Source: Minisyncoccia bacterium
Lineage (GTDB): Bacteria > Patescibacteriota > Minisyncoccia > Phycocordibacterales > PALSA-1337
Assembly (NCBI GenBank): GCA_049997795.1
Contig: JBEKVT010000002.1
Span: forward strand, 1,664-65,663
DNA: 64,000 nt
Direction: 5' to 3'
Shown here: positions 1 through 64,000 of the stretch, piece after piece
Layout of the letters: each line of letters begins with the position of its first letter
Position numbering within the stretch: the stretch's first letter is position 1
Program-made: the position numbers and the translations under genes
The notes under the pieces: model-generated
Databases searched by the model: none
Seen by the model: the letters and a program-made list of their open reading frames with translations, nothing else
What the model was told of the DNA's origin: nothing

Positions 1-1182
1 GAACGCCTGAGGAAGGCCGGCACGGCGCCCCAATCGTCATCATCGTCCGGCTTCGCCTCCTTCTTCGCCTCCGAACGTTCGGTTTTGTTTGTTCCGGCCT
101 CGCGCTTGCCGTCGCCGATGGCATTGTAGATCTTGCCTTTCTCGGCCGCGCCCCTCATCAACGAAGCGACGGACGGCTCGCTCCCCGAGGCCAGGGACCT
201 CGGCGGCTTGTCGGAGGCCGGATGGCCCTCCGGGAAGCCCGTGGCTATGACGGTGACCTTGACCTCGTTCTTCCGGAGCTTATCGTTCCTGACCGTGCCG
301 AAGATGATCTTGGCCTCCGGATCGATGGATTCGGTGATGACCTTGGCGGCGTCCTGGATCTCGAACATGGTCAGGTCCTCGCCGCCGGCTATCGAGAACA
401 AGACGCCCTTGGCGCCGGCGATGGAGACGTCGAGGAGAGGAGAATTGATGGCGGCCCTGGCGGCCTCGGTGGCGCGGTTCTCGCCGGTCGCCATGCCGAT
501 GCCCATCAGAGCCGAGCCGGCGTTCTCCATGACCGTCCTGATGTCGGCGAAGTCGATGTTGACGAGCCCCGGAGTGGTGATGAGGTCGGCGATGCCCTCG
601 ACGGCGTGCCGTAGGATGTCGTCGCACATGGCGAAGGCGTTCTTGACGGTGGTGGTCTTGTCGATATTCGAGAGCAGGCGGTCATTCGGGATGACGATGA
701 TGGCGTCCACTTCCTTGCGGAGCTCTTCAAGGCCGGCTTCGGCGATCCTCGAGCGTTGGCGGCCTTCGAAGAAGAACGGCTTGGTGACTACGGCTACCGT
801 AAGGCAGCCGAGCTCTTTGGCGATCCTCGCCACTATGGGGCTTGCCGAAGAGCCGGTGCCGCCGCCTTCGCCGCAGGTCAGGAAGACCATATCGGCGCCC
901 TTGACCGCCTCCTGGATCTCGTCGCGGGCTTCCTCGGCGGCCCGGCGGCCGAGGTCCGGATTCATGCCCGTGCCGAGGCCGCGAGTGATGTTTTTGCCCA
1001 TGTGGACGCACTTCTTGGTGAGAGAGCGGTGCAGGTCTTGGGAGTCCGTGTTGAGGGCGATGAAGTCCACGCCTCTCACCTTACAGTTGATCATGTGGTT
1101 CACGGCATTATTGCCGGAACCGCCTATGCCGAGGACTTTGATGCGGGCAAAAGCTTCGATGTCTGGCGAGATCTTTGGCATG
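1..1182 (-). CDS. ftsZ: Cell division GTPase FtsZ (partial; C-terminal codons run off window start)
   Basis: Reverse-strand translation from ATG at 1182: MPKISPDIEAFARIKVLGIGGSGNNAVNHM...GEGGGTGSSASP (tubulin signature GGGTGSG variant)...C-terminal DWGAVPAFLRR typical FtsZ tail; not in ORF track because it runs off the edge. Confidence 0.95.
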
Positions 1183-1249
1183 GATGGGAGATTAGCTCTG
1201 GGTAGATTGTATGCGGTGTATCATAGCAAGTTATCGTCCCGGCGCAAGC

Positions 1250-1795
1250 CTAGTGGAGCGCTACCCAGACGGCGACGAGGATTATCGCTATCTCGAAGTA
1301 GAAAGTGATCTGTCCCGGATACGTCGTGGTGACGAGCGCCCAATAATATGACAAAGTGCCGCTCGGTTTATCGGTCACGAACTCAGGCACTTCCTTCAGG
1401 CAGAAGCGCTTGTTCGTGAACGGCCACAGCCAGCGGATGCCGTATTCCATGGAATCCAGGACGAAATGAGACCAGGAGCCGGCCAGGATAGTCCAGCCGA
1501 CGAGCGCTATAAAGGACGAGCCGGCGATATGGCCGCCAAGGACGATCGCAAGGCAGGCGAGGAGCCAGGCAAAAGGCGCGTGAGTCGGGTAAGAGCGATG
1601 GCTGTCCATCTTCTTCGAGGTCGCGGACCTCTGATTGAAATAGAAGAATATAAGGTCGATGTCCGGTGCTTCGCCGGCGAGCGTCCCTATGGCGAGAAGG
1701 CTAGCTGTTTGAACGGGCGAAAGGACCGCGTTGGCGAAAAACAGCACTGCCCGTGCCGCCAAATAACCTCCAGCCAGATGTCCGGGTAAGACCAT
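1250..1795 (-). CDS. Membrane-bound metal-dependent hydrolase-like protein (YdjM/DUF457-like), multi-TM
   Basis: 181-aa ORF, several hydrophobic helices, conserved His residues; family assignment by pattern memory only. Confidence 0.4.
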   Translation of the reverse strand: MVLPGHLAGGYLAARAVLFFANAVLSPVQTASLLAIGTLAGEAPDIDLIFFYFNQRSATSKKMDSHRSYPTHAPFAWLLACLAIVLGGHIAGSSFIALVGWTILAGSWSHFVLDSMEYGIRWLWPFTNKRFCLKEVPEFVTDKPSGTLSYYWALVTTTYPGQITFYFEIAIILVAVWVALH

Positions 1796-1807
1796 ATCGG
1801 GATATAT

Positions 1808-2989
1808 CTAAGGCAGGAACTGCTTGAACCAGCGGCCGATGGCCCGCCACGACTTCCTCAGGAATTCGACCGACGTGTCGATCTCCGGCCCTTCTTCGGT
1901 ATGATGGCCCCAGATGCACAGGCCGTAGGCCACCGCCCAGGTGGCGTCTTTGAAGGACGATTTGCTGTCCAGGGCTCCGATCGAGCCGATCCTGGAAGGC
2001 AGCTTCAGAGCCGCCTTGGCCAGGGCATCTATCGAATTCAGGCTGGAGCCGCCGCCCGTTATGACGATGCCAGCCGGTAGGAGGCCATTGCGGCCGATCT
2101 TTCGGAGATGCGTCTCGATGAGCTCGAAGATGTCATACAGGCGCGCGGCCACTATCTCCTCCAGCTTCTTCCTCGGGAAGGATGCTCCGGTGATGGCGCC
2201 GATCTTTATCTGCTCGGCCTCTTCCAGGGGCACCTTGAGGCCCAGGGCGATGTCGTTCGTTATGTCGGTCGAGCCGATGGGGAAGACCTCTAGCGAGGTC
2301 GGGACGTTATTCTCGAAGACAGCGATGGAAACGGTCTCGGCGCCGACGTTGGCCAAGATGCAGCCGGCGACTTTCTGGGCCTTGGACAGGGTCACGAAGC
2401 CGGCGGCGATCGGCGCCACCATGACGTCCTCGACTTCGATGCCGGCCTCGTTCACGGCGGCGATCAAGTCCGCCACGTGGTGGTCTAGGCAGGTGATGAA
2501 GAGCGTCTTCTGTTCGATCTTATTGCCGCTCTGGCCCAGAGGATTCCCGAGAGACGGCTCGCCGTCTATCCTATATTCGAGGGGAATGTCGTATATGATC
2601 CGCCGGTTGGCTATGGCGCTACGGGGGATGTCCTTCTCGCACTGTTCCCGGAGCTTTTCCAGATCGAGCCTGGTGATCACGGCGTCGGCCCTGGAAGTCA
2701 TGACGGAGCTCACGACGGTCGTGCTGCCCAGACCGATGCCGCCGACGCCGACGAAGGCCTTCTTGACCTTGAGGCCCGATTTCTCCTCGGCGCCCCGGAC
2801 GGCCCGGCGGATGCTGTCGGCGACGTCGCGGACGTTGGTGACGTAGCCGTGGCGCACGCCGCGGGATTCGGCGATGCCGGCTCCCACGACCCTCGGTAGG
2901 CCCTTCTCGTTCCTTTCCCTGGCATCAGATGTGACGACCTTGACGAAGTCGGTGCCGACGTCGATGCCTGTGATGATGTTTCGGGCCAT
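1808..2989 (-). CDS. ftsA: Cell division protein FtsA
   Basis: 393 aa, actin-like ATPase; ITGIDVGT start motif, VITGGGS phosphate-2 motif; immediately upstream of ftsZ (classic ftsA-ftsZ order). Confidence 0.9.
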   Translation of the reverse strand: MARNIITGIDVGTDFVKVVTSDARERNEKGLPRVVGAGIAESRGVRHGYVTNVRDVADSIRRAVRGAEEKSGLKVKKAFVGVGGIGLGSTTVVSSVMTSRADAVITRLDLEKLREQCEKDIPRSAIANRRIIYDIPLEYRIDGEPSLGNPLGQSGNKIEQKTLFITCLDHHVADLIAAVNEAGIEVEDVMVAPIAAGFVTLSKAQKVAGCILANVGAETVSIAVFENNVPTSLEVFPIGSTDITNDIALGLKVPLEEAEQIKIGAITGASFPRKKLEEIVAARLYDIFELIETHLRKIGRNGLLPAGIVITGGGSSLNSIDALAKAALKLPSRIGSIGALDSKSSFKDATWAVAYGLCIWGHHTEEGPEIDTSVEFLRKSWRAIGRWFKQFLP

Positions 2990-2995
2990 TTGGGC

Positions 2996-3379
2996 TTAGA
3001 CCTTGAATGCCCTGCGGATCCGGGCTTCCATGCGTTCCATTGTAGCGCCATGGGCGTATCCTTTCAAATGGACGCAGCCGTGGATAAAGAGGAGGGCGAC
3101 GAAATTCTCGTATGACCGCCCGAACCTCCTTGCTTCCTTCCGGGCCTCGGTCGGAGAGATGCATATCTCTCCTTCGGTCCTGGATATCGGGAAAGAGAGG
3201 ACGTCCGTCGCTTCGTCCTTGTTCCGGTATGTCAGGTTCAGCTTTCGGATGTCTCCAGAGCCGATGAAAGCGAGATCGAGCCTGTAATCGGAGCCGAGGA
3301 CGGAATCCTTGATGGCGCGAAAGCGCGCCCGAGGGATGCTCGCGCGCGTTCGATTGATGATGTCGAAATGAGCGGACAT
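2996..3379 (-). CDS. ybeY: Endoribonuclease YbeY (rRNA maturation factor)
   Basis: 127 aa, HGCVHLKGYAHG matches YbeY H3xH5xH zinc motif. Confidence 0.85.
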   Translation of the reverse strand: MSAHFDIINRTRASIPRARFRAIKDSVLGSDYRLDLAFIGSGDIRKLNLTYRNKDEATDVLSFPISRTEGEICISPTEARKEARRFGRSYENFVALLFIHGCVHLKGYAHGATMERMEARIRRAFKV

Positions 3380-3385
3380 CTCCGC

Positions 3386-3625
3386 TTACCTCCGCTCCGG
3401 TTTTGCCGGAGCCTTGCCCTGCTTGACCAATTCAGCCATGGCCTTGCGCCTCGAGATCTGCTTCAGAGCCTTCTGTTTGACCTTGTATGGAGACTGCTTG
3501 CGGCTCGAGAAGCGGATGCTCCTCATGCGCGGGATGACCCCGGCCGACTGGACCTTTCGGCTGAAGCGGCGGATGGTGCTGAGGGCGCTCTCGCCGGGAG
3601 CGCGAGTTATCTCCACGTTTATCAT
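3386..3625 (-). CDS. rpsU: 30S ribosomal protein S21
   Basis: MINVEITRAPGESALSTIRRFSRKVQSAGV... typical S21 N-terminus; basic C-terminus; start moved to internal Met of the 91-aa track ORF. Confidence 0.8.
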   Translation of the reverse strand: MINVEITRAPGESALSTIRRFSRKVQSAGVIPRMRSIRFSSRKQSPYKVKQKALKQISRRKAMAELVKQGKAPAKPERR

Positions 3626-3669
3626 GCGGGGAAGATTAACACATGCCGGCGGGACGCGCAACGGACGGC

Positions 3670-4923
3670 CTATTTCTTCCAGTAAGCCCTCTCCGCTCTT
3701 TTCATGTATGACGGCAGGTCTGAGAGAGGAACGATGTCTTGCGAATAGGTGTCGGTGCGCCGGACGATGGCCGTCTTGTCCATGGCCTCTTTTTTGCCCA
3801 TGACGATGACGTAAGGAGTGTGGTACTTCTCGACGGTCGAAACCTGGGCGCCGAGCCGGTCTTTGGAAAGCGACAGATAGAGCGGGATCTTGGCCTGGTG
3901 CAGGCTCTCCACCACCCGAAGGGAGATGAGCTTGGATTCCGTGCCGAGCTGGACGAACGAGGCGATCGGGCGCTTTATCTTCCTCATGTTGTCGCGCAAT
4001 CTCGCGGCCCGGCCCTTGATGAGTAGCGACAGGCCGATCCCCTGGATGTCTTTTTTCATCTCGAGCCGTTTGGCCAGGCCGTTGTAGCGCACGCCGACGC
4101 CGAGGATGTGCTGGCGATCCTTGGCCCGGCCCTTGTCGGCGTCTATCAGGGTGAAGATGGTCTCCGTGCAGTACGAACGGTTGCCTATGAGGCCGTTATT
4201 CAGGACGTAGGGCACCGCCAAGGCTTCCAGGTATTCTAGGACCTCTTCGAGATGCCGCCGGCTGCCTTCGGAGAGGAAATCTATAGAATGCGGGGCGCCG
4301 GCGTTCAGTTCCTTGCACGATCCGTCGTGCGACGATAAGAGCTCGAAGGGATCGCGCTTCAGGATCTGGCGGCACTCCGGCGTCATACCGTTTATATTCT
4401 TCCGGTAGTAGTCGACGAGTTCTCTCGTGAAGCGGGCCAGGGAATCGCGGTCGCCGATCGAGCTTATCTCGACGGCGATGTCTTTGTAACCTTCCTCGGC
4501 GAGCATGGCCCGTCCGGCTTGGATCAGGGTGGCCTCGGCGATCGGCCCGGAATTGCCGAGGATCTCCAAATCGGCGTAGCGGTGGCAGCCGCTCTTCTTC
4601 CCGGCCGCCGGGGCTCCGGCGGCGCGGCGGCAGCGGTCTTTCAGGTAGATCTGGACCGGCTGCGGCCGGTCGCTCCAACCGTCTTCAAGATACGTGCGGA
4701 TCAAGGCGATCTTCTCTTCGACCCGGAGCGGCAGCCTGGCGTGGCGCTCGGTCTCGTCGTCCACGAAATCCGCCCCGGTTATGCTGCGCGCGGCGTCCAA
4801 ATCGGCCTTGGTTATGGCCGGGCTCTTCACCGGGGTGAAGCCGTAATAGACGGCCGTTTCGCCTATCCTGTCGAGATGCTCGACCGGCATGAATTTCGTG
4901 ATCTTATTTGGCGCTTGTCTCAT
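3670..4923 (-). CDS. hisS: Histidine--tRNA ligase (class II aaRS with C-terminal anticodon-binding domain)
   Basis: 417 aa; GVGVRYNGLAKRL...GIGLSL matches HisRS motif 3 region (GGRYDGL...GFAMGLERL); C-terminal YVIVMGKKE anticodon-binding-like; motif 2 looks divergent. Confidence 0.7.
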   Translation of the reverse strand: MRQAPNKITKFMPVEHLDRIGETAVYYGFTPVKSPAITKADLDAARSITGADFVDDETERHARLPLRVEEKIALIRTYLEDGWSDRPQPVQIYLKDRCRRAAGAPAAGKKSGCHRYADLEILGNSGPIAEATLIQAGRAMLAEEGYKDIAVEISSIGDRDSLARFTRELVDYYRKNINGMTPECRQILKRDPFELLSSHDGSCKELNAGAPHSIDFLSEGSRRHLEEVLEYLEALAVPYVLNNGLIGNRSYCTETIFTLIDADKGRAKDRQHILGVGVRYNGLAKRLEMKKDIQGIGLSLLIKGRAARLRDNMRKIKRPIASFVQLGTESKLISLRVVESLHQAKIPLYLSLSKDRLGAQVSTVEKYHTPYVIVMGKKEAMDKTAIVRRTDTYSQDIVPLSDLPSYMKRAERAYWKK

Positions 4924-5485
4924 CGATTTGTCCTGGCATGACGGCGATCTCCGTAAGCGGCATCAGGCGGATGACCGGCCGGCCGATGATGAGATCGGCG
5001 GGAAGCGGCCCCCAGACGCGGGAATCAGAACTCTGGGCGCGGTTGTCTCCCATGACGAAATATTGTGTCGAACCCAAGATGACGGCCGGAGCGGTGTCGT
5101 GCGAGGCGTGAGCGGCTTCGACGTACGGCTCGTCGAGAAAGACGGCCGTCGACGTCCCGGCCGGAGCGATGCCGACCCTGCCGTCCTTCAAGGACACTTT
5201 CTCGCCCGGCAGGCCGACGATGCGCTTGATATAGTAGACCGAGGGGTCGTCCGGATATTCGAAGACGATGACGTCGCCCCTTTTGGGCGGTTCGAAGCGG
5301 TAGGTCAGGCGGTCGACGAGCAGGAATTGGCCGGAAGAGAAGGTCGGATCCATCGAGGCGCCGTTCACCACGAACGGCTCGACGACGAAGAAACGGATGG
5401 GCAGAGCGATGACGAGGGCGATGACGATGATCCTAGCCCATTCACGGACCCCGTTCCAGAATCCGCTTCTTTTCTCGCCATCCAT
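4904..5485 (-). CDS. lepB: Signal peptidase I
   Basis: N-terminal TM, GASMDPTF (Ser box), YIKRIVGLPGE, GDNRAQSSDSR boxes; overlaps hisS start by 20 nt. Confidence 0.9.
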   Translation of the reverse strand: MDGEKRSGFWNGVREWARIIVIALVIALPIRFFVVEPFVVNGASMDPTFSSGQFLLVDRLTYRFEPPKRGDVIVFEYPDDPSVYYIKRIVGLPGEKVSLKDGRVGIAPAGTSTAVFLDEPYVEAAHASHDTAPAVILGSTQYFVMGDNRAQSSDSRVWGPLPADLIIGRPVIRLMPLTEIAVMPGQIDETSAK

Positions 5486-5551
5486 AGTGCGGCCATTCTA
5501 ATACGGCTGGCCGATTGACGCAAGTTTTTCACCCGTTTATAATCATGCGGC

Positions 5552-6145
5552 ATGATGTTCACGATCGCCGGCCTCGGCAATCCCGGAAAGGAATACGAAG
5601 GCACCCGCCACAACAGCGGGCGGATCATCCTCGACCACATCCGCAAAGAGTGGGACGGCGAGTTCGAACCAGATAAGAAGCTGAATGCGCTAGTCTCGGA
5701 AGTAAAGATCGGCAAGGAGAAAGCGACGCTCGTGGCCCCGGACACCTTCATGAACAATTCCGGCAAGGCCATCGGGAAGCTCATCAAGAATGAGAAGGCC
5801 GCCGAGAAGCTCGTCGTCATCTACGATGATTTCCAGTTGCCGCTAGGCCGCATGAAGATATCTTTCAATAAGAGCGCCGGCGGCCATCGCGGCCTCGATT
5901 CGGTCATCAAGGCCGTGAAGACCGAAGCCTTCACGCGCATCCGGATCGGCACGGCTCCCGCGAATTCGAAAGGCGAAGCCAAAGTGCCGCACGGCGACGA
6001 AAAGATCAATAAGTTCATACTGGGTAAGTTCAAGCCGGATGAATTAAAAACCATCAAGAAAGTCGCCAAGAGAGCCGCCGAAGCCGTCGAAATGATCGTC
6101 AAAGAGGGCAGGGAAAAGGCTATGAGCGTGTTCAATCAAGCGTAG
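5552..6145 (+). CDS. pth: Peptidyl-tRNA hydrolase
   Basis: GLGNPGKEYEGTRHNSG N-terminal signature of Pth. Confidence 0.9.
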   Translation: MMFTIAGLGNPGKEYEGTRHNSGRIILDHIRKEWDGEFEPDKKLNALVSEVKIGKEKATLVAPDTFMNNSGKAIGKLIKNEKAAEKLVVIYDDFQLPLGRMKISFNKSAGGHRGLDSVIKAVKTEAFTRIRIGTAPANSKGEAKVPHGDEKINKFILGKFKPDELKTIKKVAKRAAEAVEMIVKEGREKAMSVFNQA

Positions 6146-6153
6146 TCTGATAA

Positions 6154-6264
6154 GAAAACAAACACATACCTAAAAGAACATTCCCAGCGGGAGCCCACTG
6201 GGAATGTTTTTCTTCAGCTAGAACTCTCGCTTAAGTGGGGTTCTTTTAGGTATGTGTTTGTTTC
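6154..6264. repeat. Palindromic intergenic element, family copy a (reverse orientation); probable bidirectional terminator between convergent pth and rpsA
   Basis: Arms GAAAACAAACACATACCTAAAAGAAC / GTTCTTTTAGGTATGTGTTTGTTTCC (about 23 bp perfect); core CCACTTAAGCG...CCCGCTGGGAATGTTC in reverse complement; right arm ends 1 nt from rpsA stop. Confidence 0.7.
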
Positions 6265-7533
6265 CTAGCTCTTCTCCCCAGCGTACGCCAGGGCCATCTT
6301 CTGCTCTTTCGGGTCGAAAAGGGCGATCTTGAAGGGATAGGTCTTGCCGAGCTCCAGGACCTTTCGGAGCTTCTCTTCGGAGCCGAATTCGGAGACGTGC
6401 ACCAGGCCGGCCACGCCCTCCTCGATCGAGGCCAGGGCGCCGTGCTTGTTGAACTTGATGATCACGCCGGAGACAGGCATGTCCTTCTTGTACTTCTTGC
6501 CGGCCTCGATCCAGGGATTGGGCCGGAGCTGCTTGATGGAGAGGGACACCTTGCCGTCCTTGATCTCGATGATCTTGGCCTTGATCTTCTGACCGGTCTT
6601 GACGAAGTTGCGCGGATCGTCCACCAGACCCCAGTCGATCTCCGAGATGTGGACCAGGCCCTCGAGGCCCTCTTCCAGCTTGACGAAGACGCCGAAATCG
6701 ACCGCGCCCGTGACCACGCCCTCGACTTCGTCGCCGATCTCGTATTTGCTGACGATCTTCTCCTTCTCTTTGTGCTCCAGGCCCTTCTCGGAGAAGATGA
6801 GCTTGCCTTCCTTCGGGTCGGCGGTGATGATCGAGACCTGGAGGCGCTCCCCGACCAGTTTCCGGAGCTCTTCCAGGATTTTATCCTTGTCGCCGTCGGA
6901 GACCCGCGGATAATGGTCGGTCTTCAGCTGGGAAGCCGGCAGGAAGCCGACGATGCCCTGCCATTCCATGAGCAGGCCGCCCTTGTTCGCTTCTTTGACG
7001 AGGAGGTCGAGGACGCGCTTCTCCTTGATGGCCGCTTCGGCCTCGCTCCAGATCAGGGCTTGCCTGGCCTCTTTCAAGGACAGCTCGTAATAGCCGTCTT
7101 TGTGGGCGTCATCGACGATCTTGGCGGCCACGACGTCGCCGACATTCACCTTCTTGATGACGTCGCGGGCCACGATGTATTCGCGGCCGTATATGATGCC
7201 GGTGCCGAAAGGCGCGAGGTCCACGTAGACCGAGGCCTTGTCCACCGCGATGACCGGCCCCTCGACGAGGTCGCCCACTTGAGGCGGATTCTTCATGGCC
7301 GTGATGAAAGGCGCCATGGCGCTGGCTTTTTGGGCGTCGGAGAGCTCAAGCTCGCCGTTCTTCTTGCCGATCGTTCCGGCGGCCTTCCCGGCCTTCTTCT
7401 CGGCCTTTTTATTCGTTTGTTCTCCGGCTGTCTCTTCGGGATGCTTCCCGGTCTGTTTCTTCGGGACCAGGCCTTCCGTGTCGGGACCCGGGCTCTTGGT
7501 CCCGGTCAAAGTCTCTTTTAATCTTTTGAACAT
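6265..7533 (-). CDS. rpsA: 30S ribosomal protein S1 (4 S1 domains, short form) with Lys/Ala-rich N-terminal region
   Basis: Repeated S1-domain patterns (GDVVAAKIVD, GDEVEGVVTGAVDFGVFVKL, GQKIKAKIIEI, VSGVIIKFNKHGALASI). Confidence 0.85.
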   Translation of the reverse strand: MFKRLKETLTGTKSPGPDTEGLVPKKQTGKHPEETAGEQTNKKAEKKAGKAAGTIGKKNGELELSDAQKASAMAPFITAMKNPPQVGDLVEGPVIAVDKASVYVDLAPFGTGIIYGREYIVARDVIKKVNVGDVVAAKIVDDAHKDGYYELSLKEARQALIWSEAEAAIKEKRVLDLLVKEANKGGLLMEWQGIVGFLPASQLKTDHYPRVSDGDKDKILEELRKLVGERLQVSIITADPKEGKLIFSEKGLEHKEKEKIVSKYEIGDEVEGVVTGAVDFGVFVKLEEGLEGLVHISEIDWGLVDDPRNFVKTGQKIKAKIIEIKDGKVSLSIKQLRPNPWIEAGKKYKKDMPVSGVIIKFNKHGALASIEEGVAGLVHVSEFGSEEKLRKVLELGKTYPFKIALFDPKEQKMALAYAGEKS

Positions 7534-7711
7534 GACTGGCCTCCGCGCCCCGCTTTTTAGTCTGTTAATGCTCGGCCAAGGGACGGCCCCGGAGCCGGAA
7601 GATTGCGGGATGACGCGGACTTGTTAATCTCACGCTTGGAACTGACTAAAAACGGCCCATGCCGCAGGTTGGTAATATAGCACGCGGTGTGATAAATTAC
7701 CAGCCAAGAGC

Positions 7712-8344
7712 ATGATCATCACTTACCTCGGCGGCGAATTCATGAAGGTCCAATTCGGCGAGATCACGCTGGCCTTCAATCCGATCTCCAAAGACTCGAA
7801 GCTCCCGACGTCCAAGTTCGGCGCGGACATCGTCCTCTCGAGCTTGAATCACCCGGACATGAACGGCATCGACCAGGTCTCGTTCGGGGACAAGAAGGCC
7901 TTCGCCGTGACCGGTCCAGGCGAGTACGAGATAAGGGGAGTGTTCATCAAAGGCCTACCGTCCGAGTCAGGATATGACGGCGAGAAGCGCGTCAATACCG
8001 TCTACACGGTGGCGCTCGAAGGCATGAACATCTGCTATCTCGGCGCTGTCGATCAATCGGAGTTGCCGAAGGAGACCGACGAAGCCATCGACGAGGTGGA
8101 TATCCTATTCGTGCCGATCGGAGGCGGCGGCGTCTTGGACCCGGCCCGGGCTTACAAGCTGGCGGTCTCGATCGGGCCGAAGGTCATGATCCCCATGCAT
8201 TACGGGGATCTGGGTGGCAGGGATTCACTCAAGGCTTTCCTCAAGGAAGCCGGCGAGAGCCCCAAGCCCGAGACCAGGCTGACCCTCAAAAAGAAAGACC
8301 TGGAAGGGAAGGAGGCCGAGGTGGTCGTATTGCAGAAAGAATGA
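7712..8344 (+). CDS. MBL-fold metal-dependent hydrolase (UPF0173-like)
   Basis: 210 aa; DIVLSSLNHPDMNG, HYGDLGG metal-binding-like motifs. Confidence 0.55.
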   Translation: MIITYLGGEFMKVQFGEITLAFNPISKDSKLPTSKFGADIVLSSLNHPDMNGIDQVSFGDKKAFAVTGPGEYEIRGVFIKGLPSESGYDGEKRVNTVYTVALEGMNICYLGAVDQSELPKETDEAIDEVDILFVPIGGGGVLDPARAYKLAVSIGPKVMIPMHYGDLGGRDSLKAFLKEAGESPKPETRLTLKKKDLEGKEAEVVVLQKE

Positions 8345-8397
8345 GAGCTGGCCCTTGCATATATATCATTTGAGTGGTATGCTCCAGAATATCTACC

Positions 8398-8697
8398 ATG
8401 AATCTCCAAGCCTATCTGGAAGAGCTGCGCGCAAGGCCCGAGCATGAGCGCCGGAAGATCGCCCTTTGGTGGTCGGCCGGCCTGACGGCGGTCATATTCC
8501 TTTTCTGGATATCTTCGATGACCATAACCCAGATCTCGGCCAGACAGGCAGTCTCCGCCGCCATCCAAAAGACCAGTTCGCCGGCGCAGTCGCTGGTAGC
8601 CGGCGTCGGTGCCTTCACCGGCGACGTCTGGAACATGATCGTCGGACCGAAGAAGATAACCTATTCGACTGTCGAAGTCCTGCCGGGCAGCAGGTGA
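8398..8697 (+). CDS. Small membrane protein, hypothetical
   Basis: ~99 aa from internal Met, one TM helix (LWWSAGLTAVIFLFWISSM). Confidence 0.35.
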   Translation: MNLQAYLEELRARPEHERRKIALWWSAGLTAVIFLFWISSMTITQISARQAVSAAIQKTSSPAQSLVAGVGAFTGDVWNMIVGPKKITYSTVEVLPGSR

Positions 8698-8727
8698 TTT
8701 TTCCCTCAAATTCGGCCTCAGAAACGG

Positions 8728-8756
8728 TTGCGGAAAAGGCCGATTTTTGCTATACT
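8728..8756 (+). promoter_or_regulatory. Candidate sigma70-type promoter of gyrA: TTGCGG-17-TGcTATACT, about 10 nt before ATG
   Basis: Read from sequence; extended -10 (TGn) present. Confidence 0.4.
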
Positions 8757-8766
8757 ATAAGGACGA

Positions 8767-11235
8767 ATGGCGAAGAGATCCGACCATAACGAGCCCCAAA
8801 ACAAGCCGGTTCCAGCCGGCATTGTCGCTCGCAACATCTCGACCGAGATGCGCGAGTCTTTTCTCGACTACGCCATGTCGGTCATCACCGACCGCGCCCT
8901 GCCCGACGTCCGCGACGGCCTGAAGCCGGTCCATCGCCGCATCCTGTATGCCATGCACGAGAAGGGCCTCACATTCCAGGCCAAATTCCGCAAGTCGGCT
9001 GTCCCTGTCTCCGATACCATGGGCAATTACCACCCGCACGGCGATGCTGCCATATATGAATCCCTGGTCAAGATGGCCCAGGATTTCACCATGCGTTATC
9101 CCTTGATCCAGGGCCAGGGCAATTTCGGCACGGTAGACGGCGACCCGGCCGCGGCTATGCGCTACACCGAGGCTCGCATGTCGCGCCTGTCTTCCGAATT
9201 ACTGCGCGACATAGACAAGGATACCGTCGAATTCAGACCGAACTACGACGGTACCAAGAAGGAGCCGTCGGTCCTGCCGACTTCGGTGCCGAACCTCTTA
9301 TTGAACGGTACCTTAGGCATCGCCGTCGGCATGGCCACCAACATCGCTCCGCACAATTTACGCGAGGTCGTGGATGCCACTGTCCACCTGGTGGACAATA
9401 AGGATGCCGCTACTGAGGATCTACTCCAATTCATCAAAGGCCCCGATTTTCCTTTGGGCGCCGTCATCTATGGCGAGAAAGACATCCATCATGCCTATGC
9501 CACTGGCCGCGGCGGCATGATGGTGCGCGGCGAGGCCGAGATCACCGAAGACAAGAAAGGCCAGTATCAGATCGTCATCACTTCGATCCCGTTCCGGGTG
9601 AACAAGAGCGAGCTCATCATGAAGATCGCCGACCTGGTGCACGGGAAGGTGATCGAAGGCGTCAAAAGCCTGCGCGACGAGTCTGACAAGGAGATGCGCA
9701 TCGTGATCGACCTGAAACAGGGCTCATATCCGGAGAAGGTCCTGAATCTTCTCTACAAGCACACCCAGCTCGAAGAGACTTTCCATATGAACACTGTGGC
9801 CCTGGTCGGCGGCGTGCCGCAGACCCTGGGTCTCAAATCCATCCTCCAGGAATTCATCGCCCACAGGATCGAGGTCATCCGCCGCCGCACCAAGTTCGAT
9901 CTCGCCACGGCGGAAGCGCGCGAGCACATCCTAGTCGGCCTGAAGAAGGCTCTCGACCATATCGATGAGATCATAAAATTGATCCGCGCCGCCAAGGACG
10001 CGACCGAAGCCCACGCCGGGCTCGTGAAGAAGTTCAAATTCAGCGATTTGCAAGCCACGGCCATCCTGGAGATGAAGCTCGTCAAGCTCGCCGGCTTGGA
10101 GCGCAAGAAGGTCCTCGACGAGCTCAAGGAAGTCCAAACGCTGATCGAAGACCTGAAGAGCATCCTCGGCAGCGAAAAACGAGTTCGCACGATCATCAAA
10201 ACAGAGCTTGCCGAGATAAGAGGGAAGTACGGAGACGACCGCCGGACCAAGATAGTGAAGCACGGCGTCAAAGAGTTCAACCCCGAAGACCTGATCGCCG
10301 ACGAGGAATCGGTGCTGGTCCTTACGAAAGGCGGCTATATCAAGCGCACCGACCCTGGCGAATATCGCAAACAGAGGCGCGGCGGCGTCGGGGTGGTTGA
10401 TCTCGACACCAAGGAGGAGGACTTCATCTCGCATCTCATCTTCGCTACCACCCACAACGACTTGCTCTTCTTCACGGACAAAGGCAAGGCCTACCAGATC
10501 AAGATGTACGAGATCCCGGAAGGCAAGCGGGCGACCAAGGGCAAGTCGATCATGAATTTCCTGTCGCTCGCGGACGGTGAGCGCGTGACCTCCATCCTGC
10601 CCATGCCCAAGAACAAGAAAGAAGCCGAGGGACTATCTCTCATGATGGTGACCAAGAACGGCACCGGCAAGAAGACCGCCGCAGAGCATTTCAAGGACGT
10701 CCGCCGCTCGGGGCTCATCGCCATCACTCTCGACAAGGGCGACGAATTGATATCGGCCTCTTTCGTCTCCAAGCCTGACGAGGTCGTGATAGCGACCAAA
10801 GAAGGCCAATCCATCCATTTCAAAGAAAGCGACGTGCGCCAAATGGGCCGCAATGCCGCCGGCGTGCGCGTCGTCCGCCTGGGGAAGAGCGACCGCGTCA
10901 TCTCGGCAGACATCGTCGGGAAAGAAGCCAAGAACCCGTGCCTTTTCGTCATGGGGGCGAACGGCTACGGCAAGAAGACCAAGCTCTCTGAATACAAGGT
11001 CCAGAATCGCGGCGGCTCCGGCATTCTGACCATGAACGTGACGGGGAAGACCGGCTCTCTGATGGCCGCCAAGGTCGTGACCGATCTCGACCAGGAAATC
11101 GTGGCCATGTCCAAGAAGTCCCAAGTCATCCGCGTCGATCTAAAGGAGATACCCACTCTCTCTCGCGCCACCCAGGGTGTCCGGGTCATGAAGCTCCGCG
11201 AGGGCGATTCGCTGGCGAGCTTGATTTGCATATAA
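8767..11235 (+). CDS. gyrA: DNA gyrase subunit A
   Basis: 822 aa; [12 protein letters not shown], catalytic Tyr region [11 protein letters not shown]-terminal beta-pinwheel repeats. Confidence 0.95.
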
Positions 11236-11287
11236 ACGTTAGGCCGCGAGGGTGATTCAGTCCGAGTCCAAACCAGCCAGCTAGCAC

Positions 11288-11695
11288 ATGAATGCAGATG
11301 CGCTTAAAGGAGTAACCATTAAAGATGCCGGAGTGAAAGGCCGCGGAATCTTTGCTCTGCGAGATTTCAAGAAAGGAGAGCTGGTGTTAGGTTGGAATAA
11401 AGAAAATAGATTTCTTTCTGAAGAGGAAATTTCAGATCTGCCAGAGGGAGAAAAAAAGTATGTTGCCTTGTGCAACGGGAAATATCTTCTAATCTCAGAA
11501 CCAGAACGTTACATGAATCATTCTTGTGATCCTAATACTATAAATGAAAACGGTCTTGACTACGCTCTTAGAGATATCAAGAAAGGCGAGGAGATTACAG
11601 GAGATTATGATCGGGGAGGTTCATTGTTAGGATTTGAATGTAAATGCGACAGTAAAAATTGCAGAAAGGTAGTTCGTCCCAGGAAGCTTAATTGA
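11288..11695 (+). CDS. SET-domain protein (putative protein-lysine methyltransferase)
   Basis: 135 aa; NHSCDPN, GEEITGDY and post-SET Cys cluster CKCDSKNCRK; low-GC codon usage. Confidence 0.75.
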   Translation: MNADALKGVTIKDAGVKGRGIFALRDFKKGELVLGWNKENRFLSEEEISDLPEGEKKYVALCNGKYLLISEPERYMNHSCDPNTINENGLDYALRDIKKGEEITGDYDRGGSLLGFECKCDSKNCRKVVRPRKLN

Positions 11696-11715
11696 GTTGT
11701 TTCAGGTCAATTATA

Positions 11716-11746
11716 GTTCCGACATCGTACCACGCAGCCAGCCAAT
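11716..11746 (+). repeat. Direct-repeat motif S1: GTTCCGACATCGTACCACGCAGCCAGCCAAT
   Basis: Near-identical to S2 (12317-12348); related to S3/S4 at 30108/30602. Confidence 0.6.
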
Positions 11747-11749
11747 AAA

Positions 11750-12313
11750 ATGAACAATTATATCTTTGGTTATGGAAGTCTCGTGAACAAAGAAAGTCGC
11801 GGACTTACCGGTAAATCAGCACTGATCGGCCCAGTACGAGTGCGCGGAATAAGACGCGGGTGGAATGTCCAAGTCACTGATAAAACAGTACTTGGCGCCA
11901 CATAAGAGCCGGGCGCTATTTGTAATGGAGTAATCGTGTCTGTGCCAGAGCAGGAATTAGCAAGGTACGATGAAAGGGAGATCCCATCGAAATATAAAAG
12001 AATTGAATTACCAGTGGCGAATGTAAATCTTCTCAATAATAAAAGTTCGAGTGGAACCTTCTGGACATATGTCGCGATTGATCCAAAAGATCCTGACGCT
12101 GAACATCCCATCCCTCAGTCATATATAGATGTAGTACTCACCGGTTTTTTGGATTTTGGGACTGACTTTGCAAAAGAGTTCGTCGATTCTACGGAGGGAT
12201 GGAAATATATTGTGAATGATCGAGATAACCCACTGTACTCGAGAGCATTAAAGAATGTTGAACGTAGAGCTGAAATTGACACCCTCCTTTCCAAGGCAAG
12301 TCTAGTCTCCTAG
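11750..12313 (+). pseudogene. Gamma-glutamyl cyclotransferase-like (GGCT/AIG2/ChaC-like) gene interrupted by in-frame TAA at 11903-11905
   Basis: N-terminal MNNYIFGYGSLVNKESRGL (YGSL motif); downstream same-frame segment ELARYDEREIPSKYKRIELPV fits the LDxxE...YxRxxVxV GGCT pattern; ATG 11750 and track ORF 11936..12313 are in the same frame, separated by TAA. Confidence 0.6.
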
Positions 12314-12316
12314 CAA

Positions 12317-12348
12317 GGTTCCAACATCGTACCACGCAGCCAGCCGAT
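12317..12348 (+). repeat. Direct-repeat motif S2: GGTTCCAACATCGTACCACGCAGCCAGCCGAT
   Basis: Begins 4 nt after stop of the GGCT-like gene. Confidence 0.6.
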
Positions 12349-12413
12349 TGAAGCACAGCATTTTTGTCCCCACCGGCCGAGACAGGCCGGCCCTTCAAAC
12401 GTGGTAAAATGAT

Positions 12414-12938
12414 ATGGTCATGTTTTCGGATCCAGCCGCGAATCTGGCGAAATTAGGCCTTGCGGACGGCATGAAAGTCGTCGATCTGGGGGCCGGCTCC
12501 GGCTTCTATTCCATGGAGGCGGCCAAGATGGTCGGCGCGACCGGCCGGGTCTACGCCGTGGACGTTCAGAAAGAGCTCCTCGAGCGCCTGCGGGGGGTTG
12601 CGGCCTCGCACGGCATCCGCAACATCGAAGTCATCTGGGGCAACGCCGAGAAGATCGGCGGGCTCAGATTGAGGGATGGTCTGGCGGACCGGGTCATCGC
12701 CTCGAACATCCTCTTTCAGATAGCCAAGCCGGACGATTTCGTCTTGGAGATAAAGCGCGCTCTGAAGCCCGGCGGCAAGGTCCTCCTCATCGACTGGAGC
12801 GGGGCCAGCGCCTTGAGCCCCAAGACCATCGTGCCGGCTCAAAAGGCCCAGACGCTTTTCGAGAAGAACGGCTTCGGGCTCGAACAGTCTTTCGGAGCGG
12901 GAGACCACCATTACGGGCTCGTATTTGTCAGGAATTGA
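12414..12938 (+). CDS. Class I SAM-dependent methyltransferase
   Basis: VVDLGAGSGFYS motif I; ALKPGGKVLLID motif; possible alternative start at 12420 six to nine nt after TGgTAAAAT. Confidence 0.8.
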   Translation: MVMFSDPAANLAKLGLADGMKVVDLGAGSGFYSMEAAKMVGATGRVYAVDVQKELLERLRGVAASHGIRNIEVIWGNAEKIGGLRLRDGLADRVIASNILFQIAKPDDFVLEIKRALKPGGKVLLIDWSGASALSPKTIVPAQKAQTLFEKNGFGLEQSFGAGDHHYGLVFVRN

Positions 12939-12941
12939 CCG

Positions 12942-14243
12942 ATGAAAACCTCGAAATTCCAACTCATCATATTCATAGTCTTCATCCTCTTCATCGCGGC
13001 CGGGGTGGCGGCCTTCGCCACCTACAAAGGTTCCAGCTCCGGTAGCCAGCTGCCGACGATCACCGTCTGGGGCACGTTCCCGAAGGACGTCTTCGACCAG
13101 TATGTCATCCAAGTGGGCAACTCTCTATCCTCGCCGATCTCGGTCAAATACGTCCAGGAATCGCCGGACGCCTTCCTGCAGGATTTCATCTCGGCCCTGG
13201 CGCGGGGGGCCGGCCCGGATGCCGTCCTCATACCGGCCGACATGATCCTGCCGGCCGAAGACAAGCTCGTGCCCATCCCGTACTCGGCCCTGCCGCAGGC
13301 TTCGTTCAAGAGCGCCTACATCGACGAGAGCTTCGTCTATCTCGGTTCAAACGGCGTCATGGCCGTGCCGTTCGCCGTCGACCCGATAGTCATGTACTGG
13401 GATCGCGACATGTTCGACGCCGCCGGCATCGCCTCGCCGCCCAAGTACTGGGACGATTTCGCGAACGCCATCAAGAAGATCACCGTTAAGAACGAGAATG
13501 GCACGGTGACGAGGAGCGCCGTGGCCATGGGTGATTTCACCAACGTGGTGAACGCCCGTGAGCTCCTCGGCTCGCTCTTCCTCCAGCTCGGCAATCCCAT
13601 CACGGTCCAGGCGTCGGACGGCAGCGTCTCGAGCGCCCTTAAGACCTCCGCCAAGGCCGATCCGACCCCGGCTCTGCAATTCTTCGCCGGCTTCGTCGAT
13701 CCGACGAGCGATTATTACTCGTGGAATCGGAGCTGGCCGGATTCCAAGACGGCTTTCCTGGCCGGCAGTCTGGCCACTTATTTCGGCTTCGCTTCTGAGC
13801 TCGCGGACATCCGGTCCAAGAATCCCAATCTGAATTTCGACGTGACAGCCCTGCCCGAGGCCCGTTCAGGCGGCACGACGGCGGTCTACGGCAAGCTCTA
13901 CGGCTTCTCCTTGGTCAAGGCCTCGCCCAACAATAATGCCGCATACGAGATCATCTCGACCTTGACGATGCCGCAATATCTGGTCAAGGTCTCCGACGCC
14001 ATGTATCTGCCGTCGGTCTCTCGCGACGTGATCGCCAGCGGCTCGACCGATCAATACATCACCATTTTCAACCAAGCGGCGCTCATCTCGAGGACCTGGC
14101 TCGACGCCGACCCGGCGAAGTCCGGCCAGATCTTCGGCTCCATGGTCCAAGCCGTCGTCTCCGGCCAGAGATCGGCCAGTCAGGCGGTCTCGGACGCGGG
14201 GAACCAGTATGACGCCGTGCTGCGGCAAGCCACCGGACAATAA
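12942..14243 (+). CDS. Membrane-anchored extracellular solute-binding protein (SBP family 1-like), orphan (no permease nearby)
   Basis: 433 aa, N-terminal TM, ITVWGTFP, PKYWDDF, maltose-binding-like fold patterns. Confidence 0.6.
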   Translation: MKTSKFQLIIFIVFILFIAAGVAAFATYKGSSSGSQLPTITVWGTFPKDVFDQYVIQVGNSLSSPISVKYVQESPDAFLQDFISALARGAGPDAVLIPADMILPAEDKLVPIPYSALPQASFKSAYIDESFVYLGSNGVMAVPFAVDPIVMYWDRDMFDAAGIASPPKYWDDFANAIKKITVKNENGTVTRSAVAMGDFTNVVNARELLGSLFLQLGNPITVQASDGSVSSALKTSAKADPTPALQFFAGFVDPTSDYYSWNRSWPDSKTAFLAGSLATYFGFASELADIRSKNPNLNFDVTALPEARSGGTTAVYGKLYGFSLVKASPNNNAAYEIISTLTMPQYLVKVSDAMYLPSVSRDVIASGSTDQYITIFNQAALISRTWLDADPAKSGQIFGSMVQAVVSGQRSASQAVSDAGNQYDAVLRQATGQ

Positions 14244-14254
14244 CGCCTAAAATC

Positions 14255-14692
14255 ATGAAACACGCTCTCTTCATCGCATCGCTTCTCGTCCTTCTCGGTC
14301 CGTTCGCCGCGCCGACCGTCCTGGCCCAGGTGCCGGAAGCCAACATAAACAACGCCAGCTTCCGTCTCGTCATCTGCGATGGACCGGCTCTGCCGGCGAA
14401 CGTCCCGCCGCCGACAACTGACTACGTCCCTTGTGACTTCCAGCATCTCATGATAGAGGCCCAATACCTGATCAACGTCATGATAATCCTCGGCACACTC
14501 GGAGCCTTGATAGGCTTCGCTTACGCCGGCTATCTCTACATAACCGGCACCCAGCCGAATCTGGCCAAGGCCAAGGGCATATTTCCAAAGGTCTTCTGGG
14601 GGTTTATACTGATGCTGACCGCCTGGTTCATCGTCTATCAGATCCTCTCTTGGCTGACCGGGAACGCCGCGACGTATCTCGGCGGCTCGTAA
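14255..14692 (+). CDS. Pilin-like paralog P1: signal peptide + two C-terminal TM helices (VirB2/TrbC-like architecture); 2 Cys in exposed region
   Basis: SP MKHALFIASLLVLLGPFAAPTVLAQV; C-terminal FWGFILMLTAWFIVYQILSWL. Confidence 0.6.
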   Translation: MKHALFIASLLVLLGPFAAPTVLAQVPEANINNASFRLVICDGPALPANVPPPTTDYVPCDFQHLMIEAQYLINVMIILGTLGALIGFAYAGYLYITGTQPNLAKAKGIFPKVFWGFILMLTAWFIVYQILSWLTGNAATYLGGS

Positions 14693-14696
14693 TCAC

Positions 14697-15125
14697 ATGA
14701 AGAACATCCCGATGAAGAATCTCATTTATACCTTGGCTCTGGCCGTTTTGCTCGTCGGGGCTGCTCAATCCGCGAACGCCGATATCCAATCGGGGAACCC
14801 GAGCGGCACCTTCTCCCTTCAAAACCCTCTGCAATTCACGACCGTCGGCGACCTCATCAACGGCTTCCTGCAGATATTCTCATATGTGGCCGTCCTGTTC
14901 GCCGTCCTGATGCTAGTCTGGGTCGGCCTGCAATTCGTCCTGGCCAGGGGCAACCCCGAACGCATGAAAGTGCTGAAAAACTGGCTCCTGTGGATCGTCA
15001 TCGGGGCGGCCATCGTGATCGGCGCCAGGATCATCGTCTCGGTCGTCATAAACACCCTAGGCTCGACAGGCGCGGTCAACCAGAATATCCTGAATAGCGC
15101 CAATAACGCCCTCAATAAGCCGTGA
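14697..15125 (+). CDS. Pilin-like paralog P2 (SP + two TM helices)
   Basis: SP ...LALAVLLVGAAQSANA; helix pair FSYVAVLFAVLMLVWVGLQF / WLLWIVIGAAIVIGARIIV. Confidence 0.6.
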   Translation: MKNIPMKNLIYTLALAVLLVGAAQSANADIQSGNPSGTFSLQNPLQFTTVGDLINGFLQIFSYVAVLFAVLMLVWVGLQFVLARGNPERMKVLKNWLLWIVIGAAIVIGARIIVSVVINTLGSTGAVNQNILNSANNALNKP

Positions 15126-15164
15126 GACCTCTTGGCCGATTAACAGCCGTTTAAAAACATAACC

Positions 15165-15554
15165 ATGAAGAAAAAGCTCATCGTGTTTGCCTCCGTCCTC
15201 CCGTTCATCTTGCCGACCGTGGTTCAAGCTCAAACCCCCGTCGCTCTCAATTGTGATCCGAAGACATTATGCTATGTCGTGAGCCAGGTCATCGCGTACC
15301 TGAACCTGGCCTTGAGCTTGCTGATGGCGGTGGCCATCGTCATGTTCGTGTGGTACGTGATCAAGTATTACATCAGGCCCAACGAGGAGCGCAAACAAGC
15401 CGGACTATACGTCATGTACAGCATCATCGGCTTTTTCGTCATCCTGTCCATCTGGGGCATCATCAACATCCTCGGCAGCACCTTCGGTCTGGGGAACGCC
15501 GGCAACCAGCAAAAGAGCTGGAGCAGCTTCGTCAATCTCTTCCCGCAGCAATGA
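15165..15554 (+). CDS. Pilin-like paralog P3 (SP + two TM helices, Cys pair)
   Basis: C-terminal YSIIGFFVILSIWGIINILGSTFGLGNAGNQ shared with P4. Confidence 0.65.
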   Translation: MKKKLIVFASVLPFILPTVVQAQTPVALNCDPKTLCYVVSQVIAYLNLALSLLMAVAIVMFVWYVIKYYIRPNEERKQAGLYVMYSIIGFFVILSIWGIINILGSTFGLGNAGNQQKSWSSFVNLFPQQ

Positions 15555-15589
15555 AATATTATGATCGACCATAACCGATACACACTATC

Positions 15590-15913
15590 ATGATGCAAGT
15601 CACGGACGTCAATTCACTGTTCTACAAGCTGAATGGGATCGGCAACGCCGTGACCATTCTGCTCGTCTCGCTCGCGGTCATCTGGATAGTCGTCTCCGTC
15701 GTGCGTTTCATCATGGCGAGCGGGGAGAACCGGGCCGTTCACCGGGCTTCCGTCCTTTGGGGCATCGTCGGTCTAGCCGTCATCCTGTCCATCTGGGGCA
15801 TCATCAACATCTTCGGGCGCACTTTTGGACTGGGAAATGCCCAGAATCAATGGCGATCTTCGAGGGACGCGAACAGCCTGATCATGACGCCTCCGGTATC
15901 GCCATTCCAGTAA
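15590..15913 (+). CDS. Pilin-like paralog P4, no signal peptide (possible silent or truncated copy)
   Basis: Starts directly in mature-like region VTDVNSLFYKLNGIGNAV; shares 33-nt identical block gtcatcctgtccatctggggcatcatcaacatc with P3. Confidence 0.5.
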   Translation: MMQVTDVNSLFYKLNGIGNAVTILLVSLAVIWIVVSVVRFIMASGENRAVHRASVLWGIVGLAVILSIWGIINIFGRTFGLGNAQNQWRSSRDANSLIMTPPVSPFQ

Positions 15914-16015
15914 TCCACAGCCAGCGCTTCTTTTTAGAGGCGATATCGGCTATAATCCGGATGGCTACAAGTGATTTTAACAGTCGTCATTAACCAATCA
16001 TCCATCAGCATTATC

Positions 16016-16378
16016 ATGAAAAAGCTCATAGCATCGCTCGCGGTCCTGACCCCGTCGGTCGCCTTCGCCGCCCAGCCGATCACTGACGTCAACTCGCTGA
16101 CCCAGAAGCTGACCGGCATCGGCAATACCGTGATCGGCATCCTGATCTCGCTCGCGGTCATCTGGATCATCTGGAACGTCGTCTCTTTCATCATCCACGC
16201 CGACAATCCGGAGAAGCGCGGCGAGAGCGGCAAGGCCATCCTTTGGGGCGTCGTCGGCCTGTTCGTCATCCTGTCCATCTGGGGCCTGGTCAACATCCTG
16301 ACCGGCACGTTCAGCACCAATACCCAGGCGCCGGTCCAGAACTACCCGGTCAATCCCAATCCGCCGATAGTCCAGTGA
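16016..16378 (+). CDS. Pilin-like paralog P5 (SP + two TM helices)
   Basis: MKKLIASLAVLTPSVAFAAQPITDVNSLTQKLTGIGNTV...; TATAAT at about 15945. Confidence 0.65.
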   Translation: MKKLIASLAVLTPSVAFAAQPITDVNSLTQKLTGIGNTVIGILISLAVIWIIWNVVSFIIHADNPEKRGESGKAILWGVVGLFVILSIWGLVNILTGTFSTNTQAPVQNYPVNPNPPIVQ

Positions 16379-16391
16379 CCGAATAGCCAGC

Positions 16392-16643
16392 GTGGCTTCC
16401 CCGTTCTTCAAGGCCATAAACCCGATCATCACCAACGTGGTCAATCCGCTGGTGTGGCTGGCTTTCGCCGTGGCCTTCGTCGTCTTCGCCTACGGGGTCG
16501 TCCAGATGATCACTCACGAAACGGACGCGGAGGCCCACAAGCGGGGAAGATGGAGCATCTTGAGCGGCATAATCGGCATGTTCATCATGTTCTCGGCCTG
16601 GGGCATCATCAATATCGTCGCCAACACGGTCAAGTCGCTTTGA
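16392..16643 (+). CDS. Pilin-like paralog P6, minimal two-helix unit, GTG start, no signal peptide
   Basis: 83 aa; WSILSGIIGMFIMFSAWGIINIV matches family C-terminal consensus. Confidence 0.5.
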   Translation: MASPFFKAINPIITNVVNPLVWLAFAVAFVVFAYGVVQMITHETDAEAHKRGRWSILSGIIGMFIMFSAWGIINIVANTVKSL

Positions 16644-16671
16644 GCCCAGGCAAGCGAAAACCTGGGAAATA

Positions 16672-16712
16672 AAAAAAGGGCCGCAGGAGAGTTCGTCTCC
16701 GCGGCCCTTGGA
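16672..16712 (-). terminator. Intrinsic terminator for minus-strand SPFH operon (hairpin GGGCCGC...GCGGCCC followed by U-run on minus strand)
   Basis: Seen in sequence: AAAAAAAGGGCCGCAGGAGAGTTCGTCTCCGCGGCCC. Confidence 0.5.
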
Positions 16713-16727
16713 CGTCAAGCGCCGTCC

Positions 16728-17141
16728 TCAGGTGTCATCCTTCTTGAAGGTGCAAGTGACCTCGGCGTATCCGGTTTTTTCCCGGTTGAGCCGATATCCC
16801 TTTTTCCAGATCCCCTTGCCGCGATCCTGATAAGGCCGGGGCAGGATGTATTCGGTCGGAGGGAGCGATCTGTCCGTTCCCCTGTATACCCGAAGGTCGA
16901 CGGGAGCCGAACCCCAATCGTCGGTCATCGTCCAGCCGTCCTTGATCTCGACGTATACCCAAGGGTGATCCGGCATCTCCCTCACCCAGAAGGTCTTGGT
17001 ATAGGAGGTCCGGCCCCGGCTGCCGTCGTCTCCGGCCCTTGGGCCGGATCCGTGCAGCGTCGGTGGGTTGGCCAAGAAGTACAGAACGATGAGCGACCCG
17101 AAGCCTATCAATACAGTCAGCCATTTGCGCTTCTTGTTCAT
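16728..17141 (-). CDS. Membrane-anchored small protein, possible NfeD-like partner of SPFH protein
   Basis: 137 aa, one N-terminal TM then beta-rich domain; 4-nt overlap with upstream SPFH gene. Confidence 0.4.
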   Translation of the reverse strand: MNKKRKWLTVLIGFGSLIVLYFLANPPTLHGSGPRAGDDGSRGRTSYTKTFWVREMPDHPWVYVEIKDGWTMTDDWGSAPVDLRVYRGTDRSLPPTEYILPRPYQDRGKGIWKKGYRLNREKTGYAEVTCTFKKDDT

Positions 17142-18145
17142 GATTTGCCTCCTTTATTGCCCCCTTGGGCCATGTTCACGATGGTGTCGCGAAGGACGAT
17201 TCCGCTGACCGGGTGTTCGCCCTTGCTCTCGATCTGCAGACGGTTGACGTGCTCGTCCCTGACGAGGCGCGCTTCGACCGCGGCATTCCAGGCAGCCTGC
17301 TCGTCGAGGCCGAGCTCCGTCATGAAGAGCTTTGCCGTGGCGATATCGCCCTTGGATTCCGTCGCTCGCGCGTCGGTCTCGTAGACGATGCTGACGGCGT
17401 CGGTCATGCTCTGGTTTATCTTTTCGGGGATGGTGGCTTCGATCTGCACGCCCTGGCATTCGACCCCGAATGATCTTTCCTCGAGCACTCCCTTATGGTC
17501 GCCGTCGCCCTTCAGATGCTTCTCGAGCTCTCTCGAGATCAAGTCGCCGTGCTGGACCAGCTCGATGAAGTTCAGGCCGGCTTTATGGTCCGCGCCTTCC
17601 ATGGTCTTGACCAGCCTTTGGACCTCGCGGTAGGGGATGCCCCCCATGAGTTCCTTGATCTTGTCCAGATCGCGGCCGCTCTGAATGTATGAATTCAGAT
17701 GTTCCTTGTCAGGCCGGGCGGGGATATGGACTCTCACCGGCACCGCCACCGACCGTTGGTTGCCCCTGTCGTCGACCGTGTCCTCCACGGTCAGGATTAT
17801 CATGTTGAAGACCCATTCCTTGCTCGTCATGTCGATGGGCTTGACGCCGATGAAGAACGGGAAGTAATCCGCCAGGATGACCTTGCCGCGCAGGGCTATG
17901 GTCTTCCTGGTGTCTTCCTTCGGAGTCTTCCGGCCGGTCTTCACGGCTCTGCCCCAGCAGGTGAGCATGCCGAGCTCCAACGGATCGGGGGAGAGATTGG
18001 TCCAGCCCAAGGCGATGGCGACGAACCCCAGGCCGCCCACCACGATCCCCGCCCGCGAGTGCAGGACGACGATCATGAAGATGCCGGCCGAGATCAGGGA
18101 TCCGATCCACGACAATATCCCTAACATTATCAGCAGCTTTTTCAT
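17138..18145 (-). CDS. SPFH/band-7 (stomatin/flotillin-like) membrane protein
   Basis: 335 aa; two N-terminal TM helices followed by SPFH-like region; charged coiled C-terminus. Confidence 0.5.
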   Translation of the reverse strand: MKKLLIMLGILSWIGSLISAGIFMIVVLHSRAGIVVGGLGFVAIALGWTNLSPDPLELGMLTCWGRAVKTGRKTPKEDTRKTIALRGKVILADYFPFFIGVKPIDMTSKEWVFNMIILTVEDTVDDRGNQRSVAVPVRVHIPARPDKEHLNSYIQSGRDLDKIKELMGGIPYREVQRLVKTMEGADHKAGLNFIELVQHGDLISRELEKHLKGDGDHKGVLEERSFGVECQGVQIEATIPEKINQSMTDAVSIVYETDARATESKGDIATAKLFMTELGLDEQAAWNAAVEARLVRDEHVNRLQIESKGEHPVSGIVLRDTIVNMAQGGNKGGKS

Positions 18146-18352
18146 AAATCCTTTCAGTTGCGAACCGCCCCCGCAAGCAGGGAAGCTCTGGTTTCTGGTT
18201 AAATTGTCAACGTGCGTCCGAGCGGGCGCACAACAATTCCGCTGCCTGAAATGGTATCATTTTTTGACTGCAATGTCAAGCTAGCCGAGGCCTTCGCTCG
18301 GGTGTTATACTTCCGCCATTATTTGACCGGCAGAATCATCCCAAAAACGAAC

Positions 18353-19078
18353 ATGGACCAGCGCTCCGAGCAGCCGTCGAAATATTCCGTGCCGATCGCC
18401 ATCATCATCGGTTCGTTCGTCATAGCCGGCGCCATCATGCTCTCAGGAGGGAAATACTCGACCGCGCCGACGGCCGCACCGAACAACGCTGTCCAACAAA
18501 GAGTCCAGCCGCCGGTGGATTCTTCCAAGGTCAACGCCCAGGGCGAGCCGTTCATAGGAGAGAAGAGCGCCCCGGTCATCATAGCCTACTGGTACGATTA
18601 TCAGTGCCCGTTCTGCAAGCAGAATGAAGAGACATCCATGACCGAGCTCCTCAAGGATTACGTGGATACGGGCAAGGCCAGGATCATCTTCAAGGATTTC
18701 CAGTTCCTCGGTCCGGACTCACAGACTCTGGGCAAGGTCTCGCGCGCCGTCTGGGAAGCGGCCCCGGATAAGTTCTATGCCTGGCACAAGGCCATCTTCG
18801 ATAACCAAGGACAGGAGGGAAGCGGCTGGGCTACCCAAGCGAAGATCCAGTCGATCACAGTCTCGGTCCTGGGACAGGCCGACGCGGCCAAGGCTCTGGC
18901 CTTGGCGGATCAGAACGCTGCGACGTATCAGAAAGAGATGGATGCCGACAAGACCGAGGCCGCGAGCTTCGGCGTGAACGGCACGCCGGCCATGGTGATA
19001 GGGAAGCTCCTGGTCACGGGAGCGGCGCCGTATGCGGAGATAAAGTCCGACATCGAGACGACGCTCGCGGGGAAATAA
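18353..19078 (+). CDS. DsbA-family thiol:disulfide oxidoreductase, membrane-anchored
   Basis: CPFC active site (WYDYQCPFCKQ), thioredoxin fold, FGVNGTPA near C-terminus; start moved to internal Met after TM-less leader. Confidence 0.7.
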   Translation: MDQRSEQPSKYSVPIAIIIGSFVIAGAIMLSGGKYSTAPTAAPNNAVQQRVQPPVDSSKVNAQGEPFIGEKSAPVIIAYWYDYQCPFCKQNEETSMTELLKDYVDTGKARIIFKDFQFLGPDSQTLGKVSRAVWEAAPDKFYAWHKAIFDNQGQEGSGWATQAKIQSITVSVLGQADAAKALALADQNAATYQKEMDADKTEAASFGVNGTPAMVIGKLLVTGAAPYAEIKSDIETTLAGK

Positions 19079-19090
19079 AAAGGGCCCGGC

Positions 19091-19369
19091 CTAAGCGGGG
19101 CCCTGATGAGAGGTGAGCGGAAGAGAAAGCTGTTTGCCTTCAGACTTGCCGCTGATCGTGCCGGAGCGAAGGTAACGAGCGACCATCCTCCTCATGTCTT
19201 CTCCGAATCGGTTCTGATACCCTTCATTCGTCTTATCGAAAGCGGCATTGAATGGCTTGCCGCACCTCATCCACTGAGCCACCACTCCGCTCAGCCGACG
19301 GACCCTGACCTCCAAAGGGTCTCCGTCGTCGATCCTTACGTAGTCGATTCTTGCGTATGAAGTAGTCAT
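19091..19369 (-). CDS. Hypothetical small protein (92 aa)
   Basis: Strong SD AAGGAGGT 4 nt upstream of ATG at 19369 (reverse strand); track ORF start at 19417 is an upstream TTG. Confidence 0.5.
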   Translation of the reverse strand: MTTSYARIDYVRIDDGDPLEVRVRRLSGVVAQWMRCGKPFNAAFDKTNEGYQNRFGEDMRRMVARYLRSGTISGKSEGKQLSLPLTSHQGPA

Positions 19370-19410
19370 GGTACCTCCTTTGTCTGCGATTGTATCATAT
19401 TTAAAACTTA

Positions 19411-19455
19411 AAGTCAAATAAATAAAACCCCCGCAGGAACCTGGTTCCTGCGGGG
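19411..19455 (-). terminator. Intrinsic terminator for minus-strand gene 19487-20518 (CCCCGCAGGAACC/GGTTCCTGCGGGG hairpin + U-run)
   Basis: Seen in sequence. Confidence 0.6.
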
Positions 19456-19486
19456 TATTCGATCCGTGGCCTGGGTAGGCCTCGGA

Positions 19487-20518
19487 TCATCTGTGGCCTC
19501 GATCGGTCCCGCGACCGTGAGGCGCCTGGCCGGTGTCAGGTCTTCGGCCGATATGGCTTGGCGGCTGGCCGCCGCGATTGCCGTGGAATCCGTTCGGCGC
19601 GCCGTTGCCGCGCCGGACGTAGTGGTTGGACAGACGCCATACGTGGCCCCAGCCGTCCCACCACCAGCCGTATTCGACATATCCGTACGGATCTTCGTAG
19701 TAATAGACCTCCCGGTCTTGTTGCGGATATGACTCCACGTACCATACCGCTTCCGGCGCTTGTGCCGGAGGGTTTTCGGCGCTCGGGACCTTGGGCGACT
19801 CGTCGACGATCGTCACGTTCGTAGTCACTTTCGTCACGGAGGAGGAGGCCTCGGTCTTGGCTGCCGGCTCTTTGTCTCCCCATGTCTTCTTTTCAAGTCC
19901 CTGCTTCGACTGGTTCAGCGCGTCGACGAGCGCCGCCTGACTGGCTTTGTAAGCAGTCTGGATGGAGTTGAGCGTCTCCACGTAAGCCGCCTTGGCGTTA
20001 TCCGCGTCGGCAGCTGCCGATCGTTTGGCGGTCCAGACCTCCAGGCTCTGTTGGACAGGTTGGAACAGCGCTGGCATCTTCGAGGCCATGAAGACGAAGC
20101 CGTAGAGCAGCAGGCCGACTCCGCCGGCGAGGGCGATACGATGCAAGATGCCTTCGTATGTCATATTGTCCTTGAATAGGCTCCGGGTCTTATTGGCCTC
20201 CGGTCTGCCTTCAGGCTCGACCGGAGCAGGCCCCGGAACCACTGCCGCTCCCGCCGCGGCCGGCGTTGCCGCCGGCACTGCCGGTGCCGGAACGGGGGCC
20301 GTTGCTTGCGAGGCTTCCTCGAGCAAAGTCACCCTGCGATTGAGGAACGACCATCTCCAGAAAAGGCTTTTGCAGTCCCTTCCGAGCCTGGTGATCTTGA
20401 CACTGAGCCGGATCAGCCCTCTGGAAAGACTGCCGTCCCTCAGCTTGGACAAGCGCTGGAGGCTTCCCACCTTCCTGAAAAGGTCGCGTAGCGAGATTTT
20501 CTTGGGCGACGTCTGCAT
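19487..20518 (-). CDS. Hypothetical membrane protein: basic N-terminus, Pro/Ala-rich linker, one TM, coiled-coil, aromatic-rich C-terminus (YYYEDPYGYVEYGWWWDGWGHVW)
   Basis: 343 aa; SD AAAGGAGGGG upstream of ATG 20518. Confidence 0.5.
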   Translation of the reverse strand: MQTSPKKISLRDLFRKVGSLQRLSKLRDGSLSRGLIRLSVKITRLGRDCKSLFWRWSFLNRRVTLLEEASQATAPVPAPAVPAATPAAAGAAVVPGPAPVEPEGRPEANKTRSLFKDNMTYEGILHRIALAGGVGLLLYGFVFMASKMPALFQPVQQSLEVWTAKRSAAADADNAKAAYVETLNSIQTAYKASQAALVDALNQSKQGLEKKTWGDKEPAAKTEASSSVTKVTTNVTIVDESPKVPSAENPPAQAPEAVWYVESYPQQDREVYYYEDPYGYVEYGWWWDGWGHVWRLSNHYVRRGNGAPNGFHGNRGGQPPSHIGRRPDTGQAPHGRGTDRGHR

Positions 20519-20663
20519 GACGCCCCTCCTTTCTTGGTTGTGGCCTCCGTTCGGACGGTGGCCATTATTGTTGAGTTTATTCGGTTATCAAAAGGTTGTC
20601 TGACAAAAGACAGCCGAACTATATTTGTCGGGATTATATATCAAGAAGATTGATAAGTCAAGG

Positions 20664-20745
20664 TGCCGGGGAGAGGACTCGAACCTCCATAGATTGCTCC
20701 ACATGCTCCTAAGGCATGCGCGTCTACCAATTTCGCCACCCCGGC
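20664..20745 (-). tRNA. tRNA-Leu (anticodon TAG), long variable arm
   Basis: Cloverleaf by eye: GCCGGGGTGGCGAAATTGGTAGACGC...GGTTCGAGTCCTCTCCCCGGCA. Confidence 0.8.
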
Positions 20746-20779
20746 ATTGACGAAGGACCCAACGCTCGGAACTGCCTTG

Positions 20780-20852
20780 TCCGCCCAGTTGGATTCGAAC
20801 CAACGACCAATCGCTTAAGAGGCGAGTGCTCTACCAGCTGAGCTATGGGCGG
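20780..20852 (-). tRNA. tRNA-Lys (anticodon CTT)
   Basis: CCGCCCATAGCTCAGCTGGTAGAGCACTCGCCTCTTAAGCG...GGTTCGAATCCAACTGGGCGGA. Confidence 0.8.
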
Positions 20853-21262
20853 GCGTCTCAAACGGGGAAAATATATCAGATTTTGGCGATATCGGCAATA
20901 AAAAAGCCTTGCGATCACCGATCGCAAGGCTTCGAACAAAATGCGCGTTCCCGTCAAAATGCCAGACGGGCCCGGACCTTCTTCAGCGTTTCCTGAATGG
21001 ACATCCGGAGGCCCTTCGGGGGAGGGGATGGCTCCGGAGTGATGACCGGATACGCCTCATGGCTCCAATGCTTGAAGACGAATCCGATCCTTTTGAAGAA
21101 CGCGACAACGTCGCCGAAATTCAAACGACGACTGCCGCGAAAAGAAATGACCTCGCCGTTTCTCGTGATCATGGTGAAGGTGCTAGGGGTTCTAGGTTGA
21201 AAGGTGCCAGGCCACACCTTACCAGCTTGAACGGAAACGCGCAATATGGCATACTATCCCGC

Positions 21263-21508
21263 ATGGTGAACCGAATGCGCGCCACGCGCAGCCACCGCGG
21301 CAACAGACGCTCGCATCACGCCCTAGACCGGGCGCGTTTGTCGAAGTGTCAGAATTGCGGAGCGCCGCACAGGAGCCACGTTGTCTGCATGAATTGCGGA
21401 TGGTACAAGGGCCGGAAAGTCCTTGATCTGGCCGCCAAGGCGGCAGCCAAGGCCAAGAAGGCCGTGCCTGCCGGCAAGCAGGCTGGGGCCGCGAAAAGCG
21501 CCGATTAG
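21263..21508 (+). CDS. rpmF: 50S ribosomal protein L32 with Lys/Ala-rich C-terminal extension
   Basis: MVNRMRATRSHRGNRRSHHAL...CQNCGAPHRSHVVCMNCGWYKGRKV; only the last 81 codons of the 199-aa track ORF. Confidence 0.8.
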   Translation: MVNRMRATRSHRGNRRSHHALDRARLSKCQNCGAPHRSHVVCMNCGWYKGRKVLDLAAKAAAKAKKAVPAGKQAGAAKSAD

Positions 21509-21597
21509 GTTCGCCAGACGCGCTGATTTTTGATCAATCCGATCGACCAGTGTTCCAGTCGATCGCGTCGACGAGGAATCAATCACTGCACATTAGC

Positions 21598-22509
21598 ATG
21601 GCCAATCGACATCTCTCCCGTTCCGTCGTCCTGCAGTCCCTTTTTGAATGGGATTTCTGCGGTCAGAAGCCGAAGGCCGTCCCGGCCATCGTCGAGAGGA
21701 ACGTCAAGGAATTCGCTCCCGGCCTCTCCGACATCTCTTTCGTCGGGGACCTCTTGAAAGGCGTCATCGGCAAGAGAAAGGAGATCGACGCCATCATCGA
21801 GAAGGCCGCTCCAGAATGGCCTCTAGACAAGATCTCTCCGGTGGACCGGAACGTCCTTCGATTAGGCCTCTACGAGCTCCTGTTCGCCGACCGCTCCGAA
21901 GTGCCGGCCAAGGTGGCCATCAACGAAGCCATCGAGCTCGGCAAGACTTTCGGCGGCGAGGCTTCCGGTCGTTTCGTGAACGGCGTCCTCGGGGCCGTCT
22001 ACAAGGAGCTCGGCGAGCCGGGCAAGGACGCCACGCCGGCCAAAGACAAGAAGAAAAGGCCGGCCGAAGTGCCGTACGAGAAGATGCCGGTCCAGCATTT
22101 GGGCGGAGCGGTGGTCTACGCAAGGAGCGGCAAGGACATATATCTGGCCTTCGTCCACGACATCTTCGGACACTGGACCCTGTCGAAGGGCAAGATCGCC
22201 GAAGGCATAGATCCGGCCGAGGGCACGATAAGCAAGGTCAAGGAGGAGATTGGCCTTTCCGTCACGATCAAGGCCGACCTCGGCACGAACGAGTACATCG
22301 CCAACGACCCGGAGATCGGCAAGCTCAGGAAACAAGTGCATTATTATCTGGCCGAAGCGCCCTTCGGAGATCTCGCCCTGGCCAAGAAGCCGGGCCTCGA
22401 CGACGCCAAGTGGTTCAAGCTCGCCGATATCCTCGAACTGAATTTCTACAACGACATCCTGCCGATCGTCACCAAGGCCATAACTATCCTGTCCCAGAAG
22501 GAAAAATGA
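21598..22509 (+). CDS. nusB: Transcription antitermination factor NusB fused to a C-terminal Nudix-like domain
   Basis: N-terminal 145 aa canonical NusB (LFEWDF...VDRNVLRLGLYELLF); C-terminal ~150 aa with degenerate Nudix box G-x...SKVKEEIGL. Confidence 0.7.
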   Translation: MANRHLSRSVVLQSLFEWDFCGQKPKAVPAIVERNVKEFAPGLSDISFVGDLLKGVIGKRKEIDAIIEKAAPEWPLDKISPVDRNVLRLGLYELLFADRSEVPAKVAINEAIELGKTFGGEASGRFVNGVLGAVYKELGEPGKDATPAKDKKKRPAEVPYEKMPVQHLGGAVVYARSGKDIYLAFVHDIFGHWTLSKGKIAEGIDPAEGTISKVKEEIGLSVTIKADLGTNEYIANDPEIGKLRKQVHYYLAEAPFGDLALAKKPGLDDAKWFKLADILELNFYNDILPIVTKAITILSQKEK

Positions 22510-22510
22510 C

Positions 22511-23209
22511 ATGAGCGCGAACTTCGAATCATTGGCGGAACATATCGGCGTCGATTTCGACGATATCTCGCTCCTTAGAGCCGCCTGCACCCACCGCTCT
22601 TACTTGAACGAGAACAAAGGCGCCGGCCTGGAGCACAATGAGCGCTTGGAATTCCTGGGCGACGCGGTCCTCGAGCTTGTCACGACAAGCTTCCTCTTCC
22701 GCAAATACCCGAAAAAATCGGAAGGGGAGCTGACCGCCTTCCGCTCGGCCATCGTCAATACGGTCTCTCTTACCAAGGTGGCGGAGCGCATCGGCCTGGA
22801 CGGCTTCATCCTCTTGTCCAAAGGCGAGGCCAAAGACACCGGCCGGGCCCGTTCGGTCATCATCGCCAACGCCGTCGAAGCCGTTATCGGCGCCATATAC
22901 ATCGACAAAGGATACGACGCCGCGGCCAATTTCATCTCCGATCACGTCCTTTACGTCATCGACATCGAGAATATCGTCGAGAACAAGTCCTGGCTCGACG
23001 CCAAGAGCCATTTCCAGGAGGCGGCCCAAGAAAAAGCCGGGGCCACGCCGACCTACCGGACTCTGAAAGAGACCGGCCCTGACCACGACAAGCACTTCGT
23101 CTTGGGCGTGTTCCTCGGCGACGTCCAAATAGCGACGGGGAGCGGCGCTTCGAAGCAGGAAGCCGAGCAGATGGCGGCCAAGAAGGCGCTCGAGGTCAAG
23201 GGTTGGTAG
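22511..23209 (+). CDS. rnc: Ribonuclease III
   Basis: ERLEFLGDAVLELVTT signature, C-terminal dsRBD. Confidence 0.9.
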   Translation: MSANFESLAEHIGVDFDDISLLRAACTHRSYLNENKGAGLEHNERLEFLGDAVLELVTTSFLFRKYPKKSEGELTAFRSAIVNTVSLTKVAERIGLDGFILLSKGEAKDTGRARSVIIANAVEAVIGAIYIDKGYDAAANFISDHVLYVIDIENIVENKSWLDAKSHFQEAAQEKAGATPTYRTLKETGPDHDKHFVLGVFLGDVQIATGSGASKQEAEQMAAKKALEVKGW

Positions 23210-23211
23210 CG

Positions 23212-23324
23212 GAACGGGAGAACATGCCTCTGAATGACATTCCCAGCGGGAGTTCGTCTGGGATATTTTCCTTTAGCCTTGGATCCGAATAAGTGGAGTC
23301 ATTCGGGGGCATGTTCTCCCGTTC
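23212..23324. repeat. Palindromic intergenic element, family copy b (reverse orientation), between rnc and smc
   Basis: Arms GAACGGGAGAACATGCC / GGCATGTTCTCCCGTTC; core in reverse complement TCCACTTATTCGG...CCCGCTGGGAATGT. Confidence 0.7.
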
Positions 23325-23346
23325 TGCGATACGCTATAATTCACTC

Positions 23347-25611
23347 GTGAACCTAAAATCCCTGGAATTGTCTGGCTTCAAGTCGTTCGCCAAGAAGGCG
23401 ACGCTTCATTTTAGCTCGCCGATAACCGGCATCGTTGGGCCCAACGGCTCCGGCAAATCGAACGTGGCCGAAGCCTTCCAGTTCGTCCTGGGCGAGCAAT
23501 CCATCAAGTCCCTGCGGGGCAAGCGCGGCGAAGACCTCATCTGGAACGGCGGCGGGAATGCCCCGGCCGGCACAGGCCGGGCCAACCGGGCCGGGGTCAA
23601 GCTCACCTTCGACAATTCGCGGCGGATGTTCCCGGCCGTGGACTTCGACGAGGTGGCCGTCGAGCGCGTCGTCCACCGCGATAACCTGAACGAATACATA
23701 TTGAACGGCAGCCAGGTTCGCCTGAAAGACATCGTCGAGATCCTCTCCGGCGCCCACATCGGCGCGACGGGCCATCACATCATCTCCCAAGGCGAAGCCG
23801 ACCGCATCCTGTCCGCCTCCATAAGAGAGCGGCGCGAGATGATCGAGGACGCCTTGGGCCTCAAGATCTACCAATGGAAGAAGCTCGAGAGCCTCCGAAA
23901 GCTCGAGCGGACCGACGAGAACATGAAGCAGGTCGAGTCGTTGCGCCGGGAGATCGCTCCTCACCTCAAGTTCCTTAAGAAGCAAGTCGAAAAGATCGAA
24001 AAGGCCGAATCGATGCGCTCAGAGCTCATCTCCCTGTACAAAGAATATTTTGGGAGGGAAGAGCGCCGCCTGAAGGCGGAAAGGGAGAGGCTGGAGCGCG
24101 GCTTGGCTGGGCCGAAGAAGGAACTGGCTGAGCTCGACCACGGCCTGGAGAAAGCCAAAGAAACCTTGACGGCTTCGAAGAACAAGGATCATAAGAGCGA
24201 CGAGATAGTGGCTCTCGAAGGCAAGCTTGCCGGCATCCGCGCCGAGAAAGACGCAGTCACCCGAAAGCTGGGACGCCTCGAAGGCGAGATGAACGCCGAC
24301 AAGAGAGCCATCGAGAAGGAGAAAGAGAGGCAGAAGAGGGACGAGTTCAAGACGGTCTATCTGAAGGATCTCGAGGAAGTCGTGGCCAAGATCGAATCCT
24401 TTGAGTCCATCACCGAAGCCGGCAGATTATTCTCTGAAACCATCGGCCTGCTTAAGGCATTTATCGCCAAGCACCGCGGCGCGCCGGATTCTTCCTTGGT
24501 CGGCGAGGCGGAAAGGGAGATCGAGGCGCTCTCCAAAGAAAGGTCTGGTCACGAAGAGAGGCTCGAAGCTCTCAGCGCTTCCGAATCGGAGGTTTCGGCC
24601 GAGTACGACAGCCTGAAGAAAGCCATCGAGAAAGAGAAAGACACCGACCGGGACGCCGAGAAAGACGTCTTCAGGATCATCGCCAGGCAGAACGAGGTAC
24701 GGGCCGTCGTCTCGAGCCTTTCCACGGAGCTCGACGCCGTCGGACGCGACGAGGCGGCCATGAAACGCGAACTCGGCGAAGCCGGTTCGATAGCCGGGCG
24801 GCAAGCCCTGGATTACGCCGGCACGGCGGCGCCGGCCGGAGAAGCGAAGGAAGTCCAGGAAGAGAGGAAGAAGAGGATCGAGAAGCTCAAGATCCGCCTG
24901 GAGGACGCCGGCGGCGGCGATCTCGAGGTCATGAAGGAATACAAAGAAACCGAGGAGCGGGACGCCTTCCTCGGACGCGAGCTCGGAGATCTCGACAAGG
25001 CCGGCAAGGAATTGAGGCAGCTCGTCGCCGATCTCGAGACGCGGATAGATTCGGAATTCAAGAGCGGCGTATCGAAGATCAACGCCGAGTTCCAGAAGTT
25101 CTTCACGCTGATGTTCGGCGGAGGTAGGGCGGAGCTCTACGTCGTCAAGGAGCCGAAACGCCGCAAGAGGAGCGAGACGGAAGAGCTCGGGGAAGCCCTA
25201 TCCAGCGGCGAGGAGGAACTGGGAAAAGGCGAGGATGAAGACGAAGAAGAAGGCCCTGAAGGCCTGGAGATAGACGTCAGCCTCCCCAGGAAGAAAGTGA
25301 AAGGCCTGATGATGCTCTCCGGCGGCGAACGGGCCCTGACCTCGATCGCCCTTCTCTTCGCCGTCTCCCAAGTCAATCCGCCGCCTTTTATCGTCCTCGA
25401 CGAGACTGACGCGGCCCTCGACGAGGCCAACTCGAGGAAATACGGCGACATGATCAAGGACCTTTCCAAGCGCTCCCAGCTCATCTTGATCACCCACAAT
25501 CGGGAGACGATGTCTCGGGCCGGCGTCCTCTACGGCGTCACTATGGGAAGCGATGGGGCGTCGAAGCTCCTTTCGATCGCCTTCGAAGAGGCGGTACGAG
25601 TGGCGAAGTAA
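23347..25611 (+). CDS. smc: SMC-family ATPase, short (754 aa) hinge-less form in conserved rnc-smc position
   Basis: N-terminal VNLKSLELSGFKSF...GPNGSGKSN Walker A; C-terminal LSGGERALTSIALLFA signature, FIVLDETDAALD Walker B; GTG start 6 nt after TATAAT (23335-23340); start is my choice (the track's 23293 start lies in the palindrome). Confidence 0.8.
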   Translation: MNLKSLELSGFKSFAKKATLHFSSPITGIVGPNGSGKSNVAEAFQFVLGEQSIKSLRGKRGEDLIWNGGGNAPAGTGRANRAGVKLTFDNSRRMFPAVDFDEVAVERVVHRDNLNEYILNGSQVRLKDIVEILSGAHIGATGHHIISQGEADRILSASIRERREMIEDALGLKIYQWKKLESLRKLERTDENMKQVESLRREIAPHLKFLKKQVEKIEKAESMRSELISLYKEYFGREERRLKAERERLERGLAGPKKELAELDHGLEKAKETLTASKNKDHKSDEIVALEGKLAGIRAEKDAVTRKLGRLEGEMNADKRAIEKEKERQKRDEFKTVYLKDLEEVVAKIESFESITEAGRLFSETIGLLKAFIAKHRGAPDSSLVGEAEREIEALSKERSGHEERLEALSASESEVSAEYDSLKKAIEKEKDTDRDAEKDVFRIIARQNEVRAVVSSLSTELDAVGRDEAAMKRELGEAGSIAGRQALDYAGTAAPAGEAKEVQEERKKRIEKLKIRLEDAGGGDLEVMKEYKETEERDAFLGRELGDLDKAGKELRQLVADLETRIDSEFKSGVSKINAEFQKFFTLMFGGGRAELYVVKEPKRRKRSETEELGEALSSGEEELGKGEDEDEEEGPEGLEIDVSLPRKKVKGLMMLSGGERALTSIALLFAVSQVNPPPFIVLDETDAALDEANSRKYGDMIKDLSKRSQLILITHNRETMSRAGVLYGVTMGSDGASKLLSIAFEEAVRVAK

Positions 25612-25674
25612 GGAACGCTTCAAGAGCCGGAACGGCCTTTACATTTGGGCCGTTTCCTTTTAGACTGCAGATAT

Positions 25675-26433
25675 ATGGAGTCTCTCTCGAAACAGCAAAT
25701 GATACTCCTTGCCCTCTTGGTGTCTTTCGTGACCTCTCTCGCCACGGGCATCACCACGGTCTCGCTCATGGACCAGTCGCCCAATATGACGAGGACCATC
25801 ACCCAGGTCATACAGCAGACCGTTTCAGGGCTATCGACCGGCGGGGCATCTTCGACAGCCGCCGTGGCCATAGCCGTGAATGACGAAGTTGCTGACGCCA
25901 CTGCCTCGATCGAGCCTTCCATCGTCCGCTTGCGCGACGGAGACAGCGGTCCGGTCGTGGGCTTGGGCCTCATCGTCTCCGGATCGGGGGCCATCATGTC
26001 CGACAAGGATCTGACCGATACCCTCAATTCGCCGGAGGCGGTCTTCCCGAACGGTACTTCCGTGCCGATCGCCGTGGCCCGCTTCCAGATAAACGGCGAC
26101 GTGGCCTTCCTCGTCCCGACCAGGTCCATCTCGATCTCCATGAGGCCGATCGTCTTCGGCTCCGCGGCCCGTCTCGGCGCCTCGCTTTGGTCCTTGACCG
26201 GCACATCCACTTATACCTTGTCGCAAGGCATCGTGACCGAGCTCGTCCCGATCTCCGGATCCGAGCTTTCGTCGATACGCACCTCGATCGTCGCTCCCAA
26301 GATGCTTCCTGGCACGCCGCTCTTCGACGCCACGGGCGCAGTCATAGGCATGGCTACCACCGGTTCGCTTTCAGGCAGCCAAGGCGCTTCATTCTATCCG
26401 ATCCAGGAAGTTAGGACCGCCGTGCCGAGATGA
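25675..26433 (+). CDS. Membrane-anchored trypsin-like (HtrA/S1-family-like) protein, catalytic Ser apparently absent
   Basis: PGTPLFDATGAVIGMATTG aligns to HtrA NPGNSGGPLVNxxGEVIGINT but lacks GNSGG Ser. Confidence 0.5.
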   Translation: MESLSKQQMILLALLVSFVTSLATGITTVSLMDQSPNMTRTITQVIQQTVSGLSTGGASSTAAVAIAVNDEVADATASIEPSIVRLRDGDSGPVVGLGLIVSGSGAIMSDKDLTDTLNSPEAVFPNGTSVPIAVARFQINGDVAFLVPTRSISISMRPIVFGSAARLGASLWSLTGTSTYTLSQGIVTELVPISGSELSSIRTSIVAPKMLPGTPLFDATGAVIGMATTGSLSGSQGASFYPIQEVRTAVPR

Positions 26434-26440
26434 GCCGAAA

Positions 26441-26541
26441 AGGATATGTCTTGAAAGAACTCCACTTATTCGGCTTTTGTGCCTAAAGAAAGCGTCTCAA
26501 CCTACTGATCCCGCTGGGAATGTTCTTTCAAGGCATATCCT
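26441..26541. repeat. Palindromic intergenic element, family copy c (forward)
   Basis: Arms AGGATATGTCTTGAAAGAAC / GTTCTTTCAAGGCATATCCT (20 bp perfect); core TCCACTTATTCGG...ATCCCGCTGGGAATGTTC. Confidence 0.7.
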
Positions 26542-26580
26542 TGTCGGCTCTTCATTCACGGCCGTCCCGCACCGCCGGAT

Positions 26581-26609
26581 TTGATTCCGGCGTATTTTTG
26601 TAGTAATAT
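26581..26609 (+). promoter_or_regulatory. Candidate clpB promoter TTGATT-17-TAATAT, 13 nt before ATG
   Basis: Seen in sequence; no CIRCE element recognised. Confidence 0.4.
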
Positions 26610-26622
26610 ATGGCCGAAATCG

Positions 26623-29325
26623 ATGCCTCCTATCAATAAACTCACCACAAAGGCCAGGGAAGCCCTTAAAAAGGCCCACGAATTGGCCATAGAACGCGGC
26701 CAGAACCACGTCAACCCCGTGCACCTTTTATGCGCTCTCATCCTCCAGGAAGAGAGCATGGTGGCTTCGATCCTGGACAAGCTGGAAGTCGACACGCCGA
26801 TGCTCTCGGACATCGTCCTGGAGCACATCGAGGCGCCCGAAGGCTCGAGCGTCCTGTCGCCGTCATATCAGATCTACCTCACCCCGGACCTGGCTCAGAT
26901 CCTGGACAATTCGCTCCGAGTGGCCGGACTCTTGAAGGATGAGTTCATCTCCACCGAGCACCTCTTCCTGTCGATCTTCGACATCCCGTGCACGGCCCGT
27001 GACATCCTCGGCCGTTTCAAGATAGAGCGCGACGCCGTGACCAAGGTCATTGAAGAACTCAAGGCCAACCCGCCTTCCCGCGACACCGAGCCGAAGAAAT
27101 TCCGCACTCTCTACAAATACGCCAGATCGCTCACTAGGCTTGCCCGCGAGAACAAGCTCGATCCGGTCATAGGCCGCGATAACGAGATCATGCGCATCAT
27201 CCAAATCCTGTCGCGCCGGACCAAGAACAACCCGATCCTGATCGGCGAGGCCGGCGTGGGCAAGACCGCCATCGTGGAAGGCTTGGCTCTTCGCATGTCC
27301 CAAGGCGACGTGCCGGAATCGATCAAAGACAAGGAGCTGGTATCGCTCGACCTCGGCCAATTGATCGCCGGCACCAAGTACCGCGGCGAATTCGAAGAAC
27401 GCCTGAAGAACATCCTGAAGGAAGTCGAACGAGCCGAAGGCAAGATCATCCTCTTCGTCGACGAGATCCACACCCTGGTCGGCGCCGGCGCCTCCGAGGG
27501 TTCGATGGACGCCTCCAACATGCTGAAGCCGGCCCTCTCCCGGGGTGAACTCCGGGCCATCGGCGCCACCACCATAAAGGAATACCAGAAATACATCGAG
27601 CGCGACCCGGCCCTGACCCGCCGCTTCCAGCCAGTCTATGTCTCCGAGCCCTCCGTCGAAGATGCCATCTCCATCCTGCGCGGCCTCAAGGAGAAATACG
27701 AGATGTTCCACGGCGTACGGATCACCGACGACGCCATCGTGGCGGCCGTCAACCTGGCCAGCCGCTACATCACCGATCGCTTCCTGCCGGACAAAGTTGT
27801 CGACCTCGTGGATGAAGCCGCCTCCTCGCTCAGGATCTCGCTCGAGAACATGCCGCCCAAGCTGGAAGAGACCAGGAGGAAGATCATGCGGCTCGGGATA
27901 GAGCGCGAAGCCCTGAAGAAAGAGACGGAGAAAGCCGCCAGGATGCGCATGACGAAGATCGATCACGAAATAGCGGATCTCAAAGAATCGACTTCGGAGC
28001 TTGAGCTCAAATGGAAGAACGAGAAGGAGACCATCACCGACCTGAAGCGCATCAAGAGGGAACTAGAGGCCATGCGCATCGAGGCCGACATGGCCGAAGC
28101 CAGGTCCGACCTCTCGAAGGCCGCTGAATTGCGCTACGGACGCATCCCGGCTCTGGAAAAAGACCTCGAATCAAAGAATCGCCGCCTGAAGAAGCTGCAG
28201 TCCTCGAGGCGCATCCTGAAGGAAGAGATCACCGCCGAAGACATCGCCGGCGTGGTCTCTCGCTGGACCGGCATCCCGGTCTCGCGGATGCTGGAGTCCG
28301 AGGCCTCGAAGTTGACGCGCATGGAGATCGAATTGAAGAAGCGCATCGTGGGCCAGGACGAGGCCGTCACGAAGATATCCGACACGGTCAGGCGCTCCAG
28401 AGCCGGCATCGCCGACCCGGCCCGGCCGATCGGCTCGTTCATCTTCCTGGGCCCGACCGGCGTCGGCAAGACGGAGCTCACCAAGGCCCTGGCCGAATTC
28501 CTGTTCAACGACGAAAAGGCCCTGATCCGGGTGGACATGTCCGAATTCATGGAGAAGCACAGTGTCTCGAAGTTGATCGGCGCCCCTCCGGGCTACGTGG
28601 GCTACGACGAGGCCGGCAGCCTGACCGAGGCAGTCCGCCACCGTCCGTACGCGGTCATCCTCTTCGACGAGATAGAGAAAGCCCATCCGGAAGTCTTCAA
28701 CATCCTCTTGCAGGTCCTCGACAACGGCCGGCTGACCGACTCCAAGGGCCGGGTGGTCAACTTCAGGAACACGGTCATCATCATGACCTCGAACATCGGC
28801 GCCCAACACATCGAGCGCATGGAGAAGCTCGGCTTCTCGAAGGACCAAGGCAACCGCGACCGCGACAATTACGCCGAGGCCAAGGAGAAGATCAACGCCG
28901 CCCTCAAGGATTATTTCCGTCCCGAATTCCTGAACCGCATAGACGACATCATCATCTTCGACATCCTGTCGCCGGAAGCGGTCAGGGAGATAGTCAGGAT
29001 CCAAGTCGGGGAAGTGACGAAGCGCCTCGCCGAGAAGTCAGTCGAGCTCATCCTCTCGCCGGCCGCTCTGGATTATCTGGCCAAGGAGGGCTACAACCCG
29101 CAGTACGGCGCCCGGCCCTTGAAGCGCCTGATCCAATCGAGGATACTCACCCCGGTGGCGAACCTGCTTATCGGCCAGGAAGTGGCGAAGGGCGGTCAGG
29201 TCCTGGTCGGCGTGAAAGACGTCGCCGGCAAGGAGGGCGTCAAGGAATTCACTTTCGAAGTCAAGAAGAAGCACAAAGGCGAGAGCCCGATCATCGCGCG
29301 CGAAACGGCGGCAGAGAAACGCTAG
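26623..29325 (+). CDS. clpB: Chaperone ClpB (AAA+ disaggregase with long middle coiled-coil)
   Basis: 900 aa; two Walker A ([20 protein letters not shown]), N-domain repeats, M-domain coiled coil. Confidence 0.9.
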
Positions 29326-29374
29326 ATTGCGGATTCTCCGAAATCGTATTAAAATCAACGCGTTCCCTAAAAAC

Positions 29375-29458
29375 GCGCAGGTGGCAGAGTGGTCAATTGC
29401 AATGGACTGTAAATCCATCGCCCTATGGGCTACGGGGGTTCAAATCCCTCCCTGCGCA
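29375..29458 (+). tRNA. tRNA-Tyr (anticodon GTA), long variable arm
   Basis: GCGCAGGTGGCAGAGTGG...ACTGTAAATCC...GGGGGTTCAAATCCCTCCCTGCGCA. Confidence 0.85.
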
Positions 29459-29475
29459 CAAATCTTTTGTGATAT

Positions 29476-29507
29476 GGTAAAGAAAAAAGCCCGCGTCGAT
29501 GGCGCGG
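29476..29507 (-). terminator. Intrinsic terminator for minus-strand gene 29521-29937 (GCCCGCG...CGCGGGC hairpin + U-run)
   Basis: Seen in sequence. Confidence 0.5.
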
Positions 29508-29520
29508 GCTCACAAAACAT

Positions 29521-29937
29521 TCACGGATAGCCCAGTTGCTGGAAAGCCGCGTAGAAAGCGGCTGCGTCTCTGGCTGATTTATCTGCCGCTTCTTGGGTGG
29601 CTGTCCATCGCCTGTCGATCCTGACGACATCTCCGACCTTGATAACTGCGCTTAGGGGAGCATAGGTTGACATTGAATGAAGGCGGACACTGACCTCATC
29701 TCCTGTGGGGAAAGAAGTCTTACCGTCCTTGTCGCAGTCGAGGTAACGGATCATGATAAAGCTGTTGCCCACTACATTATTGTCGACCGCTACCACCTTG
29801 CCGTAGGACACAGGATTCAGTTGACCACGAGATCCTTTGTATATCACTACGCCGGCTAAGACAGCCAAGACAACAACCCCGAGATAGAGGAATACAAGGG
29901 GAGGATATTCCTTGAAAAATAGAAATAGTTTTTTCAT
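29521..29937 (-). CDS. Hypothetical membrane-anchored protein (138 aa), island cargo
   Basis: N-terminal TM LVFLYLGVVVLAVLAGVVI then ~100-aa domain; lower GC than flanks. Confidence 0.45.
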   Translation of the reverse strand: MKKLFLFFKEYPPLVFLYLGVVVLAVLAGVVIYKGSRGQLNPVSYGKVVAVDNNVVGNSFIMIRYLDCDKDGKTSFPTGDEVSVRLHSMSTYAPLSAVIKVGDVVRIDRRWTATQEAADKSARDAAAFYAAFQQLGYP

Positions 29938-30107
29938 AGCTGAAGTTTGGTTGAAAGACGCGACAGAATTGTCTCGCCTTCGTTCCCAAACTCCAACTCA
30001 TTTCAATGATCCTAACTACCTAACATTATATAGCATTTAATATCTATTTGTCAAGCTCTATTAATTCCATCGGAACGCTGTTTTAGTGACTTAAGTTCAT
30101 TAAAAAG

Positions 30108-30140
30108 GTTCTAACTTCGTCCCACGCAGCGCACAAATCC
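30108..30140 (+). repeat. Direct-repeat motif S3: GGTTCTAACTTCGTCCCACGCAGCGCACAAATC
   Basis: 17/20 nt identity to tRNA-Tyr 3' end plus trailer; T-loop-like GGTTC start. Confidence 0.6.
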
Positions 30141-30226
30141 TTCCAACAACAATCAGTAATACAAAAAGCCGCTCGGAATGGTACGAGCGGCCGATAACAC
30201 ATCATTGACGAGATTCGATCGTGACA

Positions 30227-30490
30227 TTATCCGCCGTCCTCGACAAGTTCTTCCGGCTTGACCGGTTCTCCATATCTGGGAGCTTTCCAGTCTGGCTGAC
30301 AGCTTGGACAATGCAGATGCCCAACTTGTATCACCTTGCCGCTCCCCGAAAGCGGAAATGGTCCATCGTGGAGTGAACGGCCTGTCTGGGTGCACAGAAT
30401 GTCGACTCCCGTCTTTTTGCAAGTCCAACCATTGGGTCCGTGAACAGCGTGTTCCTGGAGCCATTTTGCATCTGTTGCGAGAATAGTCAC
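30227..30490 (-). CDS. Small Cys-containing hypothetical protein (87 aa; CxxxxxxxxC ... CPSC), island cargo
   Basis: Flanked by S3 and S4; followed by hairpin GCCGCTCGGAATGGTACGAGCGGC. Confidence 0.4.
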   Translation of the reverse strand: MTILATDAKWLQEHAVHGPNGWTCKKTGVDILCTQTGRSLHDGPFPLSGSGKVIQVGHLHCPSCQPDWKAPRYGEPVKPEELVEDGG

Positions 30491-30601
30491 GGCTTACCTT
30501 TCTATATTTGAATGACCACCGAGATAAGTATCCGGGACTGACATTACTACTTAAACCACTACTGTCAAGATAATGATTTAACGGCTCAGACTCATCAAAG
30601 A

Positions 30602-30635
30602 GGTTTCAACTTCATCCTACGCAGCGCACGATTCA
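30602..30635 (+). repeat. Direct-repeat motif S4: GGTTTCAACTTCATCCTACGCAGCGCACGATTCA, abutting alr stop
   Basis: Near-identical to S3. Confidence 0.6.
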
Positions 30636-31781
30636 ATCGACCACGACCCGCTTGAGGTGTGCCGGGATCTTCACGGCGACTTCGTAAGTGATGGTGCCGC
30701 AGAGCTTGGCCACGGCCTTGATGGAATTGAGATCGACGACCTCGCGGCTGAAAACGACGGCTTGCATGCCTATCTTGGAGTCAGGGACCTTCGAGACGTC
30801 TATGGTGGCGATATTCATGCTGACCCGGCCGACGATGGGACAGAGGATGCGATCCGGACCGACCTGGATGAAGCCGCTCCCGGAAAGCCGGCGGTCGAGA
30901 CCTTCGAAATAGCCGACGGGGATGGTGGCTATCGTCATGTCCTTGTCGGCCCTGAAGGTATTACCGTAGCCGACGGTCTCTCCGGCCGTGAGCTTCTTGA
31001 CGCCGGTTATGATCGTCCTCATCTCCAATACTGGCCGGAGCTTCAGGCTTGAATACAGGGCGGAATTCTCGGACAAGCCGTATAGGCCGATGCCGAGCCG
31101 GATGACGTTGCCGTTTATGTCCTTGGAGAAGCGCGAGCCGTCGGTGGCGGCGGCGTGGAAGTATTTGAGGCGCGGAAATGAGGCCTTGAACTGATTGACT
31201 ATCCGATTCCAGGCGCTTATCTGGCTCTCGGTGAATGATCCATCGGGGTTATCGGCGCTCGAGAAGTGGGTGCAGATCCCTTCCAGGACGATGCAAGGAT
31301 TTGCTTTGATTACATCGATCGTTGTCGGGATCTCCTCGGGCAATATGCCTTGCCGGCGCATGCCCGTGTCGATCTTTAGATGGATAGGGATGTAATGCCG
31401 GGCGCCCATCAATCCCTCGAGAGTTTCCAAGCTGGTCACGGCGAAAGCCGTCTTCTTCAAGCTGGATTTTCTGATGGTCTCGGGCCTGGTGTAGCCGATG
31501 ACGAGCAGGGGAGCCCTGAATCGGCGGGCCCGCAGAGCCACGGCTTCGAAATACGAATCGACGATGAAGAAAGGCATATCGTCTCGAGATTTGAGGACGC
31601 TGGCGACTTCGGCTAGGCCGTGGCCGTAGGCGTTGGACTTCAAGACAGAGGCGATGCCCGCGCCGGGCGCCAGTTTCTTGAATTCATCCAGATTTTCGAG
31701 CAGGCGGCTCTTCGATATCTCGACCGTGATGAGCGGCTCGTAGGGGAACCGGCGGCGCGAAAGCCAGGTCAGGAGTCTCAT
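30633..31781 (-). CDS. alr: Alanine racemase
   Basis: 382 aa; VLKSNAYGHG PLP-lysine motif. Confidence 0.9.
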   Translation of the reverse strand: MRLLTWLSRRRFPYEPLITVEISKSRLLENLDEFKKLAPGAGIASVLKSNAYGHGLAEVASVLKSRDDMPFFIVDSYFEAVALRARRFRAPLLVIGYTRPETIRKSSLKKTAFAVTSLETLEGLMGARHYIPIHLKIDTGMRRQGILPEEIPTTIDVIKANPCIVLEGICTHFSSADNPDGSFTESQISAWNRIVNQFKASFPRLKYFHAAATDGSRFSKDINGNVIRLGIGLYGLSENSALYSSLKLRPVLEMRTIITGVKKLTAGETVGYGNTFRADKDMTIATIPVGYFEGLDRRLSGSGFIQVGPDRILCPIVGRVSMNIATIDVSKVPDSKIGMQAVVFSREVVDLNSIKAVAKLCGTITYEVAVKIPAHLKRVVVD

Positions 31782-31832
31782 GTTTGCATTATGTCTTAGC
31801 CTGGGTTATATTACAACCTCACTCGAATCATC

Positions 31833-31988
31833 ATGTCGCAGGACCAACTCATCCAATTGCGAAACAAGGAGACCGGCGAGGTCTATTGGACGCGCAAGAA
31901 CAAGAAGAAGGTGGAGCGCAAGATCGAGCTCAAGAAATATTCGGCCAGGCTCCGTAAGCACGTCGTCTTCAAAGAATCCAAGAAATAA
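31833..31988 (+). CDS. rpmG: 50S ribosomal protein L33
   Basis: MSQDQLIQLRNKETGEVYWTRKNKKKVERKIELKKYSARLRKHVVFKESKK; below track length cutoff. Confidence 0.8.
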   Translation: MSQDQLIQLRNKETGEVYWTRKNKKKVERKIELKKYSARLRKHVVFKESKK

Positions 31989-31990
31989 TC

Positions 31991-32105
31991 GCAGGAAAGG
32001 AAGTGCTTCTGAAGAACTCCTCTTTACATCCCGCTTTAGGCTGAAGGCAAGGGTCATCGGACGTATCCCGCTGGGAATGTTCTTCAGAAGCACTTCCTTT
32101 CCTGC
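31991..32105. repeat. Palindromic intergenic element, family copy d (forward), 27-bp perfect arms
   Basis: GCAGGAAAGGAAGTGCTTCTGAAGAAC ... GTTCTTCAGAAGCACTTCCTTTCCTGC; core ends ATCCCGCTGGGAATGTTC. Confidence 0.7.
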
Positions 32106-32128
32106 TATACTTCTCGTGTTCCTTAGAT

Positions 32129-32199
32129 GGGCGATTAGTTAAGTGGCATAACTGCGGTCTCCAAAACCGCTGTCGGGGGTTCGATTCCCTCATCGCCCG
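32129..32199 (+). tRNA. tRNA-Trp (anticodon CCA)
   Basis: GGGCGATTAGTTAAGTGGCATAACTGCGGTCTCCAAAACCGC...GGGGGTTCGATTCCCTCATCGCCCG. Confidence 0.8.
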
Positions 32200-32204
32200 C
32201 AATA

Positions 32205-32231
32205 AAAAGAGCGGACAGAAGTCCGCTCCAT
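32205..32231 (-). terminator. Terminator for minus-strand PRTase gene (GAGCGGAC...GTCCGCTC hairpin + U-run on minus strand)
   Basis: Seen in sequence. Confidence 0.45.
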
Positions 32232-32238
32232 AGTGACG

Positions 32239-32940
32239 CTATCCGGCGTCAGAAACCGGTTCTTTGCGCGACGTCAGAGCGTTTAGACCCCGTCGCTCCA
32301 GGAATTCGCGGCCCTTGCCGACATGCGGGTTGACGGGAATCCCTTGTTTGCACAGAGGGCACTCGGATTCAGGCCAGTGGGCGGAACTCAACTTGACGTT
32401 CGCCAGCGAGACCAGCTCCGGCACGTCGCCAATGTCTGCGGCCGTGATACCGCCGGAATTCACCAGAGCCGCGGCGCCGATGACATGGCCGCCCCTCCGT
32501 CTCACGGCTTCGACGACCGTTCTGACGATATTGCGGCCGTCGGACAGGATATCCTCGACCACCAACACCTGCTTATTCCGGATCAACTTGTCATAATCGA
32601 GCCCGGGAATGAACAGATCTTGATCGATTTTTTCGGTGTGCATGGCTAAAACCTGGTGCTTCGTAAGCTCGCTCAAGTGGAATGCTGTCCACTGCGCGAG
32701 GATAGAGCCGTCGGTGCCATGGCCGATGACTACCCAGACGTTATCGCCCATGAACTTCTTGGCGATCTCCATGCACAGGCTGGAGGTTTGGATGGGGTGC
32801 GAGTATATCGCATCCCTGTTAACGTAAGAGTTTTCATGCAGGCGAGGGGAACTGACGATGTGATCGTCGATGATCATGGCGTTGAGCCATTTGAGGGTAG
32901 CGATCACCCTCTGTTCCAATTCAGGATCGTGTAGCTTCAT
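32239..32940 (-). CDS. Type I phosphoribosyltransferase (OPRT/PyrE-like)
   Basis: VLVVEDILSDGRNIVRTV PRPP-binding motif; start taken at MKLHD. Confidence 0.6.
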   Translation of the reverse strand: MKLHDPELEQRVIATLKWLNAMIIDDHIVSSPRLHENSYVNRDAIYSHPIQTSSLCMEIAKKFMGDNVWVVIGHGTDGSILAQWTAFHLSELTKHQVLAMHTEKIDQDLFIPGLDYDKLIRNKQVLVVEDILSDGRNIVRTVVEAVRRRGGHVIGAAALVNSGGITAADIGDVPELVSLANVKLSSAHWPESECPLCKQGIPVNPHVGKGREFLERRGLNALTSRKEPVSDAG

Positions 32941-33181
32941 GATTCCGTCCCTTTCAAGGCAAATACTGACGTTGGACTGACAAAGTAGCTGTTCGGTTGC
33001 CATACTACCGCCCGGCGCCTGTTTGTCAACGCGTTGACTTTCGGCACGCCCGGAAATTGAAAGACACACAGACCAATCATCTTGCATTAGTCATAGATAT
33101 ATGTTATTATATGCGCCGGTTTCAGTCTTTGACAGAACAAACTCACACAGCAAACTCAGCCAAGAAAAAGAGAGGATACCC

Positions 33182-33751
33182 ATGAAAGCAGGCAATTTGT
33201 TGCTGGCTCTCGGTGCTCTGGTCACGGCGCTCATGCTGGTCGGATGCACGGAGGAACATCACGTGCGCCGTCATCACAAGAAGCATTATGGTCTCATCTA
33301 TCACGGGACCGACGGCCACTATTACACCAGGAGCCACGAAGGCAACCGGTTTCTTTGCTGGAGACTGGTCAACGACACCTTGTCCGGCCTGTCTCCCGAC
33401 ATGGCCGACTGGAGCAAGAGCTCGTCGATCTCCGGTAACTGGGTGCGGACGTCTACGCTCCCGACCGGGCTCGTGCCGACCTCCAAGGTCGTGGTCGAGG
33501 AAGAAGGCAAACCCACCTCGGAGATCGAAGAAGAGTCCCCGGCCACGGAGCAGGAAACGGTCACAGAATCGACCACCGAATCTCAAGCCGAAAGCGCCGA
33601 AGCCGGTTCGGATGATTCCGGAAGCGATTCATCGTCAAGCGGAGACGGCGACAGTTCCGGCGGAGACGCCGGGGGCGGTGGCGATAGCGGTGGCGGCGGA
33701 GACAGCGGCGGTGGCGACGGTGGTGGTGATGGCGGCGGAGGCGGGGATTGA
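33182..33751 (+). CDS. Lipoprotein with His-rich segment and extreme Gly/Asp/Ser-rich repetitive C-terminus
   Basis: Lipobox LMLVGC; SD AAGAGAGGA; tail ...GDSGGGGDSGGGDGGGDGGGGGD. Confidence 0.55.
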   Translation: MKAGNLLLALGALVTALMLVGCTEEHHVRRHHKKHYGLIYHGTDGHYYTRSHEGNRFLCWRLVNDTLSGLSPDMADWSKSSSISGNWVRTSTLPTGLVPTSKVVVEEEGKPTSEIEEESPATEQETVTESTTESQAESAEAGSDDSGSDSSSSGDGDSSGGDAGGGGDSGGGGDSGGGDGGGDGGGGGD

Positions 33752-33768
33752 TCCCGCGAGACGCTTAC

Positions 33769-33803
33769 AAGGGCAGGCAGTGATCACTCGCTTGCCCTTT
33801 TTT
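33769..33803 (+). terminator. Intrinsic terminator after lipoprotein gene
   Basis: AAGGGCAGGCAGTGATCACTCGCTTGCCCTTTTTTATT. Confidence 0.5.
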
Positions 33804-33872
33804 ATTGAACGGATAGTTATATCCTTGATAGAAGAGTGATGCCTCTGAACTATCTGAAACCTGATCTTCTTT

Positions 33873-33900
33873 TTGCTTATGAAATCAACAGGCGTATACT
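33873..33900 (+). promoter_or_regulatory. Candidate rarA promoter TTGCTT-16-TATACT, 6 nt before ATG (leaderless)
   Basis: Seen in sequence. Confidence 0.45.
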
Positions 33901-33906
33901 ACGCCT

Positions 33907-35067
33907 ATGGAACCTCTCGCCAACAAAATACGGCCGCAGAACCTGAAAGAGTTCATGGGCCAGGAGCACCTGGTGGGGCCGAAGGGGCCTTTGCGCCAGG
34001 CGATACGGGATAAGCATCTCTTCTCGTTCATCCTCTGGGGCCCGCCGGGCTCGGGCAAGACGACCCTAGCCCGAATCTACGCCAAAGCTCTCGACGTCAA
34101 GCTCTACGAGCTCTCGGCTGTGAACGCCGGCAAGGACGACATCAAGAGGATCATCGACGACCCGGCTCTCCTCGACCAGCGGCCCAAGCTCCTATTCCTC
34201 GATGAGATCCACAGGTTCAACAAGGCCCAGCAAGATTTCCTTCTGCCGTTCGTGGAGACCGGGACGCTCACCTTGATCGGCGCCACCACCGAGAACCCGA
34301 GCTTCGAGGTCATCTCGCCCTTACTCTCGCGCTGCCGCGTTTTCACCTTGAACGCCTTGTCGGAGAAAGATTTGAGGAAGATCATCGAGCGCACCAAGAT
34401 AAAAGTGCCCAAGGACGCCCTGGATTGGTTGGTGACTCTGGCGAACGGCGACGCCCGCATCGCCATCACCGCTCTCGAGAACACCAAGCGCGTCTACGGC
34501 TCCGTCACGGTGGGGACCTTGAAGAACGCCTTCGAGCACGCCTTTATCCGCTTTGACAAGAAAGGCGACGAACATTACGACACCATTTCCGCGTACATAA
34601 AGAGCCTGCGGGCCGGAGACGCCGATGCGGCGCTCTACTACCTGGCCCGCATGATAGAAGGCGGCGAAGACCCCAAGTTCATCGCCCGCCGGATGGTCAT
34701 ATTCGCCTCCGAAGATATCGGTTTGGCTCAACCTACCGCATTGGTCGTGGCTAATGCAGTTTTTGCCGCCGTTGATGTCATAGGCATGCCCGAGGCTCAG
34801 ATCAATCTGGCGCACGGCACCGCCTATCTAGCTCTGGCCGCAAAAGACCGCAGCGCCTACAATGCCTATTTTGAAGCTCTTGATGACGTCAAGAAGACGG
34901 GGAACTTGCCCATTCCGCTCAAGATCCGCAATGCGCCCACCAAGCTCATGAAAGAGCTCGGCTATCACGAAGGCTATGAGATGTACGACAAGACCGGCTA
35001 TTTGCCTGAAAAGCTGAAAGGGAAGAAGTATTTAAAAGCGAAGAAAGGGAGGAATGCAGGGAAATAA
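33907..35067 (+). CDS. rarA: Replication-associated recombination protein A (AAA+)
   Basis: WGPPGSGKTTLA Walker A, FLDEIHRFNK Walker B, MgsA C-terminal domain. Confidence 0.85.
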   Translation: MEPLANKIRPQNLKEFMGQEHLVGPKGPLRQAIRDKHLFSFILWGPPGSGKTTLARIYAKALDVKLYELSAVNAGKDDIKRIIDDPALLDQRPKLLFLDEIHRFNKAQQDFLLPFVETGTLTLIGATTENPSFEVISPLLSRCRVFTLNALSEKDLRKIIERTKIKVPKDALDWLVTLANGDARIAITALENTKRVYGSVTVGTLKNAFEHAFIRFDKKGDEHYDTISAYIKSLRAGDADAALYYLARMIEGGEDPKFIARRMVIFASEDIGLAQPTALVVANAVFAAVDVIGMPEAQINLAHGTAYLALAAKDRSAYNAYFEALDDVKKTGNLPIPLKIRNAPTKLMKELGYHEGYEMYDKTGYLPEKLKGKKYLKAKKGRNAGK

Positions 35068-35129
35068 AAACGGCTAGCGAGACCTCGGAGGTCTGCTAGC
35101 CGTGGAAGGAGAGGAGTCGGGAATGACCG

Positions 35130-35645
35130 TCAATCTGGCAGGAATTCCTTGGGAAACCTGCGTTTGAGCCAGTCGAGGATCAGAAGGTCGGTGGAACCCG
35201 AGGGGATCAGACGCGTTGGACATGATGGGCACTGGTCTGCGATCTCCAGCACGATGAACTCCAGATGGTTGGCGGCCATCTCTGACGCCGTCATCGTCTG
35301 GTAGATGCACACGTACCCCCTGACATTCCGATTGGTCCTGACCGTCTCCGCCAAGGGGATTCCCCGGGCGTACAGGCTGACGAGGATGACCCGTTGGCCG
35401 TAATTCTTCAGGAAGGCCGATGCATCCTTGCCGCCGACCTCGTAACATTCGAACCCGACGGAGCTCAAGGTCAGCATGACCCTGCGGAACGAATGGACGC
35501 CGTTCTCCGATTCGTCAACAAAGACGAGCGGATATGCGAAGCCATGCTTTGCAGGGACGGAGCGCTTGACGCTTCTCCCGCCGATCTCGACCGTCTCAAA
35601 GACTGCTGTGGTCAATGTATTCATTAGTGGATATGAAATTGTCAA
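35130..35645 (-). CDS. Hypothetical protein
   Basis: 171-aa ORF, no family recognised; terminator hairpin at 35076-35103. Confidence 0.35.
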   Translation of the reverse strand: MTISYPLMNTLTTAVFETVEIGGRSVKRSVPAKHGFAYPLVFVDESENGVHSFRRVMLTLSSVGFECYEVGGKDASAFLKNYGQRVILVSLYARGIPLAETVRTNRNVRGYVCIYQTMTASEMAANHLEFIVLEIADQCPSCPTRLIPSGSTDLLILDWLKRRFPKEFLPD

Positions 35646-35744
35646 ACTGCCATTTCACTGCCTGCATCCGGATCTCGTACGGCCGTCTGAAGACGGACAC
35701 CCCGGATGGTTCGGCCATAATTATAGTACTTTTGACAAGTTTTG

Positions 35745-36653
35745 TCAAATCCTGGTGTAGTGCAGGAGATCGGCTGTCAGGGCGCTTATTTCCGCCAGAT
35801 TCACAGGCTGTTCAAACCATCGTATCCTTGCGTCGCGCTTGAACCAGGTCTTCTGTCGACGCGCGTACTGCCAGATCCTCGTCAAAAGGAGCTCGATCAT
35901 CGGTTCTCTGGCGATCTTACCTTCCAGATATTGCGCCAGATAGCGGTATTCGAGGCCGAGCTCATCCATGCGTTCATATGAGAGGCCGTTCTCGTGCAAC
36001 TGTTCCACCTCTTTGATCATGCCGGCATCCAAGCGTTTAGTCAGGCGGTCACGGATGCGATCCCTTAACACATGGTCGGGGATGGCGACACCGATTATGA
36101 TGGCGTCATATTTCGGCTCCGCAGGCTGGGCGATCGGCGGCACGGCGCCCAATTCGCGGGCGATAAGGATGGCGCGGGCCATGCGACGCTTGTTCTTGAG
36201 ATCGATGGTGGCGGCGCGATTCGGGTCAAGTTTTTTCAATTCTTCGAATAGTTCCTCGGCAGTCTTCGATTCAAGGGCTTTCTGTTCCTCCGTATCAGCC
36301 TTGACATCCGGAAATCCAAGATCGTCTATCAGAGCGGAGATATAAAAACCAGTGCCGCCGCATATTATCGGTAATTTACCGCGAGACACGATATCGGCGA
36401 CAGCTGTTTCGGCGGCTTTCTTCCAATCCATGGCCGTGAAGCGCTCTTTCGGATCGGCGATGTCGAGGCACCAGTGCCGCACGCTCTTCATCTCGGCGGC
36501 AGTGATCTTACCAGTGCCGATGTCGAGGCCTTTGTAGACCTGTCTCGAGTCGGCGGATATGACCTCGCCGTTCAACTTCAATGCCAATTCTACGGCTAGA
36601 TCGCTCTTGCCGGACGCGGTAGGGCCTAGTATGACCAGGACTTTCGGTTTCAT
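35745..36653 (-). CDS. miaA: tRNA dimethylallyltransferase
   Basis: MKPKVLVILGPTASGKSDLA P-loop; the track ORF N-terminal extension (MAELVDAHDSKS) is the translated tRNA-Leu. Confidence 0.85.
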   Translation of the reverse strand: MKPKVLVILGPTASGKSDLAVELALKLNGEVISADSRQVYKGLDIGTGKITAAEMKSVRHWCLDIADPKERFTAMDWKKAAETAVADIVSRGKLPIICGGTGFYISALIDDLGFPDVKADTEEQKALESKTAEELFEELKKLDPNRAATIDLKNKRRMARAILIARELGAVPPIAQPAEPKYDAIIIGVAIPDHVLRDRIRDRLTKRLDAGMIKEVEQLHENGLSYERMDELGLEYRYLAQYLEGKIAREPMIELLLTRIWQYARRQKTWFKRDARIRWFEQPVNLAEISALTADLLHYTRI

Positions 36654-36655
36654 TG

Positions 36656-36737
36656 TGCCGGGAGGGAGAATCGAACTCCCATGGATTACTCCGCACGATT
36701 TTGAGTCGTGTGCGTCTACCAATTCCGCCATCCCGGC
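36656..36737 (-). tRNA. tRNA-Leu (anticodon CAA), long variable arm; 2 nt upstream of miaA start
   Basis: GCCGGGATGGCGGAATTGGTAGACGC...ACTCAAAATCGT...GGAGTTCGATTCTCCCTCCCGGCA. Confidence 0.8.
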
Positions 36738-36796
36738 GCGGTGCCCAAAGTGTACATCGCTTTTTCGGTAAATCAAAGAGGTGATACAATATCTCC

Positions 36797-37765
36797 ATGT
36801 CCTCGCCTTACGTCGACAACGCCGTCTTCCTGATAGAAGTCGGGAAGATCAGCTCGAACCCGTATCAGCCGCGGCGCGACTTCGACGAAGCTAAGATGAA
36901 GGACCTCTCGGAATCCATCCGCATGTACGGCATCCTCCAGCCATTGATCGTCACCAGGAAGGAAGTCTTCCGCGACGACGGCGGCATGAGCGTCGAATAT
37001 GAGCTCATCTCCGGCGAACGGCGCCTGCGGGCCGCCCGGCTTGCCGGCCTATCCCAAGTGCCGGTCCTCATCCGGAGCGGCGAAGAAAGCGCCCAATTGA
37101 AGCTCGAGATGGCCATCATCGAGAACCTCCAGCGCGAGGACCTGAATCCCGTCGACCGGGCCAGGTCGTTCGAACGGCTGACCAAGGAGTTCAAGCTGAA
37201 GCAGTCCGAGATCGCCGACAAGGTCGGCAAGAGCCGGGAATACGTCTCGAACTCCATGCGCATCCTGTCCTTGCCGGACGAGATGATAAACGCCCTTTCG
37301 GACGGCAAGATATCCGAAGGACATACCAGGCCCTTGCTCATGCTCGTCGACCGGCCGGAAGAGCAGGCCGTCCTCTTCAAGGAGATCATGACGAAGAAGC
37401 TGACGGTGCGCGAGGCCGAATCGCTCTCGAGACGGGTGGCAACTGAAAGGATCAGGAATAAGACCAAATACCTTGACCCGGCCATCATAGAGATGGAGAA
37501 GACTTTCACGGAATCGCTCGGCACCAGAGTGAGGATCGAAAAGAACAAGGATGGCGGCACGGTCGTCATCGATTTCTTCTCGCCGGACGACTTGCGCCAG
37601 ATATTCGAGAGATTGAACACCGGAGCCGCCGAGAAGCCGGCTACGATCGGAGATCCGAAACCATCATCGCCTAACACGTCTCCCATCGACGACCGCGCGC
37701 CGGCGGAAGCGGCGAAGGAAGAGAATGACGAAGGCTTGTATTCGCTGAAAGACTTCTCGATCTAA
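36797..37765 (+). CDS. parB: Chromosome partitioning protein ParB/Spo0J
   Basis: GERRLRAARLAG box, HTH region; extended -10 TGaTACAAT 6 nt before ATG. Confidence 0.85.
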   Translation: MSSPYVDNAVFLIEVGKISSNPYQPRRDFDEAKMKDLSESIRMYGILQPLIVTRKEVFRDDGGMSVEYELISGERRLRAARLAGLSQVPVLIRSGEESAQLKLEMAIIENLQREDLNPVDRARSFERLTKEFKLKQSEIADKVGKSREYVSNSMRILSLPDEMINALSDGKISEGHTRPLLMLVDRPEEQAVLFKEIMTKKLTVREAESLSRRVATERIRNKTKYLDPAIIEMEKTFTESLGTRVRIEKNKDGGTVVIDFFSPDDLRQIFERLNTGAAEKPATIGDPKPSSPNTSPIDDRAPAEAAKEENDEGLYSLKDFSI

Positions 37766-39987
37766 GCGGCCTTTTTCTTTGATCTGAATCCGCGTTTGGC
37801 TTTCGGCTGGGCCAGGAGCTCCAATGCCCGTTCCAAGGTGATGGCGTAGACGTCGTCCGGCGCTTTCAGAGAACGGAAGTCGCTGTCGCGGACTATATAT
37901 GGGCCGAAACGGCCGACGGAAGCGGTGACGACGAGGCCTGTCGCGGGATCGGTGCCTAGAGCTCGCGGAAGGCTCAAGTATTTGAGAGCGTCGGCCACGG
38001 TTATTTTCGCCGGATCCATCGCCTTGGGAATGGAAGCCATCCGAGGTTTTGCCGGCTTCGGTTCGCCCTTCTCGGGCTTTTCCGGCTTCATGCCGAGCTG
38101 GACATATGGCCCGAAGCGGCCGGTCAAGACGAAGATCGGCAGGCCAGTCGTCGGATCGGTCCCAATCGGCTCATCTTTCTTGAATTCATGGCCATCCATG
38201 GTCAAGGCGCCGTCGCAATCAGGATAGCGAGAGCAGGACAGGAATTTGCCGTTCCGGCCGAGCTTGACGTCCATCTTGCTGCCGCATTTCGGGCACTTGA
38301 ATCTCGAGTCGGCCGCGCCTAGGTTCGTGGCCTTGGCCAAAGTCTCTTTCGATTTCACGTCTTTGGCGAATGGCTTGTAGAAGTCGGATAAGGTCTTCAG
38401 GTAAGTACGATCGCCGTTCGCGATCTCGTCGAGCTCGTCCTCCATCTCGGCGGTGAACGAATCGCTGATGTAGGTCGGGAAATATTCCTCGAGGAAAGAC
38501 GAGACGACGTCGCCGGTGTCCGTCGGCCGGAGCGAGCGGTTCTCCTTCTCGACGTAGCCGCGGTCCTCGATGGTCTTCACTATGGAAGCATAGGTCGAGG
38601 GCCGGCCGATGCCGCGCTTCTCGAGCTCCTTGATGAGGCCGGCTTCGGTATAGCGCTGAGGCGGCTCGGTCTGTTTCTCCGTCGGCTCCATGGACAGGAG
38701 CTCCAGCTTCTCGCCCTTCCCGCATTTCGGCAGGGTCACTTCATCGCCGTTCGATTCCGGATCGGCCTTGAGCCAGCCGTCGAAGACGACGCGGGCGCCG
38801 TTGGCCTCGAAATCCGGTATCTTGGGCGTGACGGGCGCGATCACGTTCGCCGTGATCTTCGTCCGGCCTATGCGCGCGTCAGCCATCTGGGAAGCCACGG
38901 CTCTCTGCCATATCAGGCGATAAAGCCTCTTCTGCTCGTCGTTATGGCCGGCGTTCATCTTGTCGAAATGCGAGGGGCGGATGGCCTCGTGGGCTTCCTG
39001 GGCGTTCTTCGACTTCCCGGCGTACGTCCGGAACTGCAGATACTCCTTGCCGAACTCCTTTTCGACGGTCCCGGCGATCGCCCCGAGGGCCTGCTTGCCG
39101 AGGTTGGTCGAATCGGTGCGCATGTAGGTGATGTAGCCGGCTTCGTAGAGCTTCTGGGCGATACCCATGGTCCGGGCCGGCGTGAAGCCGTAGCGGGTGC
39201 TCGCCGCTTGCTGGAGGGTGGAGGTGATGAAGGGCGGCCGGGGCGAACGCTTGACTTCGGACTCTTCGACGCCGACCACGCGCCAGTTCTCTCTTTTGGC
39301 GGCCTCCAGTATCGAATCCACTTCCTTCTTGTCGCGCGGCTCTTTCGAAGAGACGAGGACGAGCGTCTCGCCCTTGGCGGTCTTCCATTTGCCGGAGATC
39401 GTCCAGTATGTCTCCGGCTTGAAGGCCCTTATCTCGCGTTCGCGCTCCATGATTATCCGGAGAGCCGGCGATTGGACGCGGCCGGCGGAGAGACCGTAGC
39501 GGACCTTCTTCCAGATGAGCCCGGACAAGTCGTAGCCCACGATGCGGTCGAGGACGCGCCGCGCTTCCTGGGCTTCGCGCAAATGCTGGTCGATCGGCCG
39601 CGGATGCTCCAGGGCCTCGTCCACGGCTTCCTTGGTTATCTCATGGAAAGCGATGCGCTCTATCTTCTTGTCTATGCCGGCGCCGAGGCGATCCTTCAGG
39701 ACTTCGGCGATGTGCCAGGCGATGGCTTCGCCTTCGCGGTCCGGGTCGGTGGCCAAGATGACCTCGTCCGCCTTGCCGGCCGCGCGCACGATATCGCTTA
39801 TGACGGCCTCTTTCTTCGGCACGATCTCGTAATGGGGGACGAAGCCGCCTTCGATGTCTACCGCCTTCTTGTTCGATTTCGGCAGGTCCCGGACGTGGCC
39901 GATCGAAGCGCGCACGACGAAACCGTCTCCGAGATACTTGGAGATGGTCTTCGATTTCGACGGAGATTCAACGATCACCAATTTCAT
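37762..39987 (-). CDS. topA: DNA topoisomerase I
   Basis: MKLVIVESPSKSKTISKYLG TOPRIM start; C-terminal zinc ribbons CPKCGSKM...CSRYPDC. Confidence 0.9.
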   Translation of the reverse strand: MKLVIVESPSKSKTISKYLGDGFVVRASIGHVRDLPKSNKKAVDIEGGFVPHYEIVPKKEAVISDIVRAAGKADEVILATDPDREGEAIAWHIAEVLKDRLGAGIDKKIERIAFHEITKEAVDEALEHPRPIDQHLREAQEARRVLDRIVGYDLSGLIWKKVRYGLSAGRVQSPALRIIMEREREIRAFKPETYWTISGKWKTAKGETLVLVSSKEPRDKKEVDSILEAAKRENWRVVGVEESEVKRSPRPPFITSTLQQAASTRYGFTPARTMGIAQKLYEAGYITYMRTDSTNLGKQALGAIAGTVEKEFGKEYLQFRTYAGKSKNAQEAHEAIRPSHFDKMNAGHNDEQKRLYRLIWQRAVASQMADARIGRTKITANVIAPVTPKIPDFEANGARVVFDGWLKADPESNGDEVTLPKCGKGEKLELLSMEPTEKQTEPPQRYTEAGLIKELEKRGIGRPSTYASIVKTIEDRGYVEKENRSLRPTDTGDVVSSFLEEYFPTYISDSFTAEMEDELDEIANGDRTYLKTLSDFYKPFAKDVKSKETLAKATNLGAADSRFKCPKCGSKMDVKLGRNGKFLSCSRYPDCDGALTMDGHEFKKDEPIGTDPTTGLPIFVLTGRFGPYVQLGMKPEKPEKGEPKPAKPRMASIPKAMDPAKITVADALKYLSLPRALGTDPATGLVVTASVGRFGPYIVRDSDFRSLKAPDDVYAITLERALELLAQPKAKRGFRSKKKAA

Positions 39988-40007
39988 TGCCGGTAAGTAT
40001 TACACTA

Positions 40008-40886
40008 TTACGGAGAAAGCCGCAACAAGGCGCAGTCTGCCTCGATCAATCCTTCGAGCTCGAGGGACGACAATCTGGCGCTCGCTTCCTGCGGTTCTAC
40101 GCCGAGGGTTTCGATGAGGGCGTCGGATGAGATCTCGCCGCGGCGAAGGACGTCTATGATCCGCCTAGAGAGCGGATCCAAGGCCTCCAAGCGGCGCTTT
40201 GCGATTGTCTCATGCGCGGGTGGGACGAAGCCGAGCGCCTCCAAAAGGTCGTCCGACGAGGCGACCAGTCCCGCCCCGCGGTGAAGGAGCATGTGCGCGC
40301 CGTACGAGTGATCGGCGAATATCGAACCCGGCACGGCCAGGACGTCGCGATCGAAATCCTCGGCATATCTGGCGGTCATGAGCGAGCCTGAGCCGTGGCC
40401 GGCTTCGACGATCAAGGTGGCGTGAGATATGCCGGCCATCAGGCGATTACGGGTAGGGAACATGAACTCAGCGGTCCGGCATTCAGGAGCGTATTCGGAA
40501 AGGAGCGCTCCGCCGGCCTCTATGATCTTCCGCGCAAGCGGCTCGTTCGAATATGGATACACGACATCCCAATCAAGGCCTGATCCGGGGAACGCGACGC
40601 AATGTAAACCAGCTTCTAGAGCTGCTTCATGGGCCATGCCGTCTATGCCGATCGCCAATCCCGAAACGATCGAGATAGGATAGCCCTTGAGGCCCAAGAC
40701 GAGCTTGGCCACGGCTTCTTCGCCGTACCGGCTCGGATGGCGGGAACCAACCACGCATAAAAATTTCAGGCCATCTGGATCTGGCCATTTACCCCGCATC
40801 CAGAGCTTCTTCGGCGGCCTGTGCATGTTCTGCATTGTTATAGGATAAGAATCCGGAAAGATCACTCTGATTTGATTATTTTCCAT
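40008..40886 (-). CDS. dprA: DNA processing protein DprA (Smf)
   Basis: Rossmann-like DprA core (VVGSRHPSRYGEEAV...GIDGMAHEAAL) + C-terminal winged helix; adjacent to topA. Confidence 0.8.
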   Translation of the reverse strand: MENNQIRVIFPDSYPITMQNMHRPPKKLWMRGKWPDPDGLKFLCVVGSRHPSRYGEEAVAKLVLGLKGYPISIVSGLAIGIDGMAHEAALEAGLHCVAFPGSGLDWDVVYPYSNEPLARKIIEAGGALLSEYAPECRTAEFMFPTRNRLMAGISHATLIVEAGHGSGSLMTARYAEDFDRDVLAVPGSIFADHSYGAHMLLHRGAGLVASSDDLLEALGFVPPAHETIAKRRLEALDPLSRRIIDVLRRGEISSDALIETLGVEPQEASARLSSLELEGLIEADCALLRLSP

Positions 40887-41014
40887 GGTTGTTCGACGAT
40901 TAAGCTTCATAAACTAGATGCGGCGTAATAAAAAAGGCGCCTCGCGGGCCTCGTGACGCGGCCATTATAACACTTTTTTCTTATGTCAAAGATTGCTATG
41001 ATGTAAGGGCTTCC

Positions 41015-42280
41015 ATGCTCGACATAAGATTCATCCGCGAGAACAGGGATATCGTCGCCGCGGCGGCCAAGAAGAAGCGCCTGCCATTCAAGGTGGACGA
41101 GCTCATCGCCGTGGACGACAAAAGGAAGAGCCTGCTCATGGGCGTCGAGAAGAAGCGGGCCGAACAAAATGCCGCTAACAATAAGATAGCGAGCGCTATC
41201 GCCGCGTCAGACCGGGCCGAGCTCATTGCCAGGATGAAGGTCGTCAAGGCCGATCTCGAGAAAGCCGAAGCCGAATTGAAGGACGTCATGAAGGCCTGGC
41301 AGGACCTGATGCTCCAAGTGCCGAACATCCCCGACATGGCCGTCCCAGACGGCGCTTCCGAGGCTGATAACAAGGAAGTCAAGGTCTGGGGGACCAAGCC
41401 GAAGTTCGCCTTCGAGCCCAAAGACCACGTCGAGCTCATGACTTCGCTCGGCATGGCTGATCTAGAGCGCGGCGCCAAGGTCCACGGCTTCCGCGGATAT
41501 TTCCTGACAGGCGACGGGGCCCGCCTTTCCTTTGCCATCTGGAATTTCGCCCTGGATTTCTTCTCAAGCAAGGGCTTCACGCCGGTTCTGCCGCCCGCAG
41601 TCGTCCGCAAACTGAATCTATACGGCACCGGCTATCTGCCGGGCGGCGAAGAGGACTTGTACAAGACCCAGGATGGCGATTATCTCGCCGGCACGGCTGA
41701 AGTGCCGCTCATGGGCTTCCATGGAGGCGAAGTCCTGGCTCTCGAAGACCTGCCGAAGCGGTATCTCGGCTTCTCGCCGTGTTATCGCCGGGAAGCGGGC
41801 GCCCATGGCAAGGATATGCGGGGCCTGGTCCGGGTCAACGAATTCTTCAAATTCGAACAGCTCATCCTCTGCGAGGCCGACCATCAGGTCTCCGTCAAGT
41901 TCCACGAGGAATTGAACCGCAACACCGAAGAGTTCATCGAAGCTCTCGGCATCCCGTACCACACTATAATCAATTGCGGAGCGGATCTCGGTTTGGGCCA
42001 GGTCAAGAAATACGACATCGAGCTCTGGGTGCCGAAAGAGAATAGATATCGGGAGATCGGCTCGGCATCTTATTTCCATGATTTCCAGTGCCGACGCCTC
42101 GACATCCGCTACAAGGACGCGGAAGGCAAGCTCAAGTATTGCCATTCGCTGAACGCCACGGCCATCCCCACGCCGCGCATCCTGGTCTCGCTCGTCGAGA
42201 ATCTCCAGCAGGCGGACGGCACGATCAGATTGCCTGAAACTCTGATCAAGTATTTCGGCAAAGGCACTATCGGGAAATGA
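41015..42280 (+). CDS. serS: Serine--tRNA ligase
   Basis: 421 aa; N-terminal coiled coil, class II motifs (FRRE-like YRREAGAHGKDMRGLVRVNEF). Confidence 0.9.
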   Translation: MLDIRFIRENRDIVAAAAKKKRLPFKVDELIAVDDKRKSLLMGVEKKRAEQNAANNKIASAIAASDRAELIARMKVVKADLEKAEAELKDVMKAWQDLMLQVPNIPDMAVPDGASEADNKEVKVWGTKPKFAFEPKDHVELMTSLGMADLERGAKVHGFRGYFLTGDGARLSFAIWNFALDFFSSKGFTPVLPPAVVRKLNLYGTGYLPGGEEDLYKTQDGDYLAGTAEVPLMGFHGGEVLALEDLPKRYLGFSPCYRREAGAHGKDMRGLVRVNEFFKFEQLILCEADHQVSVKFHEELNRNTEEFIEALGIPYHTIINCGADLGLGQVKKYDIELWVPKENRYREIGSASYFHDFQCRRLDIRYKDAEGKLKYCHSLNATAIPTPRILVSLVENLQQADGTIRLPETLIKYFGKGTIGK

Positions 42281-43189
42281 ATGCCAGGACAGCGCTCAAA
42301 ACTCCGCTCGCACCAATCGAGGCCGTTCAATGAGCGCCGGCGACGGCGCGTCGTCCTCGGCTACGCGGCCGCCATCACGGCCGCCGTCTCGTTTCTGTTC
42401 GTCTCCTCCCGCTTGAGTTTCCTGCCGGCTCTTTCCATCGAGACCGTGGAAGTGTACGGCGCTGACGCCAGCATCACTCCGGCCATGGAAACGGCCGCTT
42501 ACGGCGCCATCCAAGGCTCGTATCTCGGCCTTTTCTCCAAGTCGAACGCTCTCATATATCCGGGTTCGGCCGTGGCCGCGGCCGTGGCTTCGTTGTCGCC
42601 GAAAGTCGAGACGGTCAGCGTCGAGCTCTCCGGCATGCGCTCGCTCGCCGTGTCGGTCTCGGAAAAGGCGCCGGCGGCCGTCGTTTGCGCCGACCTGCCG
42701 AATTGGGACGAGAACGGCGCGCTTCTGCCGGAGAGCGGCTGCTATTTCGCCGACGAGGACGGCCTGATCTTCGACCAAGCGCCGGAAGACGCGGGAGATC
42801 TTTATAATCGCTATTACGTCCCGGGCCTCTCCGGCAGCGATCGCGTGATAGGCCTTTTCGCCACTTCGACGGCCGAATTCAAGAGCCTCCAGGGATTCAT
42901 GGACAGCGTCAAGGCCGCCGGCATCAGAACGGAAGCGATGCTCATGGAGGACGGCGGCGAGTACGAGCTTTACGCACATAATCCGCCGGCCGTCTCGACC
43001 ACGTCTTCCGAAGGGAGCGTCGTCGTCATCCATTTCAACGACGCGGCGGGCCTCAGGACGGAGCGCGACAACCTCGTGTTGTTCTGGAGCTCGATGACCG
43101 ATAAGGCCAAGGCCGCCGGCGCCGCGCCGGAATGGAGCGACATCAAGCTTCAATATCCGCCGAATATCGACTACACTGAAACGAAATGA
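42281..43189 (+). CDS. Hypothetical membrane-anchored protein (basic N-terminus + one TM + periplasmic domain)
   Basis: 302 aa; no family recognised. Confidence 0.35.
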   Translation: MPGQRSKLRSHQSRPFNERRRRRVVLGYAAAITAAVSFLFVSSRLSFLPALSIETVEVYGADASITPAMETAAYGAIQGSYLGLFSKSNALIYPGSAVAAAVASLSPKVETVSVELSGMRSLAVSVSEKAPAAVVCADLPNWDENGALLPESGCYFADEDGLIFDQAPEDAGDLYNRYYVPGLSGSDRVIGLFATSTAEFKSLQGFMDSVKAAGIRTEAMLMEDGGEYELYAHNPPAVSTTSSEGSVVVIHFNDAAGLRTERDNLVLFWSSMTDKAKAAGAAPEWSDIKLQYPPNIDYTETK

Positions 43190-44157
43190 GGGATTTCCTG
43201 TATATCGTCTTCGGCGGGCTAGTGGCCATCTTCTTCGGCGTAACCGTCGTCTGGGGCGCGATCCGCGCCGTCGTCTTCTTCTTGCCGCCTTCCTCGAGCC
43301 GCAATCCGTCCTCGGCTACCGATACGGCTCTTCCCCAGCCGGCCCAACTGGTTTCTTCGGACGAGACCGCCAGTTCGACTCCGATCATTCGATATACCGC
43401 TCTGGAGGAAGAAGACCTCATCAACGAGGCGGCGCAGGCCCTGCCGTCAGGCGCCGACAACAAGATATCGGCGAAGGCGTACCTCGTGAAAGACCTCGTG
43501 ACCGGCGCCATATCGGCCGAATACGCCGAGACCAGGCTCCTGCCCATCGCCTCGCTCACCAAGCTCGTCACGGCCGAGATTGCCCGCCGATTCATCCCGC
43601 CGGACATGAAGATCACGCTCACCAAGGAAGTCATGGCCACGTACGGCAATACCGCCGACTTCAAGGTAGGGGAGACCTTCACGGCTAGCGATCTCCTGTA
43701 TCCGCTCCTCATGGTCTCGTCGAATGACGCCGCCGAGGCTTACGCCAGAGCCTACGGCCGCGACCAATTCATCTCGGAGATGAACGCTTTCAGCCAGTCG
43801 ATCGGCGCTTATCGCACCTATTTTGCCGATCCGTCCGGCCTGTCGCCCTTGAATGAATCGACGGCCACCGACTTAGGCCTGATTATCGACTGGATCAGGA
43901 AGAACGATCCGGCGATCATAGACACGACCGCCCTCAAGATAAAGACCGTGCGCGACCACACCTGGGTCGATCCGACGCATTTCCTGTCGTGGTCTTACTA
44001 TCTCGGCGGCAAGGACGGCTACACCGACGAGGCCGACCGCACCGCCGTATCGCTCTTCGCCATGGGACCGCGCAAGGACGTCTATGCCGTGGTGGTCTTG
44101 GGAAGCGCGAGCCGGGACGCCGACATCGTCAAGCTCCTGAGGAAGATCAAGGATTAG
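43186..44157 (+). CDS. D-alanyl-D-alanine carboxypeptidase (S11 family, PBP5-like), membrane-anchored
   Basis: SLTKL (SxxK), SSND (SxN), KDG (KTG-like) active-site triad motifs. Confidence 0.75.
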   Translation: MRDFLYIVFGGLVAIFFGVTVVWGAIRAVVFFLPPSSSRNPSSATDTALPQPAQLVSSDETASSTPIIRYTALEEEDLINEAAQALPSGADNKISAKAYLVKDLVTGAISAEYAETRLLPIASLTKLVTAEIARRFIPPDMKITLTKEVMATYGNTADFKVGETFTASDLLYPLLMVSSNDAAEAYARAYGRDQFISEMNAFSQSIGAYRTYFADPSGLSPLNESTATDLGLIIDWIRKNDPAIIDTTALKIKTVRDHTWVDPTHFLSWSYYLGGKDGYTDEADRTAVSLFAMGPRKDVYAVVVLGSASRDADIVKLLRKIKD

Positions 44158-44159
44158 AC

Positions 44160-45188
44160 ATGACAAGATCGGCCAAAAACCGCATGTCCGGATCCGCCGG
44201 CAGAAGAGCCGCCGGTTTCTGGAGCCGCCTGCCACGGCCCATCTTCGCCATGGCACCGATGGCCAACGTCACCGACTGCGCCATGAGGAAGCTCATCGCG
44301 AAGTACGGCAAACCGGATGTCATGTGGACAGAATTCGTCTCGGCGGACGGCCTCGTATCTGTAGGCGGCAAGAAGTTGCTTGTCGATCTCGAATACTCGC
44401 CGAAAGAAAGGCCGATCGTGGCCCAGCTCTTCACCGGCCATCCCGAAGCCATGAAAAAAGCCGCCGCCATCGCCCGCAAGCTCGGCTTCGACGGATTGGA
44501 CGTCAACATGGGCTGTCCGGACCGCGCCGTTGAAAGGCAGGGCGGGGGAGCAGCCATGATGAAGGACCAGAAGGCAGCTATTGAAGTGCTGGCGGCGGCG
44601 CGCGAAGGATTCAAGACCGGCCCGGTCTCGGTCAAAACCCGCCTGGGATATAAAGCCATCGACTTGGATTGGATCAAATTACTTTTAGAACAAAAGTTGG
44701 CGGCCTTGACTGTTCATTTAAGGACACGCAAGGAGATGTCGGATGTTCCGGCCCATTGGGAATCGATGCCGGCCATTATCAAGCTTCGAAATCAAATCAG
44801 TCCAGAGACTTTGATCATCGGCAATGGCGATGTCGAGAATGTAAAAGACGGCCTGGCCAAGATCGAGAGATACGGCTGTGACGGCGTGATGATCGGGCGC
44901 GGCATCTTCGGCAAGCCGTGGCTGTTCGAGAACGTGAGAAAGGGCCGCGACGCCAAAGAGAGGACTCCGGAAGAGCGGCTTAAGATAATGCTCGAGCACG
45001 CCAAGCTATTCGAGAGAGAGTTCTGCGGCAGGAGACGTTTGAAAAATTTCGCCATCATGCGTAAGCATTTCAAGGCCTACGTCTCAGGATGGGACGGCGC
45101 CAAAGAGCTTCGGGTCAAGCTGATGAAGGCCGAGAACGCCAAGGAAGTGCAAAAAGTGATTAAGGATTATCTTAAGGGTCCATGCTAA
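44160..45188 (+). CDS. dus: tRNA-dihydrouridine synthase
   Basis: FAMAPMANVTD signature, TIM-barrel flavoenzyme pattern; ATG overlaps upstream stop. Confidence 0.8.
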   Translation: MTRSAKNRMSGSAGRRAAGFWSRLPRPIFAMAPMANVTDCAMRKLIAKYGKPDVMWTEFVSADGLVSVGGKKLLVDLEYSPKERPIVAQLFTGHPEAMKKAAAIARKLGFDGLDVNMGCPDRAVERQGGGAAMMKDQKAAIEVLAAAREGFKTGPVSVKTRLGYKAIDLDWIKLLLEQKLAALTVHLRTRKEMSDVPAHWESMPAIIKLRNQISPETLIIGNGDVENVKDGLAKIERYGCDGVMIGRGIFGKPWLFENVRKGRDAKERTPEERLKIMLEHAKLFEREFCGRRRLKNFAIMRKHFKAYVSGWDGAKELRVKLMKAENAKEVQKVIKDYLKGPC

Positions 45189-45199
45189 AATAACCAATC

Positions 45200-46216
45200 A
45201 TGCCCGTCCTCTACCGCACCTATCGCCCGCAGAAATGGTCCGAAGTCATGGGCCAGGACCACATCGTGGAAGCTCTGAAAGATGCCGTTGCGAATAAGCG
45301 GGTGTCTCACGCCTACCTTTTTTCCGGCTCGCGCGGCACCGGCAAGACCACGGTGGCCCGCATCCTGGCCAAATCGGTCGAGACGGCCGACGAGGACGTC
45401 TACGAGATAGACGCGGCCTCGAATCGCGGCATCGACGACATCCGCGAGCTCCGCGAGCATGTCTCGGTCCTGCCGTTCTCCTCGCCTTTCAAGGTCTATA
45501 TCATCGACGAGGTGCACATGCTCTCCAAGGACGCTTGGAACGCTCTCCTGAAGACCCTGGAAGAGCCGCCGAAGCACGTCATCTTCATCCTGGCCACTAC
45601 GGAGATAGAGAAGGTGCCGGAGACCATAGTCTCGCGCTGCCAGACATTCGCTTTCAGGAAACCCGGCAGAGAAATCATAAGGAAATTGGTGCTCGCGGTA
45701 GCCAAGAAAGAGGGTTGCGACCTCGACGCCGGCGCTTCCGATCTGATCGCGCTCCTCGGCGACGGCTCGTTCAGGGACGCCCTGGGCATGCTCGAGAAGG
45801 TCATGGCTGCCTCGGCGGATAAGAAGCTGACTCGGCAAGAAGTGGAATCCATCACCGGAGCGCCGAGGGCCGGCTTGGTCAATCGTTTCATCGAGGATCT
45901 GGCCGCCAAGAACGGGGACGCCGCTCTGGCGGTCATCGCGGAAACGGAGAAGGCCGGCATCTCCATGAATATCTTCGCCACCCTAGTCCTCGAGAAGATG
46001 CGCTTCATCCTGCTCGTGGAGCATTCGAAGGCCTCCGAAGCGGCCATACGCGAGCGCGTCTCGCCTGACGACTGGGAATTCATTTCAGCGGAAGCAGGGA
46101 AGAGGAGCATGGCTCCGGAGACGCTCATCGCCATGCTCGAAGCCGTCGAGGCCGTCCCTCGCGCCAGGATCGAGCAGCTGCCCCTCGAGTTGGCTGTCGT
46201 CAAGATCTGTGGTTAA
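45200..46216 (+). CDS. dnaX: DNA polymerase III gamma subunit, short form without tau C-terminal domains
   Basis: 338 aa; GSRGTGKTT Walker A, DEVHML Walker B, SRC motif. Confidence 0.8.
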   Translation: MPVLYRTYRPQKWSEVMGQDHIVEALKDAVANKRVSHAYLFSGSRGTGKTTVARILAKSVETADEDVYEIDAASNRGIDDIRELREHVSVLPFSSPFKVYIIDEVHMLSKDAWNALLKTLEEPPKHVIFILATTEIEKVPETIVSRCQTFAFRKPGREIIRKLVLAVAKKEGCDLDAGASDLIALLGDGSFRDALGMLEKVMAASADKKLTRQEVESITGAPRAGLVNRFIEDLAAKNGDAALAVIAETEKAGISMNIFATLVLEKMRFILLVEHSKASEAAIRERVSPDDWEFISAEAGKRSMAPETLIAMLEAVEAVPRARIEQLPLELAVVKICG

Positions 46217-46230
46217 ATGACGGTGCCATT

Positions 46231-46301
46231 TGCGGGATCGTCTAATGGTAGGACACGAGCCTTTGAAGCTCGCTATCTTGGTTCGACTCCAAGTCCCGCA
46301 G
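46231..46301 (+). tRNA. tRNA-Gln (anticodon TTG)
   Basis: TGCGGGATCGTCTAATGGTAGGACACGAGCCTTTGAAGCTCG...GGTTCGACTCCAAGTCCCGCAG. Confidence 0.8.
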
Positions 46302-46405
46302 CAGACAAAAAATTGTTTATCCTAGACAAGCCAAACGTTCCGTGGTAGATTCTCCACGATTTCGAACGTTCTTTTCCCAACCATCCAACCAACCCAGTCC
46401 GAATC

Positions 46406-46693
46406 ATGAAAAAGGTAGTCAGCCCGGAAGTCGCTAAGGCAGAACGCAGAGGTAATAAAGATACGAATCATCCGTGGAAGATCGTTTATCTCTCCGCGGA
46501 TGGCGTTCCCATCAAAAAGAAGGAGGATGCCTGCTGTGGGTTCTCGTGCGCCCTGAAGAAGGCCCGCCACGCTCTCAACGGCAAGAGTTCGCCGCCGGTC
46601 AAGGAAGTCCGCATCTACGGGGACAGCAATAAAGCTCCGGCGAAATTCCGGGACGGATTCAAGAACGGGTATTTCACTGTCATCGCCGCCTGA
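46406..46693 (+). CDS. Hypothetical small protein (95 aa, CCGFSC motif)
   Basis: Followed by a strong terminator; near-palindrome with two GAACGTTC cores 35-70 nt upstream. Confidence 0.45.
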   Translation: MKKVVSPEVAKAERRGNKDTNHPWKIVYLSADGVPIKKKEDACCGFSCALKKARHALNGKSSPPVKEVRIYGDSNKAPAKFRDGFKNGYFTVIAA

Positions 46694-46716
46694 ATCGATT
46701 GTGAGCTAGCTATTTC

Positions 46717-46742
46717 GGCCGCAGGATTCCCTGCGGTTTTTT
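46717..46742 (+). terminator. Intrinsic terminator (CCGCAGGATTCCCTGCGG + TTTTTTATT)
   Basis: Seen in sequence. Confidence 0.6.
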
Positions 46743-46777
46743 ATTGAAGAACGGGCGCGTATGTTAGACTATACCCC

Positions 46778-47890
46778 ATGCTCGCCATCAGTTTGTTCCT
46801 GATCATAGGGACCCTCATCATCGGTCTGATCCACGCGGTCATATACAAGGCCGTGGTAGTGGCTTTCGCCGTTTCATCCTCTGTCTGGCTCCTGGCTCTT
46901 AGGATCGTCTTCGCGATCCTCACCGTCAGTTTCGTGCTGGCCCTGTTCCTCGTCCGTTCTTTTGACACTGCCGTTGTCCAGATGTTCTACAAAGCTGCTG
47001 CCGTCTGGATGGGCTTCGCCGTATACCTATTCTTCGCCGCCTGCCTGTACGGCCTTGCCGTCGGCATCTTGGCGATAGTCCGACCAGGGACAAATCTCAT
47101 GTGGCTCGCCGTCGTCCTCTTCGCCGTCGCCATCGGCACCGGTATCTATGGCCTCATCCACGCCGCTGATCTGAAAACCAAGGAAGTGACCGTATCGTTG
47201 TCGAATCTGCCTACGGCTTGGCAAGGCAGGCGCGCCGTCTGGGTGAGTGACATGCACTTGGGTGCCATTTACGGAGCCGACTTCAGCCGCGAGGTGACCG
47301 ACGCCGTTAATGCTCTCCATCCAGACATCGTCTGGATCGGCGGCGACCTGTACGATGGCGTCAAGGTTGACGATGATGCCATCATCGCTCCGCTCGCTGG
47401 TTTGAAAGCGCCTCTCGGTATATATTTCGTCACCGGCAATCATGAGGAGTTCGGGGATTCCGGGCCCTTCATCACGGCCATAAAGAAGATCGGCATCCGC
47501 GTTCTCAATAACGAATCCGTGGGCATCAATGGATTGCAGCTCGTCGGCGTCGACGACCGCGATTCAACAGATCAGGTCAAGTTCGCCGCCATATTGTCCG
47601 GGCTCAACATCGACAAGAGTCGGCCGTCGATCCTTCTCAAACATCAGCCATCACAGCTAGATATGGCCGAGAAGGCCGGCATATCGCTCCAGATCTCCGG
47701 CCATACCCACCGCGCCCAGATATGGCCCTTTTCTCTGATCACTCATTGGATATTCCACGGCTACGATTACGGCCTGAATGAATGGGGGACCATGAAAGTC
47801 TTGTCTTCGAGCGGAGCCGGCACCTGGGGACCGCCCATGCGCGTCGGCACCGATGCCGAGATCGTCGTTATCACCTTCGATTTACGCTGA
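46778..47890 (+). CDS. Membrane-bound metallophosphoesterase (calcineurin-like)
   Basis: N-terminal multi-TM region, then GGDLYDG, GNHE, SGHTH phosphoesterase motifs. Confidence 0.75.
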   Translation: MLAISLFLIIGTLIIGLIHAVIYKAVVVAFAVSSSVWLLALRIVFAILTVSFVLALFLVRSFDTAVVQMFYKAAAVWMGFAVYLFFAACLYGLAVGILAIVRPGTNLMWLAVVLFAVAIGTGIYGLIHAADLKTKEVTVSLSNLPTAWQGRRAVWVSDMHLGAIYGADFSREVTDAVNALHPDIVWIGGDLYDGVKVDDDAIIAPLAGLKAPLGIYFVTGNHEEFGDSGPFITAIKKIGIRVLNNESVGINGLQLVGVDDRDSTDQVKFAAILSGLNIDKSRPSILLKHQPSQLDMAEKAGISLQISGHTHRAQIWPFSLITHWIFHGYDYGLNEWGTMKVLSSSGAGTWGPPMRVGTDAEIVVITFDLR

Positions 47891-47927
47891 AAGCCTTTCT
47901 TCTGGTATAATATCCGCTCCAGAGGCC

Positions 47928-48605
47928 ATGCAATTCATCCAAGCGAAAGATCCGAGCGGGGGCGCCGCGGCCGTGGCGGACCGCATCGCCCGAACGCTCC
48001 GACAGGGAAAAAAGGTCCTGTGGTTCGTCTGTGGCGGTTCCAACATCCCGATCTCAGTAGAGATCCTGGCGGTGATCCGGCGGGAGGTCTCCAAGAGATC
48101 GATAAGCAATCTGACGGTAGCCCAGACCGACGAGCGCTACGACCATGTCGGCCATCCCGAATCAAACTGGCAGATGCTCATCGACGCCGGCTTCAATCAG
48201 GCGAACCTCAGCGTCTTGCCGATCCTGACCGGCAAATCAGTCAAAGACACCGTGACCGACTACTCCAGGAAAGTGGAGGCGGCGATGATGACCTCGGCAG
48301 GCGAAGGAGATCTCGTCATCGGCCAATTCGGCATGGGTGAGGATGGGCATATCGCCGGCATCATGCCGCATTCGCCGGCCATTTCAGATCCGGGACCGAT
48401 ATCGGCTTACGAGGCCGGCCCGTTAGTCCGGATAACTGTGTCGCCAGCCATGATCGAGAGGATCCCCGTCGCTTACGCTTTCGTTTTCGGCTCCCCCAAG
48501 AAAGAAGCCGTGCGGCGCCTGCGCGAAGAGAATCTCTCCATCCAAGACCAGCCTGCCCAGGTATTGAAAAGGCTGAAAGAAGCCTATGTATACAGCGACC
48601 AATGA
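47928..48605 (+). CDS. pgl: 6-phosphogluconolactonase (NagB/Pgl/DevB family)
   Basis: GMGEDGHIAG signature; start taken at MQFIQ. Confidence 0.7.
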   Translation: MQFIQAKDPSGGAAAVADRIARTLRQGKKVLWFVCGGSNIPISVEILAVIRREVSKRSISNLTVAQTDERYDHVGHPESNWQMLIDAGFNQANLSVLPILTGKSVKDTVTDYSRKVEAAMMTSAGEGDLVIGQFGMGEDGHIAGIMPHSPAISDPGPISAYEAGPLVRITVSPAMIERIPVAYAFVFGSPKKEAVRRLREENLSIQDQPAQVLKRLKEAYVYSDQ

Positions 48606-48689
48606 AGGCTGCAGGCACCACCATTCATCCATCCGTCGTATGTGTAGTATAATGATGTCCATCTCATTATCAGCCATAATCATCAGTGC

Positions 48690-49010
48690 ATGCATCAAAA
48701 ACATATGTCAAGCATGACTAAAACGGCTATCGCCCTTATCGTCCTGATCGTGGTCATCCTTGTCGGCTGGCTCTGGTACGTTAATTCTTCCGGCGGCATG
48801 CCGACAGCGGGACAATCTGCGCCGATCACGCCGATCCCTCCGACGCCGAACGGCCAAGGGGCGACTCCCATCGGCGGCGTGACCGCTCCTTCCGACTCGT
48901 CGGACGCGGCCATAGACCAAGACATGACGTCAATCGGCGGCCAGGTGAACGGCCTTAACGCCGATTCGGCCAATGCCGGTCAGAACTCAGCGGTTCCGCA
49001 GCTGCAGTGA
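48690..49010 (+). CDS. Hypothetical membrane-anchored Pro/Gly-rich small protein
   Basis: TM AIALIVLIVVILVGWLWYV then low-complexity tail. Confidence 0.4.
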   Translation: MHQKHMSSMTKTAIALIVLIVVILVGWLWYVNSSGGMPTAGQSAPITPIPPTPNGQGATPIGGVTAPSDSSDAAIDQDMTSIGGQVNGLNADSANAGQNSAVPQLQ

Positions 49011-49044
49011 GGCGGCCAGTCTATCTATCAGAACTTAATCGCAC

Positions 49045-49890
49045 ATGCATCACATCATGAAATCACGCATCATATACACAGCCGCCTCTCTGGCATTATG
49101 CGCTTCGTTTGCGGCGGTTCTGCCGGCCTTCGCCCAAACGGGCGAGAATGCGGCGACGGCCGGTCCGACGAACCCTCCTGGCGCGCCGGCGATAACGGCT
49201 AGGAGCGCCGCCTTGGCAGGACGGATAGACAGCCTAGAGAACCGCGCCGAACAGGCTGTCACTGATCGCATCGACAGCCTGAACATGATGGTAGGCCGGA
49301 TCACAGGCATGAAGAACCTCTCCGACAGTCAGAAGACGGCGCTCTCGACGACCATCCAAGCCGAGATCGCGGACATGAACGCCCTCAAGACGAAGCTCCA
49401 AGCCGACGCTTCCACCACCAGCCTGAGGACCGATATCAAATCGATCACTTCGGACTATCGCATATATATGGTGGTCGAACCGCAGATCTCCATCTTGGCG
49501 GCGGCCGACAGGACAAGCACGATCGTTGGCTTGCTCACCACGCTTTCCGGCAAACTCGAGACGCGGTTGTCCCAGGCTGCCAACGCGTCTAACCTTGCCT
49601 CTCTCCAGGCAGACCTCGCCGACATGAGCGCCAAGCTGACCGACGCTGCGGCGCAAGCCACGGCCGCCGCAAGCGAAGTGGCAGGCCTGCAGCCTGATAA
49701 AGGCGATCAGACGGTCATGCAGTCGAACAACGCCGCCCTTAAAGACGCCCGCTCGAAGATCCAGGCTGCCAATAAGGACATCCAAGCCGCCTACAAGGAC
49801 GCCCAAGCGATCGTCGCCGGCATGAGAGGCAATAAGCCGCCGGCAGCCTCGGTAGTGCCTACGACGACGCCTCCTACGACTAACCAATAA
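49045..49890 (+). CDS. Secreted coiled-coil protein, hypothetical
   Basis: Signal peptide ...LALCASFAAVLPAFAQ; Ala/Gln-rich heptad-like repeats. Confidence 0.45.
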   Translation: MHHIMKSRIIYTAASLALCASFAAVLPAFAQTGENAATAGPTNPPGAPAITARSAALAGRIDSLENRAEQAVTDRIDSLNMMVGRITGMKNLSDSQKTALSTTIQAEIADMNALKTKLQADASTTSLRTDIKSITSDYRIYMVVEPQISILAAADRTSTIVGLLTTLSGKLETRLSQAANASNLASLQADLADMSAKLTDAAAQATAAASEVAGLQPDKGDQTVMQSNNAALKDARSKIQAANKDIQAAYKDAQAIVAGMRGNKPPAASVVPTTTPPTTNQ

Positions 49891-49919
49891 GCCCTATCAC
49901 CGTTCCCATGAAGACCGCC

Positions 49920-50624
49920 CTATTTCTGGGGCGGTTTTCTCTTCATGAAGATCTGTTTGAAGAAATGCAGGATGTATCTGCTTTCAAGCCTAATGATGCC
50001 TTCCTTTTTGAACCGGCGGGCCGATGTCTTCATGACCAGACCGGAATCGAAGACGACTTTGCCGTGGCGGGCCAGGCGCTTGGCGGTATCCGTGTCGTCG
50101 CCGTAGAAGGTCAGGGCGGTATCGAAGCCGCCTTCGGCCGCGAGAGCCGAGGCACGCATGAAGCTATTGCCGCCGATCATGACCGCGCCGCTGCCGAGCG
50201 CTTGGGCAAGCCGATTGAACCGATGATACAACGAGCTTTGAAAGACTAGGGCGAACCATCGGAAGGCCGCGTGGCTATCATGGTAGTCATACGGGCCGCT
50301 CGCGCCGGAAACGTCCGGGTCGCTGAAATGCGCCAGACCGCGAGAGAGCCAGCTTCTGTCCGGCAGACAATCGGCGTCCATCCTGACGATGATCTGGCCC
50401 GACGCCTCGAGGCGGCCGCGCTCGCAGGCCCACATCGTACCCCTGCGCTCCTCGCGCACGATCTTCACCGGGAATCCGCCGGCGACCGCGGCGGTCCGGT
50501 CGGTGCTCCCGTTGTCGACGATGATGACTTCGAAGTCCGGGTGGTCCTGGTCCAGGACCGCCCGCAGGGCCTCGGCCAAGAGGGCCTCTTCATTGCGAGC
50601 CGGTATTATGATCGACGCTCTCAT
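49920..50624 (-). CDS. Glycosyltransferase family 2
   Basis: IIIPARNEE...DNGSTD...DAD GT-A fold motifs. Confidence 0.75.
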   Translation of the reverse strand: MRASIIIPARNEEALLAEALRAVLDQDHPDFEVIIVDNGSTDRTAAVAGGFPVKIVREERRGTMWACERGRLEASGQIIVRMDADCLPDRSWLSRGLAHFSDPDVSGASGPYDYHDSHAAFRWFALVFQSSLYHRFNRLAQALGSGAVMIGGNSFMRASALAAEGGFDTALTFYGDDTDTAKRLARHGKVVFDSGLVMKTSARRFKKEGIIRLESRYILHFFKQIFMKRKPPQK

Positions 50625-50630
50625 CGCGGA

Positions 50631-51353
50631 TCACCTTATGGGTTCCCACTCCTTGACGAAAGCTCTGCCTTTCACGACCATGAAGACCGAATTCAGGAAC
50701 CAGAGCGATAAGAGGCGGAGCCAGCCGATCTTATGGGCTCGGCGGCCGGTATGATATATCACAAGGCCTTTCTCGTAGCGGACGTGGCCGGCCTTGGCGA
50801 GCCTGGAGAACAACTCAATGTCTTCGCTCGCCGCCAGCCGCCCGTTATAGCCCCCGAGCCGGTCGAAGGCGTCCTTGCGGATCATCTGGAATTCTCCGGC
50901 GGACATGCCGAAATGGAGGATATCGTTCACGAACCAGAGGTAATCATTGAACAGGTTGAAGATGACCCAATCGGTCAGCGTCTCGAACTCCGGCAGGACC
51001 CGGATGGCGACGTTCACGGCCACGAGCTTCGGGTCTCTCCCGAAATGCTTCATGATCTTGTTGAAGAAAGAATCCGGCTCTTTGATGGTGCAATCAGCGT
51101 CCATAAATACCAGGAATTCTCCCCGGGCGGCTTTGGCGCCGTCGTTCCGGCCTTCGGCGATGGTCTGGCGCTTCTTCCCGGAGTAGACGATGACTTTGTC
51201 TGCGTATCTTCCGGCGATCTCCGCCGTGCGATCCGAGCTCCGGCCGTCGGAGATGATGATCTCGTAAGGGATCGAGAGCTTTGATTTCAAAGACGTCAGC
51301 GTCTTCTCGATGACGCTCTCCTCATTCAAGGTTGGGATGATGATCGAAAGCAT
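50631..51353 (-). CDS. Glycosyltransferase family 2 (polyprenol-phosphate sugar transferase-like)
   Basis: IIIPTLNEE...SDGRSSDRT...FMDADC motifs. Confidence 0.75.
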   Translation of the reverse strand: MLSIIIPTLNEESVIEKTLTSLKSKLSIPYEIIISDGRSSDRTAEIAGRYADKVIVYSGKKRQTIAEGRNDGAKAARGEFLVFMDADCTIKEPDSFFNKIMKHFGRDPKLVAVNVAIRVLPEFETLTDWVIFNLFNDYLWFVNDILHFGMSAGEFQMIRKDAFDRLGGYNGRLAASEDIELFSRLAKAGHVRYEKGLVIYHTGRRAHKIGWLRLLSLWFLNSVFMVVKGRAFVKEWEPIR

Positions 51354-51363
51354 GGCAGTCGCG

Positions 51364-51987
51364 TCATATCTCTATCTCCTCGGCCCGCTTGCGCAGGTAT
51401 TGGACATATCGGAAAAGGGCGAAACATACGAGGACGATGCCGACTATCAAGGAGATCCGGCCGGCCCAGTTGTTGACCTGGATGTAGGCGCTCGAGAAGA
51501 AATAGCCGACGGCGAGCAGAATGCCAGTCCAGACGAATTGCCCGAGCAGGTTGACAGAGAGGTATTCGCCGAAGGGGATGCGGACCACGCCGGCAGTCAT
51601 CAAGGTGACGAGCGAGAAGCCGAAGCCGTTCGAGATCTTGGAGATGAACAGTACGGCGTGCTTGTATTTGTGGAACAATCTGGTCATCTTCCCGACCTTC
51701 TCTTCGGTGACGCCGAAATATTTGCCCCAGCGCGCGATGAAGCCGTGGCCGTAGACCCGGCCGATCCGATACCAGATGCCGTCTCCGATCAAGTCGCCGA
51801 GCATGAGACAGGCATAAATCGGGATGAAGTGCAGATAGCCGAGGCGGAGCAGGACGCCGAAGACGACGGAAAGGATCGGGCCCTCGGCGCAGGCCAGGAT
51901 GATGATCAGAAAATATATGAGCAGATTGTGGTCGAGGGCGAAGCCGATAGTCCACTGCAGCATAAGCCATATTCTACACGCTTTCAT
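51364..51987 (-). CDS. DedA/SNARE-associated (VTT domain) membrane protein
   Basis: Multi-TM with G-x-x-x-G rich DedA core; start may be internal Met at 51963. Confidence 0.65.
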   Translation of the reverse strand: MKACRIWLMLQWTIGFALDHNLLIYFLIIILACAEGPILSVVFGVLLRLGYLHFIPIYACLMLGDLIGDGIWYRIGRVYGHGFIARWGKYFGVTEEKVGKMTRLFHKYKHAVLFISKISNGFGFSLVTLMTAGVVRIPFGEYLSVNLLGQFVWTGILLAVGYFFSSAYIQVNNWAGRISLIVGIVLVCFALFRYVQYLRKRAEEIEI

Positions 51988-52001
51988 GTTATATTGAAAT
52001 C

Positions 52002-53048
52002 ATGTTTTACGAAAAGGTCCTGAAACCGATACTGTTCCGCCGCGATCCGGAGTCGGTCCACGATCTCTTCACGCGCATAGGTGAATCCCTGGGCAAGCGC
52101 GGCCTTGGCCGCGGCGCCGTTGAAGCCGTGTACGGCTATCATGGCGCCGACATCTCCAAGACCTTGGACGGCATAAGATATCGTACGCCGTTCCTTCTGG
52201 CGGCCGGCTTCGATTACAACGCTAGGCTGACGAGGATATTGCCGCACATCGGCCTCGGCGGGGAAGAGATCGGCTCGATCACCGCTCGAGCCTGCGAAGG
52301 CAATCCCAAGCCGCGCCTCTCGCGCCTGTCGAGATCCAAGAGTATCTTGGTAAATAAAGGGCTTAGAAACGACGGCGTAGAGGCTATTATCGAACGGCTG
52401 AAAGCCGCGCCGCGCGAGAAAGATTTCGTCCTCGGCGTCTCTATCGCCAGGACCAACGATCGGACGTCGGCGCCGATCCAGGCCGGCATAGACGATTACG
52501 TCCAGTCGTTCAGGCGCTTGAATGAAGAGAAGATCGGCGATTATTACACCATCAACATATCCTGTCCAAACGCTTTCGGCGGCGAAGCCTTCACCACGCC
52601 GGAGCTCCTGGACCGTTTGCTCCAAGCCATAAGGGCCGTGCCGTCGAAGAAGCCGGCTTACGTCAAGATGCCCATCAACTTGCCCTGGGACCGCTTCGAC
52701 GCCTTGCTCAAGGTGATCGACCGTCGGAATCTTAACGGCGTGGTCATCGGCAATCTGAACAAAGATTACGATTCTCTCGATTTCCGCGACGAGGCCCCGG
52801 CCGTCTATAAGGGCGGCTTATCCGGAAAGCCATGCATGCATCCGTCGACCGACCTCATATACAAGACCCGCGAGCTCTACGGCCGCCGTTTCACCATCTT
52901 CGGCGTAGGGGGAGTGATGTCGCCGGAGACCGCCAAGGAAAAATTCGACGCCGGCGCCGATCTAATCCAGCTCATCACTGGGCTCATCTTCAAAGGGCCC
53001 GGCCTCGTCAGGAGGATGTGCGCGGCCCGCGCCCTGCCGCTCAAATAA
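52002..53048 (+). CDS. pyrD: Dihydroorotate dehydrogenase (class 2, quinone-dependent type)
   Basis: GLGGEEIGSITA (FMN-binding region), N-terminal amphipathic segment; extended -10 TGtTATATT 6 nt before ATG. Confidence 0.85.
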   Translation: MFYEKVLKPILFRRDPESVHDLFTRIGESLGKRGLGRGAVEAVYGYHGADISKTLDGIRYRTPFLLAAGFDYNARLTRILPHIGLGGEEIGSITARACEGNPKPRLSRLSRSKSILVNKGLRNDGVEAIIERLKAAPREKDFVLGVSIARTNDRTSAPIQAGIDDYVQSFRRLNEEKIGDYYTINISCPNAFGGEAFTTPELLDRLLQAIRAVPSKKPAYVKMPINLPWDRFDALLKVIDRRNLNGVVIGNLNKDYDSLDFRDEAPAVYKGGLSGKPCMHPSTDLIYKTRELYGRRFTIFGVGGVMSPETAKEKFDAGADLIQLITGLIFKGPGLVRRMCAARALPLK

Positions 53049-53104
53049 AAAGCGGCCCCGCGAGCGGGCCGCCGAAAGTAAAGAACAGTGGACGAAGAGT
53101 CCGA

Positions 53105-53476
53105 TCAGACGCACGCGGCGCTTGCCGCAGATCGCAAGCAGCCGAGACGATGATTCCTGTCCAGGCCGAGCTTGAGGCATTCCGCGACCTTGCGCTTCAC
53201 GGTATGGAACGTGTCGCGAATGTAGAGGAGGAGGGTCAAGACGCCATTGTCTCGCAGCAGTCTTTTGAACTCGCTCTTCTTCGGCCGCGACGGCAGGACC
53301 ACGATGCGCAACCTGAATCCCAAGCTCCTTCTGCCGGTGCCTTGGACGACCGTCCGGAAATCAGCGAGCTGCTCGGGGGTACGCTTCACTCGACAGAAGC
53401 GCACTACGGGGTATCTGAGGCCGTATGCCGGCTTCTCGGTCAAGGCAAGGAGAGCTAATTCGACTTTCGTCATCAT
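53105..53476 (-). CDS. Hypothetical protein (124 aa)
   Basis: Balanced composition; terminator-like hairpin GCGGCCCCGCGAGCGGGCCGC at 53055-53075 with U-run on minus strand. Confidence 0.35.
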   Translation of the reverse strand: MMTKVELALLALTEKPAYGLRYPVVRFCRVKRTPEQLADFRTVVQGTGRRSLGFRLRIVVLPSRPKKSEFKRLLRDNGVLTLLLYIRDTFHTVKRKVAECLKLGLDRNHRLGCLRSAASAACV

Positions 53477-53634
53477 CTCTCCGATGACATTGCGGTGACA
53501 AGCGAATGATTCAGTGGACATACTGCCCATCAATATAACATGCTTATCCAGGCCGGCTATTCACATGCCGGAGCGCCACTCCCGTATGATACAATGTAAG
53601 CGCTATCTTTAACCGTCCTCGGACGGAAAACACC

Positions 53635-54666
53635 ATGAAAAAAATCCGCGTCGCCATCAACGGTTTCGGCAGGATCGGCCGGGCCTTCCTCCGGGTCGCC
53701 AAGGAGCGCCAGGAGATAGAGGTCGTGGCCGTGAACGACCTCGGCGACATCGAGAATTTCGCCTATCTCCTGAAGCACGACAGCGTCTACGGCACGAGCC
53801 CATTCGACGTCTCCGTGAACGAGAAGAACGGCTCGCTCATGGTCGACGGCCAGGAGATCCTGTTCGTAAGCGAGAAGGACCCGACCATGCTGCCGTGGAA
53901 GAAATTGGATATCGACGTAGTCGTCGAGTCCACTGGGCTGTTCACCTCCGCAGAGAAGGCTAACCATCACATCGATGCCGGCGCCAAGCGGGTGGTCATC
54001 TCCGCGCCGATTAAAGATGCTCCGGATGCCGCAGTAAAAGGCGAGACCGTCCTCATGGCCATGAACGAGGTTAAGCTCGAATCATGCCCGATCTCTTCCA
54101 ACGCCTCCTGCACCACCAATGCCGGCTCGCCCCTGATCGCCATCCTCGACGAAGCTATCGGCATAGAGAAGGCGCTCCTCAACACCGTGCATGCCTACAC
54201 CGCGAGCCAATCGATAGTTGACGGACCATCCAAGAAAGACCTGCGTGAAGGCCGGGCCGGCGCCGAGAACATCGTGCCCTCATCGACCGGAGCGGCCATA
54301 GCAGTCACCAAGGTCATCACCCAATTGAGCGGCAAGTTCGACGGCATCTCCATCAGGGTGCCAGTCGTGGCGGGCTCGATCGTCGACGTCACTTTCGTCG
54401 GGAAGCGCGACACGACCGCCGAAGAGGTGAATTCCATCCTGAAGAAAGCCGCCGAGAGCCCGCGCTGGCGGGGTATCTTCGCTGTAACGGAGGAGCCGCT
54501 TGTCTCGCGAGACATCATCGGCAACCGCCACGCCTCCATCGCCGATCTCAATTTCACCCGCGTGGTAGGCGGCAATCTGGTCAAGGTCTTGGCTTGGTAT
54601 GACAATGAGATGGGATACACCTATACCCTGGTGGATCATGTGATCAAGGCCGGCAGGCTCGTATAA
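53635..54666 (+). CDS. gap: Glyceraldehyde-3-phosphate dehydrogenase
   Basis: INGFGRIGR NAD-binding, SNASCTTN catalytic Cys motif. Confidence 0.9.
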   Translation: MKKIRVAINGFGRIGRAFLRVAKERQEIEVVAVNDLGDIENFAYLLKHDSVYGTSPFDVSVNEKNGSLMVDGQEILFVSEKDPTMLPWKKLDIDVVVESTGLFTSAEKANHHIDAGAKRVVISAPIKDAPDAAVKGETVLMAMNEVKLESCPISSNASCTTNAGSPLIAILDEAIGIEKALLNTVHAYTASQSIVDGPSKKDLREGRAGAENIVPSSTGAAIAVTKVITQLSGKFDGISIRVPVVAGSIVDVTFVGKRDTTAEEVNSILKKAAESPRWRGIFAVTEEPLVSRDIIGNRHASIADLNFTRVVGGNLVKVLAWYDNEMGYTYTLVDHVIKAGRLV

Positions 54667-54672
54667 TCAAAG

Positions 54673-54975
54673 ATGGGAAGCTACAACAAATTGGTCAGGG
54701 ATAAAATCCCTGAAATCCTCGATAAGAAAGGCGTTGCATACGAGAAGAGGGCTGCTTCTCCTGAAGAATACAAGGCTGAGCTCGTAAAGAAGCTCGGTGA
54801 AGAGGCCGGGGAATTATCTGAGACTGGAGATCCGGAAGAATTAGCTGATATTGCGGAAGTCATCGAAGCCCTTAAGAAGCTCCCTGAATATAAAAATATC
54901 GAGGAACTAAGACGGAAAAAGCACGCGGAACGTGGGGGTTTTGACAAAAAGATCATCCTTAGGGGCGAGAAGTGA
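54673..54975 (+). CDS. MazG-like nucleotide pyrophosphohydrolase, small form
   Basis: 100 aa; EExxEL...DxEELxDxxDV pattern; AT-richer than neighbours. Confidence 0.55.
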   Translation: MGSYNKLVRDKIPEILDKKGVAYEKRAASPEEYKAELVKKLGEEAGELSETGDPEELADIAEVIEALKKLPEYKNIEELRRKKHAERGGFDKKIILRGEK

Positions 54976-54987
54976 TAATATGGCAAT

Positions 54988-55161
54988 ATGTCAGCATCCG
55001 GCAATTTTTTCCAAGTCATCGCCAAAACGGCTTTTGAATGGGCGTATGGGGGATTGAGAACTATAGCAGTCGCGCACGGCTTGGCGATATTGGAAGTGCT
55101 TGTCTTATTGGTCGTCATCGTCATCCTTATTAAAATATACCACCGCATAAAGATAAAATGA
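54988..55161 (+). CDS. Possible small hydrophobic protein (57 aa), low confidence
   Basis: ORF MSASGNFFQVIAKTAFEWAYGGLRTIAVAHGLAILEVLVLLVVIVILIKIYHRIKIK overlapping rpiB start by 4 nt. Confidence 0.25.
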   Translation: MSASGNFFQVIAKTAFEWAYGGLRTIAVAHGLAILEVLVLLVVIVILIKIYHRIKIK

Positions 55162-55625
55162 GCAAAGACGCAAAAACGATCATTCTCGCCGCCGACCATG
55201 CGGGCTTCAAGCTGAAGGAAGCAGTTAAATCGTTCTTGGAAGCGAAGAAGTTCCGGGTCCTGGACGTCGGCGCTCATGAATATACGGAAGACGACGATTA
55301 TCCGGTTTACATGACGGCTGCGGCCATGAAAGTGGCGGAAGATCTAAGCGGGGAGACGAAGGCGGTGATCTTCGGCGGCTCGGGGGCAGGGGAAGCCATC
55401 GTGGCCAATAGATTCCCAGGCGTCCGGGCTCTGGTCTGGTACGGCGGCAATAAGGAAATCTTGAAGCTGTCTCGCGAGCACAATAACGCAAATGTCCTGT
55501 CGATGGGCGCCAGATTCGTGGACGAAAGTACTGCCAAGGAAGCAATCGAATTGTGGTTTTCCACGCCATTCTCGAACGAAGAGCGGCACAAGCGCAGGAT
55601 CCAGGAGATAGACAACATCGAGTGA
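55158..55625 (+). CDS. rpiB: Ribose-5-phosphate isomerase B
   Basis: RpiB/LacA family patterns (AADHAGF..., GGSGAGEAIVANR). Confidence 0.85.
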   Translation: MSKDAKTIILAADHAGFKLKEAVKSFLEAKKFRVLDVGAHEYTEDDDYPVYMTAAAMKVAEDLSGETKAVIFGGSGAGEAIVANRFPGVRALVWYGGNKEILKLSREHNNANVLSMGARFVDESTAKEAIELWFSTPFSNEERHKRRIQEIDNIE

Positions 55626-56311
55626 TGAGCAAGATCGAGATAATCCCGGCGATCCTTCCCAAGGACTTCAAAGAGATTGAAGACAAGGCCGTCATGGTGA
55701 AGGGCCTGGTGAAGACCGTGCAGATCGACATCTGCGACGGTCATTTCGTGCCTTCATTCACTTGGCCCTACAAGAAGCATGACGATTCTTTCGAGAAGAT
55801 AGTCCATGAGGAAGAAGGCCTGCCGTGCTGGCAAGATCTTGATTACGAATTCGATCTGATGGTCGATAGTCCGGAGAAAGTCGTCGACGAATGGGTGGAG
55901 GCCGGCGGGAGCAGGATCATCGTCCACGCGGAGTCGAAGGGCAACGTCGGTAAAGCGATCGATATCTTGCAAGACCGCGTCGAGATCGGGTTGGCCCTGA
56001 ATGAAGACACGCCGCTCGACGCCATCAATCCCTACCGTGAGAAGATAAACTTCGTCCAGCTCATGGGCATAGATAAGATCGGCTTCCAAGGCCAGGCTTT
56101 TGACGAGAAGGTGGACGGCAGGATAAAGGAAGCCAGGATAAAGTTCCCGGGCTTACCGATCTCGATCGACGGCGGAGTCTCATTAGAGACAGCGCCGGAG
56201 CTCGTTGCCGCAGGCGCTGACAGGCTGGTGGCAGGATCAGCCATATTCAGTTCCGACAACGTGGTGGAAGCCTTGGAGAAGTTCAAACGGCTCTCTTCAC
56301 GGCCGAAGTGA
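55625..56311 (+). CDS. rpe: Ribulose-phosphate 3-epimerase
   Basis: MSKIEIIPAILPKDF...DICDGHFVP signature; ATG overlaps rpiB stop. Confidence 0.85.
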   Translation: MSKIEIIPAILPKDFKEIEDKAVMVKGLVKTVQIDICDGHFVPSFTWPYKKHDDSFEKIVHEEEGLPCWQDLDYEFDLMVDSPEKVVDEWVEAGGSRIIVHAESKGNVGKAIDILQDRVEIGLALNEDTPLDAINPYREKINFVQLMGIDKIGFQGQAFDEKVDGRIKEARIKFPGLPISIDGGVSLETAPELVAAGADRLVAGSAIFSSDNVVEALEKFKRLSSRPK

Positions 56312-56326
56312 TATAATAAAGGCGAG

Positions 56327-57208
56327 ATGCCTCTCACCGACGAAAAAGTCAAGTTCTTGGAAGGCAAGGCCGCGGACATCCGCCGATCTATCATCGAGTC
56401 ATTGATCGAGGCCAAGTCAGGCCACACCGCCGGACCGCTCGACATGGCGGATATCTTCACATATTTATATTTCCACGCCTTGAAGCACGATCCGAAGAAG
56501 CCAGACTGGGAGTATCGCGATCGCTTGGTATTGTCTAACGGCCATATATGTCCTGTCTTGTACGCTACCATGGCTCACGCTGGCTATTTCCCAGTGTCCG
56601 AATTGAAGACCTTGCGCAAGCTGGGAAGCCGCCTGCAGGGCCATCCGCATCGCGATTGGCTGCCCATGCTCGAGACCTCTTCAGGACCTCTCGGATCGGG
56701 CCTATCCCAGGCCGTTGGCATGGCTCTGGCCGACCGCATCGACAACGGCAGGTCCTCCGGCCGTCAGATCTATTGCCTGATGAGCGACGGCGAGCTGGAT
56801 GCCGGCAATTCATGGGAAGGGGCGATGTTGGGCGGCAAAGAAAGGCTCCAGAACCTGACCGCCATAGTGGACAGGAATAACATCCAGATCGACGGCTTCA
56901 CGGAGGACATCATGCCTTTGAACCCGCTCCTCGATAAATGGCGGGCCTGGAATTGGCACGTCCAGGAGATAAACGGCAATGATTTCCGCGACATAGACCG
57001 GGCGGTGGGTGAAGCTCATGCCGTCTTTGACAAACCTTCCGTCATCATCGCCAACACCATCCCTTCGAAAGGCATCCCTGAATTCGAGCGCAAATTCGAA
57101 TGGCACGGCAAGCCGCCGACCACGCCGGAGGAGATAGAGACGGCGCGCAAGGCCTTGAGGGAGGTGCGCACAATGGGCGGCAAGGTCGAAGCGCCGCACA
57201 ACGATTGA
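56327..57208 (+). CDS. tktA: Transketolase, N-terminal (TPP-binding) subunit
   Basis: SGHTAGPLDMADIF, GDGELDAGNSWEG TPP motif; separate ORF from C-terminal half. Confidence 0.85.
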   Translation: MPLTDEKVKFLEGKAADIRRSIIESLIEAKSGHTAGPLDMADIFTYLYFHALKHDPKKPDWEYRDRLVLSNGHICPVLYATMAHAGYFPVSELKTLRKLGSRLQGHPHRDWLPMLETSSGPLGSGLSQAVGMALADRIDNGRSSGRQIYCLMSDGELDAGNSWEGAMLGGKERLQNLTAIVDRNNIQIDGFTEDIMPLNPLLDKWRAWNWHVQEINGNDFRDIDRAVGEAHAVFDKPSVIIANTIPSKGIPEFERKFEWHGKPPTTPEEIETARKALREVRTMGGKVEAPHND

Positions 57209-57226
57209 TCCATACCGACGATCATC

Positions 57227-58228
57227 ATGCTCAATCCAGACCTAAAACTGAATCTTAAGCTCTTCGATGCCGATGTCGATCAGATACCTATCCGCCAGGG
57301 TTTCGGCGAGGGCTTGTTGAAAGCGGCCGAGATGGATAAGCGCGTCGTGGGGTTGTGCGCCGACCTGACTGAGTCCACGCATATGCTGGCTTTCAAACAG
57401 AAATTCCCGGACAGATTCGTAGAGATCGGGGTGGCAGAACAGAATCTGGCGACTGTGGCTTCCGGTATGGCGGCCATGGGCAAGATCCCGTTCATCTCCT
57501 CGTACGCCATGTTCAGCCCGGGCAGGAATTGGGAGCAGATCCGGACTACCGTCGCCTACAACAACCGGCCGGTGAAGATAGCCGGTTCGCACGCCGGTGT
57601 GTCGGTTGGACCGGACGGCGGTACACATCAGGCCATAGAAGACCTGGCCATCACCCGAGTCATCCCGCGTATGGTCGTCATTTCGCCATGCGATGCCATT
57701 GAAGCCAGGAAAGCTACCTTGGCGGCGGCTAAGACCGACTCACCGACCTACATCCGTCTAGCCCGCGAGAAGACGCCGATAATGACAACGGATGACACGC
57801 CATTTTCCATAGGCAAGGCTGCCATCTTCTTCATGCCTGAAAATGGCAAGAAGGCCGACGTGGCTATCATCGCTACAGGCGCTCTCCTCCATAGGGCTTT
57901 GAAGACCGCCAAAGAATTGGAAGGGAACGGCAAAAACGTCACAGTGATGAACCTTTCGACCATAAAGCCCCTGGACGCCGACGCCGTCATCAATCTAGCT
58001 CATGAAGCCGGGGCCGTCGTCACGGTAGAAGAACATCAGGTCGCCGGGGGCATGGGTTCGGCCGTGGCGGAATGCCTGGCGGCGCATTATCCCGTTCCCA
58101 TCGAATTCATAGGCATCAAGGACAGATTCGGCCAGTCTGGAAGACCGGATGAGCTGATCGAACTCTATGGCATGGGAGAGAAAGATATATTGGATGCGGC
58201 CAGGAAGGCCATGGTCAGGAAGAAATAA
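57227..58228 (+). CDS. tktB: Transketolase, C-terminal (pyrimidine-binding + C-domain) subunit
   Basis: FVEIGVAEQNLATVASGMA, GPDGGTHQAIEDLA motifs. Confidence 0.85.
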   Translation: MLNPDLKLNLKLFDADVDQIPIRQGFGEGLLKAAEMDKRVVGLCADLTESTHMLAFKQKFPDRFVEIGVAEQNLATVASGMAAMGKIPFISSYAMFSPGRNWEQIRTTVAYNNRPVKIAGSHAGVSVGPDGGTHQAIEDLAITRVIPRMVVISPCDAIEARKATLAAAKTDSPTYIRLAREKTPIMTTDDTPFSIGKAAIFFMPENGKKADVAIIATGALLHRALKTAKELEGNGKNVTVMNLSTIKPLDADAVINLAHEAGAVVTVEEHQVAGGMGSAVAECLAAHYPVPIEFIGIKDRFGQSGRPDELIELYGMGEKDILDAARKAMVRKK

Positions 58229-58406
58229 GCCCTTAAGCGCTCTCCACATCCTGCCTTTACAGGATGCGTCAGGGTGATAAAATATCGCCATCATGGATTT
58301 CCGAGTTATCGAGGCCGTCAAGCTCGCCTGCCTTAGCGTCGTCATCGACGCCTTGGTTGGAAGCCGGCCTTTGTAACGAATCTCCCAAAATTGGTTACAG
58401 GAACGG

Positions 58407-58442
58407 GCTTCCAACCGGAAGCCCGTTTTGTTCATCCTGCCG
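58407..58442 (+). terminator. Intrinsic terminator (11-bp stem AACGGGCTTCC/GGAAGCCCGTT + TTTTGTT)
   Basis: Seen in sequence, ~180 nt after tkt stop. Confidence 0.5.
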
Positions 58443-58700
58443 CAAGTGCGGACAGGAACGAGAACAGATTTGCACCTTAAACGATCGAAATATCACGCCT
58501 ATGAACGACGGAATTGATTACGACAAGATGTGCGATGAGATCGTGGAACAGATGAGAAGAGACAGCCAAACGACCATATTGATCACTCTTCCGCCGCCGA
58601 TATCAGTCACATTCCCGATCTCGGATCAACCGGCGCCGGCCGTAGCCGATGCCGGCATCGGCGGACATGAATTCATGGACTGATAATGGGAGATCGGTCC

Positions 58701-58732
58701 GCGAGCCGCTGCGAACACCAGCGGCTTTTTTA
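58701..58732 (+). terminator. Intrinsic terminator (AGCCGCTG...CAGCGGCT + TTTTTTA)
   Basis: Seen in sequence, 25 nt before uvrB -10. Confidence 0.6.
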
Positions 58733-58755
58733 TCCCCTTATGCTATAGTCTTGCC

Positions 58756-60795
58756 ATGCCGTTATTCAAGCTATCCACGAAGATGAAGCCGGCCGGCGAC
58801 CAGCCAGGGGCCATAGAGGCCCTGGTCGGCGGCCTCAAAAAAGGTCTCGACAGAGAGACGCTCTTCGGTGTGACCGGCTCGGGCAAGACCTTCACCATGG
58901 CCAACGTCATAGCCGCATACGGAAGGCCGACCCTGGTCATCGCCCACAACAAGACTCTAGCCGCCCAGTTGGCCCAGGAGTATCGCGAGTTCTTCCCAGA
59001 AAATGCCGTCCAATATTTCGTCTCTTACTATGATTACTATCAGCCTGAGGCTTACATACCGGCTTCCGATACTTACATCGAGAAAGAGGCCATGATCAAC
59101 GAGGAGATCGAGCGCCTGCGGCACGCTTCCACCCAGGCTCTTTTGACCAGGAAAGACGTGATAATCGTGGCTTCGGTCTCTTGCATCTACGGCTTGGGCA
59201 GTCCCGAAGAATACGAAAGGGTTAATCTGAAACTGTCGGCCGGTATGGAACTGTCCCGCGCCGAACTGATCCGCAAACTCATAAACATCCACTTTGAGCG
59301 AACCAACGCCGACATCAACCCGGGCCGATTCAGGGCCGTCGGCAACGTTCTGGAGATCATGCCGGTCAACGAGAAAACCGTCTATCGGATCGAATACGAT
59401 GCCGGCAAGATAAGCGATATCATCGAGCTCGACCCGGTGACTATGAGGATCAGAAAGCGCCACAAGACCGTCTTCGTCTTCCCGGCCAAGCATTTCATAT
59501 CGAGCGAAGATCAGGCGAAGAAAGCCCTGGAGACCATCCAGACCGAGCTTGCGGATCGTCTGAAGACCCTCGAGAAAGAGGGCAAGGCCCTCGAGGCGGA
59601 AAGGCTGAAGAGGCGCGTCAAATACGACCTGTCCATGATCCGCGAGATCGGCTACACGAACGGCATCGAGAACTATTCACGGCATTTCTCCGGAAAGATG
59701 CCCGGGGAGCCGCCGGATACGCTTTTGTCGTATTTCCCGCACAAAGCCGACGGCAGGGCGGATTTTCTGACTATTATCGACGAGTCGCACGTCACCGTGC
59801 CCCAATTGAACGGCATGTACGCCGGCGATGCTTCACGCAAGGAGACTCTGGTCGAGCACGGCTTCCGCCTGCCCTCGGCCAAGGATAACCGCCCGCTCAA
59901 GTTCCCGGAATTCCTAGAGAAGGTCGGGCCGATCGTCTACACGTCGGCCACGCCGGGCGATTACGAGAGGAAGACGAGTGGGCTCATAGTCGAACAGGTC
60001 ATCCGACCGACCGGCCTGGTCGACCCTGAGATCGACATCAAGCCTCTCGCGGAAAAAGGGAAGCATAAGGGCCAAGTCTTCGATTTCATAGACGAAGCCG
60101 CGGCCGTCATCAAGAAGGGCGACAGGGTCTTGGCTACGACCCTGACCAAGAAGATGGCCGAGGATCTGGCCGAATTCTTGAAGGAGAAGGGCACCAGGGC
60201 GAACTATCTACACAGCGGCGTGAAGACCATCGACCGGATAGGCGTCCTCACCGATTTCAGGAAGGGCAAGTTCGATTGCTTGGTGGGCGTCAACCTGCTC
60301 CGCGAAGGGCTAGACCTGCCGGAAGTCTCCCTGATCGGCATCCTCGACGCCGACAAAGAGGGTTTCCTCCGTTCCGAGACCGCTCTCATCCAGACCATCG
60401 GCCGAGCTGCCAGGAATGCCGCCGGCCGCGTCATCCTCTATGCCGATACCGTGACGGACTCGCTCCGGACAGCGGCAAGCGAGACGGAGCGCCGCCGCGC
60501 TATCCAGACCGCCTATAATGCCGAGCACGGCATCACCCCGGAGACCATCCAAAAGCACGTCCACGACATCACCGAGGGCCTCCGGACCGGGCATGATAAG
60601 GCCGTGGACGAACTCGTCAGGCTGGACGAAGAGCTCTTGCGCCTCGACCCGAAGCTCCTCGTCCGCCAAAAAGAGGCGCAGATGACGGAGGCAGCCAGAG
60701 ACCTGGATTTCGAGACCGCCGCTCTTCTCCGCGACGAGCTCATCGTCCTCAAGGAGAGGCTGGGGATTGTACGCCCTAGCAGACGCCGGAAATAG
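58756..60795 (+). CDS. uvrB: Excinuclease ABC subunit B
   Basis: GVTGSGKTFTMA Walker A, helicase motifs, C-terminal UVR domain; extended -10 TGcTATAGT 6 nt before ATG. Confidence 0.95.
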   Translation: MPLFKLSTKMKPAGDQPGAIEALVGGLKKGLDRETLFGVTGSGKTFTMANVIAAYGRPTLVIAHNKTLAAQLAQEYREFFPENAVQYFVSYYDYYQPEAYIPASDTYIEKEAMINEEIERLRHASTQALLTRKDVIIVASVSCIYGLGSPEEYERVNLKLSAGMELSRAELIRKLINIHFERTNADINPGRFRAVGNVLEIMPVNEKTVYRIEYDAGKISDIIELDPVTMRIRKRHKTVFVFPAKHFISSEDQAKKALETIQTELADRLKTLEKEGKALEAERLKRRVKYDLSMIREIGYTNGIENYSRHFSGKMPGEPPDTLLSYFPHKADGRADFLTIIDESHVTVPQLNGMYAGDASRKETLVEHGFRLPSAKDNRPLKFPEFLEKVGPIVYTSATPGDYERKTSGLIVEQVIRPTGLVDPEIDIKPLAEKGKHKGQVFDFIDEAAAVIKKGDRVLATTLTKKMAEDLAEFLKEKGTRANYLHSGVKTIDRIGVLTDFRKGKFDCLVGVNLLREGLDLPEVSLIGILDADKEGFLRSETALIQTIGRAARNAAGRVILYADTVTDSLRTAASETERRRAIQTAYNAEHGITPETIQKHVHDITEGLRTGHDKAVDELVRLDEELLRLDPKLLVRQKEAQMTEAARDLDFETAALLRDELIVLKERLGIVRPSRRRK

Positions 60796-60813
60796 TCTGG
60801 TATAATGTCTTCC

Positions 60814-61461
60814 ATGCCTTCCGACGCCGCCAAAGAAAAGGTCCTGATAATCGAGAGCAACGGGACTTTCTGCGAACAGATCGGGGACGCTCTTAGGAAG
60901 AGCGGCTACATGACCATCCTGGTCAAGAACGGCCAGGAAGGCCTGAAAAGCATATACGACCTGTCGCCGCAGCTGGTCCTTCTCGACGTCGTCACGACGG
61001 GCGCTGACAGCTACGAGATCCTGGAAAAGAAACAGGCCGACCAAAAGCTCGCGGCTATACCGGTCTTCCTGATGTCATCCGAGGGCGTGCCGATAAATAT
61101 GCGCCGGGTCCCGCCAGGCAGCGTGGCCGAATTCATGATGGCCCTGCATCTCGATCCGGCCGACATCGTCGAAAAGGTTGATCGGTATTTCGGGCACGAA
61201 GCCGCGCCGGCGGCCGTCAATCCGGCGGTTGAGGCGGCTAAAAAGAAGATACTGTGGGTCGAAGATGACAAGCTAATCGGCACGATCCTGTCAAAGAAGC
61301 TCATCGCTTCAGGCTTCGATCTGTTCCACGCCAAGAACGGGGAAGAGGCCATGGAAGCCCTGAAGCAGGTGATCCCGGACGCTACCCAGAAATTCCTTGT
61401 GAAAGCGGCAGTCTCCCTGGACCAGATCGTCGAGGAGATAAGGAGCCTTTGCAGACAATAG
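60814..61461 (+). CDS. Response regulator with receiver domain(s), no output domain
   Basis: KVLIIE...LVLLDVVTTGADSYE and second ILWVEDD receiver-like segment; extended -10 TGgTATAAT 7 nt before ATG. Confidence 0.6.
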   Translation: MPSDAAKEKVLIIESNGTFCEQIGDALRKSGYMTILVKNGQEGLKSIYDLSPQLVLLDVVTTGADSYEILEKKQADQKLAAIPVFLMSSEGVPINMRRVPPGSVAEFMMALHLDPADIVEKVDRYFGHEAAPAAVNPAVEAAKKKILWVEDDKLIGTILSKKLIASGFDLFHAKNGEEAMEALKQVIPDATQKFLVKAAVSLDQIVEEIRSLCRQ

Positions 61462-61521
61462 CCGGTAAATATAGGGGGTGATTTGCCCGAAAGCCGAAAA
61501 TATGCTAGTATCCGCGCCACT

Positions 61522-64000
61522 ATGGCCGGAATCGCTAAGAAGCCGACGCGCGACGGCGATAAGATCGTCGTCAAGGGCGCACGCACCCATAACTTGAAGA
61601 ACATAACGGTCGAGATGCCGCGGAACGCCATGATCGCCGTGACCGGCTTGTCCGGCTCCGGCAAATCGTCGCTCGCGTTCGACACCATCTTCGCCGAAGG
61701 CCAGCGCCGCTACGTGGAATCGCTGTCCGCTTACGCCCGCCAGTTCCTGCATAAGCTCCAGAAGCCGGACGTCGACGAGATCTCCGGCCTGTCGCCGGCC
61801 ATCTCCATAGACCAGAAGTCCCGGTCGAACAACCCGCGCTCGACCGTGGCCACCATCACGGAGATCTACGATTACCTGCGAGTCCTTTTCGCCAGGGTCG
61901 GCAAGCCTCACTGCCTCGTCTGCGGCAGAGAGATCCACCGGATCTCGAAGGAAGAGATACTCGAGACGGTCCTCCATACGGTCACGGCCCAATCCACGCG
62001 GGCCAAGAAAGTCTTCGGGGTCGGCATCGACAGCGCTAAGGTCAGAGTCTACGCGCCCGTGGTGGTCGGCCGGAAAGGGGAGTATTACCAGCTGCTCTAC
62101 GACCTTCTCGGCAAGGGCTACGACCGGGTGCGCATAGACGGCAAGATCCACCGCCTGCGCGACCGGATAATCCTCGAGAAGAACAAGAAACACTCGATAG
62201 ATGTCCTGGTCGACGAGCTTTTTATAAGCGAGTTCAACGACAAGAAGCAGTCCGACAACGCCCGCGAGCGCCTGTCCGAGGCCTTGGAGCAGGCCATTCA
62301 TGAGGCCGACGGCCTGATTCGGCTGGAATACCCCGGGGAAGAGAAGCTTCTGTCTGTCAGATTCATGTGCCCTTACGACGGCTTCTCCTATCCGGACGTC
62401 GAACCGCGCCTATTCTCGTTCAATTCCCCTTACGGGGCCTGTCCGGCCTGCAACGGCCTAGGCACGGAGAGCATATGGAGCGACAAGCCGTGCCCGGTCT
62501 GCAAGGGCGGGCGCCTGCGCGAAGAGGCTCTGCACGTCATCGTGGACGGCAAGAACATCGTCGACGTGGCAGCCCTGTCCATAGAACGCGCCGTCGATTT
62601 CTTCAAGGACATCAAGCTCTCCGACGCAGAGAAGGAAATAGCCAAAGTGGTCTTGAAGGAGATCGACGCCCGCCTCTCGTTCATGGTCAACGTCGGCATA
62701 GAATACCTGACCCTGGACCGCCGGGCCGGCACTCTCTCGGGCGGGGAAGCCCAGCGCATCAGGCTGGCTTCCCAATTGGGTTCCGGCCTGGTCGGCGCTC
62801 TTTACGTCCTGGACGAGCCGACCATCGGCCTCCATCAGAAGGACAACAGCAGGTTGATCGGGACGTTGCTCCATCTCAGGGATCTCGGTAACACCATCCT
62901 CATCGTCGAGCACGACGAAGACACCATGTTCTCGTCCGATTATATCGTTGACATCGGGCCTGGAGCCGGCATCCATGGCGGCAGAGTGGTCGTCTCCGGC
63001 TGGCTCGACGAATTGCTGACGGCCAAGAAGAATCCGTCGGGCTCGCTCACCCTGGCCTATCTGCGCGGCGAGAAGAAGATAGATATGCCGGAGAAGCGCC
63101 GCGAGCCGAAAGGTAAGCTTATGATCCGCGGCGGCCGAGTCTTCAACATCAAAGATATGGACGTGGACGTGCCGCTCGGGTCGTTCAACGTCATCACCGG
63201 CGTCTCCGGCTCCGGCAAATCGTCTCTCATGCATGAGATCATATACCGGAACCTTGAAGCCAGGTTGGGCTTGCGGTACCGCTCGGCCGAGACGGTCAAT
63301 TGCCGGTCCTTCACCGGCAGCGAATATCTCGGCCGGGCCGTTTTCATAGACCAATCGCCGATCGGCCGGACCCCGCGCTCCAATCCAGTGACTTACACCG
63401 GCGCCTGGACGCATATCCGGGACCTCTTCGCGGCCGAACCGGAAGCTCGCGCCAGGGGCTGGGGTCCCGGCCGTTTCTCTTTCAACCGCCCCGGCGGCCG
63501 CTGCGAGGCCTGCGAGGGGAACGGCGAGATAGCCGTGGAGATGCATTTCCTGCCGACCGTCTACGTGACCTGCGACGTCTGCGGCGGCAAGCGCTTCACC
63601 AAGGAGACGCTCGACATACGGTACCGCAAGAAGAGCATCCATGACGTCCTGGAGATGACCATCGAGGAGGCCCTCGGCTTCTTCGAGGACATCCCGGCGG
63701 TCTATGACCGCCTACGGACGCTCTACGAGGTCGGCCTCGGCTACCTGAAGCTCAGCCAATCGGCCACCACTCTCTCCGGCGGCGAAGCCCAGCGCGTCAA
63801 GATCTCGGCGGAACTCTATCGGGCCCACGTCCAGAAGACCATATACCTCCTCGACGAGCCGACGGTCGGCCTGCATTACGAGGACGTCAAGAAGCTCCTC
63901 GACATCCTGCAGAGGCTCGTCGACAAGGGCAACACCGTTGTGGTCATCGAGCACAACCTGGACGTCATCAAGAACGCCGACCACGTCATCGACGTCGGAC
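61522..64000 (+). CDS. uvrA: Excinuclease ABC subunit A (partial; runs off window end)
   Basis: MAGIAKKP...GLSGSGKSSLAFDTIFAEGQRRYVESLSAYARQFL; zinc-finger CxxC pairs; second ABC module GVSGSGKSSL. Confidence 0.9.
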   Translation, partial: MAGIAKKPTRDGDKIVVKGARTHNLKNITVEMPRNAMIAVTGLSGSGKSSLAFDTIFAEGQRRYVESLSAYARQFLHKLQKPDVDEISGLSPAISIDQKSRSNNPRSTVATITEIYDYLRVLFARVGKPHCLVCGREIHRISKEEILETVLHTVTAQSTRAKKVFGVGIDSAKVRVYAPVVVGRKGEYYQLLYDLLGKGYDRVRIDGKIHRLRDRIILEKNKKHSIDVLVDELFISEFNDKKQSDNARERLSEALEQAIHEADGLIRLEYPGEEKLLSVRFMCPYDGFSYPDVEPRLFSFNSPYGACPACNGLGTESIWSDKPCPVCKGGRLREEALHVIVDGKNIVDVAALSIERAVDFFKDIKLSDAEKEIAKVVLKEIDARLSFMVNVGIEYLTLDRRAGTLSGGEAQRIRLASQLGSGLVGALYVLDEPTIGLHQKDNSRLIGTLLHLRDLGNTILIVEHDEDTMFSSDYIVDIGPGAGIHGGRVVVSGWLDELLTAKKNPSGSLTLAYLRGEKKIDMPEKRREPKGKLMIRGGRVFNIKDMDVDVPLGSFNVITGVSGSGKSSLMHEIIYRNLEARLGLRYRSAETVNCRSFTGSEYLGRAVFIDQSPIGRTPRSNPVTYTGAWTHIRDLFAAEPEARARGWGPGRFSFNRPGGRCEACEGNGEIAVEMHFLPTVYVTCDVCGGKRFTKETLDIRYRKKSIHDVLEMTIEEALGFFEDIPAVYDRLRTLYEVGLGYLKLSQSATTLSGGEAQRVKISAELYRAHVQKTIYLLDEPTVGLHYEDVKKLLDILQRLVDKGNTVVVIEHNLDVIKNADHVIDVG

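What the first reader, a model, noticed from the sequence alone, without database searches (positions are those of the whole stretch)
11236..12400. AT-rich cassette island 1 downstream of gyrA carrying a SET-domain gene
GC drops sharply by eye between gyrA (ends 11235) and the methyltransferase gene at 12414. The interval encodes a 135-aa SET-domain protein (NHSCDPN, GEEITGDY, post-SET CKCDSKNC), a fold that is rare and usually horizontally acquired in bacteria. It also encodes a GGCT-like gene. Each gene is followed by a ~30-nt direct repeat (S1 at 11716-11746, S2 at 12317-12348). A weaker possible third copy (S0) lies at the left edge, around 11249-11279 (GGTGATTCAG...CCAGCCAGC). This is a gene-site-gene-site cassette-like layout consistent with foreign origin.
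Basis: partly seen in the sequence, partly recalled or inferred. Interest (0 to 1): 0.7.

Follow-up and report, generated by a model that had tools for sequence, protein, structure and literature searches.

The report
Two-gene cassette islet with tRNA-mimic sites
The AT-rich stretch after gyrA is a recently acquired insert of two small foreign genes, each ending in a 28-base site that also punctuates strings of unrelated single genes next to tRNA genes in other ultra-small (Patescibacteria) bacteria, which points to an integron-like gene-capture system that I could not find described.

Summary
Window 11236-12359 has the lowest GC in the window (0.434 vs 0.577, z -4.8; GC3 0.32-0.38 vs 0.79-0.84). 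It carries a SET-domain gene and a GGACT/GGCT-like gene, each followed by GTTCCRACATCGTACCACGCAGCCAGCC (27/28 identical). The closest relatives found (GyrA 88%) have gyrA, 64 nt, then the methyltransferase gene, so this is an insertion.

Corrections:
- The GGCT-like gene is a pseudogene. An in-frame TAA at 11903-11905 is present in every contig; homologues are intact at 188 aa.
- S0 is not a copy of the site. It is a relic of a tRNA-Gln 3' end (17/23).

New finding: the same 28-mer occurs seven times, in one orientation, separating seven unrelated segments after pyrG-tRNA-Gln on another peat contig. It occurs once after tRNA-Gln on a third contig. A divergent form occurs twice after tRNA-Tyr at window 30.1-30.6 kb.

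The site reads as a 24-nt arm resembling a tRNA-Gln 3' end plus 4 nt equal to the neighbouring tRNA's last four bases. Its orientation follows the tRNA, not the cassette gene. No integrase lies within about 10 kb, and the site lacks attC or dif structure.

Best reading: trans-mobilised gene cassettes inserted by site-specific recombination at tRNA-like ends. The recombinase and mobility are unproven.

The parts
11236..12359 (+). Whole inserted islet (about 1.12 kb) between the gyrA stop codon and the native methyltransferase spacer/promoter
   Evidence: GC 0.434 vs 0.577, z -4.8; tetranucleotide z 6.2. Absent from relatives L034 and L035, which have a 64-nt spacer. The native spacer homology (TTGTCCCCA...TGGTAAAAT) resumes at about 12360.
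11244..11258 (+). 15-nt near-copy (14/15) of gyrA codons at 11196-11210 (CCGCGAGGGYGATTC), abutting S0; origin unexplained
   Evidence: the repeat finder family D5. The copy matches this lineage's gyrA sequence rather than that of relatives.
11259..11281 (+). S0: relic of a tRNA-Gln 3' end (T-loop to acceptor end), AGTCCGAGTCCAAACCAGCCAGC; its last 4 nt are CAGC
   Evidence: 17/23 to the tRNA-Gln 3' end of L025. Only two real tRNA genes (tRNA-Gln at 46280 and a tRNA-Leu) reach this score in the window; 2 of 20,000 spacer shuffles do. Not called as a tRNA. Not matched by the site profile.
11288..11695 (+). Cassette 1 gene: 135-aa SET-domain protein with a post-SET Cys cluster, intact
   Evidence: Pfam PF00856, E 1.5e-15. 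Closest solved relatives are KMT2A/MLL SET domains, E 3e-7. Best homologue is 68% identical. No sigma-70-like promoter or terminator on the + strand.
11716..11743 (+). S1: 28-nt cassette site (arm GTTCCGACATCGTACCACGCAGC + tail CAGC + C); the next ORF starts 7 nt later
   Evidence: nhmmer E 2e-10.
11750..12316 (+). Cassette 2 gene: GGACT/AIG2-like (gamma-glutamyl cyclotransferase-like) pseudogene with an in-frame TAA at 11903-11905
   Evidence: Pfam PF06094, E 5.6e-8, spanning the stop. Intact 188-aa homologues are 65% and 59% identical and have E or K at that position. The stop is present in all the contigs recovered, which come from independent assemblies and are 99.95-100% identical.
12318..12345 (+). 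S2: 28-nt cassette site, GTTCCAACATCGTACCACGCAGCCAGCC, starting 5 nt after the pseudogene's stop codon
   Evidence: nhmmer E 3e-11. Identical over 31 nt to a site on contig L025. This shared 31-mer explains why k=31 Logan contigs end and start exactly here.
12346..12359 (+). 14 nt (GATTGAAGCACAGC) of unassigned origin between S2 and the native spacer
   Evidence: Comparison with the empty sites of L034 and L035.
29375..30630 (+). Related second islet in the same window: tRNA-Tyr (29375-29459), a cassette with a 138-aa gene on the - strand, site A (30108-30135), a second cassette, site B (30603-30630). The sites have the same arm family but the tail GCAC, which equals the last 4 nt of tRNA-Tyr.
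   Evidence: nhmmer E 1.5e-9 and 1.3e-7. GC 0.476, the second lowest in the window.

Best explanation
The islet is a recent horizontal insertion of two single-gene cassettes (SET, then a now-inactivated GGCT-like gene) into the gyrA-methyltransferase spacer of a peat Minisyncoccia (Patescibacteria/CPR) bacterium.

Each cassette ends in a 28-nt recombination site. I read the site as two parts. The first is a 24-nt cassette-borne arm, GGTTCYAACWTCGTMCCACGCAGC, that resembles the 3' end of tRNA-Gln (GGTTC...CCCCGCAGC). The second is 4 nt that equal the last 4 nt of the tRNA end into which the array is inserted: CAGC at tRNA-Gln-type ends including S0, and GCAC at tRNA-Tyr.

Because every inserted cassette brings a new tRNA-end mimic, further cassettes can be added at the same place. 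This would give gene-site-gene-site arrays that start at a tRNA gene, or here at a tRNA-Gln 3' relic. The cassettes carry no recombinase, so they would be moved in trans by an enzyme encoded elsewhere, as integron cassettes are.

The + strand cassettes have no promoter or terminator of their own. Here they are probably expressed by read-through from gyrA.

Shown: foreign composition; the empty site in relatives; the site family and its recurrence between unrelated genes; orientation tied to the tRNA; absence of a nearby integrase.

Inferred: recombination as the mechanism; the arm/tail split and crossover position; expression by read-through. The recombinase is unidentified.
For: 1. Insertion. 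The closest relatives have gyrA, 64 nt, then the methyltransferase gene, with conserved synteny on both sides. Composition and GC3 are strongly foreign.

2. The site is a family that bounds unrelated cassettes.
- An exact 20-mer scan of GTDB representative genomes and JGI metagenomes recovered contig JBEKOM010000035.1 (L025, with L027 a near-duplicate from another sample) and JACZCZ010050513.1 (L029).
- L025 has 7 copies (0-2 mismatches, one with a 1-nt indel), all on the + strand, spaced 369-1039 nt. They sit directly after pyrG-tRNA-Gln.
- The seven site-terminated segments that follow the tRNA are: a 197-aa membrane protein, an HD_4 protein, a Cys-rich 139-aa protein, an ORF-less 400-nt unit, a 193-aa protein, an ASCH protein and a DUF4886/GDSL protein on the - strand. 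An Asp/Glu racemase gene follows the last site and runs to the contig end. Segment GC ranges from 0.37 to 0.58, against 0.62 for pyrG.
- L029 has tRNA-Gln, one - strand gene, then the site.
- Window island 2 has tRNA-Tyr, two cassettes and two divergent sites.

3. Sharp edges. Similarity starts at (G)GTTCC and ends at GCCAGC in every context, and the flanks are unrelated.

4. Orientation. The site follows the tRNA or array at 4 of 4 loci, even where cassette genes are on the opposite strand (L025 4950-5774, island 2, L029).

5. Arm and tail are separable. The arm subtype ...CTTCGTCCCACGCAGC carries the tail CAGC at the tRNA-Gln locus (L025 site at 4901) and GCAC at the tRNA-Tyr locus. tRNA-Tyr ends in GCAC; tRNA-Gln and S0 end in CAGC.

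6. Shared gene pool at tRNA hot spots. Intact GGCT-like homologues lie directly after tRNA-Gln at the pyrG locus (L031) or three genes downstream of it (L032) in other Patescibacteria contigs. The 68% SET homologue lies after tRNA-Ser, flanked by a different 15-17-nt direct repeat.

7. No promoter or terminator on the + strand inside the islet.
Against: - No recombinase has been identified. None is called within about 10 kb of either islet in the window, and none on L025 or L029.
- No circular intermediate, excision product or cassette-content polymorphism was seen. All the contigs recovered for this population (10 via SET, 10 via the methyltransferase, some shared) are 99.95-100% identical at the locus.
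- Island 1 is not next to a tRNA gene, only next to a 23-nt relic. How that relic, and a 15-nt copy of gyrA codons beside it, got there is unexplained.
- The site family rests on four loci in three organisms. The arm/tail reading has only one independent test, the tRNA-Tyr locus.
- The resemblance of the arm to tRNA-Gln is confined to its two ends (GGTTC and CCNCGCAGC).
- The database scans used exact matches only, so prevalence is unknown.
Confidence: 0.6

Rival explanations
1. Ordinary tandem accretion. Integrase-carrying integrative elements inserted one after another into a tRNA 3' end, each leaving a partial tRNA repeat. They then decayed until only one cargo gene per unit was left. The block was later moved next to gyrA.
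For: Arrays start at tRNA genes and S0 is a partial tRNA-Gln end. Tandem elements separated by partial tRNA copies, together with degenerate remnants, are documented for Prochlorococcus tycheposons.
Against: - The repeats are not copies of the resident tRNA end. They differ from it at roughly a third of positions, yet are nearly identical between hosts with GC of about 0.35, 0.6 and 0.58.
- Units are minimal (369-1039 nt) with sharp edges, and the ORFs that were scanned show no integrase domain.
- Independent decay would not leave seven near-identical sites around unrelated genes of different GC.
Confidence: 0.17
2. The 28-mer acts in gene expression rather than DNA recombination. It could be a shared operator, an RNA processing or tRNA-like punctuation signal, or a translation-initiation leader for accessory genes. 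Its recurrence would then reflect selection for that function.
For: The site often lies 7-15 nt upstream of the next start codon, with no Shine-Dalgarno sequence in between. tRNA-like elements can serve as RNase P/Z processing marks (established knowledge, not tested here).
Against: - The site keeps the orientation of the tRNA even when the cassette gene is on the other strand.
- It shows no significant secondary structure (z -1.8 to +2.1) and no Rfam match.
- It has no sigma-70-like hexamers.
- It is identical across genomes of very different GC, while everything between copies is unrelated and compositionally foreign.
- A regulatory motif would not explain the insertion relative to the empty site.
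Confidence: 0.08
3. No dedicated recombinase. The conserved 28-mers only serve as short homology anchors. Cassettes would be swapped between co-occurring Patescibacteria by natural transformation and RecA-dependent or homology-facilitated illegitimate recombination.
For: - Two co-occurring peat organisms share an identical 31-mer at the sites.
- No integrase lies nearby.
- There is a 15-nt microhomology with gyrA at the left junction.
- Patescibacteria are generally held to be competent for DNA uptake (background knowledge, not tested).
Against: 28 nt is at the lower limit for RecA pairing. This model does not explain the locus-specific 4-nt tails, the strict orientation, or why the anchor resembles a tRNA end and sits at tRNA genes.
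Confidence: 0.12
4. The repeat, or the whole islet, is an assembly or binning artefact or a chance similarity.
For: k=31 Logan contigs break at S2. L025 is labelled Bathyarchaeia.
Against: - The locus is 99.95-100% identical in JGI, ENA and Logan assemblies from many samples, and long contigs span it.
- 0 matches are expected by chance.
- The Logan break is explained by the 31-mer shared with L025.
- The PyrG of L025 is 69-71% identical to PyrG on Patescibacteria-type contigs with the same pyrG-tRNA-Gln synteny. The archaeal label is therefore probably a binning error, not a cross-domain chimera.
Confidence: 0.02

Closest known systems
Integrons (intI, attI, attC-bounded gene cassettes)
   Same: Arrays of mostly promoterless, single, unrelated small genes. 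Each ends in a recombination-site-like repeat, all in one orientation. ORF-less and reverse-oriented cassettes occur. The cassettes carry no recombinase. Expression is presumably from upstream.
   Different: - No intI next to the array.
- The site is 28 nt, not 57-141 nt, and is not an imperfect palindrome. No R''/L''-L'/R' architecture can be fitted, and single-strand folding is not better than shuffles.
- The array starts at a tRNA gene 3' end instead of attI.
- The site sequence is highly conserved rather than structure-conserved.
tRNA-targeted integrative elements and additive genomic islands built by tandem integration, for example Prochlorococcus tycheposons (bioRxiv 10.1101/2020.12.28.424599)
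   Same: Islands are seeded at tRNA 3' ends. Successive units are separated by partial-tRNA-like direct repeats. They occur in small streamlined genomes that lack other mobile elements. Cargo is of variable function.
   Different: - The units here are single genes of 0.4-1 kb without an integrase or replication module.
- The repeat is not a copy of the resident tRNA. It is a conserved element-borne mimic plus a 4-nt locus-specific tail.
- Island 1 sits beside gyrA with only a tRNA relic.
pdif modules / Xer-dependent integrative elements (IMEX)
   Same: 28-nt sites bracket small gene modules, and the recombinase acts in trans.
   Different: dif-like sites have two inverted 11-nt arms around a 6-nt core, and in pdif modules they alternate in orientation. 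This site has no inverted arms (read directly from the sequence). All copies are direct, and the arrays lie at tRNA ends at several loci in one genome.
Small prokaryotic and viral SET-domain lysine methyltransferases (Pfam PF00856)
   Same: The cassette 1 protein has the SET core (NHSCDPN, GEEITGDY) and a post-SET Cys cluster. Homologues of similar size are common in Patescibacteria and DPANN archaea.
   Different: The substrate is unknown. Here the gene is cargo of a mobile cassette rather than part of the core genome.

Membership tests
Integron | IntI-type tyrosine recombinase gene adjacent to the cassette array | tested here: not met
   Precomputed Pfam on all called genes in about 10 kb on each side of island 1 and island 2 shows no Phage_integrase or recombinase family. 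None was scanned or seen on L025.
Integron | attC sites: 57-141 nt imperfect palindromes with R''(RYYYAAC)-L''...L'-R'(GTTRRRY) that fold as single strands | tested here: not met
   The conserved unit is 28 nt with sharp edges, and the next ORF starts 7-15 nt later. DNA folding of the spacers on both strands gives z -1.8 to +2.1. Only a weak R''-like TTCCAAC is present, and there is no complementary R'.
Integron | Array of unrelated, mostly promoterless single-gene cassettes, each followed by a site in the same orientation | tested here: met
   Window island 1 (2 cassettes), island 2 (2 cassettes) and L025 (7 segments).
tRNA-targeted integrative element / tandem-accretion island (including tycheposons) | Located at the 3' end of a tRNA or tmRNA gene | tested here: inconclusive
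   Met for island 2 (tRNA-Tyr), L025 and L029 (tRNA-Gln). For island 1 only a 23-nt tRNA-Gln-like relic is present, next to gyrA.
tRNA-targeted integrative element / tandem-accretion island (including tycheposons) | Flanking direct repeats are copies of the resident tRNA's 3' segment (attL/attR) | tested here: not met
   The repeats share only GGTTC, part of the acceptor strand and the last 4 nt with the resident tRNA. They are near-identical between different hosts.
tRNA-targeted integrative element / tandem-accretion island (including tycheposons) | The element encodes its own integrase (tyrosine or serine recombinase) | tested here: not met
   The scanned cassette ORFs are SET, GGACT, HD_4, ASCH, DUF4886/GDSL, or have no Pfam match. 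The Asp/Glu racemase gene after the last L025 site is likewise not a recombinase.
Xer/dif-type modules (pdif, IMEX) | 28-31-nt site with two inverted recombinase-binding arms around a central region | tested here: not met
   The left 11 nt GTTCCAACATC and the reverse complement of the right 11 nt, GGCTGGCTGCG, share 1 of 11 positions (read from the sequence). Several arrays occur in one genome.
CRISPR array | Repeats of 23-50 nt separated by spacers of similar short length | tested here: not met
   Spacing is 369-1039 nt, and the intervals encode proteins.
SET domain (Pfam PF00856) | Profile match above the gathering threshold, with the catalytic NHS/C motif and the Tyr-containing motif | tested here: met
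   57.9 bits against a cut-off of 22.4, E 1.5e-15, covering the full-length profile. The motifs are read in the translation.
GGACT/AIG2-like gamma-glutamyl cyclotransferase (Pfam PF06094) | Profile match and an intact open reading frame | tested here: not met
   The profile match is 33.8 bits against a cut-off of 22.8. The frame carries TAA at codon 52, where homologues have E or K. This is a family member by descent that is inactivated.

The most novel reading that the evidence does not exclude
Patescibacteria (CPR) have their own gene-cassette capture system, functionally parallel to integrons but mechanistically distinct. Single-gene cassettes carry a 24-nt mimic of a tRNA 3' end. They are inserted, by a recombinase encoded elsewhere and not yet identified, at the very end of tRNA genes or of earlier cassettes. 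This builds hypervariable arrays and shuttles small accessory genes, such as SET methyltransferases, among ultra-small symbionts. A second site family (GCYCGAGACGCGTYG) at tRNA-Ser and tRNA-Gln loci hints that several such systems exist.
Probability: 0.35. Interest if true: 0.9.

Novelty: new variant of a known kind. Interest (0 to 1): 0.72.

Why it matters
Patescibacteria have tiny genomes and few recognisable mobile elements, yet strain-level gene content varies. How they acquire accessory genes is largely unknown.

A conserved, easily searchable 28-nt site that marks single-gene cassettes at tRNA ends would give a concrete handle on their mobile gene pool. One could catalogue the cassettes, find the recombinase by co-occurrence, and look for circular intermediates in existing metagenomes.

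It would also be a second, independent evolutionary solution to the integron problem of capturing promoterless genes one at a time at a fixed genomic platform. Here the platform would be tRNA-end mimicry instead of folded attC sites.

For annotation, it explains a compositional island next to an essential gene. It flags the GGCT-like gene as a pseudogene. It also shows that a contig binned as Bathyarchaeia is very probably patescibacterial.

Tried and rejected
- attC/integron reading: rejected on site length, lack of a palindrome, non-significant folding and no intI.
- dif/pdif reading: rejected because there are no inverted arms.
- CRISPR: rejected on spacing.
- Known RNA families: none in 11100-12500 at E <= 5 apart from noise.
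- Promoter or terminator role: no + strand matches in the islet.
- S0 as a third site copy: not supported by the profile; reinterpreted as a tRNA-Gln relic.
- Phage or plasmid carriers:
  - No exact site matches in IMG/VR.
  - No blastn similarity of the islet to PLSDB plasmids or INPHARED phages.
  - Viral SET and GGCT relatives are only 26-36% identical (two short SET fragments of about 30-40 residues reach 55%).
- The 20-mer hits in an Acidobacteriota genome (L024) and in L026/L028 extend no further than the 20-mer. They fit the roughly one chance hit expected for a 20-mer in about 10^12 positions, so I treat them as unrelated.
- Literature: no paper in the held library contains the site sequence or describes such cassettes in CPR.
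- One context look-up was lost to a wrong minus-strand coordinate.
- Population polymorphism at the locus: none seen; all contigs are 99.95-100% identical.
Full report
**1. What is there**

The window comes from a peat-bog bacterium that NCBI labels 'Minisyncoccia bacterium' (Patescibacteria/CPR). The same locus was recovered on JGI, ENA and Logan contigs from many samples (10 via SET, 10 via the methyltransferase, some shared; the longest is 657 kb). It is 99.95-100% identical over 10701-12700 in all of them.

Composition between the gyrA stop (11235) and about 12359:
- GC falls from 0.56-0.63 to 0.38-0.47.
- The 1125-nt stretch has GC 0.434 against 0.577 for the window. It is the lowest of all sliding windows (z -4.8) and the largest tetranucleotide deviation (z 6.2).
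- GC3 is 0.32-0.38 against 0.79-0.84 in gyrA, the methyltransferase gene and the SBP gene.

Genes:
- 11288-11695 encodes a 135-aa SET-domain protein (PF00856, E 1.5e-15). Its closest solved relatives are KMT2A-type SET domains (E 3e-7).
- The frame 11750-12316 matches GGACT/AIG2-like PF06094 across an in-frame TAA at 11903-11905.
- Homologues 65% and 59% identical are intact at 188 aa and have E or K at that position. The stop is present in every contig. The gene is therefore a fixed pseudogene, not a sequencing error.

**2. The repeats**

S1 (11716-11743) and S2 (12318-12345) are 27/28 identical copies of GTTCCRACATCGTACCACGCAGCCAGCC. No other match within 3 mismatches occurs in the window, and none is expected by chance.

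A profile built from 12 site copies does not find it. Instead, 11259-11281 (AGTCCGAGTCCAAACCAGCCAGC) matches the 3' end of tRNA-Gln at 17/23. Elsewhere in the window only two real tRNA genes (tRNA-Gln at 46280 and a tRNA-Leu) reach that score, and only 2 of 20,000 shuffles of the spacer do. ARAGORN calls no tRNA there. S0 is therefore a relic of a tRNA 3' end.

**3. It is an insertion**

The two closest GyrA relatives (88% identity; one on a 305-kb 'Paceibacterota' contig) share the synteny S1 / Lactamase_B_3 / 98-aa gene / gyrA / methyltransferase / SBP / T4SS-pilin paralogues. In them gyrA and the methyltransferase gene are separated by 64 nt.

The right part of that spacer (TTGTCCCCA ... 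TGGTAAAAT, then ATG) is recognisable in the window from 12360 onward. This sets the right edge of the insert. GyrA ends in ...[12 protein letters not shown](I/L) in all of them, so gyrA itself is untouched.

A third relative (GyrA 86%) has a different 439-nt filler at the same place, containing a tRNA/tmRNA-like fragment on the other strand. This spacer may be a recurrent insertion point.

**4. The site is a family that punctuates cassette arrays elsewhere**

Scanning GTDB representative genomes and JGI metagenomes for the exact 20-mer ATCGTACCACGCAGCCAGCC returned, apart from the window's own locus (L030), two real contexts.

*(a) JBEKOM010000035.1 (L025, 6.7 kb, SPRUCE peat; L027 is the same sequence from another sample).*
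- After pyrG and tRNA-Gln it carries seven copies of the site (0-2 mismatches; one has a 1-nt indel). All are on the tRNA strand, spaced 369-1039 nt.
- The seven site-terminated segments that follow the tRNA are: a 197-aa membrane protein, an HD_4 protein, a Cys-rich 139-aa protein, an ORF-less 400-nt unit, a 193-aa protein, an ASCH protein, and a DUF4886/GDSL protein on the opposite strand. An Asp/Glu racemase gene follows the last site and runs to the contig end.
- Segment GC ranges from 0.37 to 0.58, against 0.62 for pyrG.
- The record is labelled Bathyarchaeia. However, its PyrG is 69-71% identical to PyrG on contigs with FtsEX, RF-1 and the same pyrG-tRNA-Gln arrangement. I infer it is a misbinned patescibacterial contig.

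*(b) JACZCZ010050513.1 (L029, GC 0.35).* It has tRNA-Gln, one gene on the opposite strand, then a perfect site at the contig end.

*(c) The window itself.* A looser scan found two divergent copies at 30108-30135 and 30603-30630 (nhmmer E 1.5e-9 and 1.3e-7). They lie downstream of tRNA-Tyr, inside the second-lowest-GC stretch of the window, and bound two cassettes whose genes lie on the minus strand.

The 20-mer hits in an Acidobacteriota genome (L024) and in L026/L028 do not extend beyond the 20-mer. They fit chance expectation.

**5. Anatomy of the site**

In every context similarity begins at (G)GTTCC and ends at GCCAGC or GCGCAC, and the flanks are unrelated.

The first 24 nt, GGTTCYAACWTCGTMCCACGCAGC, resemble a tRNA-Gln 3' end at both extremities (GGTTCGAGTCCAAGCCCCGCAGC: GGTTC, and CCNCGCAGC).

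The next 4 nt equal the last 4 nt of the tRNA at which the array sits:
- CAGC for the tRNA-Gln loci and for S0.
- GCAC for tRNA-Tyr.

One arm subtype (...CTTCGTCCCACGCAGC) occurs with CAGC in L025 and with GCAC at tRNA-Tyr. Arm and tail therefore behave as separable parts. This reading rests on one independent locus and is an inference.

The site keeps the orientation of the tRNA at all four loci, even where the cassette gene is inverted.

It has no inverted arms, no significant single-strand fold, no Rfam match and no promoter or terminator consensus. On the + strand, ORFs typically start 7-15 nt after a site, and the next site begins 3-20 nt after the stop codon.

**6. Gene pool**

- Intact GGCT-like homologues sit directly after tRNA-Gln at the pyrG locus (L031) or three genes downstream of it (L032) in two other contigs, within runs of small unrelated genes. 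In L031 a decayed site beginning GGTTCCAACTTC follows the gene.
- The best SET homologue (68%) lies just downstream of tRNA-Ser. It is flanked by a different direct repeat, GCGCYCGAGACGCGTCG. A related sequence follows tRNA-Gln in L032.
- Other SET homologues lie in runs of small unrelated genes. One of these runs has its own 24-nt intergenic repeat.

Both cargo genes therefore belong to a pool of small genes found at tRNA-adjacent variable regions of Patescibacteria.

**7. Mechanism**

The best-supported explanation is site-specific insertion of recombinase-less, single-gene cassettes at tRNA-like 3' ends. Each cassette supplies a new tRNA-end mimic, so arrays can grow.

No integrase-family gene is called within about 10 kb of either islet. 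The enzyme must therefore act in trans and remains unknown.

Island 1 is atypical because it lies beside gyrA. S0 may be the pseudo-target, or a piece carried over from a donor array. A 15-nt near-copy of gyrA codons (11244-11258 vs 11196-11210) abuts S0 and is unexplained.

The strongly unameliorated composition, one intact gene and a single nonsense mutation in the other all suggest a recent event.

I found no evidence of present-day mobility. The Logan contig breaks at S2 are explained by the 31-mer shared with L025.

**8. Comparison with known systems**

The layout works like an integron cassette array, but it fails the defining integron tests (intI, attC structure).

It resembles tRNA-seeded additive islands and tycheposon arrays. 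However, the units lack integrases, and the repeats are not copies of the resident tRNA.

It is not dif/pdif-like and not CRISPR.

I found no description of it in the literature available to me. No counterpart turned up in phage, plasmid or IMG/VR collections.

**9. Verdict**

The islet is a real, recent, foreign two-cassette insert.

The more interesting result is the conserved tRNA-mimic site family. It suggests an undescribed cassette-capture system in Patescibacteria. Support comes from four loci in three organisms, without an identified recombinase or direct evidence of mobility.

Noticed in passing
window 29375-30630: A second low-GC islet (GC 0.476). It runs tRNA-Tyr, a cassette with a 138-aa signal-peptide protein on the - strand (with its own terminator hairpin), site A, a second cassette with a doubtful 87-aa ORF, site B, then the 3' end of alanine racemase. 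The sites are divergent members of the S1/S2 family with the tail GCAC.
   Followed up: partly
window 11903-11905: An in-frame TAA splits the GGCT-like gene into 51-aa and 125-aa ORFs. Gene callers annotate only the 123-125-aa tail as a hypothetical protein.
   Followed up: yes
window 11196-11210 and 11244-11258: A 15-nt direct repeat (14/15), 48 nt apart start to start. One copy lies inside the last codons of gyrA and the other abuts the tRNA-Gln relic S0. It may be a microhomology or junction scar of the insertion; unexplained.
   Followed up: partly
L018 5948-5964 and 6415-6431; L032 5527-5541: A second, unrelated short site family (GCYCGAGACGCGTYG, preceded by TAGAG). It flanks the 68%-identical SET gene just downstream of tRNA-Ser in one contig, and it follows tRNA-Gln in another.
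   Followed up: partly
L032 6447-6560 and 6879-6992: A 114-nt direct repeat (82%) flanks a small His_Phos_1 gene upstream of the GGCT-like homologue. It contains CGAGTC..CCAGCTAG, reminiscent of S0, and an extended -10 box TGGTATAAT.
   Followed up: no
L021 4606-4629, 5673-5696, 7369-7392: A 24-nt GC-rich intergenic direct repeat (CCCCTGCCCCACAAACCTTCAMCT) separates groups of small genes, including a SET homologue, downstream of tRNA-Gln in a GC 0.33 contig.
   Followed up: no
L036 5099-5190 (between gyrA and the methyltransferase gene of a relative): A different 439-nt filler sits at the same spacer. It holds a tRNA/tmRNA-like 3' fragment on the minus strand (weak Rfam hits only) and a terminator-like hairpin. 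This suggests the spacer is a recurrent insertion point.
   Followed up: partly
L025 (JBEKOM010000035.1): This contig is deposited in a Bathyarchaeia MAG. It carries bacterial pyrG (69-71% identical to Patescibacteria-type contigs) and the same pyrG-tRNA-Gln synteny, so it is probably a binning error.
   Followed up: partly
window 14255-16378: A run of five to six small paralogous membrane proteins matching T4SS_pilin/TrbC (PF18895/PF04956) lies downstream of the SBP gene. It is conserved in relatives.
   Followed up: no
window 54670-55630: The third-lowest GC stretch (about 0.50), lying between a GAPDH-like gene and a downstream 252-aa gene (functions judged by eye). By eye it holds a 100-aa MazG-like gene and a 155-aa RpiB-like gene. 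There are no site copies and no tRNA, so it looks native or older.
   Followed up: no
window 12395-12416: The methyltransferase gene appears to be nearly leaderless: an extended -10-like TGGTAAAAT lies 5 nt upstream of its ATG. The same box is conserved in the empty-site relatives.
   Followed up: no

What the first reader, a model, noticed from the sequence alone, without database searches (positions are those of the whole stretch)
11716..11746. Shared ~30-nt repeat motif (4 copies, 2 loci) resembles the 3' end of tRNA-Tyr: att-site remnants of tRNA-targeting integrative elements
S1 GTTCCGACATCGTACCACGCAGCCAGCCAAT (11716), S2 GGTTCCAACATCGTACCACGCAGCCAGCCGAT (12317), S3 GGTTCTAACTTCGTCCCACGCAGCGCACAAATC (30108) and S4 GGTTTCAACTTCATCCTACGCAGCGCACGATTCA (30602) share the consensus GGTTCyAACwTCrTmCyACGCAGC. 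Pairs within a locus are nearly identical, as expected for direct repeats flanking an insertion. S3 matches the adjacent tRNA-Tyr 3' end plus trailer (TCCCTCCCTGCGCACAAATC at 29445-29464) at 17/20 positions, including an 11/11 run GCGCACAAATC, and it begins with a T-loop-like GGTTC. Island 2 directly abuts the 3' end of tRNA-Tyr. This is the classic signature of integrase-mediated insertion into a tRNA 3' end, with duplicated partial tRNA copies (attL/attR) that later decay. Two cargo genes, each with its own repeat, at the tRNA locus suggest tandem accretion. No integrase is present in the window.
Basis: partly seen in the sequence, partly recalled or inferred. Interest (0 to 1): 0.8.

Follow-up and report, generated by a model that had tools for sequence, protein, structure and literature searches.

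The report
tRNA-anchored gene-cassette arrays in a CPR bacterium
The four repeats are real and are the conserved ~28-base end-sites of small single-gene cassettes that pile up next to tRNA genes in ultra-small Patescibacteria, an integron-like gene-capture arrangement with no integrase nearby that I could not find described in the literature searched.

Summary
The four copies exist at the stated coordinates, all on the + strand, with 0 expected by chance. Each closes one low-GC single-gene unit. These units sit between gyrA and a methyltransferase (two units) and between tRNA-Tyr and alr (two units).

The motif is not a decaying copy of the tRNA-Tyr 3' end. Its 22-24-nt core (GGTTCCAACATCGTMCCACGCAGC) recurs almost unchanged in unrelated Patescibacteria contigs, always as same-strand arrays with one gene per unit. 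Only the last 4-6 nt are locus-specific: GCAC at tRNA-Tyr, CAGC elsewhere.

In five other independent arrays the array starts exactly at the 3' end of a tRNA-Gln gene. The window's own genome carries a third array of 13 cassettes at its tRNA-Gln(CTG), and site quality falls with distance from the tRNA. A relative has an empty tRNA-Tyr|alr junction.

The site has no hairpin, no dyad symmetry and no Rfam match. No recombinase was seen within 10 kb of any annotated array.

Best reading: these are recombination sites of an integron-like, tRNA-anchored cassette system served by an unlinked recombinase. The recombinase and the crossover chemistry remain inferred.

The parts
11254..11281 (+). Degenerate site ('site 0') at the left edge of array 1: GATTCAGTCCGAGTCCAAACCAGCCAGC, 17/28 identical to the motif and ending in the same CAGCCAGC tail.
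   Evidence: Read. The matrix score of -4.8 is in roughly the top 1e-4 of window positions. It lies in the 52-nt gap between the gyrA stop (11235) and the SET start (11288).
11288..11695 (+). Cassette 1a gene: SET-domain protein, 135 aa, GC 0.40, GC3 0.32.
   Evidence: Pfam SET, E=1.5e-15. GC3 is 0.78-0.84 in neighbouring genes. Homologues sit in other tRNA-adjacent small-gene arrays.
11715..11742 (+). S1, cassette-end site AGTTCCGACATCGTACCACGCAGCCAGC (tail CAGC), followed by CAAT.
   Evidence: 43.9 bits.
11750..12313 (+). Cassette 1b gene: gamma-glutamyl cyclotransferase-like (GGACT), with an in-frame TAA at 11903-11905, so probably a pseudogene.
   Evidence: Translation; Pfam GGACT, E=5.6e-8. 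The called-gene layout at this locus is the same in the annotated contigs; only the C-terminal part is called as a gene.
12317..12344 (+). S2, cassette-end site GGTTCCAACATCGTACCACGCAGCCAGC, a perfect match to the family consensus; it starts 3 nt after the stop codon.
   Evidence: 49.2 bits.
29375..29459 (+). tRNA-Tyr(GTA). Its 3' end is the left boundary of array 2. Its last 6 nt, GCGCAC, recur as the tail of S3 and S4.
   Evidence: ARAGORN, Rfam 62.2 bits, sequence.
29460..30106 (-). Cassette 2a: terminator 29511-29487, ORF of 138 aa (29521-29937, no Pfam hit), and a perfect TTGACA-18-TATAAT promoter at 30054-30025.
   Evidence: The 138-aa gene is called at the same position in all six contexts shown for this population.
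30107..30134 (+). S3, cassette-end site GGTTCTAACTTCGTCCCACGCAGCGCAC (tail GCAC), followed by AAATC.
   Evidence: 34.4 bits.
30135..30601 (-). Cassette 2b: terminator 30192-30167 and a candidate ORF of 87 aa (30227-30490, contains CPSC, no Pfam hit). This ORF was not called by the public annotation.
30602..30629 (+). S4, the most diverged copy: GGTTTCAACTTCATCCTACGCAGCGCAC. It lies 3 nt before the stop codon of alr (30633-30635, - strand).
   Evidence: 21.6 bits; alr identified by Pfam.

Best explanation
S1-S4 are the conserved end-sites of mobile single-gene cassettes belonging to a cassette system specific to Patescibacteria.

Anatomy. Each cassette is (optional promoter) - one gene - (optional terminator) - a roughly 33-bp site, wAAAw-GGTTCCAACATCGTMCCACGCAGC-CAGC-AAwt. 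The site lies on the same strand as the anchoring tRNA gene.

Proposed mechanism (inferred). A circular cassette recombines through this site with either the extreme 3' end of a tRNA gene or an existing site copy. The usual target is tRNA-Gln, whose last bases ...CGCAGC resemble the site. Here the targets are tRNA-Tyr and a pseudo-site downstream of gyrA. Insertion falls just after the base that follows the discriminator, so the tRNA stays intact.

The left 22-24 nt of each site travel with the cassette and would be the recombinase-binding arm. The last 4-6 nt are the crossover or overlap region and take the sequence of the resident locus: CAGC at tRNA-Gln-type sites, GCAC at tRNA-Tyr. Repeated insertion at the tRNA-proximal end builds arrays.

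The recombinase acts in trans and is not linked to the arrays. The most likely type is a heterology-tolerant tyrosine recombinase that uses an asymmetric, attP-arm-like site.

What is shown and what is inferred. Shown: the anatomy, the family, the tRNA anchoring, the insertion status and the lack of a hairpin. Inferred: the circular intermediate, the crossover position and the enzyme class.
For: (1) Real and specific. There are 4 copies against 0 expected, and no other position in the window scores above 2.6 bits.

(2) Family. Strict pattern scans found the motif in 5 genome loci and 13 metagenome loci. It occurs as same-strand arrays spaced 260-1440 bp apart with about one gene per unit: L001 has 5 copies, L003 has 4, L004/L016 has 4, L008 has 2, L011 has 5. 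The logo shows about 33 informative positions.

(3) tRNA anchoring. Arrays in L004/L016, L005, L009, L011 and L014 begin directly at a tRNA-Gln 3' end, on the same strand.

(4) Same genome. L005 proteins lie on the 657,439-bp Minisyncoccia contig that also holds the window. That contig carries pyrG | tRNA-Gln(CTG) | 13 site copies over 11 kb | HIT gene. Site scores are mostly 44-49 near the tRNA and 30-33 at the far end.

(5) Insertion. Relative L029 has tRNA-Tyr only 19 nt from the alr stop. L027 and L028 carry other content at that junction. Cassette genes have GC3 of 0.32-0.53 against 0.78-0.84 in the host.

(6) Cassettes as units. A homologous kinase-like cassette (56% aa identity) sits between two sites in both L008 and L011, in different arrays. 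The two SET cassettes in this one genome are only 29% identical, which points to independent acquisitions.

(7) Array-specific tails. Tails are GCAC in both copies at tRNA-Tyr, TAGC in both copies in L008, and CAGC in most others.

(8) Gene orientation. By my count cassette genes share the site's strand, 3 are opposite and 5 units have no ORF of 80 aa or more. This fits a DNA site better than an RNA signal.
Against: No recombinase was found in any of the following: the 64-kb window, the 10 kb on either side of the 13-cassette array, the Pfam-annotated neighbourhoods of the window loci, or the three diverged SET-homologue arrays. The last three lack this motif itself.

No cassette gain or loss was seen among the 20-23 contigs read at each of the three loci in this population. 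No circular junction or excision product has been observed.

The site has no dyad symmetry of the kind typical of recombinase core sites. The register between the tRNA 3' end and the site is ambiguous: GGTTC-to-junction is 23 nt in the tRNAs against 24 or 28 nt in the site. In L003 the tail does not match the adjacent tRNA-Arg end.

The strict search patterns bias the family towards close copies.
Confidence: 0.6

Rival explanations
1. Classic remnants, essentially the first reader's model and the tycheposon model. Larger elements carrying an integrase integrate at the tRNA and later excise imprecisely or decay. Each event leaves behind the cargo next to attR plus one att copy. On this view the cassettes are not individually mobile.
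For: The arrays are tRNA-anchored and show a proximal-to-distal decay gradient. This is the same polarity as the island-growth model described for tycheposons. Absence of an integrase is expected if the vectors have left.
Against: The units are compact, complete expression modules. Stop codons lie 3-5 nt before the site in several units, and some units carry their own promoter and terminator. No partial integrase or replication genes are present. A homologous cassette is bounded by sites on both sides in two different arrays. The repeat is not a copy of the host tRNA 3' end. No matching attP was found in 2.9 million viral contigs, phages or plasmids.
Confidence: 0.2
2. There is no dedicated recombinase. 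Cassettes are exchanged by natural transformation and RecA, with the conserved 28-bp sites serving as short homology anchors. First insertions occur by microhomology (CGCAGC) at tRNA-Gln.
For: A DprA-like ORF is present in the window (my reading of the ORF at 40008-40910; not tested against Pfam). That Patescibacteria are widely thought to be naturally competent is my own background knowledge. The sites are highly identical within an array. No recombinase was found.
Against: Junctions are precise to the base. Tails are array-specific. The same insertion point, one base after the discriminator, is used at both tRNA-Gln and tRNA-Tyr. Arrays begin at tRNA-Gln in five or more independent arrays. 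A 28-bp homology is marginal for RecA-mediated recombination.
Confidence: 0.08
3. One-ended or single-strand transposition by an HUH or rolling-circle enzyme (IS91/ISCR- or IS200/IS605-like). The conserved end acts as the origin or terminus, and CAGC/GCAC is the target tetranucleotide.
For: Only one end of each unit is conserved. A 4-nt locus-specific sequence is repeated at both flanks. A rolling-circle Rep gene (PF23343, E=2.8e-20) lies about 1.5 kb from the tRNA that heads the L003 array.
Against: There is no subterminal hairpin on either strand; fold z-scores are +0.1 to +1.4. The Rep gene is on the 5' side of the tRNA, outside the array, and occurs in only one of about 10 arrays. No such gene lies near the arrays of the window's genome.
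Confidence: 0.08
4. The motif is a regulatory or RNA-level signal (a 3'-UTR or processing element, a tRNA-like tag, or a protein operator) that happens to accompany accessory genes. It is not a recombination site.
For: It usually follows the stop codon of a same-strand gene. It contains tRNA-like blocks: GGTTC and CGCAGCCA.
Against: Both genes in array 2 and several elsewhere are on the opposite strand. There is no conserved pairing partner, no stable fold and no Rfam match even at E<=1. In the roughly 105 kb of this genome examined, strong copies occur only at boundaries of foreign cargo and never at core genes.
Confidence: 0.04

Closest known systems
Integrons and CALINs (arrays of gene cassettes with attC sites)
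   Same: Tandem arrays of mostly single-ORF cassettes. Most genes share one orientation. Each cassette ends in a recombination-type site that starts at or just after the stop codon. Array-specific site variants occur. Cargo is a diverse set of small accessory enzymes. As in CALINs, no integrase is adjacent to the arrays.
   Different: The site is a short (about 28-33 bp) linear sequence without the R''/L''-L'/R' palindrome and does not fold. It is conserved in sequence across distant hosts. The array is anchored at a tRNA 3' end instead of attI next to intI. Many cassettes carry their own promoter. No IntI was found.
tRNA-gene-targeting integrative islands, tandem accretion, and tycheposon-type island growth (bioRxiv 10.1101/2020.12.28.424599; Islander, PMC4383910)
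   Same: The tRNA 3' end serves as the seed. Direct repeats sit between successive acquisitions. The newest or most intact units are next to the tRNA. The host genome is streamlined.
   Different: The repeats are not partial copies of the host tRNA. The crossover lies at or after the very end of the tRNA, so nothing needs to be restored. Units are 0.3-2.2 kb single genes without integrase or replication modules. The same site family is also used away from tRNAs (downstream of gyrA).
Xer-dependent modules (IMEX arrays at dif; pdif modules)
   Same: Sites of about 28 bp. Elements lack their own recombinase. Elements form tandem arrays separated by site copies.
   Different: There is no 11-6-11 dyad architecture and no resemblance to dif. 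The arrays sit at several loci, not at a terminus dif site. All sites are in direct orientation.
Tn916/CTnDOT-type tyrosine recombination with non-homologous coupling sequences
   Same: The few bases at the junction differ from locus to locus and appear to be taken from the target. This is expected for staggered cuts that tolerate heterology.
   Different: Those are large self-encoded conjugative elements with two specific ends. Here only one conserved end exists per unit and no enzyme is encoded.

Membership tests
Integron | An intI tyrosine recombinase gene next to the array (with attI and Pc) | tested here: not met
   No integrase Pfam family among called genes within about 4-10 kb of window arrays 1 and 2 or the 13-cassette array. 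A crude HxxR..Y motif scan of 498 kb of held sequence was negative. The array starts at a tRNA.
Integron | attC: an imperfect palindrome of 57-141 bp (R''-L''...L'-R') that folds as a single-strand hairpin | tested here: not met
   Conservation spans only about 33 nt. The next start codon can lie 4 nt after the site. DNA folds of both strands are no better than shuffles, with z from +0.1 to +1.4.
Integron | A tandem array of single-ORF cassettes, each followed by a site, mostly co-oriented | tested here: met
   13 units at tRNA-Gln in this genome, and 2+2 units in the window.
tRNA-targeting genomic island (Islander-type) | The island abuts a tRNA/tmRNA gene and is bounded by a displaced fragment identical to the tRNA 3' part | tested here: not met
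   The abutment is met (tRNA-Tyr; tRNA-Gln elsewhere). However, the repeat shares only the last 6 nt with tRNA-Tyr, and the tRNA 3' region scores -13.8 against 21.6-49.2 bits for the sites. Array 1 is not at a tRNA.
tRNA-targeting genomic island (Islander-type) | An integrase gene inside the island | tested here: not met
Tycheposon-type island | Elements carry a tyrosine or large serine recombinase plus a replication module and integrate at a specific tRNA | tested here: not met
   The tRNA seed and the proximal-distal gradient are present, but no recombinase or replication genes occur in any sampled array.
Xer/dif-type site (IMEX, pdif module) | A 28-bp site made of two roughly 11-bp inverted arms around a 6-bp centre, related to dif | tested here: not met
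   Direct reading of the consensus: arms GGTTCCAACAT and ACGCAGCCAGC are complementary at only 5 of 11 positions, and there is no TTATGTTAAAT-like arm. No hairpin propensity.
IS200/IS605, IS91/ISCR (HUH transposons) | Subterminal hairpin(s) and an HUH transposase | tested here: not met
   No hairpin. The only HUH gene seen is a rolling-circle Rep outside one array.
Generic dispersed intergenic repeat (REP/MITE-like) | Copies scattered in intergenic regions irrespective of neighbouring cargo | tested here: not met
   All 17 strong copies seen in this genome lie in three arrays of low-GC cargo, and none lies elsewhere in the 64-kb window.

The most novel reading that the evidence does not exclude
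Patescibacteria possess a previously undescribed integron-like gene-capture platform. The 3' end of tRNA-Gln (and occasionally other tRNAs or pseudo-sites) acts as the insertion point. Cassettes carry a short, non-palindromic 28-bp site conserved across lineages. An unlinked recombinase, possibly of a new type or a host housekeeping enzyme, inserts them one by one next to the tRNA. This would make the platform a major route by which these ultra-small, streamlined bacteria acquire accessory genes.
Probability: 0.45. Interest if true: 0.85.

Novelty: new variant of a known kind. Interest (0 to 1): 0.7.

Why it matters
Patescibacteria (CPR) make up a large share of bacterial diversity. Their genomes are about 1 Mb, and the mechanics of their gene exchange are poorly understood. 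A recent survey of horizontal transfer in the group does not mention tRNAs, integrons, cassettes or integrases.

A defined, searchable 28-bp site that delimits individually acquired genes would be useful in three ways. It would give a direct handle on their accessory gene pool: SET-domain proteins, methyltransferases, kinases, HD, Nudix and GGACT enzymes. It would give a way to date acquisitions along an array. It would also set a concrete target for finding the recombinase, which could work on short linear sites and might be useful as a tool.

The result also shows that cassette arrays can be organised without attC hairpins and without a linked integrase.

Tried and rejected
- Motif as a copy of tRNA-Tyr: rejected. 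Only the last 6-11 nt match, and the core is family-wide.
- Motif as a true tRNA 3' half: rejected. The T-loop-like GGTTC and the CGCAG-CCA end are one base out of register, C61 is absent, and there is no Rfam or ARAGORN hit.
- attC-like or other hairpin: rejected.
- dif-like dyad: rejected by direct reading.
- Phage or plasmid attP. Two viral-contig scans gave either nothing or two hits inside long ORFs. BLAST against phages gave only chance-level hits (E>=2) and against plasmids gave none.
- Population polymorphism. The 20-23 contigs read at each of the three loci gave no alternative cassette layout in the contexts shown. Contig breaks exactly at site copies in k=31 assemblies are explained by 30-nt identical repeats.
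- Candidate recombinases. The 530-aa low-GC ORF next to tRNA-Gln in L002 looks by eye like a TPR-repeat protein (not scanned against Pfam). The L008 ORF is an IS30-like transposase about 3 kb from that array. The L001 169-aa ORF has only a sub-threshold DprA-like hit. The L012 Rep lies outside the array. None is convincing.
- Two metagenome hits (L013, L018) lie inside long ORFs and are probably chance matches.
- Literature searches for integron or cassette systems in Patescibacteria found nothing relevant.

Full report
**Observation.** The four sequences are present as described: S1 11715-11742, S2 12317-12344, S3 30107-30134 and S4 30602-30629. A weight matrix built later from 34 family members scores them 43.9, 49.2, 34.4 and 21.6 bits. 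The next best position among 128,000 in the window scores 2.6. The window has six tRNA genes. tRNA-Tyr (29375-29459) directly precedes the second locus.

**Anatomy in the window.**
- Locus 1 reads: gyrA (stop at 11235), a 52-nt gap, a SET-domain gene (11288-11695), S1, a GGACT-like gene with an in-frame TAA (11750-12313), S2, then a core methyltransferase (12414 onward).
- Locus 2 reads: clpB, tRNA-Tyr, a 138-aa ORF on the minus strand, S3, an 87-aa candidate ORF on the minus strand, S4. The alr stop codon lies 3 nt beyond S4.
- The cassette genes have GC3 of 0.32-0.53, against 0.78-0.84 in their neighbours.
- Cassette 2a has a 12/12 consensus promoter and a terminator. Cassette 2b has a terminator.
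- The bases just 3' of the shared core are locus-specific. They are CAGC at locus 1, including a degenerate 'site 0' at 11254-11281 (17/28 identical, top ~1e-4 of matrix scores). They are GCAC at locus 2, which equals the last bases of tRNA-Tyr.

**The family.**
- A strict degenerate pattern found the motif in five loci among 185,579 species genomes and in 13 metagenome loci.
- Four of the five genome hits are Patescibacteria MAGs. The fifth is a 6.7-kb contig binned as 'Bathyarchaeia'.
- Relaxed matching shows same-strand arrays: L001 has 5 copies, L003 has 4, L004/L016 has 4, L005 has 7, L008 has 2 and L011 has 5. Spacing is 260-1440 bp, with about one gene per unit.
- By my count, 14 cassette genes share the site's strand, 3 are opposite, and 5 units lack an ORF of 80 aa or more.
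- The logo gives wAAAw-GGTTCCAACATCGTMCCACGCAGCCAGC-AAwt.
- Many units start with a TTGACA-type promoter right after the site, and many have a terminator or a stop codon right before the next one.
- Variants are array-specific. L011 has CACACAGCC, L001 has CAGACTGCC, L008 has the tail TAGC, and window locus 2 has the tail GCAC.

**tRNA anchoring.**
- In L004/L016, L005, L009, L011 and L014 the array begins directly at the 3' end of a tRNA-Gln gene on the same strand.
- L003 follows a tRNA-Arg. L002 has a tRNA-Gln 2.7 kb upstream.
- tRNA-Gln ends in ...GGTTCGAnTCCAAGyCCsGCAGC|aaa.
- The site has GGTTC, then 13 nt, then CGCAGC, then CAGC. It therefore resembles the tRNA-Gln end, and CGCAG-CCA even mimics a mature 3' end.
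- It is nonetheless one base longer than the tRNA between the two blocks and cannot form a T arm.
- At both tRNA-Gln and tRNA-Tyr the first cassette begins one base after the discriminator. The tRNA is therefore left intact.

**Same genome, third array.**
- The proteins of L005 are found on the 657,439-bp Minisyncoccia contig that also carries the window's alr and SET proteins. The 'Bathyarchaeia' assignment is therefore a binning error.
- On that contig (L045/L056), pyrG and tRNA-Gln(CTG) are followed by 13 site copies over 11 kb, ending before a HIT-family gene.
- Site scores are 44-49 for the proximal copies, apart from the first, which has a 1-nt insertion. They fall to 30-33 for the three most distal copies.
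- Cargo includes HD, ASCH, two methyltransferases, an Asp/Glu racemase, a second SET protein (29% identical to the window's), an SRPBCC protein and an sCache protein. Within the array, GC (500-nt windows) is mostly 0.37-0.53, rising to host-like values (up to 0.62) inside the long distal cassette genes; core flanks are about 0.60.
- This genome therefore has at least 17 copies. The window holds two small secondary arrays.

**Evidence that the cargo was inserted.**
- Relatives with alr 63-66% identical keep the clpB - tRNA-Tyr - alr synteny (L027, L028; in L029 the contig ends before clpB could be seen).
- L029 has only 19 nt between tRNA-Tyr and the alr stop.
- L027 and L028 carry a different ORF there, without the motif.
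- A kinase-like cassette is shared by L008 and L011 (56% aa identity). Homology runs from site to site, in different arrays.
- SET homologues occur in other tRNA-adjacent small-gene arrays. These arrays carry diverged or different end repeats: L032 has GATTCGyTCrAATACCGTCwCAGAC (15/27 identical to the motif), L033 has a truncated GTTCGAACACCGCGCCACA, and L030 has a 17-nt repeat next to tRNA-Ser.

**What the site is not.**
- It has no hairpin on either strand; fold z-scores are +0.1 to +1.4.
- It has no dyad symmetry, by direct reading.
- It has no Rfam match, even at E<=1.
- It has no counterpart in viral contigs, phages or plasmids beyond chance.
- No recombinase appears among Pfam-annotated genes within about 4-10 kb of any of the three arrays of this genome or the three diverged SET-homologue arrays.
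- Crude catalytic-motif scans of 498 kb found only one rolling-circle Rep, which lies outside the L003 array.

**Mechanism (inference).**
- The constant 22-24-nt left part travels with the gene on its left. The 4-6-nt tail matches the resident locus. The weak AAwt that follows belongs to the next cassette.
- This is the pattern expected if a circular cassette carrying P-O-P' recombines with B-O-B' at a tRNA end or at a resident site, giving B-O-P' ... P-O-B'. The overlap would be copied from, or resolved in favour of, the target. For the tRNA copy this outcome is enforced by selection.
AAATC fits the AAAT-type cassette start, which I judged the commonest by eye.
- The decay gradient argues for insertion at the tRNA-proximal end.
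- An asymmetric site, with a long arm on one side only and locus-dependent overlap, fits a heterology-tolerant tyrosine recombinase best. A 4-nt target duplication by another enzyme class cannot be excluded.
- The enzyme itself is unidentified.

**Comparison with known systems.**
- The arrangement works like an integron or CALIN: arrays of single-gene cassettes, each ending in a site. It fails both defining tests, having no attC palindrome and no intI/attI.
- It resembles tRNA-seeded island growth, as in tycheposons. However, the repeats are not host tRNA fragments, and the units lack integrase and replication modules.
- It shares a site length of about 28 bp and the absence of a linked recombinase with Xer-dependent modules, but it has no dif architecture.
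- I found no description of such arrays in Patescibacteria in the searchable literature. That is absence from this library only.

**Verdict.** The most likely identity is a cassette-end recombination site of an integron-like, tRNA-Gln-anchored system in CPR bacteria (confidence about 0.6). The main rival is leftover cargo from departed integrase-bearing elements (about 0.2).

**Caveats.**
- Mobility has not been observed directly.
- The strict search patterns bias the family sample towards close copies.
- Only about 105 kb of the 657-kb genome was inspected.
- The enzyme is unknown.

Noticed in passing
window 6153-6266, 23209-23327, 26429-26553, 31988-32108: A family of long-hairpin intergenic elements. 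Arms are 27-32 nt, 90-97% complementary and about 60 nt apart. They share a central CCCGCTGGGAATGTT block. One lies just upstream of clpB and another between rpmG and tRNA-Trp. No Rfam family reached its gathering score there.
   Followed up: partly
L027 ~6700-6870, L028 ~6740-6910, L033 5260-5340 and 13492-13572, L030 ~10160-10260: In relatives, tRNA genes (Tyr, Gln, Val) are followed by an inverted copy of the tRNA's own 3' end. At tRNA-Tyr and tRNA-Gln the copy is interrupted by a hairpin of about 22 nt and followed by about 100 nt of GC-rich sequence. In L033 this unit of about 190 nt is bracketed by the tRNA-Gln end and a partial direct repeat, GAGGTTCCTTGTACCCCAGC. It may be another small element that targets tRNA 3' ends.
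   Followed up: partly
window 14255-16700: At least five tandem small paralogous genes with T4SS_pilin/TrbC Pfam hits, and a 91-nt repeat family within them.
   Followed up: no
window 11903-11905: An in-frame TAA splits the GGACT-like cassette gene. The called-gene layout is the same in the annotated contigs of the population, so this is a fixed pseudogene or possibly a read-through site.
   Followed up: partly
L005 (GenBank JBEKOM010000035.1): This 6.7-kb contig, deposited in a 'Candidatus Bathyarchaeia' MAG, belongs to the Minisyncoccia genome of the window. Identical proteins lie on the 657-kb contig, so it is a binning error in the public record.
   Followed up: yes
L012 2808-3572 (same contig as L003): A rolling-circle replication initiator gene (PF23343 REP_ORF2-G2P, phrog_3419) beside a DUF559/HNH-like ORF, about 1.5 kb on the 5' side of the tRNA-Arg that heads the L003 array. 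It may belong to an integrated ssDNA element.
   Followed up: partly
window 46231-46302: The window's own tRNA-Gln(TTG) ends in ...TCCCGCAGC, like occupied tRNA-Gln genes elsewhere, yet has no site copy downstream. A 95-aa ORF follows at 46406-46693.
   Followed up: partly
window 54500-55300: A low-GC patch (0.47-0.52) between gap (glyceraldehyde-3-phosphate dehydrogenase-like) and rpiB-like genes. It has no motif copy and was not examined further.
   Followed up: no

What the first reader, a model, noticed from the sequence alone, without database searches (positions are those of the whole stretch)
14255..16643. Tandem array of six paralogous VirB2/TrbC-like pilin-architecture genes with variable exposed regions
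Six consecutive + strand genes (145, 142, 129, 107, 120 and 83 aa) share one architecture. Each has a cleavable signal peptide (P1, P2, P3, P5), a short variable segment, a hydrophobic helix, a short charged loop, and a second hydrophobic helix. The C-terminal consensus is (K/R)...ILWG(I/V)VGL.VILSIWG(I/L)(I/V)NI(L/F)G.TFGLGNA. This matches conjugative and T4SS pilins of the VirB2/TrbC type and the CPR-enriched T4SS-pilin-like families. The N-terminal mature regions are hypervariable. P1 and P3 carry Cys pairs there, and a membrane-anchored DsbA-like oxidoreductase (CPFC) is encoded 1.7 kb downstream. No VirB4, VirD4 or other T4SS or type IV pilus machinery is in the window. The array could encode variable surface filaments or adhesins of a secretion or attachment apparatus encoded elsewhere, or a distinct small-membrane-protein family.
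Basis: partly seen in the sequence, partly recalled or inferred. Interest (0 to 1): 0.8.

Follow-up and report, generated by a model that had tools for sequence, protein, structure and literature searches.

The report
Patescibacterial six-gene VirB2-like pilin array
Six neighbouring small genes in an ultra-small (Patescibacteria/CPR) bacterium all encode conjugative-pilin-like membrane proteins, a gene array already described for this group, and here it is tightly coupled to a sugar-binding-type surface protein, which hints at what these little-understood pilins do.

Summary
Six consecutive + strand genes (14255-16643) are homologous two-helix membrane proteins. Five score above Pfam's cut-off for PF18895 (T4SS_pilin). 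P2 also passes PF04956 (TrbC/VirB2). P1 is joined to the others by profile-profile comparison. The window comes from a Ca. Taylorbacteria-like Paceibacteria chromosome (CPR). Arrays of 2-11 divergent VirB2-like pilins in CPR are already published, and one six-gene array is essential in Ca. Southlakia epibionticum. The finding is therefore a new member of a known kind.

New details found here:
- The array is old. In about 40 related species the gene order P1-P2-P3-(P4)-P5-P6 is conserved.
- A methyltransferase and a MalE-like solute-binding protein (SBP) always precede the array.
- SBP has fused in frame to the mature P1 pilin at least twice independently.
- P1-like domains elsewhere carry lectin, PKD or fn3 modules.
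- P1 has an invariant Cys pair around a hypervariable loop.
- P5-P6 have their own conserved promoter-like spacer.
- The nearby DsbA is not a conserved neighbour.

No VirB4 or VirB6 lies within the window or 10 kb upstream of it. The rest of the 657-kb contig could not be read. Whether a pilus is built is inferred, not shown.

The parts
12414..12938 (+). 174-aa class I SAM-dependent methyltransferase. It is the first gene of the conserved module and ends 3 nt before the SBP gene.
   Evidence: Pfam Methyltransf_31/11/25. NCBIfam gives only generic methyltransferase hits. It sits directly upstream of SBP plus the array in about 45 related loci.
12942..14243 (+). 433-aa membrane-anchored solute-binding protein of the MalE/sugar-binding type. 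Its stop codon lies 11 nt before P1.
   Evidence: Pfam SBP_bac_1 and SBP_bac_8. The best PDB sequence matches are sugar- and maltose-binding proteins, E 4e-9. It always precedes P1. It is fused in frame to mature P1 in five protein clusters from two lineages.
14255..14692 (+). P1. It has a signal peptide, an exposed segment with an invariant Cys41...Cys60 pair around a hypervariable loop, and two TM helices (69-96, 108-135). It is the proposed module-bearing adaptor subunit.
   Evidence: PF18895 at 20.8 bits, below the cut-off. 34 of 37 orthologs hit PF18895. hhalign to the P2-P6 groups gives E 7e-15 to 8e-10 against controls of 3e-3 or worse. Cysteines invariant.
14697..15125 (+). P2. It is the most TrbC/VirB2-like paralog, with a signal peptide, a conserved LxNPL motif and two TM helices (52-85, 90-124).
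   Evidence: PF18895 at 45.2 bits and PF04956 TrbC at 33.6 bits against a cut-off of 27.9. 39 of 39 orthologs hit PF18895 and 31 of 39 hit TrbC.
15165..15554 (+). P3. It has a signal peptide, a non-conserved Cys pair and two TM helices (35-71, 78-110).
   Evidence: PF18895 at 36.2 bits. Ortholog conservation.
15590..15913 (+). P4. It is a leaderless P5-like paralog whose N-terminus matches the mature N-terminus of P5. This slot is present in only some relatives.
   Evidence: PF18895 at 26.9 bits. 46% identical to P5 and to P3. The slot is variable among relatives.
15914..16015 (+). Conserved 102-nt spacer upstream of P5. It holds a nearly invariant ATCCACA (15913-15919) about 30 nt upstream of a TATAAT box (15951-15956), followed by an AT-rich leader. 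It is read as a dedicated P5-P6 promoter.
   Evidence: An 80-140 nt gap is conserved at this position in relatives. Alignment A3 of 26 loci. The scan lists a promoter-like site at 15990-16017. The function is inferred.
16016..16378 (+). P5. It is the slowest-evolving paralog and the candidate major subunit, with a signal peptide and a helical hairpin.
   Evidence: PF18895 at 43.9 bits. NF045849 at 47.6 bits against a cut-off of 40. AF2 helices 25-60 and 65-99. Median ortholog identity is 49%, against 41-46% for the other slots.
16392..16643 (+). P6. It is an 83-aa leaderless minimal paralog with two TM helices (11-42, 54-78).
   Evidence: PF18895 at 38.4 bits. It is the conserved last slot in relatives.
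16676..16709 (.). GC-rich hairpin (AAGGGCCGCAGGAGA...TCTCCGCGGCCCTT) between the convergent P6 and 137-aa genes. The T-run lies on the minus-strand side.
   Evidence: Read directly from the sequence. The consensus terminator scan did not list it.

Best explanation
The six genes are ancient, vertically inherited paralogs of the VirB2/TrbC-related T4SS_pilin family (PF18895). They lie in the chromosome of a Ca. Taylorbacteria-like member of the Paceibacteria (Patescibacteria/CPR). This is one instance of the published patescibacterial 'VirB2-like pilin array'.

Shown:
- The six genes are homologous to each other and belong to the family.
- Each protein has the two-helix hairpin architecture.
- The operon-like module methyltransferase-SBP-P1-P2-P3-(P4)-P5-P6 keeps its gene order across roughly 40 species.
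- A separate conserved promoter-like spacer precedes P5-P6.
- P1 has an invariant Cys pair.
- SBP has fused in frame to mature P1 more than once.

Inferred mechanism:
- P1, P2, P3 and P5 are exported by Sec and cut by signal peptidase I. P4 and P6 insert without a leader.
- Each mature protein sits in the membrane as a hairpin. Both ends face outside and a short basic loop faces the cytoplasm, as in VirB2, TraA and TrbC.
- A VirB4/VirB6-type machine encoded elsewhere in the genome draws the subunits into a heteromeric pilus or stalk.
- P5 is the bulk subunit.
- P1 is the adaptor that holds the co-encoded sugar-binding SBP at the cell surface. In other lineages the same position holds lectin, PKD or fn3 modules. 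The proposed role is contact with, or capture of material from, a host cell.
For: Family: Pfam and NCBIfam scores, profile-profile links with a reversed-profile control, and names given by public sources.

Organism: GyrA is 67-88% identical to Ca. Taylorbacteria and Paceibacteria MAGs. The context is housekeeping genes.

Known kind: 441 arrays of 2-11 pilin genes in 383 CPR assemblies with a mean identity of 25% (PMC12102498). The six-pilin array of Ca. Southlakia epibionticum is essential (PMC10633639, PMC12857230). T4SS pilins are among the most expressed unknown genes in Paceibacteria enrichments (PMC10936435).

Age and order: the array is syntenic and positional orthology holds across relatives.

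Topology: hydropathy analysis and the AF2 hairpin.

SBP coupling:
- SBP always lies directly upstream of P1.
- Five fused protein clusters fall into two separate lineages. One lineage has kept the fusion down to 70% identity.
- The former signal-peptide segment of P1 has lost its hydrophobicity in the fusions, which keeps the topology consistent.
- P1-like domains are fused to Laminin_G_3, PKD/Ig and fn3 modules in other proteins.
- The SBP resembles sugar- and maltose-binding proteins.

P5: it has a conserved own spacer with a -10 box and the highest conservation among the six slots.

Prior for a T4SS elsewhere: VirB4 occurs in 2,417 of 3,035 CPR assemblies, and in Paceibacteria it lies near dnaA.
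Against: - No VirB4, VirB6 or VirD4 was found in the 64-kb window, in 10 kb upstream of it, or in 1.33 Mb of related loci around gyrA. In this lineage the array is not part of a T4SS cluster.
- The rest of the 657-kb contig could not be read, so a T4SS in this genome is only a prior.
- No filament has been observed for any patescibacterial VirB2-like protein (reviews).
- Apart from the Pfam TrbC hit of P2, a link to canonical VirB2 is not detectable. hhalign of the P5 family against A. tumefaciens VirB2 gives 2.5% probability. There are no PDB sequence hits and no plasmid tblastn hits.
- Fold searches return only generic helical hairpins.
- The SBP keeps a long N-terminal hydrophobic segment even in the fusions. 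If that segment is an uncleaved anchor, it would tie P1 to the membrane.
Confidence: 0.55

Rival explanations
1. The proteins are membrane-resident anchors and do not form a filament. The six pilin-like hairpins form a heteromeric platform that stays in the cytoplasmic membrane, works independently of any T4SS, and holds extracellular binding modules (SBP, lectin, PKD, fn3) at the cell surface.
For: - The array lies in a housekeeping neighbourhood and never next to T4SS genes in about 45 related loci.
- The fusion proteins keep the N-terminal hydrophobic segment of the SBP as well as the two P1 helices. That gives three membrane segments, which is hard to extract into a fibre.
- No CPR VirB2-type pilus has been observed.
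Against: - The family is related to TrbC/VirB2.
- In Saccharibacteria it lies inside an essential T4SS cluster.
- Six conserved, distinct paralogs plus a separately promoted P5 fit a polymer with major and minor subunits.
- The AFA|T motif after the SBP hydrophobic segment could be a cleavage site.
Confidence: 0.25
2. The array is a host-range or antigenic-variation cassette. The six genes are interchangeable alternative major pilins, as proposed for the Bartonella Trw trwL copies. The cell uses one or a few at a time to match different hosts.
For: - This is the reading offered for CPR arrays in PMC12102498.
- Paralogs are only 21-46% identical.
- The pilins evolve much faster than GyrA, with median ortholog identity of 41-49% against 80%.
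Against: - Each slot has its own ortholog in about 40 species and the order is fixed, so the copies are old and individually maintained rather than recently amplified.
- Slots differ in architecture: the P1 Cys loop, the TrbC-like P2, and the leaderless P6.
- The locus is 100% identical in contigs from seven samples, so there is no population-level switching or shuffling.
- No repeats or invertible elements were noticed while reading the locus sequence. No repeat search was run.
Confidence: 0.12
3. The array is an SBP-dependent uptake channel. The 2-TM subunits (12 helices in total) assemble into a membrane pore that receives the ligand captured by the SBP, forming a new kind of importer.
For: - SBP adjacency is strict and SBP-P1 fusions exist.
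- No ABC permease or ATPase genes lie next to the SBP.
- The organism presumably depends on imported nutrients, as is general for CPR.
- Weak DctQ-like hits for P2 and one ortholog are probably composition noise.
Against: - P1-like domains are also fused to lectin, PKD and fn3 modules. These are adhesion modules, not transport modules.
- The gene count varies from 5 to 8 between species.
- The helices are almost purely hydrophobic and the loops are very short.
- No energising component is encoded in the module.
- The family is associated with T4SS genes in other CPR classes.
Confidence: 0.08

Closest known systems
Patescibacterial VirB2-like pilin arrays (Ca. Southlakia epibionticum ML1 T4SS locus SEML1_0006-0019; the Nanosynbacter lyticus TM7x 'secreted array'; the survey of 441 arrays in PMC12102498)
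   Same: - Tandem set of small, signal-peptide-bearing, sequence-divergent T4SS_pilin/VirB2-like genes, six in ML1 and TM7x as here.
- Identity within the array is about 25%.
- The host is a CPR bacterium and the array is chromosomal.
- No relaxase context.
   Different: - Here the array is not inside or next to a T4SS cluster. It is at least 24 kb from any VirB4 on one side and at least 47 kb on the other.
- It belongs to a conserved methyltransferase-SBP-pilin module downstream of gyrA.
- Positional orthology of each slot, the invariant Cys loop of P1, the SBP-P1 fusions and the separate P5-P6 promoter were not found in the papers read here.
Canonical conjugative pilins VirB2 (A. tumefaciens), TrbC (RP4) and TraA (F); Pfam PF04956
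   Same: - Small size and a cleaved leader.
- Two hydrophobic helices joined by a short basic loop.
- P2 and 31 of 39 of its orthologs pass or hit the TrbC/VirB2 model.
   Different: - Those pilins occur in diderm hosts, usually as one copy next to virB3/virB4.
- VirB2 and TrbC are cyclised, and TraA is N-acetylated (own knowledge).
- The P5-type profile shows no significant match to A. tumefaciens VirB2.
- Two of the six paralogs here are leaderless.
Bartonella Trw system with tandem variable trwL (VirB2) and trwJ (VirB5) copies
   Same: Several sequence-variable VirB2 paralogs in tandem. They are thought to diversify surface binding.
   Different: The Trw copies lie inside the T4SS operon, are co-amplified with VirB5, and are lineage-specific duplications. 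Here the paralogs are ancient, ordered and architecturally distinct.
Mycoplasma ICE 'Mbov_0395 family pilin-like conjugal transfer protein' (NCBIfam NF045849)
   Same: P5 scores 47.6 bits against a cut-off of 40. The other five paralogs, P1 excepted, hit below the cut-off. It is a monoderm (MPF-FATA-type) conjugation context, the class from which the CPR VirB4 derives.
   Different: It is a single gene on a mobile element next to VirB4 and VirD4 homologs. There is no array and no SBP.
Modular type IV pilins, such as Streptococcus sanguinis PilB and PilC (own knowledge, not tested here)
   Same: This is an analogy only. A pilin domain serves as the anchor for an extra extracellular binding module carried by a minor subunit.
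   Different: The protein family and assembly machine (type IV pilus) are unrelated. In those pilins the module sits at the C-terminus. Here the modules sit at the N-terminal, exposed side of a VirB2-like hairpin.

Membership tests
Pfam PF18895 T4SS_pilin (CPR-type VirB2-like pilins) | HMM score at or above the gathering cut-off of 26.6 bits | tested here: met
   P2 45.2, P3 36.2, P4 26.9, P5 43.9 and P6 38.4 bits. P1 scores 20.8, below the cut-off. However, 34 of 37 P1 orthologs hit at E<=1e-3 with a best value of 2.5e-12. The P1 group profile also aligns to the others at E 7e-15 to 8e-10, against a reversed control of 3e-3 or worse.
Pfam PF18895 T4SS_pilin (CPR-type VirB2-like pilins) | Architecture of an optional leader, two hydrophobic helices and a short charged loop | tested here: met
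   Hydropathy segments are present in all six proteins. AF2 of P5 gives a helical hairpin at 25-60 and 65-99. The leaders of P1, P2, P3 and P5 were read from the sequence. SignalP and TMHMM were not available.
Patescibacterial VirB2 array as defined in PMC12102498 | At least two VirB2-like genes in tandem, or separated by one non-pilin gene, in a Patescibacteria genome | tested here: met
   Six adjacent genes. The taxon was assigned from GyrA relatives and from the names given by public sources.
Patescibacterial VirB2 array as defined in PMC12102498 | The genome also encodes a Patescibacteria-clade VirB4 | not testable with these tools
   VirB4 is absent from the window, from 10 kb upstream and from the related gyrA loci. 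The remaining roughly 580 kb of contig Ga0427927_000007 could not be fetched. The prior is 2,417 of 3,035 assemblies.
Pfam PF04956 TrbC/VirB2 pilin | HMM score at or above the gathering cut-off of 27.9 bits | tested here: inconclusive
   Met for P2 only, at 33.6 bits and E 4.5e-8, and 31 of 39 P2 orthologs hit. P5 scores 12.7 bits and the other paralogs have no hit. hhalign of the P5-type profile against A. tumefaciens VirB2 gives a probability of 2.5%.
Pfam PF04956 TrbC/VirB2 pilin | Encoded within a mating-pair-formation or T4SS gene cluster (virB3, virB4, virB6 neighbours) | tested here: not met
   The neighbours are gyrA, a methyltransferase, the SBP, two unknown genes, a DsbA-like gene, rpmF, nusB, rnc and smc.
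Pfam PF04956 TrbC/VirB2 pilin | Polymerises into an extracellular pilus | not testable with these tools
NCBIfam NF045849 Mbov_0395 family pilin-like conjugal transfer protein | HMM score at or above the cut-off of 40 bits | tested here: inconclusive
   P5 scores 47.6 and meets the cut-off. P2 31.7, P4 29.0, P6 25.2 and P3 24.7 fall below it. P1 has no hit.

The most novel reading that the evidence does not exclude
The methyltransferase-SBP-six-pilin operon builds a modular surface organelle. A dedicated VirB2-like subunit (P1, with a disulfide-bonded variable loop) carries a sugar-binding SBP. In other lineages the same subunit type carries lectin, PKD or fn3 modules. On this reading the VirB2-type pilins of Patescibacteria are the 'missing adhesins' or ligand-capturing arms of the epibiotic lifestyle, and they can operate from a locus separate from the T4SS genes.
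Probability: 0.3. Interest if true: 0.7.

Novelty: new member of a known kind. Interest (0 to 1): 0.4.

Why it matters
VirB2-like pilin arrays are essential for epibiotic growth in the one genetically tractable patescibacterium, and nobody knows what they do. This window adds no new kind of system.

Its comparative context does give testable leads:
- The paralogs are old and non-redundant, because slot order is conserved across species.
- One slot (P1) is physically tied to a carbohydrate-type binding protein, by recurrent gene fusion.
- Related pilin domains carry classic adhesion modules.

These points favour host binding or capture over DNA transfer. They also nominate specific proteins (SBP, P1, P5) for binding assays, localisation and structural work.

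Tried and rejected
1. Search for a secretion ATPase.
- Pfam was run on all large window ORFs.
- Precomputed Pfam was read for 53-64 kb and for 10 kb upstream.
- Pfam was run on unmatched large ORFs of 80 related loci.
- A. tumefaciens VirB1/2/3/4/6/8/11 were searched by tblastn against 1.33 Mb of held DNA.
- No T4SS component was found.
- Two look-ups failed because my start codons differed from the recorded gene calls.
- I found no way to read the rest of the 657-kb contig or to obtain a close-relative VirB4 seed.

2. Structural route to VirB2.
- PDB sequence searches returned only transmembrane-composition noise, such as GABA-B receptor hits.

3. Direct similarity to plasmid pilins. tblastn of P2 against 72,556 plasmids gave nothing. 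hhalign against A. tumefaciens VirB2 was not significant.

4. Viral or mobile origin. An IMG/VR scan with P5 gave nothing.

5. DsbA as a partner. The neighbourhood link is rejected because no relative has the gene within 10 kb. Any DsbA in the genome could still oxidise P1.

6. Strain-level variability. Rejected, because contigs from seven samples are 99.97-100% identical over the module.

7. The ATCCACA motif as a general promoter element. It is not enriched in the window, with 4 occurrences against 5.3 expected.

8. The unknown 137-aa, 335-aa and 343-aa neighbours, and the upstream 1095-aa and glucosaminidase-like genes, as T4SS parts. They have no supporting family hits.
Full report
**1. 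Observation**

The six + strand ORFs are present exactly as described:
- P1 14255-14692 (145 aa)
- P2 14697-15125 (142 aa)
- P3 15165-15554 (129 aa)
- P4 15590-15913 (107 aa)
- P5 16016-16378 (120 aa from the ATG)
- P6 16392-16643 (83 aa)

Public gene calls on identical contigs give the same six genes. Pairwise identity among the six is 21-46%, and P3, P4 and P5 are the closest to each other. Every protein has two hydrophobic helices. An AlphaFold2 model of P5 built from 124 sequences has a leader helix at 2-18 and a hairpin at 25-60 and 65-99, with pLDDT 83-92. P1, P2, P3 and P5 start with K-rich, hydrophobic, AXA-type leaders (VLA|Q, ANA|D, VQA|Q, AFA|A). I read these from the sequence, and no SignalP run was possible. 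P4 and P6 have no leader. The N-terminus of P4 aligns with the mature N-terminus of P5.

**2. Homology**

Pfam PF18895 (T4SS_pilin, cut-off 26.6 bits) scores are P2 45.2, P3 36.2, P4 26.9, P5 43.9, P6 38.4 and P1 20.8. P2 also passes PF04956 (TrbC/VirB2) at 33.6 bits against a cut-off of 27.9. NCBIfam NF045849, the Mycoplasma ICE pilin-like protein, is passed by P5 at 47.6 bits against 40.

P1 is the outlier. A profile built from the other five does not find it. Three other results tie it to the family:
- 34 of 37 P1 orthologs hit PF18895.
- Profiles of the P1 ortholog group align to the P2-P6 groups at E 7e-15 to 8e-10.
- Reversed-profile controls for P1 give E of 3e-3 or worse.

All six are therefore real paralogs. 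An HMM of the six finds no further copy in the window.

**3. Organism and context**

P2 is encoded on 23 public contigs. The longest is JGI 3300038416 Ga0427927_000007, at 657,439 bp, and the window corresponds to about 60.1-124.1 kb of it. GyrA is 67-88% identical to Ca. Taylorbacteria, Paceibacteria and Parcubacteria MAGs. NCBI labels the proteins 'Minisyncoccia bacterium'.

The whole window is housekeeping. It encodes FtsA, PTH, S1, GyrA, L32, a NusB-NUDIX fusion, RNase III, SMC, ClpB, alanine racemase, MgsA, MiaA, ParB, TopA, DprA, SerRS, Dus, HolB, glycosyltransferases, PyrD, GAPDH, transketolase and UvrB, plus six tRNAs. A signal peptidase I gene lies at 4904-5485 on the minus strand.

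**4. What is already known**

Four papers bear on this kind of array:
- Quinonero-Coronel et al. 2025 (PMC12102498) searched 3,035 Patescibacteria genomes with PF04956 and PF18895. They report 441 arrays of 2-11 VirB2-like genes in 383 assemblies, with a mean identity of 25% within arrays. VirB4 was present in 2,417 assemblies. VirB2-like pilins occurred in 1,948 VirB4-positive assemblies but lay near virB4 in only 1,135 of them.
- Wang et al. 2023 (PMC10633639) found a series of predicted pilins inside the T4SS cluster of Ca. Southlakia epibionticum to be essential. A 2025 review counts six of them (PMC12857230).
- McLean et al. 2020 (PMC7427843) described arrays of 4-6 small signal-peptide proteins next to VirB4 and VirB6 in Saccharibacteria.
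- Kuroda et al. 2024 (PMC10936435) list T4SS pilins among the most expressed unknown genes in Paceibacteria enrichments.

The finding is therefore an instance of a published kind.

**5. What the comparison adds: age and gene order**

The 80 gyrA loci fetched for taxonomy happen to contain the syntenic region. About 45 of them carry 5-8 pilin-like ORFs 2-4 kb downstream of gyrA. By best match to the window paralogs, the order P1-P2-P3-(P4)-P5-P6 is kept throughout. Only the P4 slot is variable.

Median ortholog identity across 40 loci:

| Protein | Median identity |
|---|---|
| GyrA | 80% |
| Methyltransferase | 63% |
| SBP | 51% |
| P5 | 49% |
| P6 | 46% |
| P1-P3 | 41-42% |

The paralogs are old and individually maintained. 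They evolve fast, as surface proteins usually do. Contigs from seven samples are 99.97-100% identical over the module. This does not look like a recently amplified or switching cassette.

**6. What the comparison adds: the module and the SBP**

Wherever the array is present in the fetched loci, a 174-aa methyltransferase and a 433-aa solute-binding protein immediately precede it on the same strand. In the window the gaps are 3 nt between the methyltransferase and the SBP and 11 nt between the SBP and P1. Genes downstream of the array vary between species. One relative (L020) lacks the whole module at this position.

A search with the SBP returned five 586-659-aa clusters among the best 120 hits. 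These are in-frame fusions of the SBP to the mature part of a P1-type pilin. One of them is held as DNA, at L010 3411-5501. The segment that corresponds to the P1 leader keeps its length in the fusions but has lost its hydrophobicity. Its 15-residue Kyte-Doolittle maximum is 1.0-1.3, against 2.39 in the window P1. That change is what the topology requires: SBP outside, Cys loop outside, then the hairpin.

The fusions fall into two lineages that are 58% identical to each other:
- One is a clade of three whose members have diverged to 70-76% identity.
- The other is nested among unfused SBPs that are 79-83% identical to it.

This indicates at least two fusion events and long retention of the fused state.

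A phmmer search of P1 against 1.84 billion representative proteins found 1,175 relatives. About a tenth of the best 150 are 240-590 aa long with the P1-like domain at the C-terminus. Ten of these were scanned against Pfam. One carries Laminin_G_3 (a lectin fold), one PKD/Ig domains and one fn3. One P2 ortholog also has fn3.

The SBP is closest to sugar- and maltose-binding proteins. No permease or ATPase genes lie next to it.

P1 orthologs have an invariant Cys pair. The loop between the two cysteines varies from a few residues to about 45.

I found no paper in the searchable library that links SBPs or such modules to CPR VirB2-like pilins.

**7. What the comparison adds: regulation**

The only long gap in the array is the 102 nt before P5. 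It is 80-140 nt long in nearly all relatives. It contains a nearly invariant ATCCACA about 30 nt upstream of a TATAAT or TATACT box, followed by an AT-rich leader. I read it as a dedicated promoter for P5-P6 with an upstream factor site. P5 is also the best conserved slot. P5 is therefore my candidate bulk subunit, which is an inference.

A GC-rich hairpin at 16676-16709 separates P6 from the convergent 137-aa gene.

**8. Machinery**

No VirB4, VirB6, VirD4 or VirB11-type gene is present in the window, in 10 kb upstream of it, or in the related loci. The rest of the contig could not be read. In Paceibacteria virB4 usually lies near dnaA, and dnaA is not in the window. A T4SS in this genome is therefore only a prior of about 0.8.

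**9. Limits of the pilin label**

Beyond the Pfam models, similarity to solved or canonical pilins cannot be shown:
- No PDB sequence hits.
- No plasmid tblastn hits.
- hhalign against A. tumefaciens VirB2 gives 2.5% probability.
- Fold searches return thousands of generic hairpins.

'Works like VirB2' rests on family membership, topology and the literature on Saccharibacteria.

**10. Verdict**

The array itself is a new member of a known kind.

The best explanation is a heteromeric VirB2-like surface assembly, with P5 as the bulk subunit and P1 as the carrier of the sugar-binding SBP. A T4SS encoded elsewhere is the likely assembly machine. I put this at about 0.55.

Three rivals remain:
- Membrane-resident, T4SS-independent anchors (0.25).
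- A host-range variation cassette (0.12).
- An SBP-dependent pore (0.08).

The DsbA neighbour is coincidental at the level of gene order.

Noticed in passing
window 12942-14692; P0133, P0141, P0158, P0208, P0232; L010 3411-5501: The solute-binding protein upstream of the array is fused in frame to the mature P1 pilin in five protein clusters from two separate lineages. The former signal peptide of P1 has degenerated into a non-hydrophobic linker.
   Followed up: yes
proteins P0374, P0389, P0328 and others: P1-like pilin domains sit at the C-terminus of 240-590-aa proteins whose N-terminal parts are Laminin_G_3 lectin, PKD/Ig or fn3 modules. Several further N-terminal parts have no Pfam match.
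   Followed up: partly
window 15913-16015: A conserved spacer before P5 holds a nearly invariant ATCCACA about 30 nt upstream of a TATAAT-like box. It is conserved in 26 related species. Whether it is a promoter with an activator site has not been tested.
   Followed up: partly
window 58243-58432: A second TCCACA-N29-TAAAAT site lies in front of a 27-aa ORF (MDFRVIEAVKLACLSVVIDALVGSRPL, 58294-58377), which is followed by a hairpin at about 58403-58432. Two such sites occur against 0.07 expected.
   Followed up: no
window 16728-18145 (- strand): Two overlapping genes of 137 and 335 aa, both with N-terminal hydrophobic segments, have no Pfam or NCBIfam match. Homologs of the 335-aa protein follow the array in about 8 relatives and in L090.
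   Followed up: partly
window 18212-19078: The membrane-anchored DsbA-like thioredoxin-fold protein (CPFC) is real. It is not found within 10 kb of the array in any related locus.
   Followed up: yes
L056 15240-15971: One relative has a 243-aa ORF with two complete pilin domains in tandem (39-131 and 140-229). This is a fusion of two array slots.
   Followed up: no
L009, L038, L039, L045, L046, L075 (just after gyrA, - strand); L071 9620-9892; L073 2855-3127: Some relatives carry an extra P5- or P6-like pilin gene on the opposite strand between gyrA and the methyltransferase. Others carry a lone copy upstream of gyrA, where the array itself is absent.
   Followed up: no
window 21550-22509: NusB is fused to a NUDIX hydrolase domain in one 303-319-aa protein.
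   Followed up: no
about 4-8 kb upstream of the window (L087 15821-20224): A 1095-aa protein with no family match sits directly next to a 368-aa glucosaminidase-like protein. A VirB1-like role was considered, and no supporting hit was found.
   Followed up: partly
window 4697-25125 and 48756-62826 against L001-L006, L087, L088: Contigs from at least seven metagenome samples (JGI, ENA, SRA) are 99.97-100% identical to the window. This points to a clonal, widely sampled population.
   Followed up: partly
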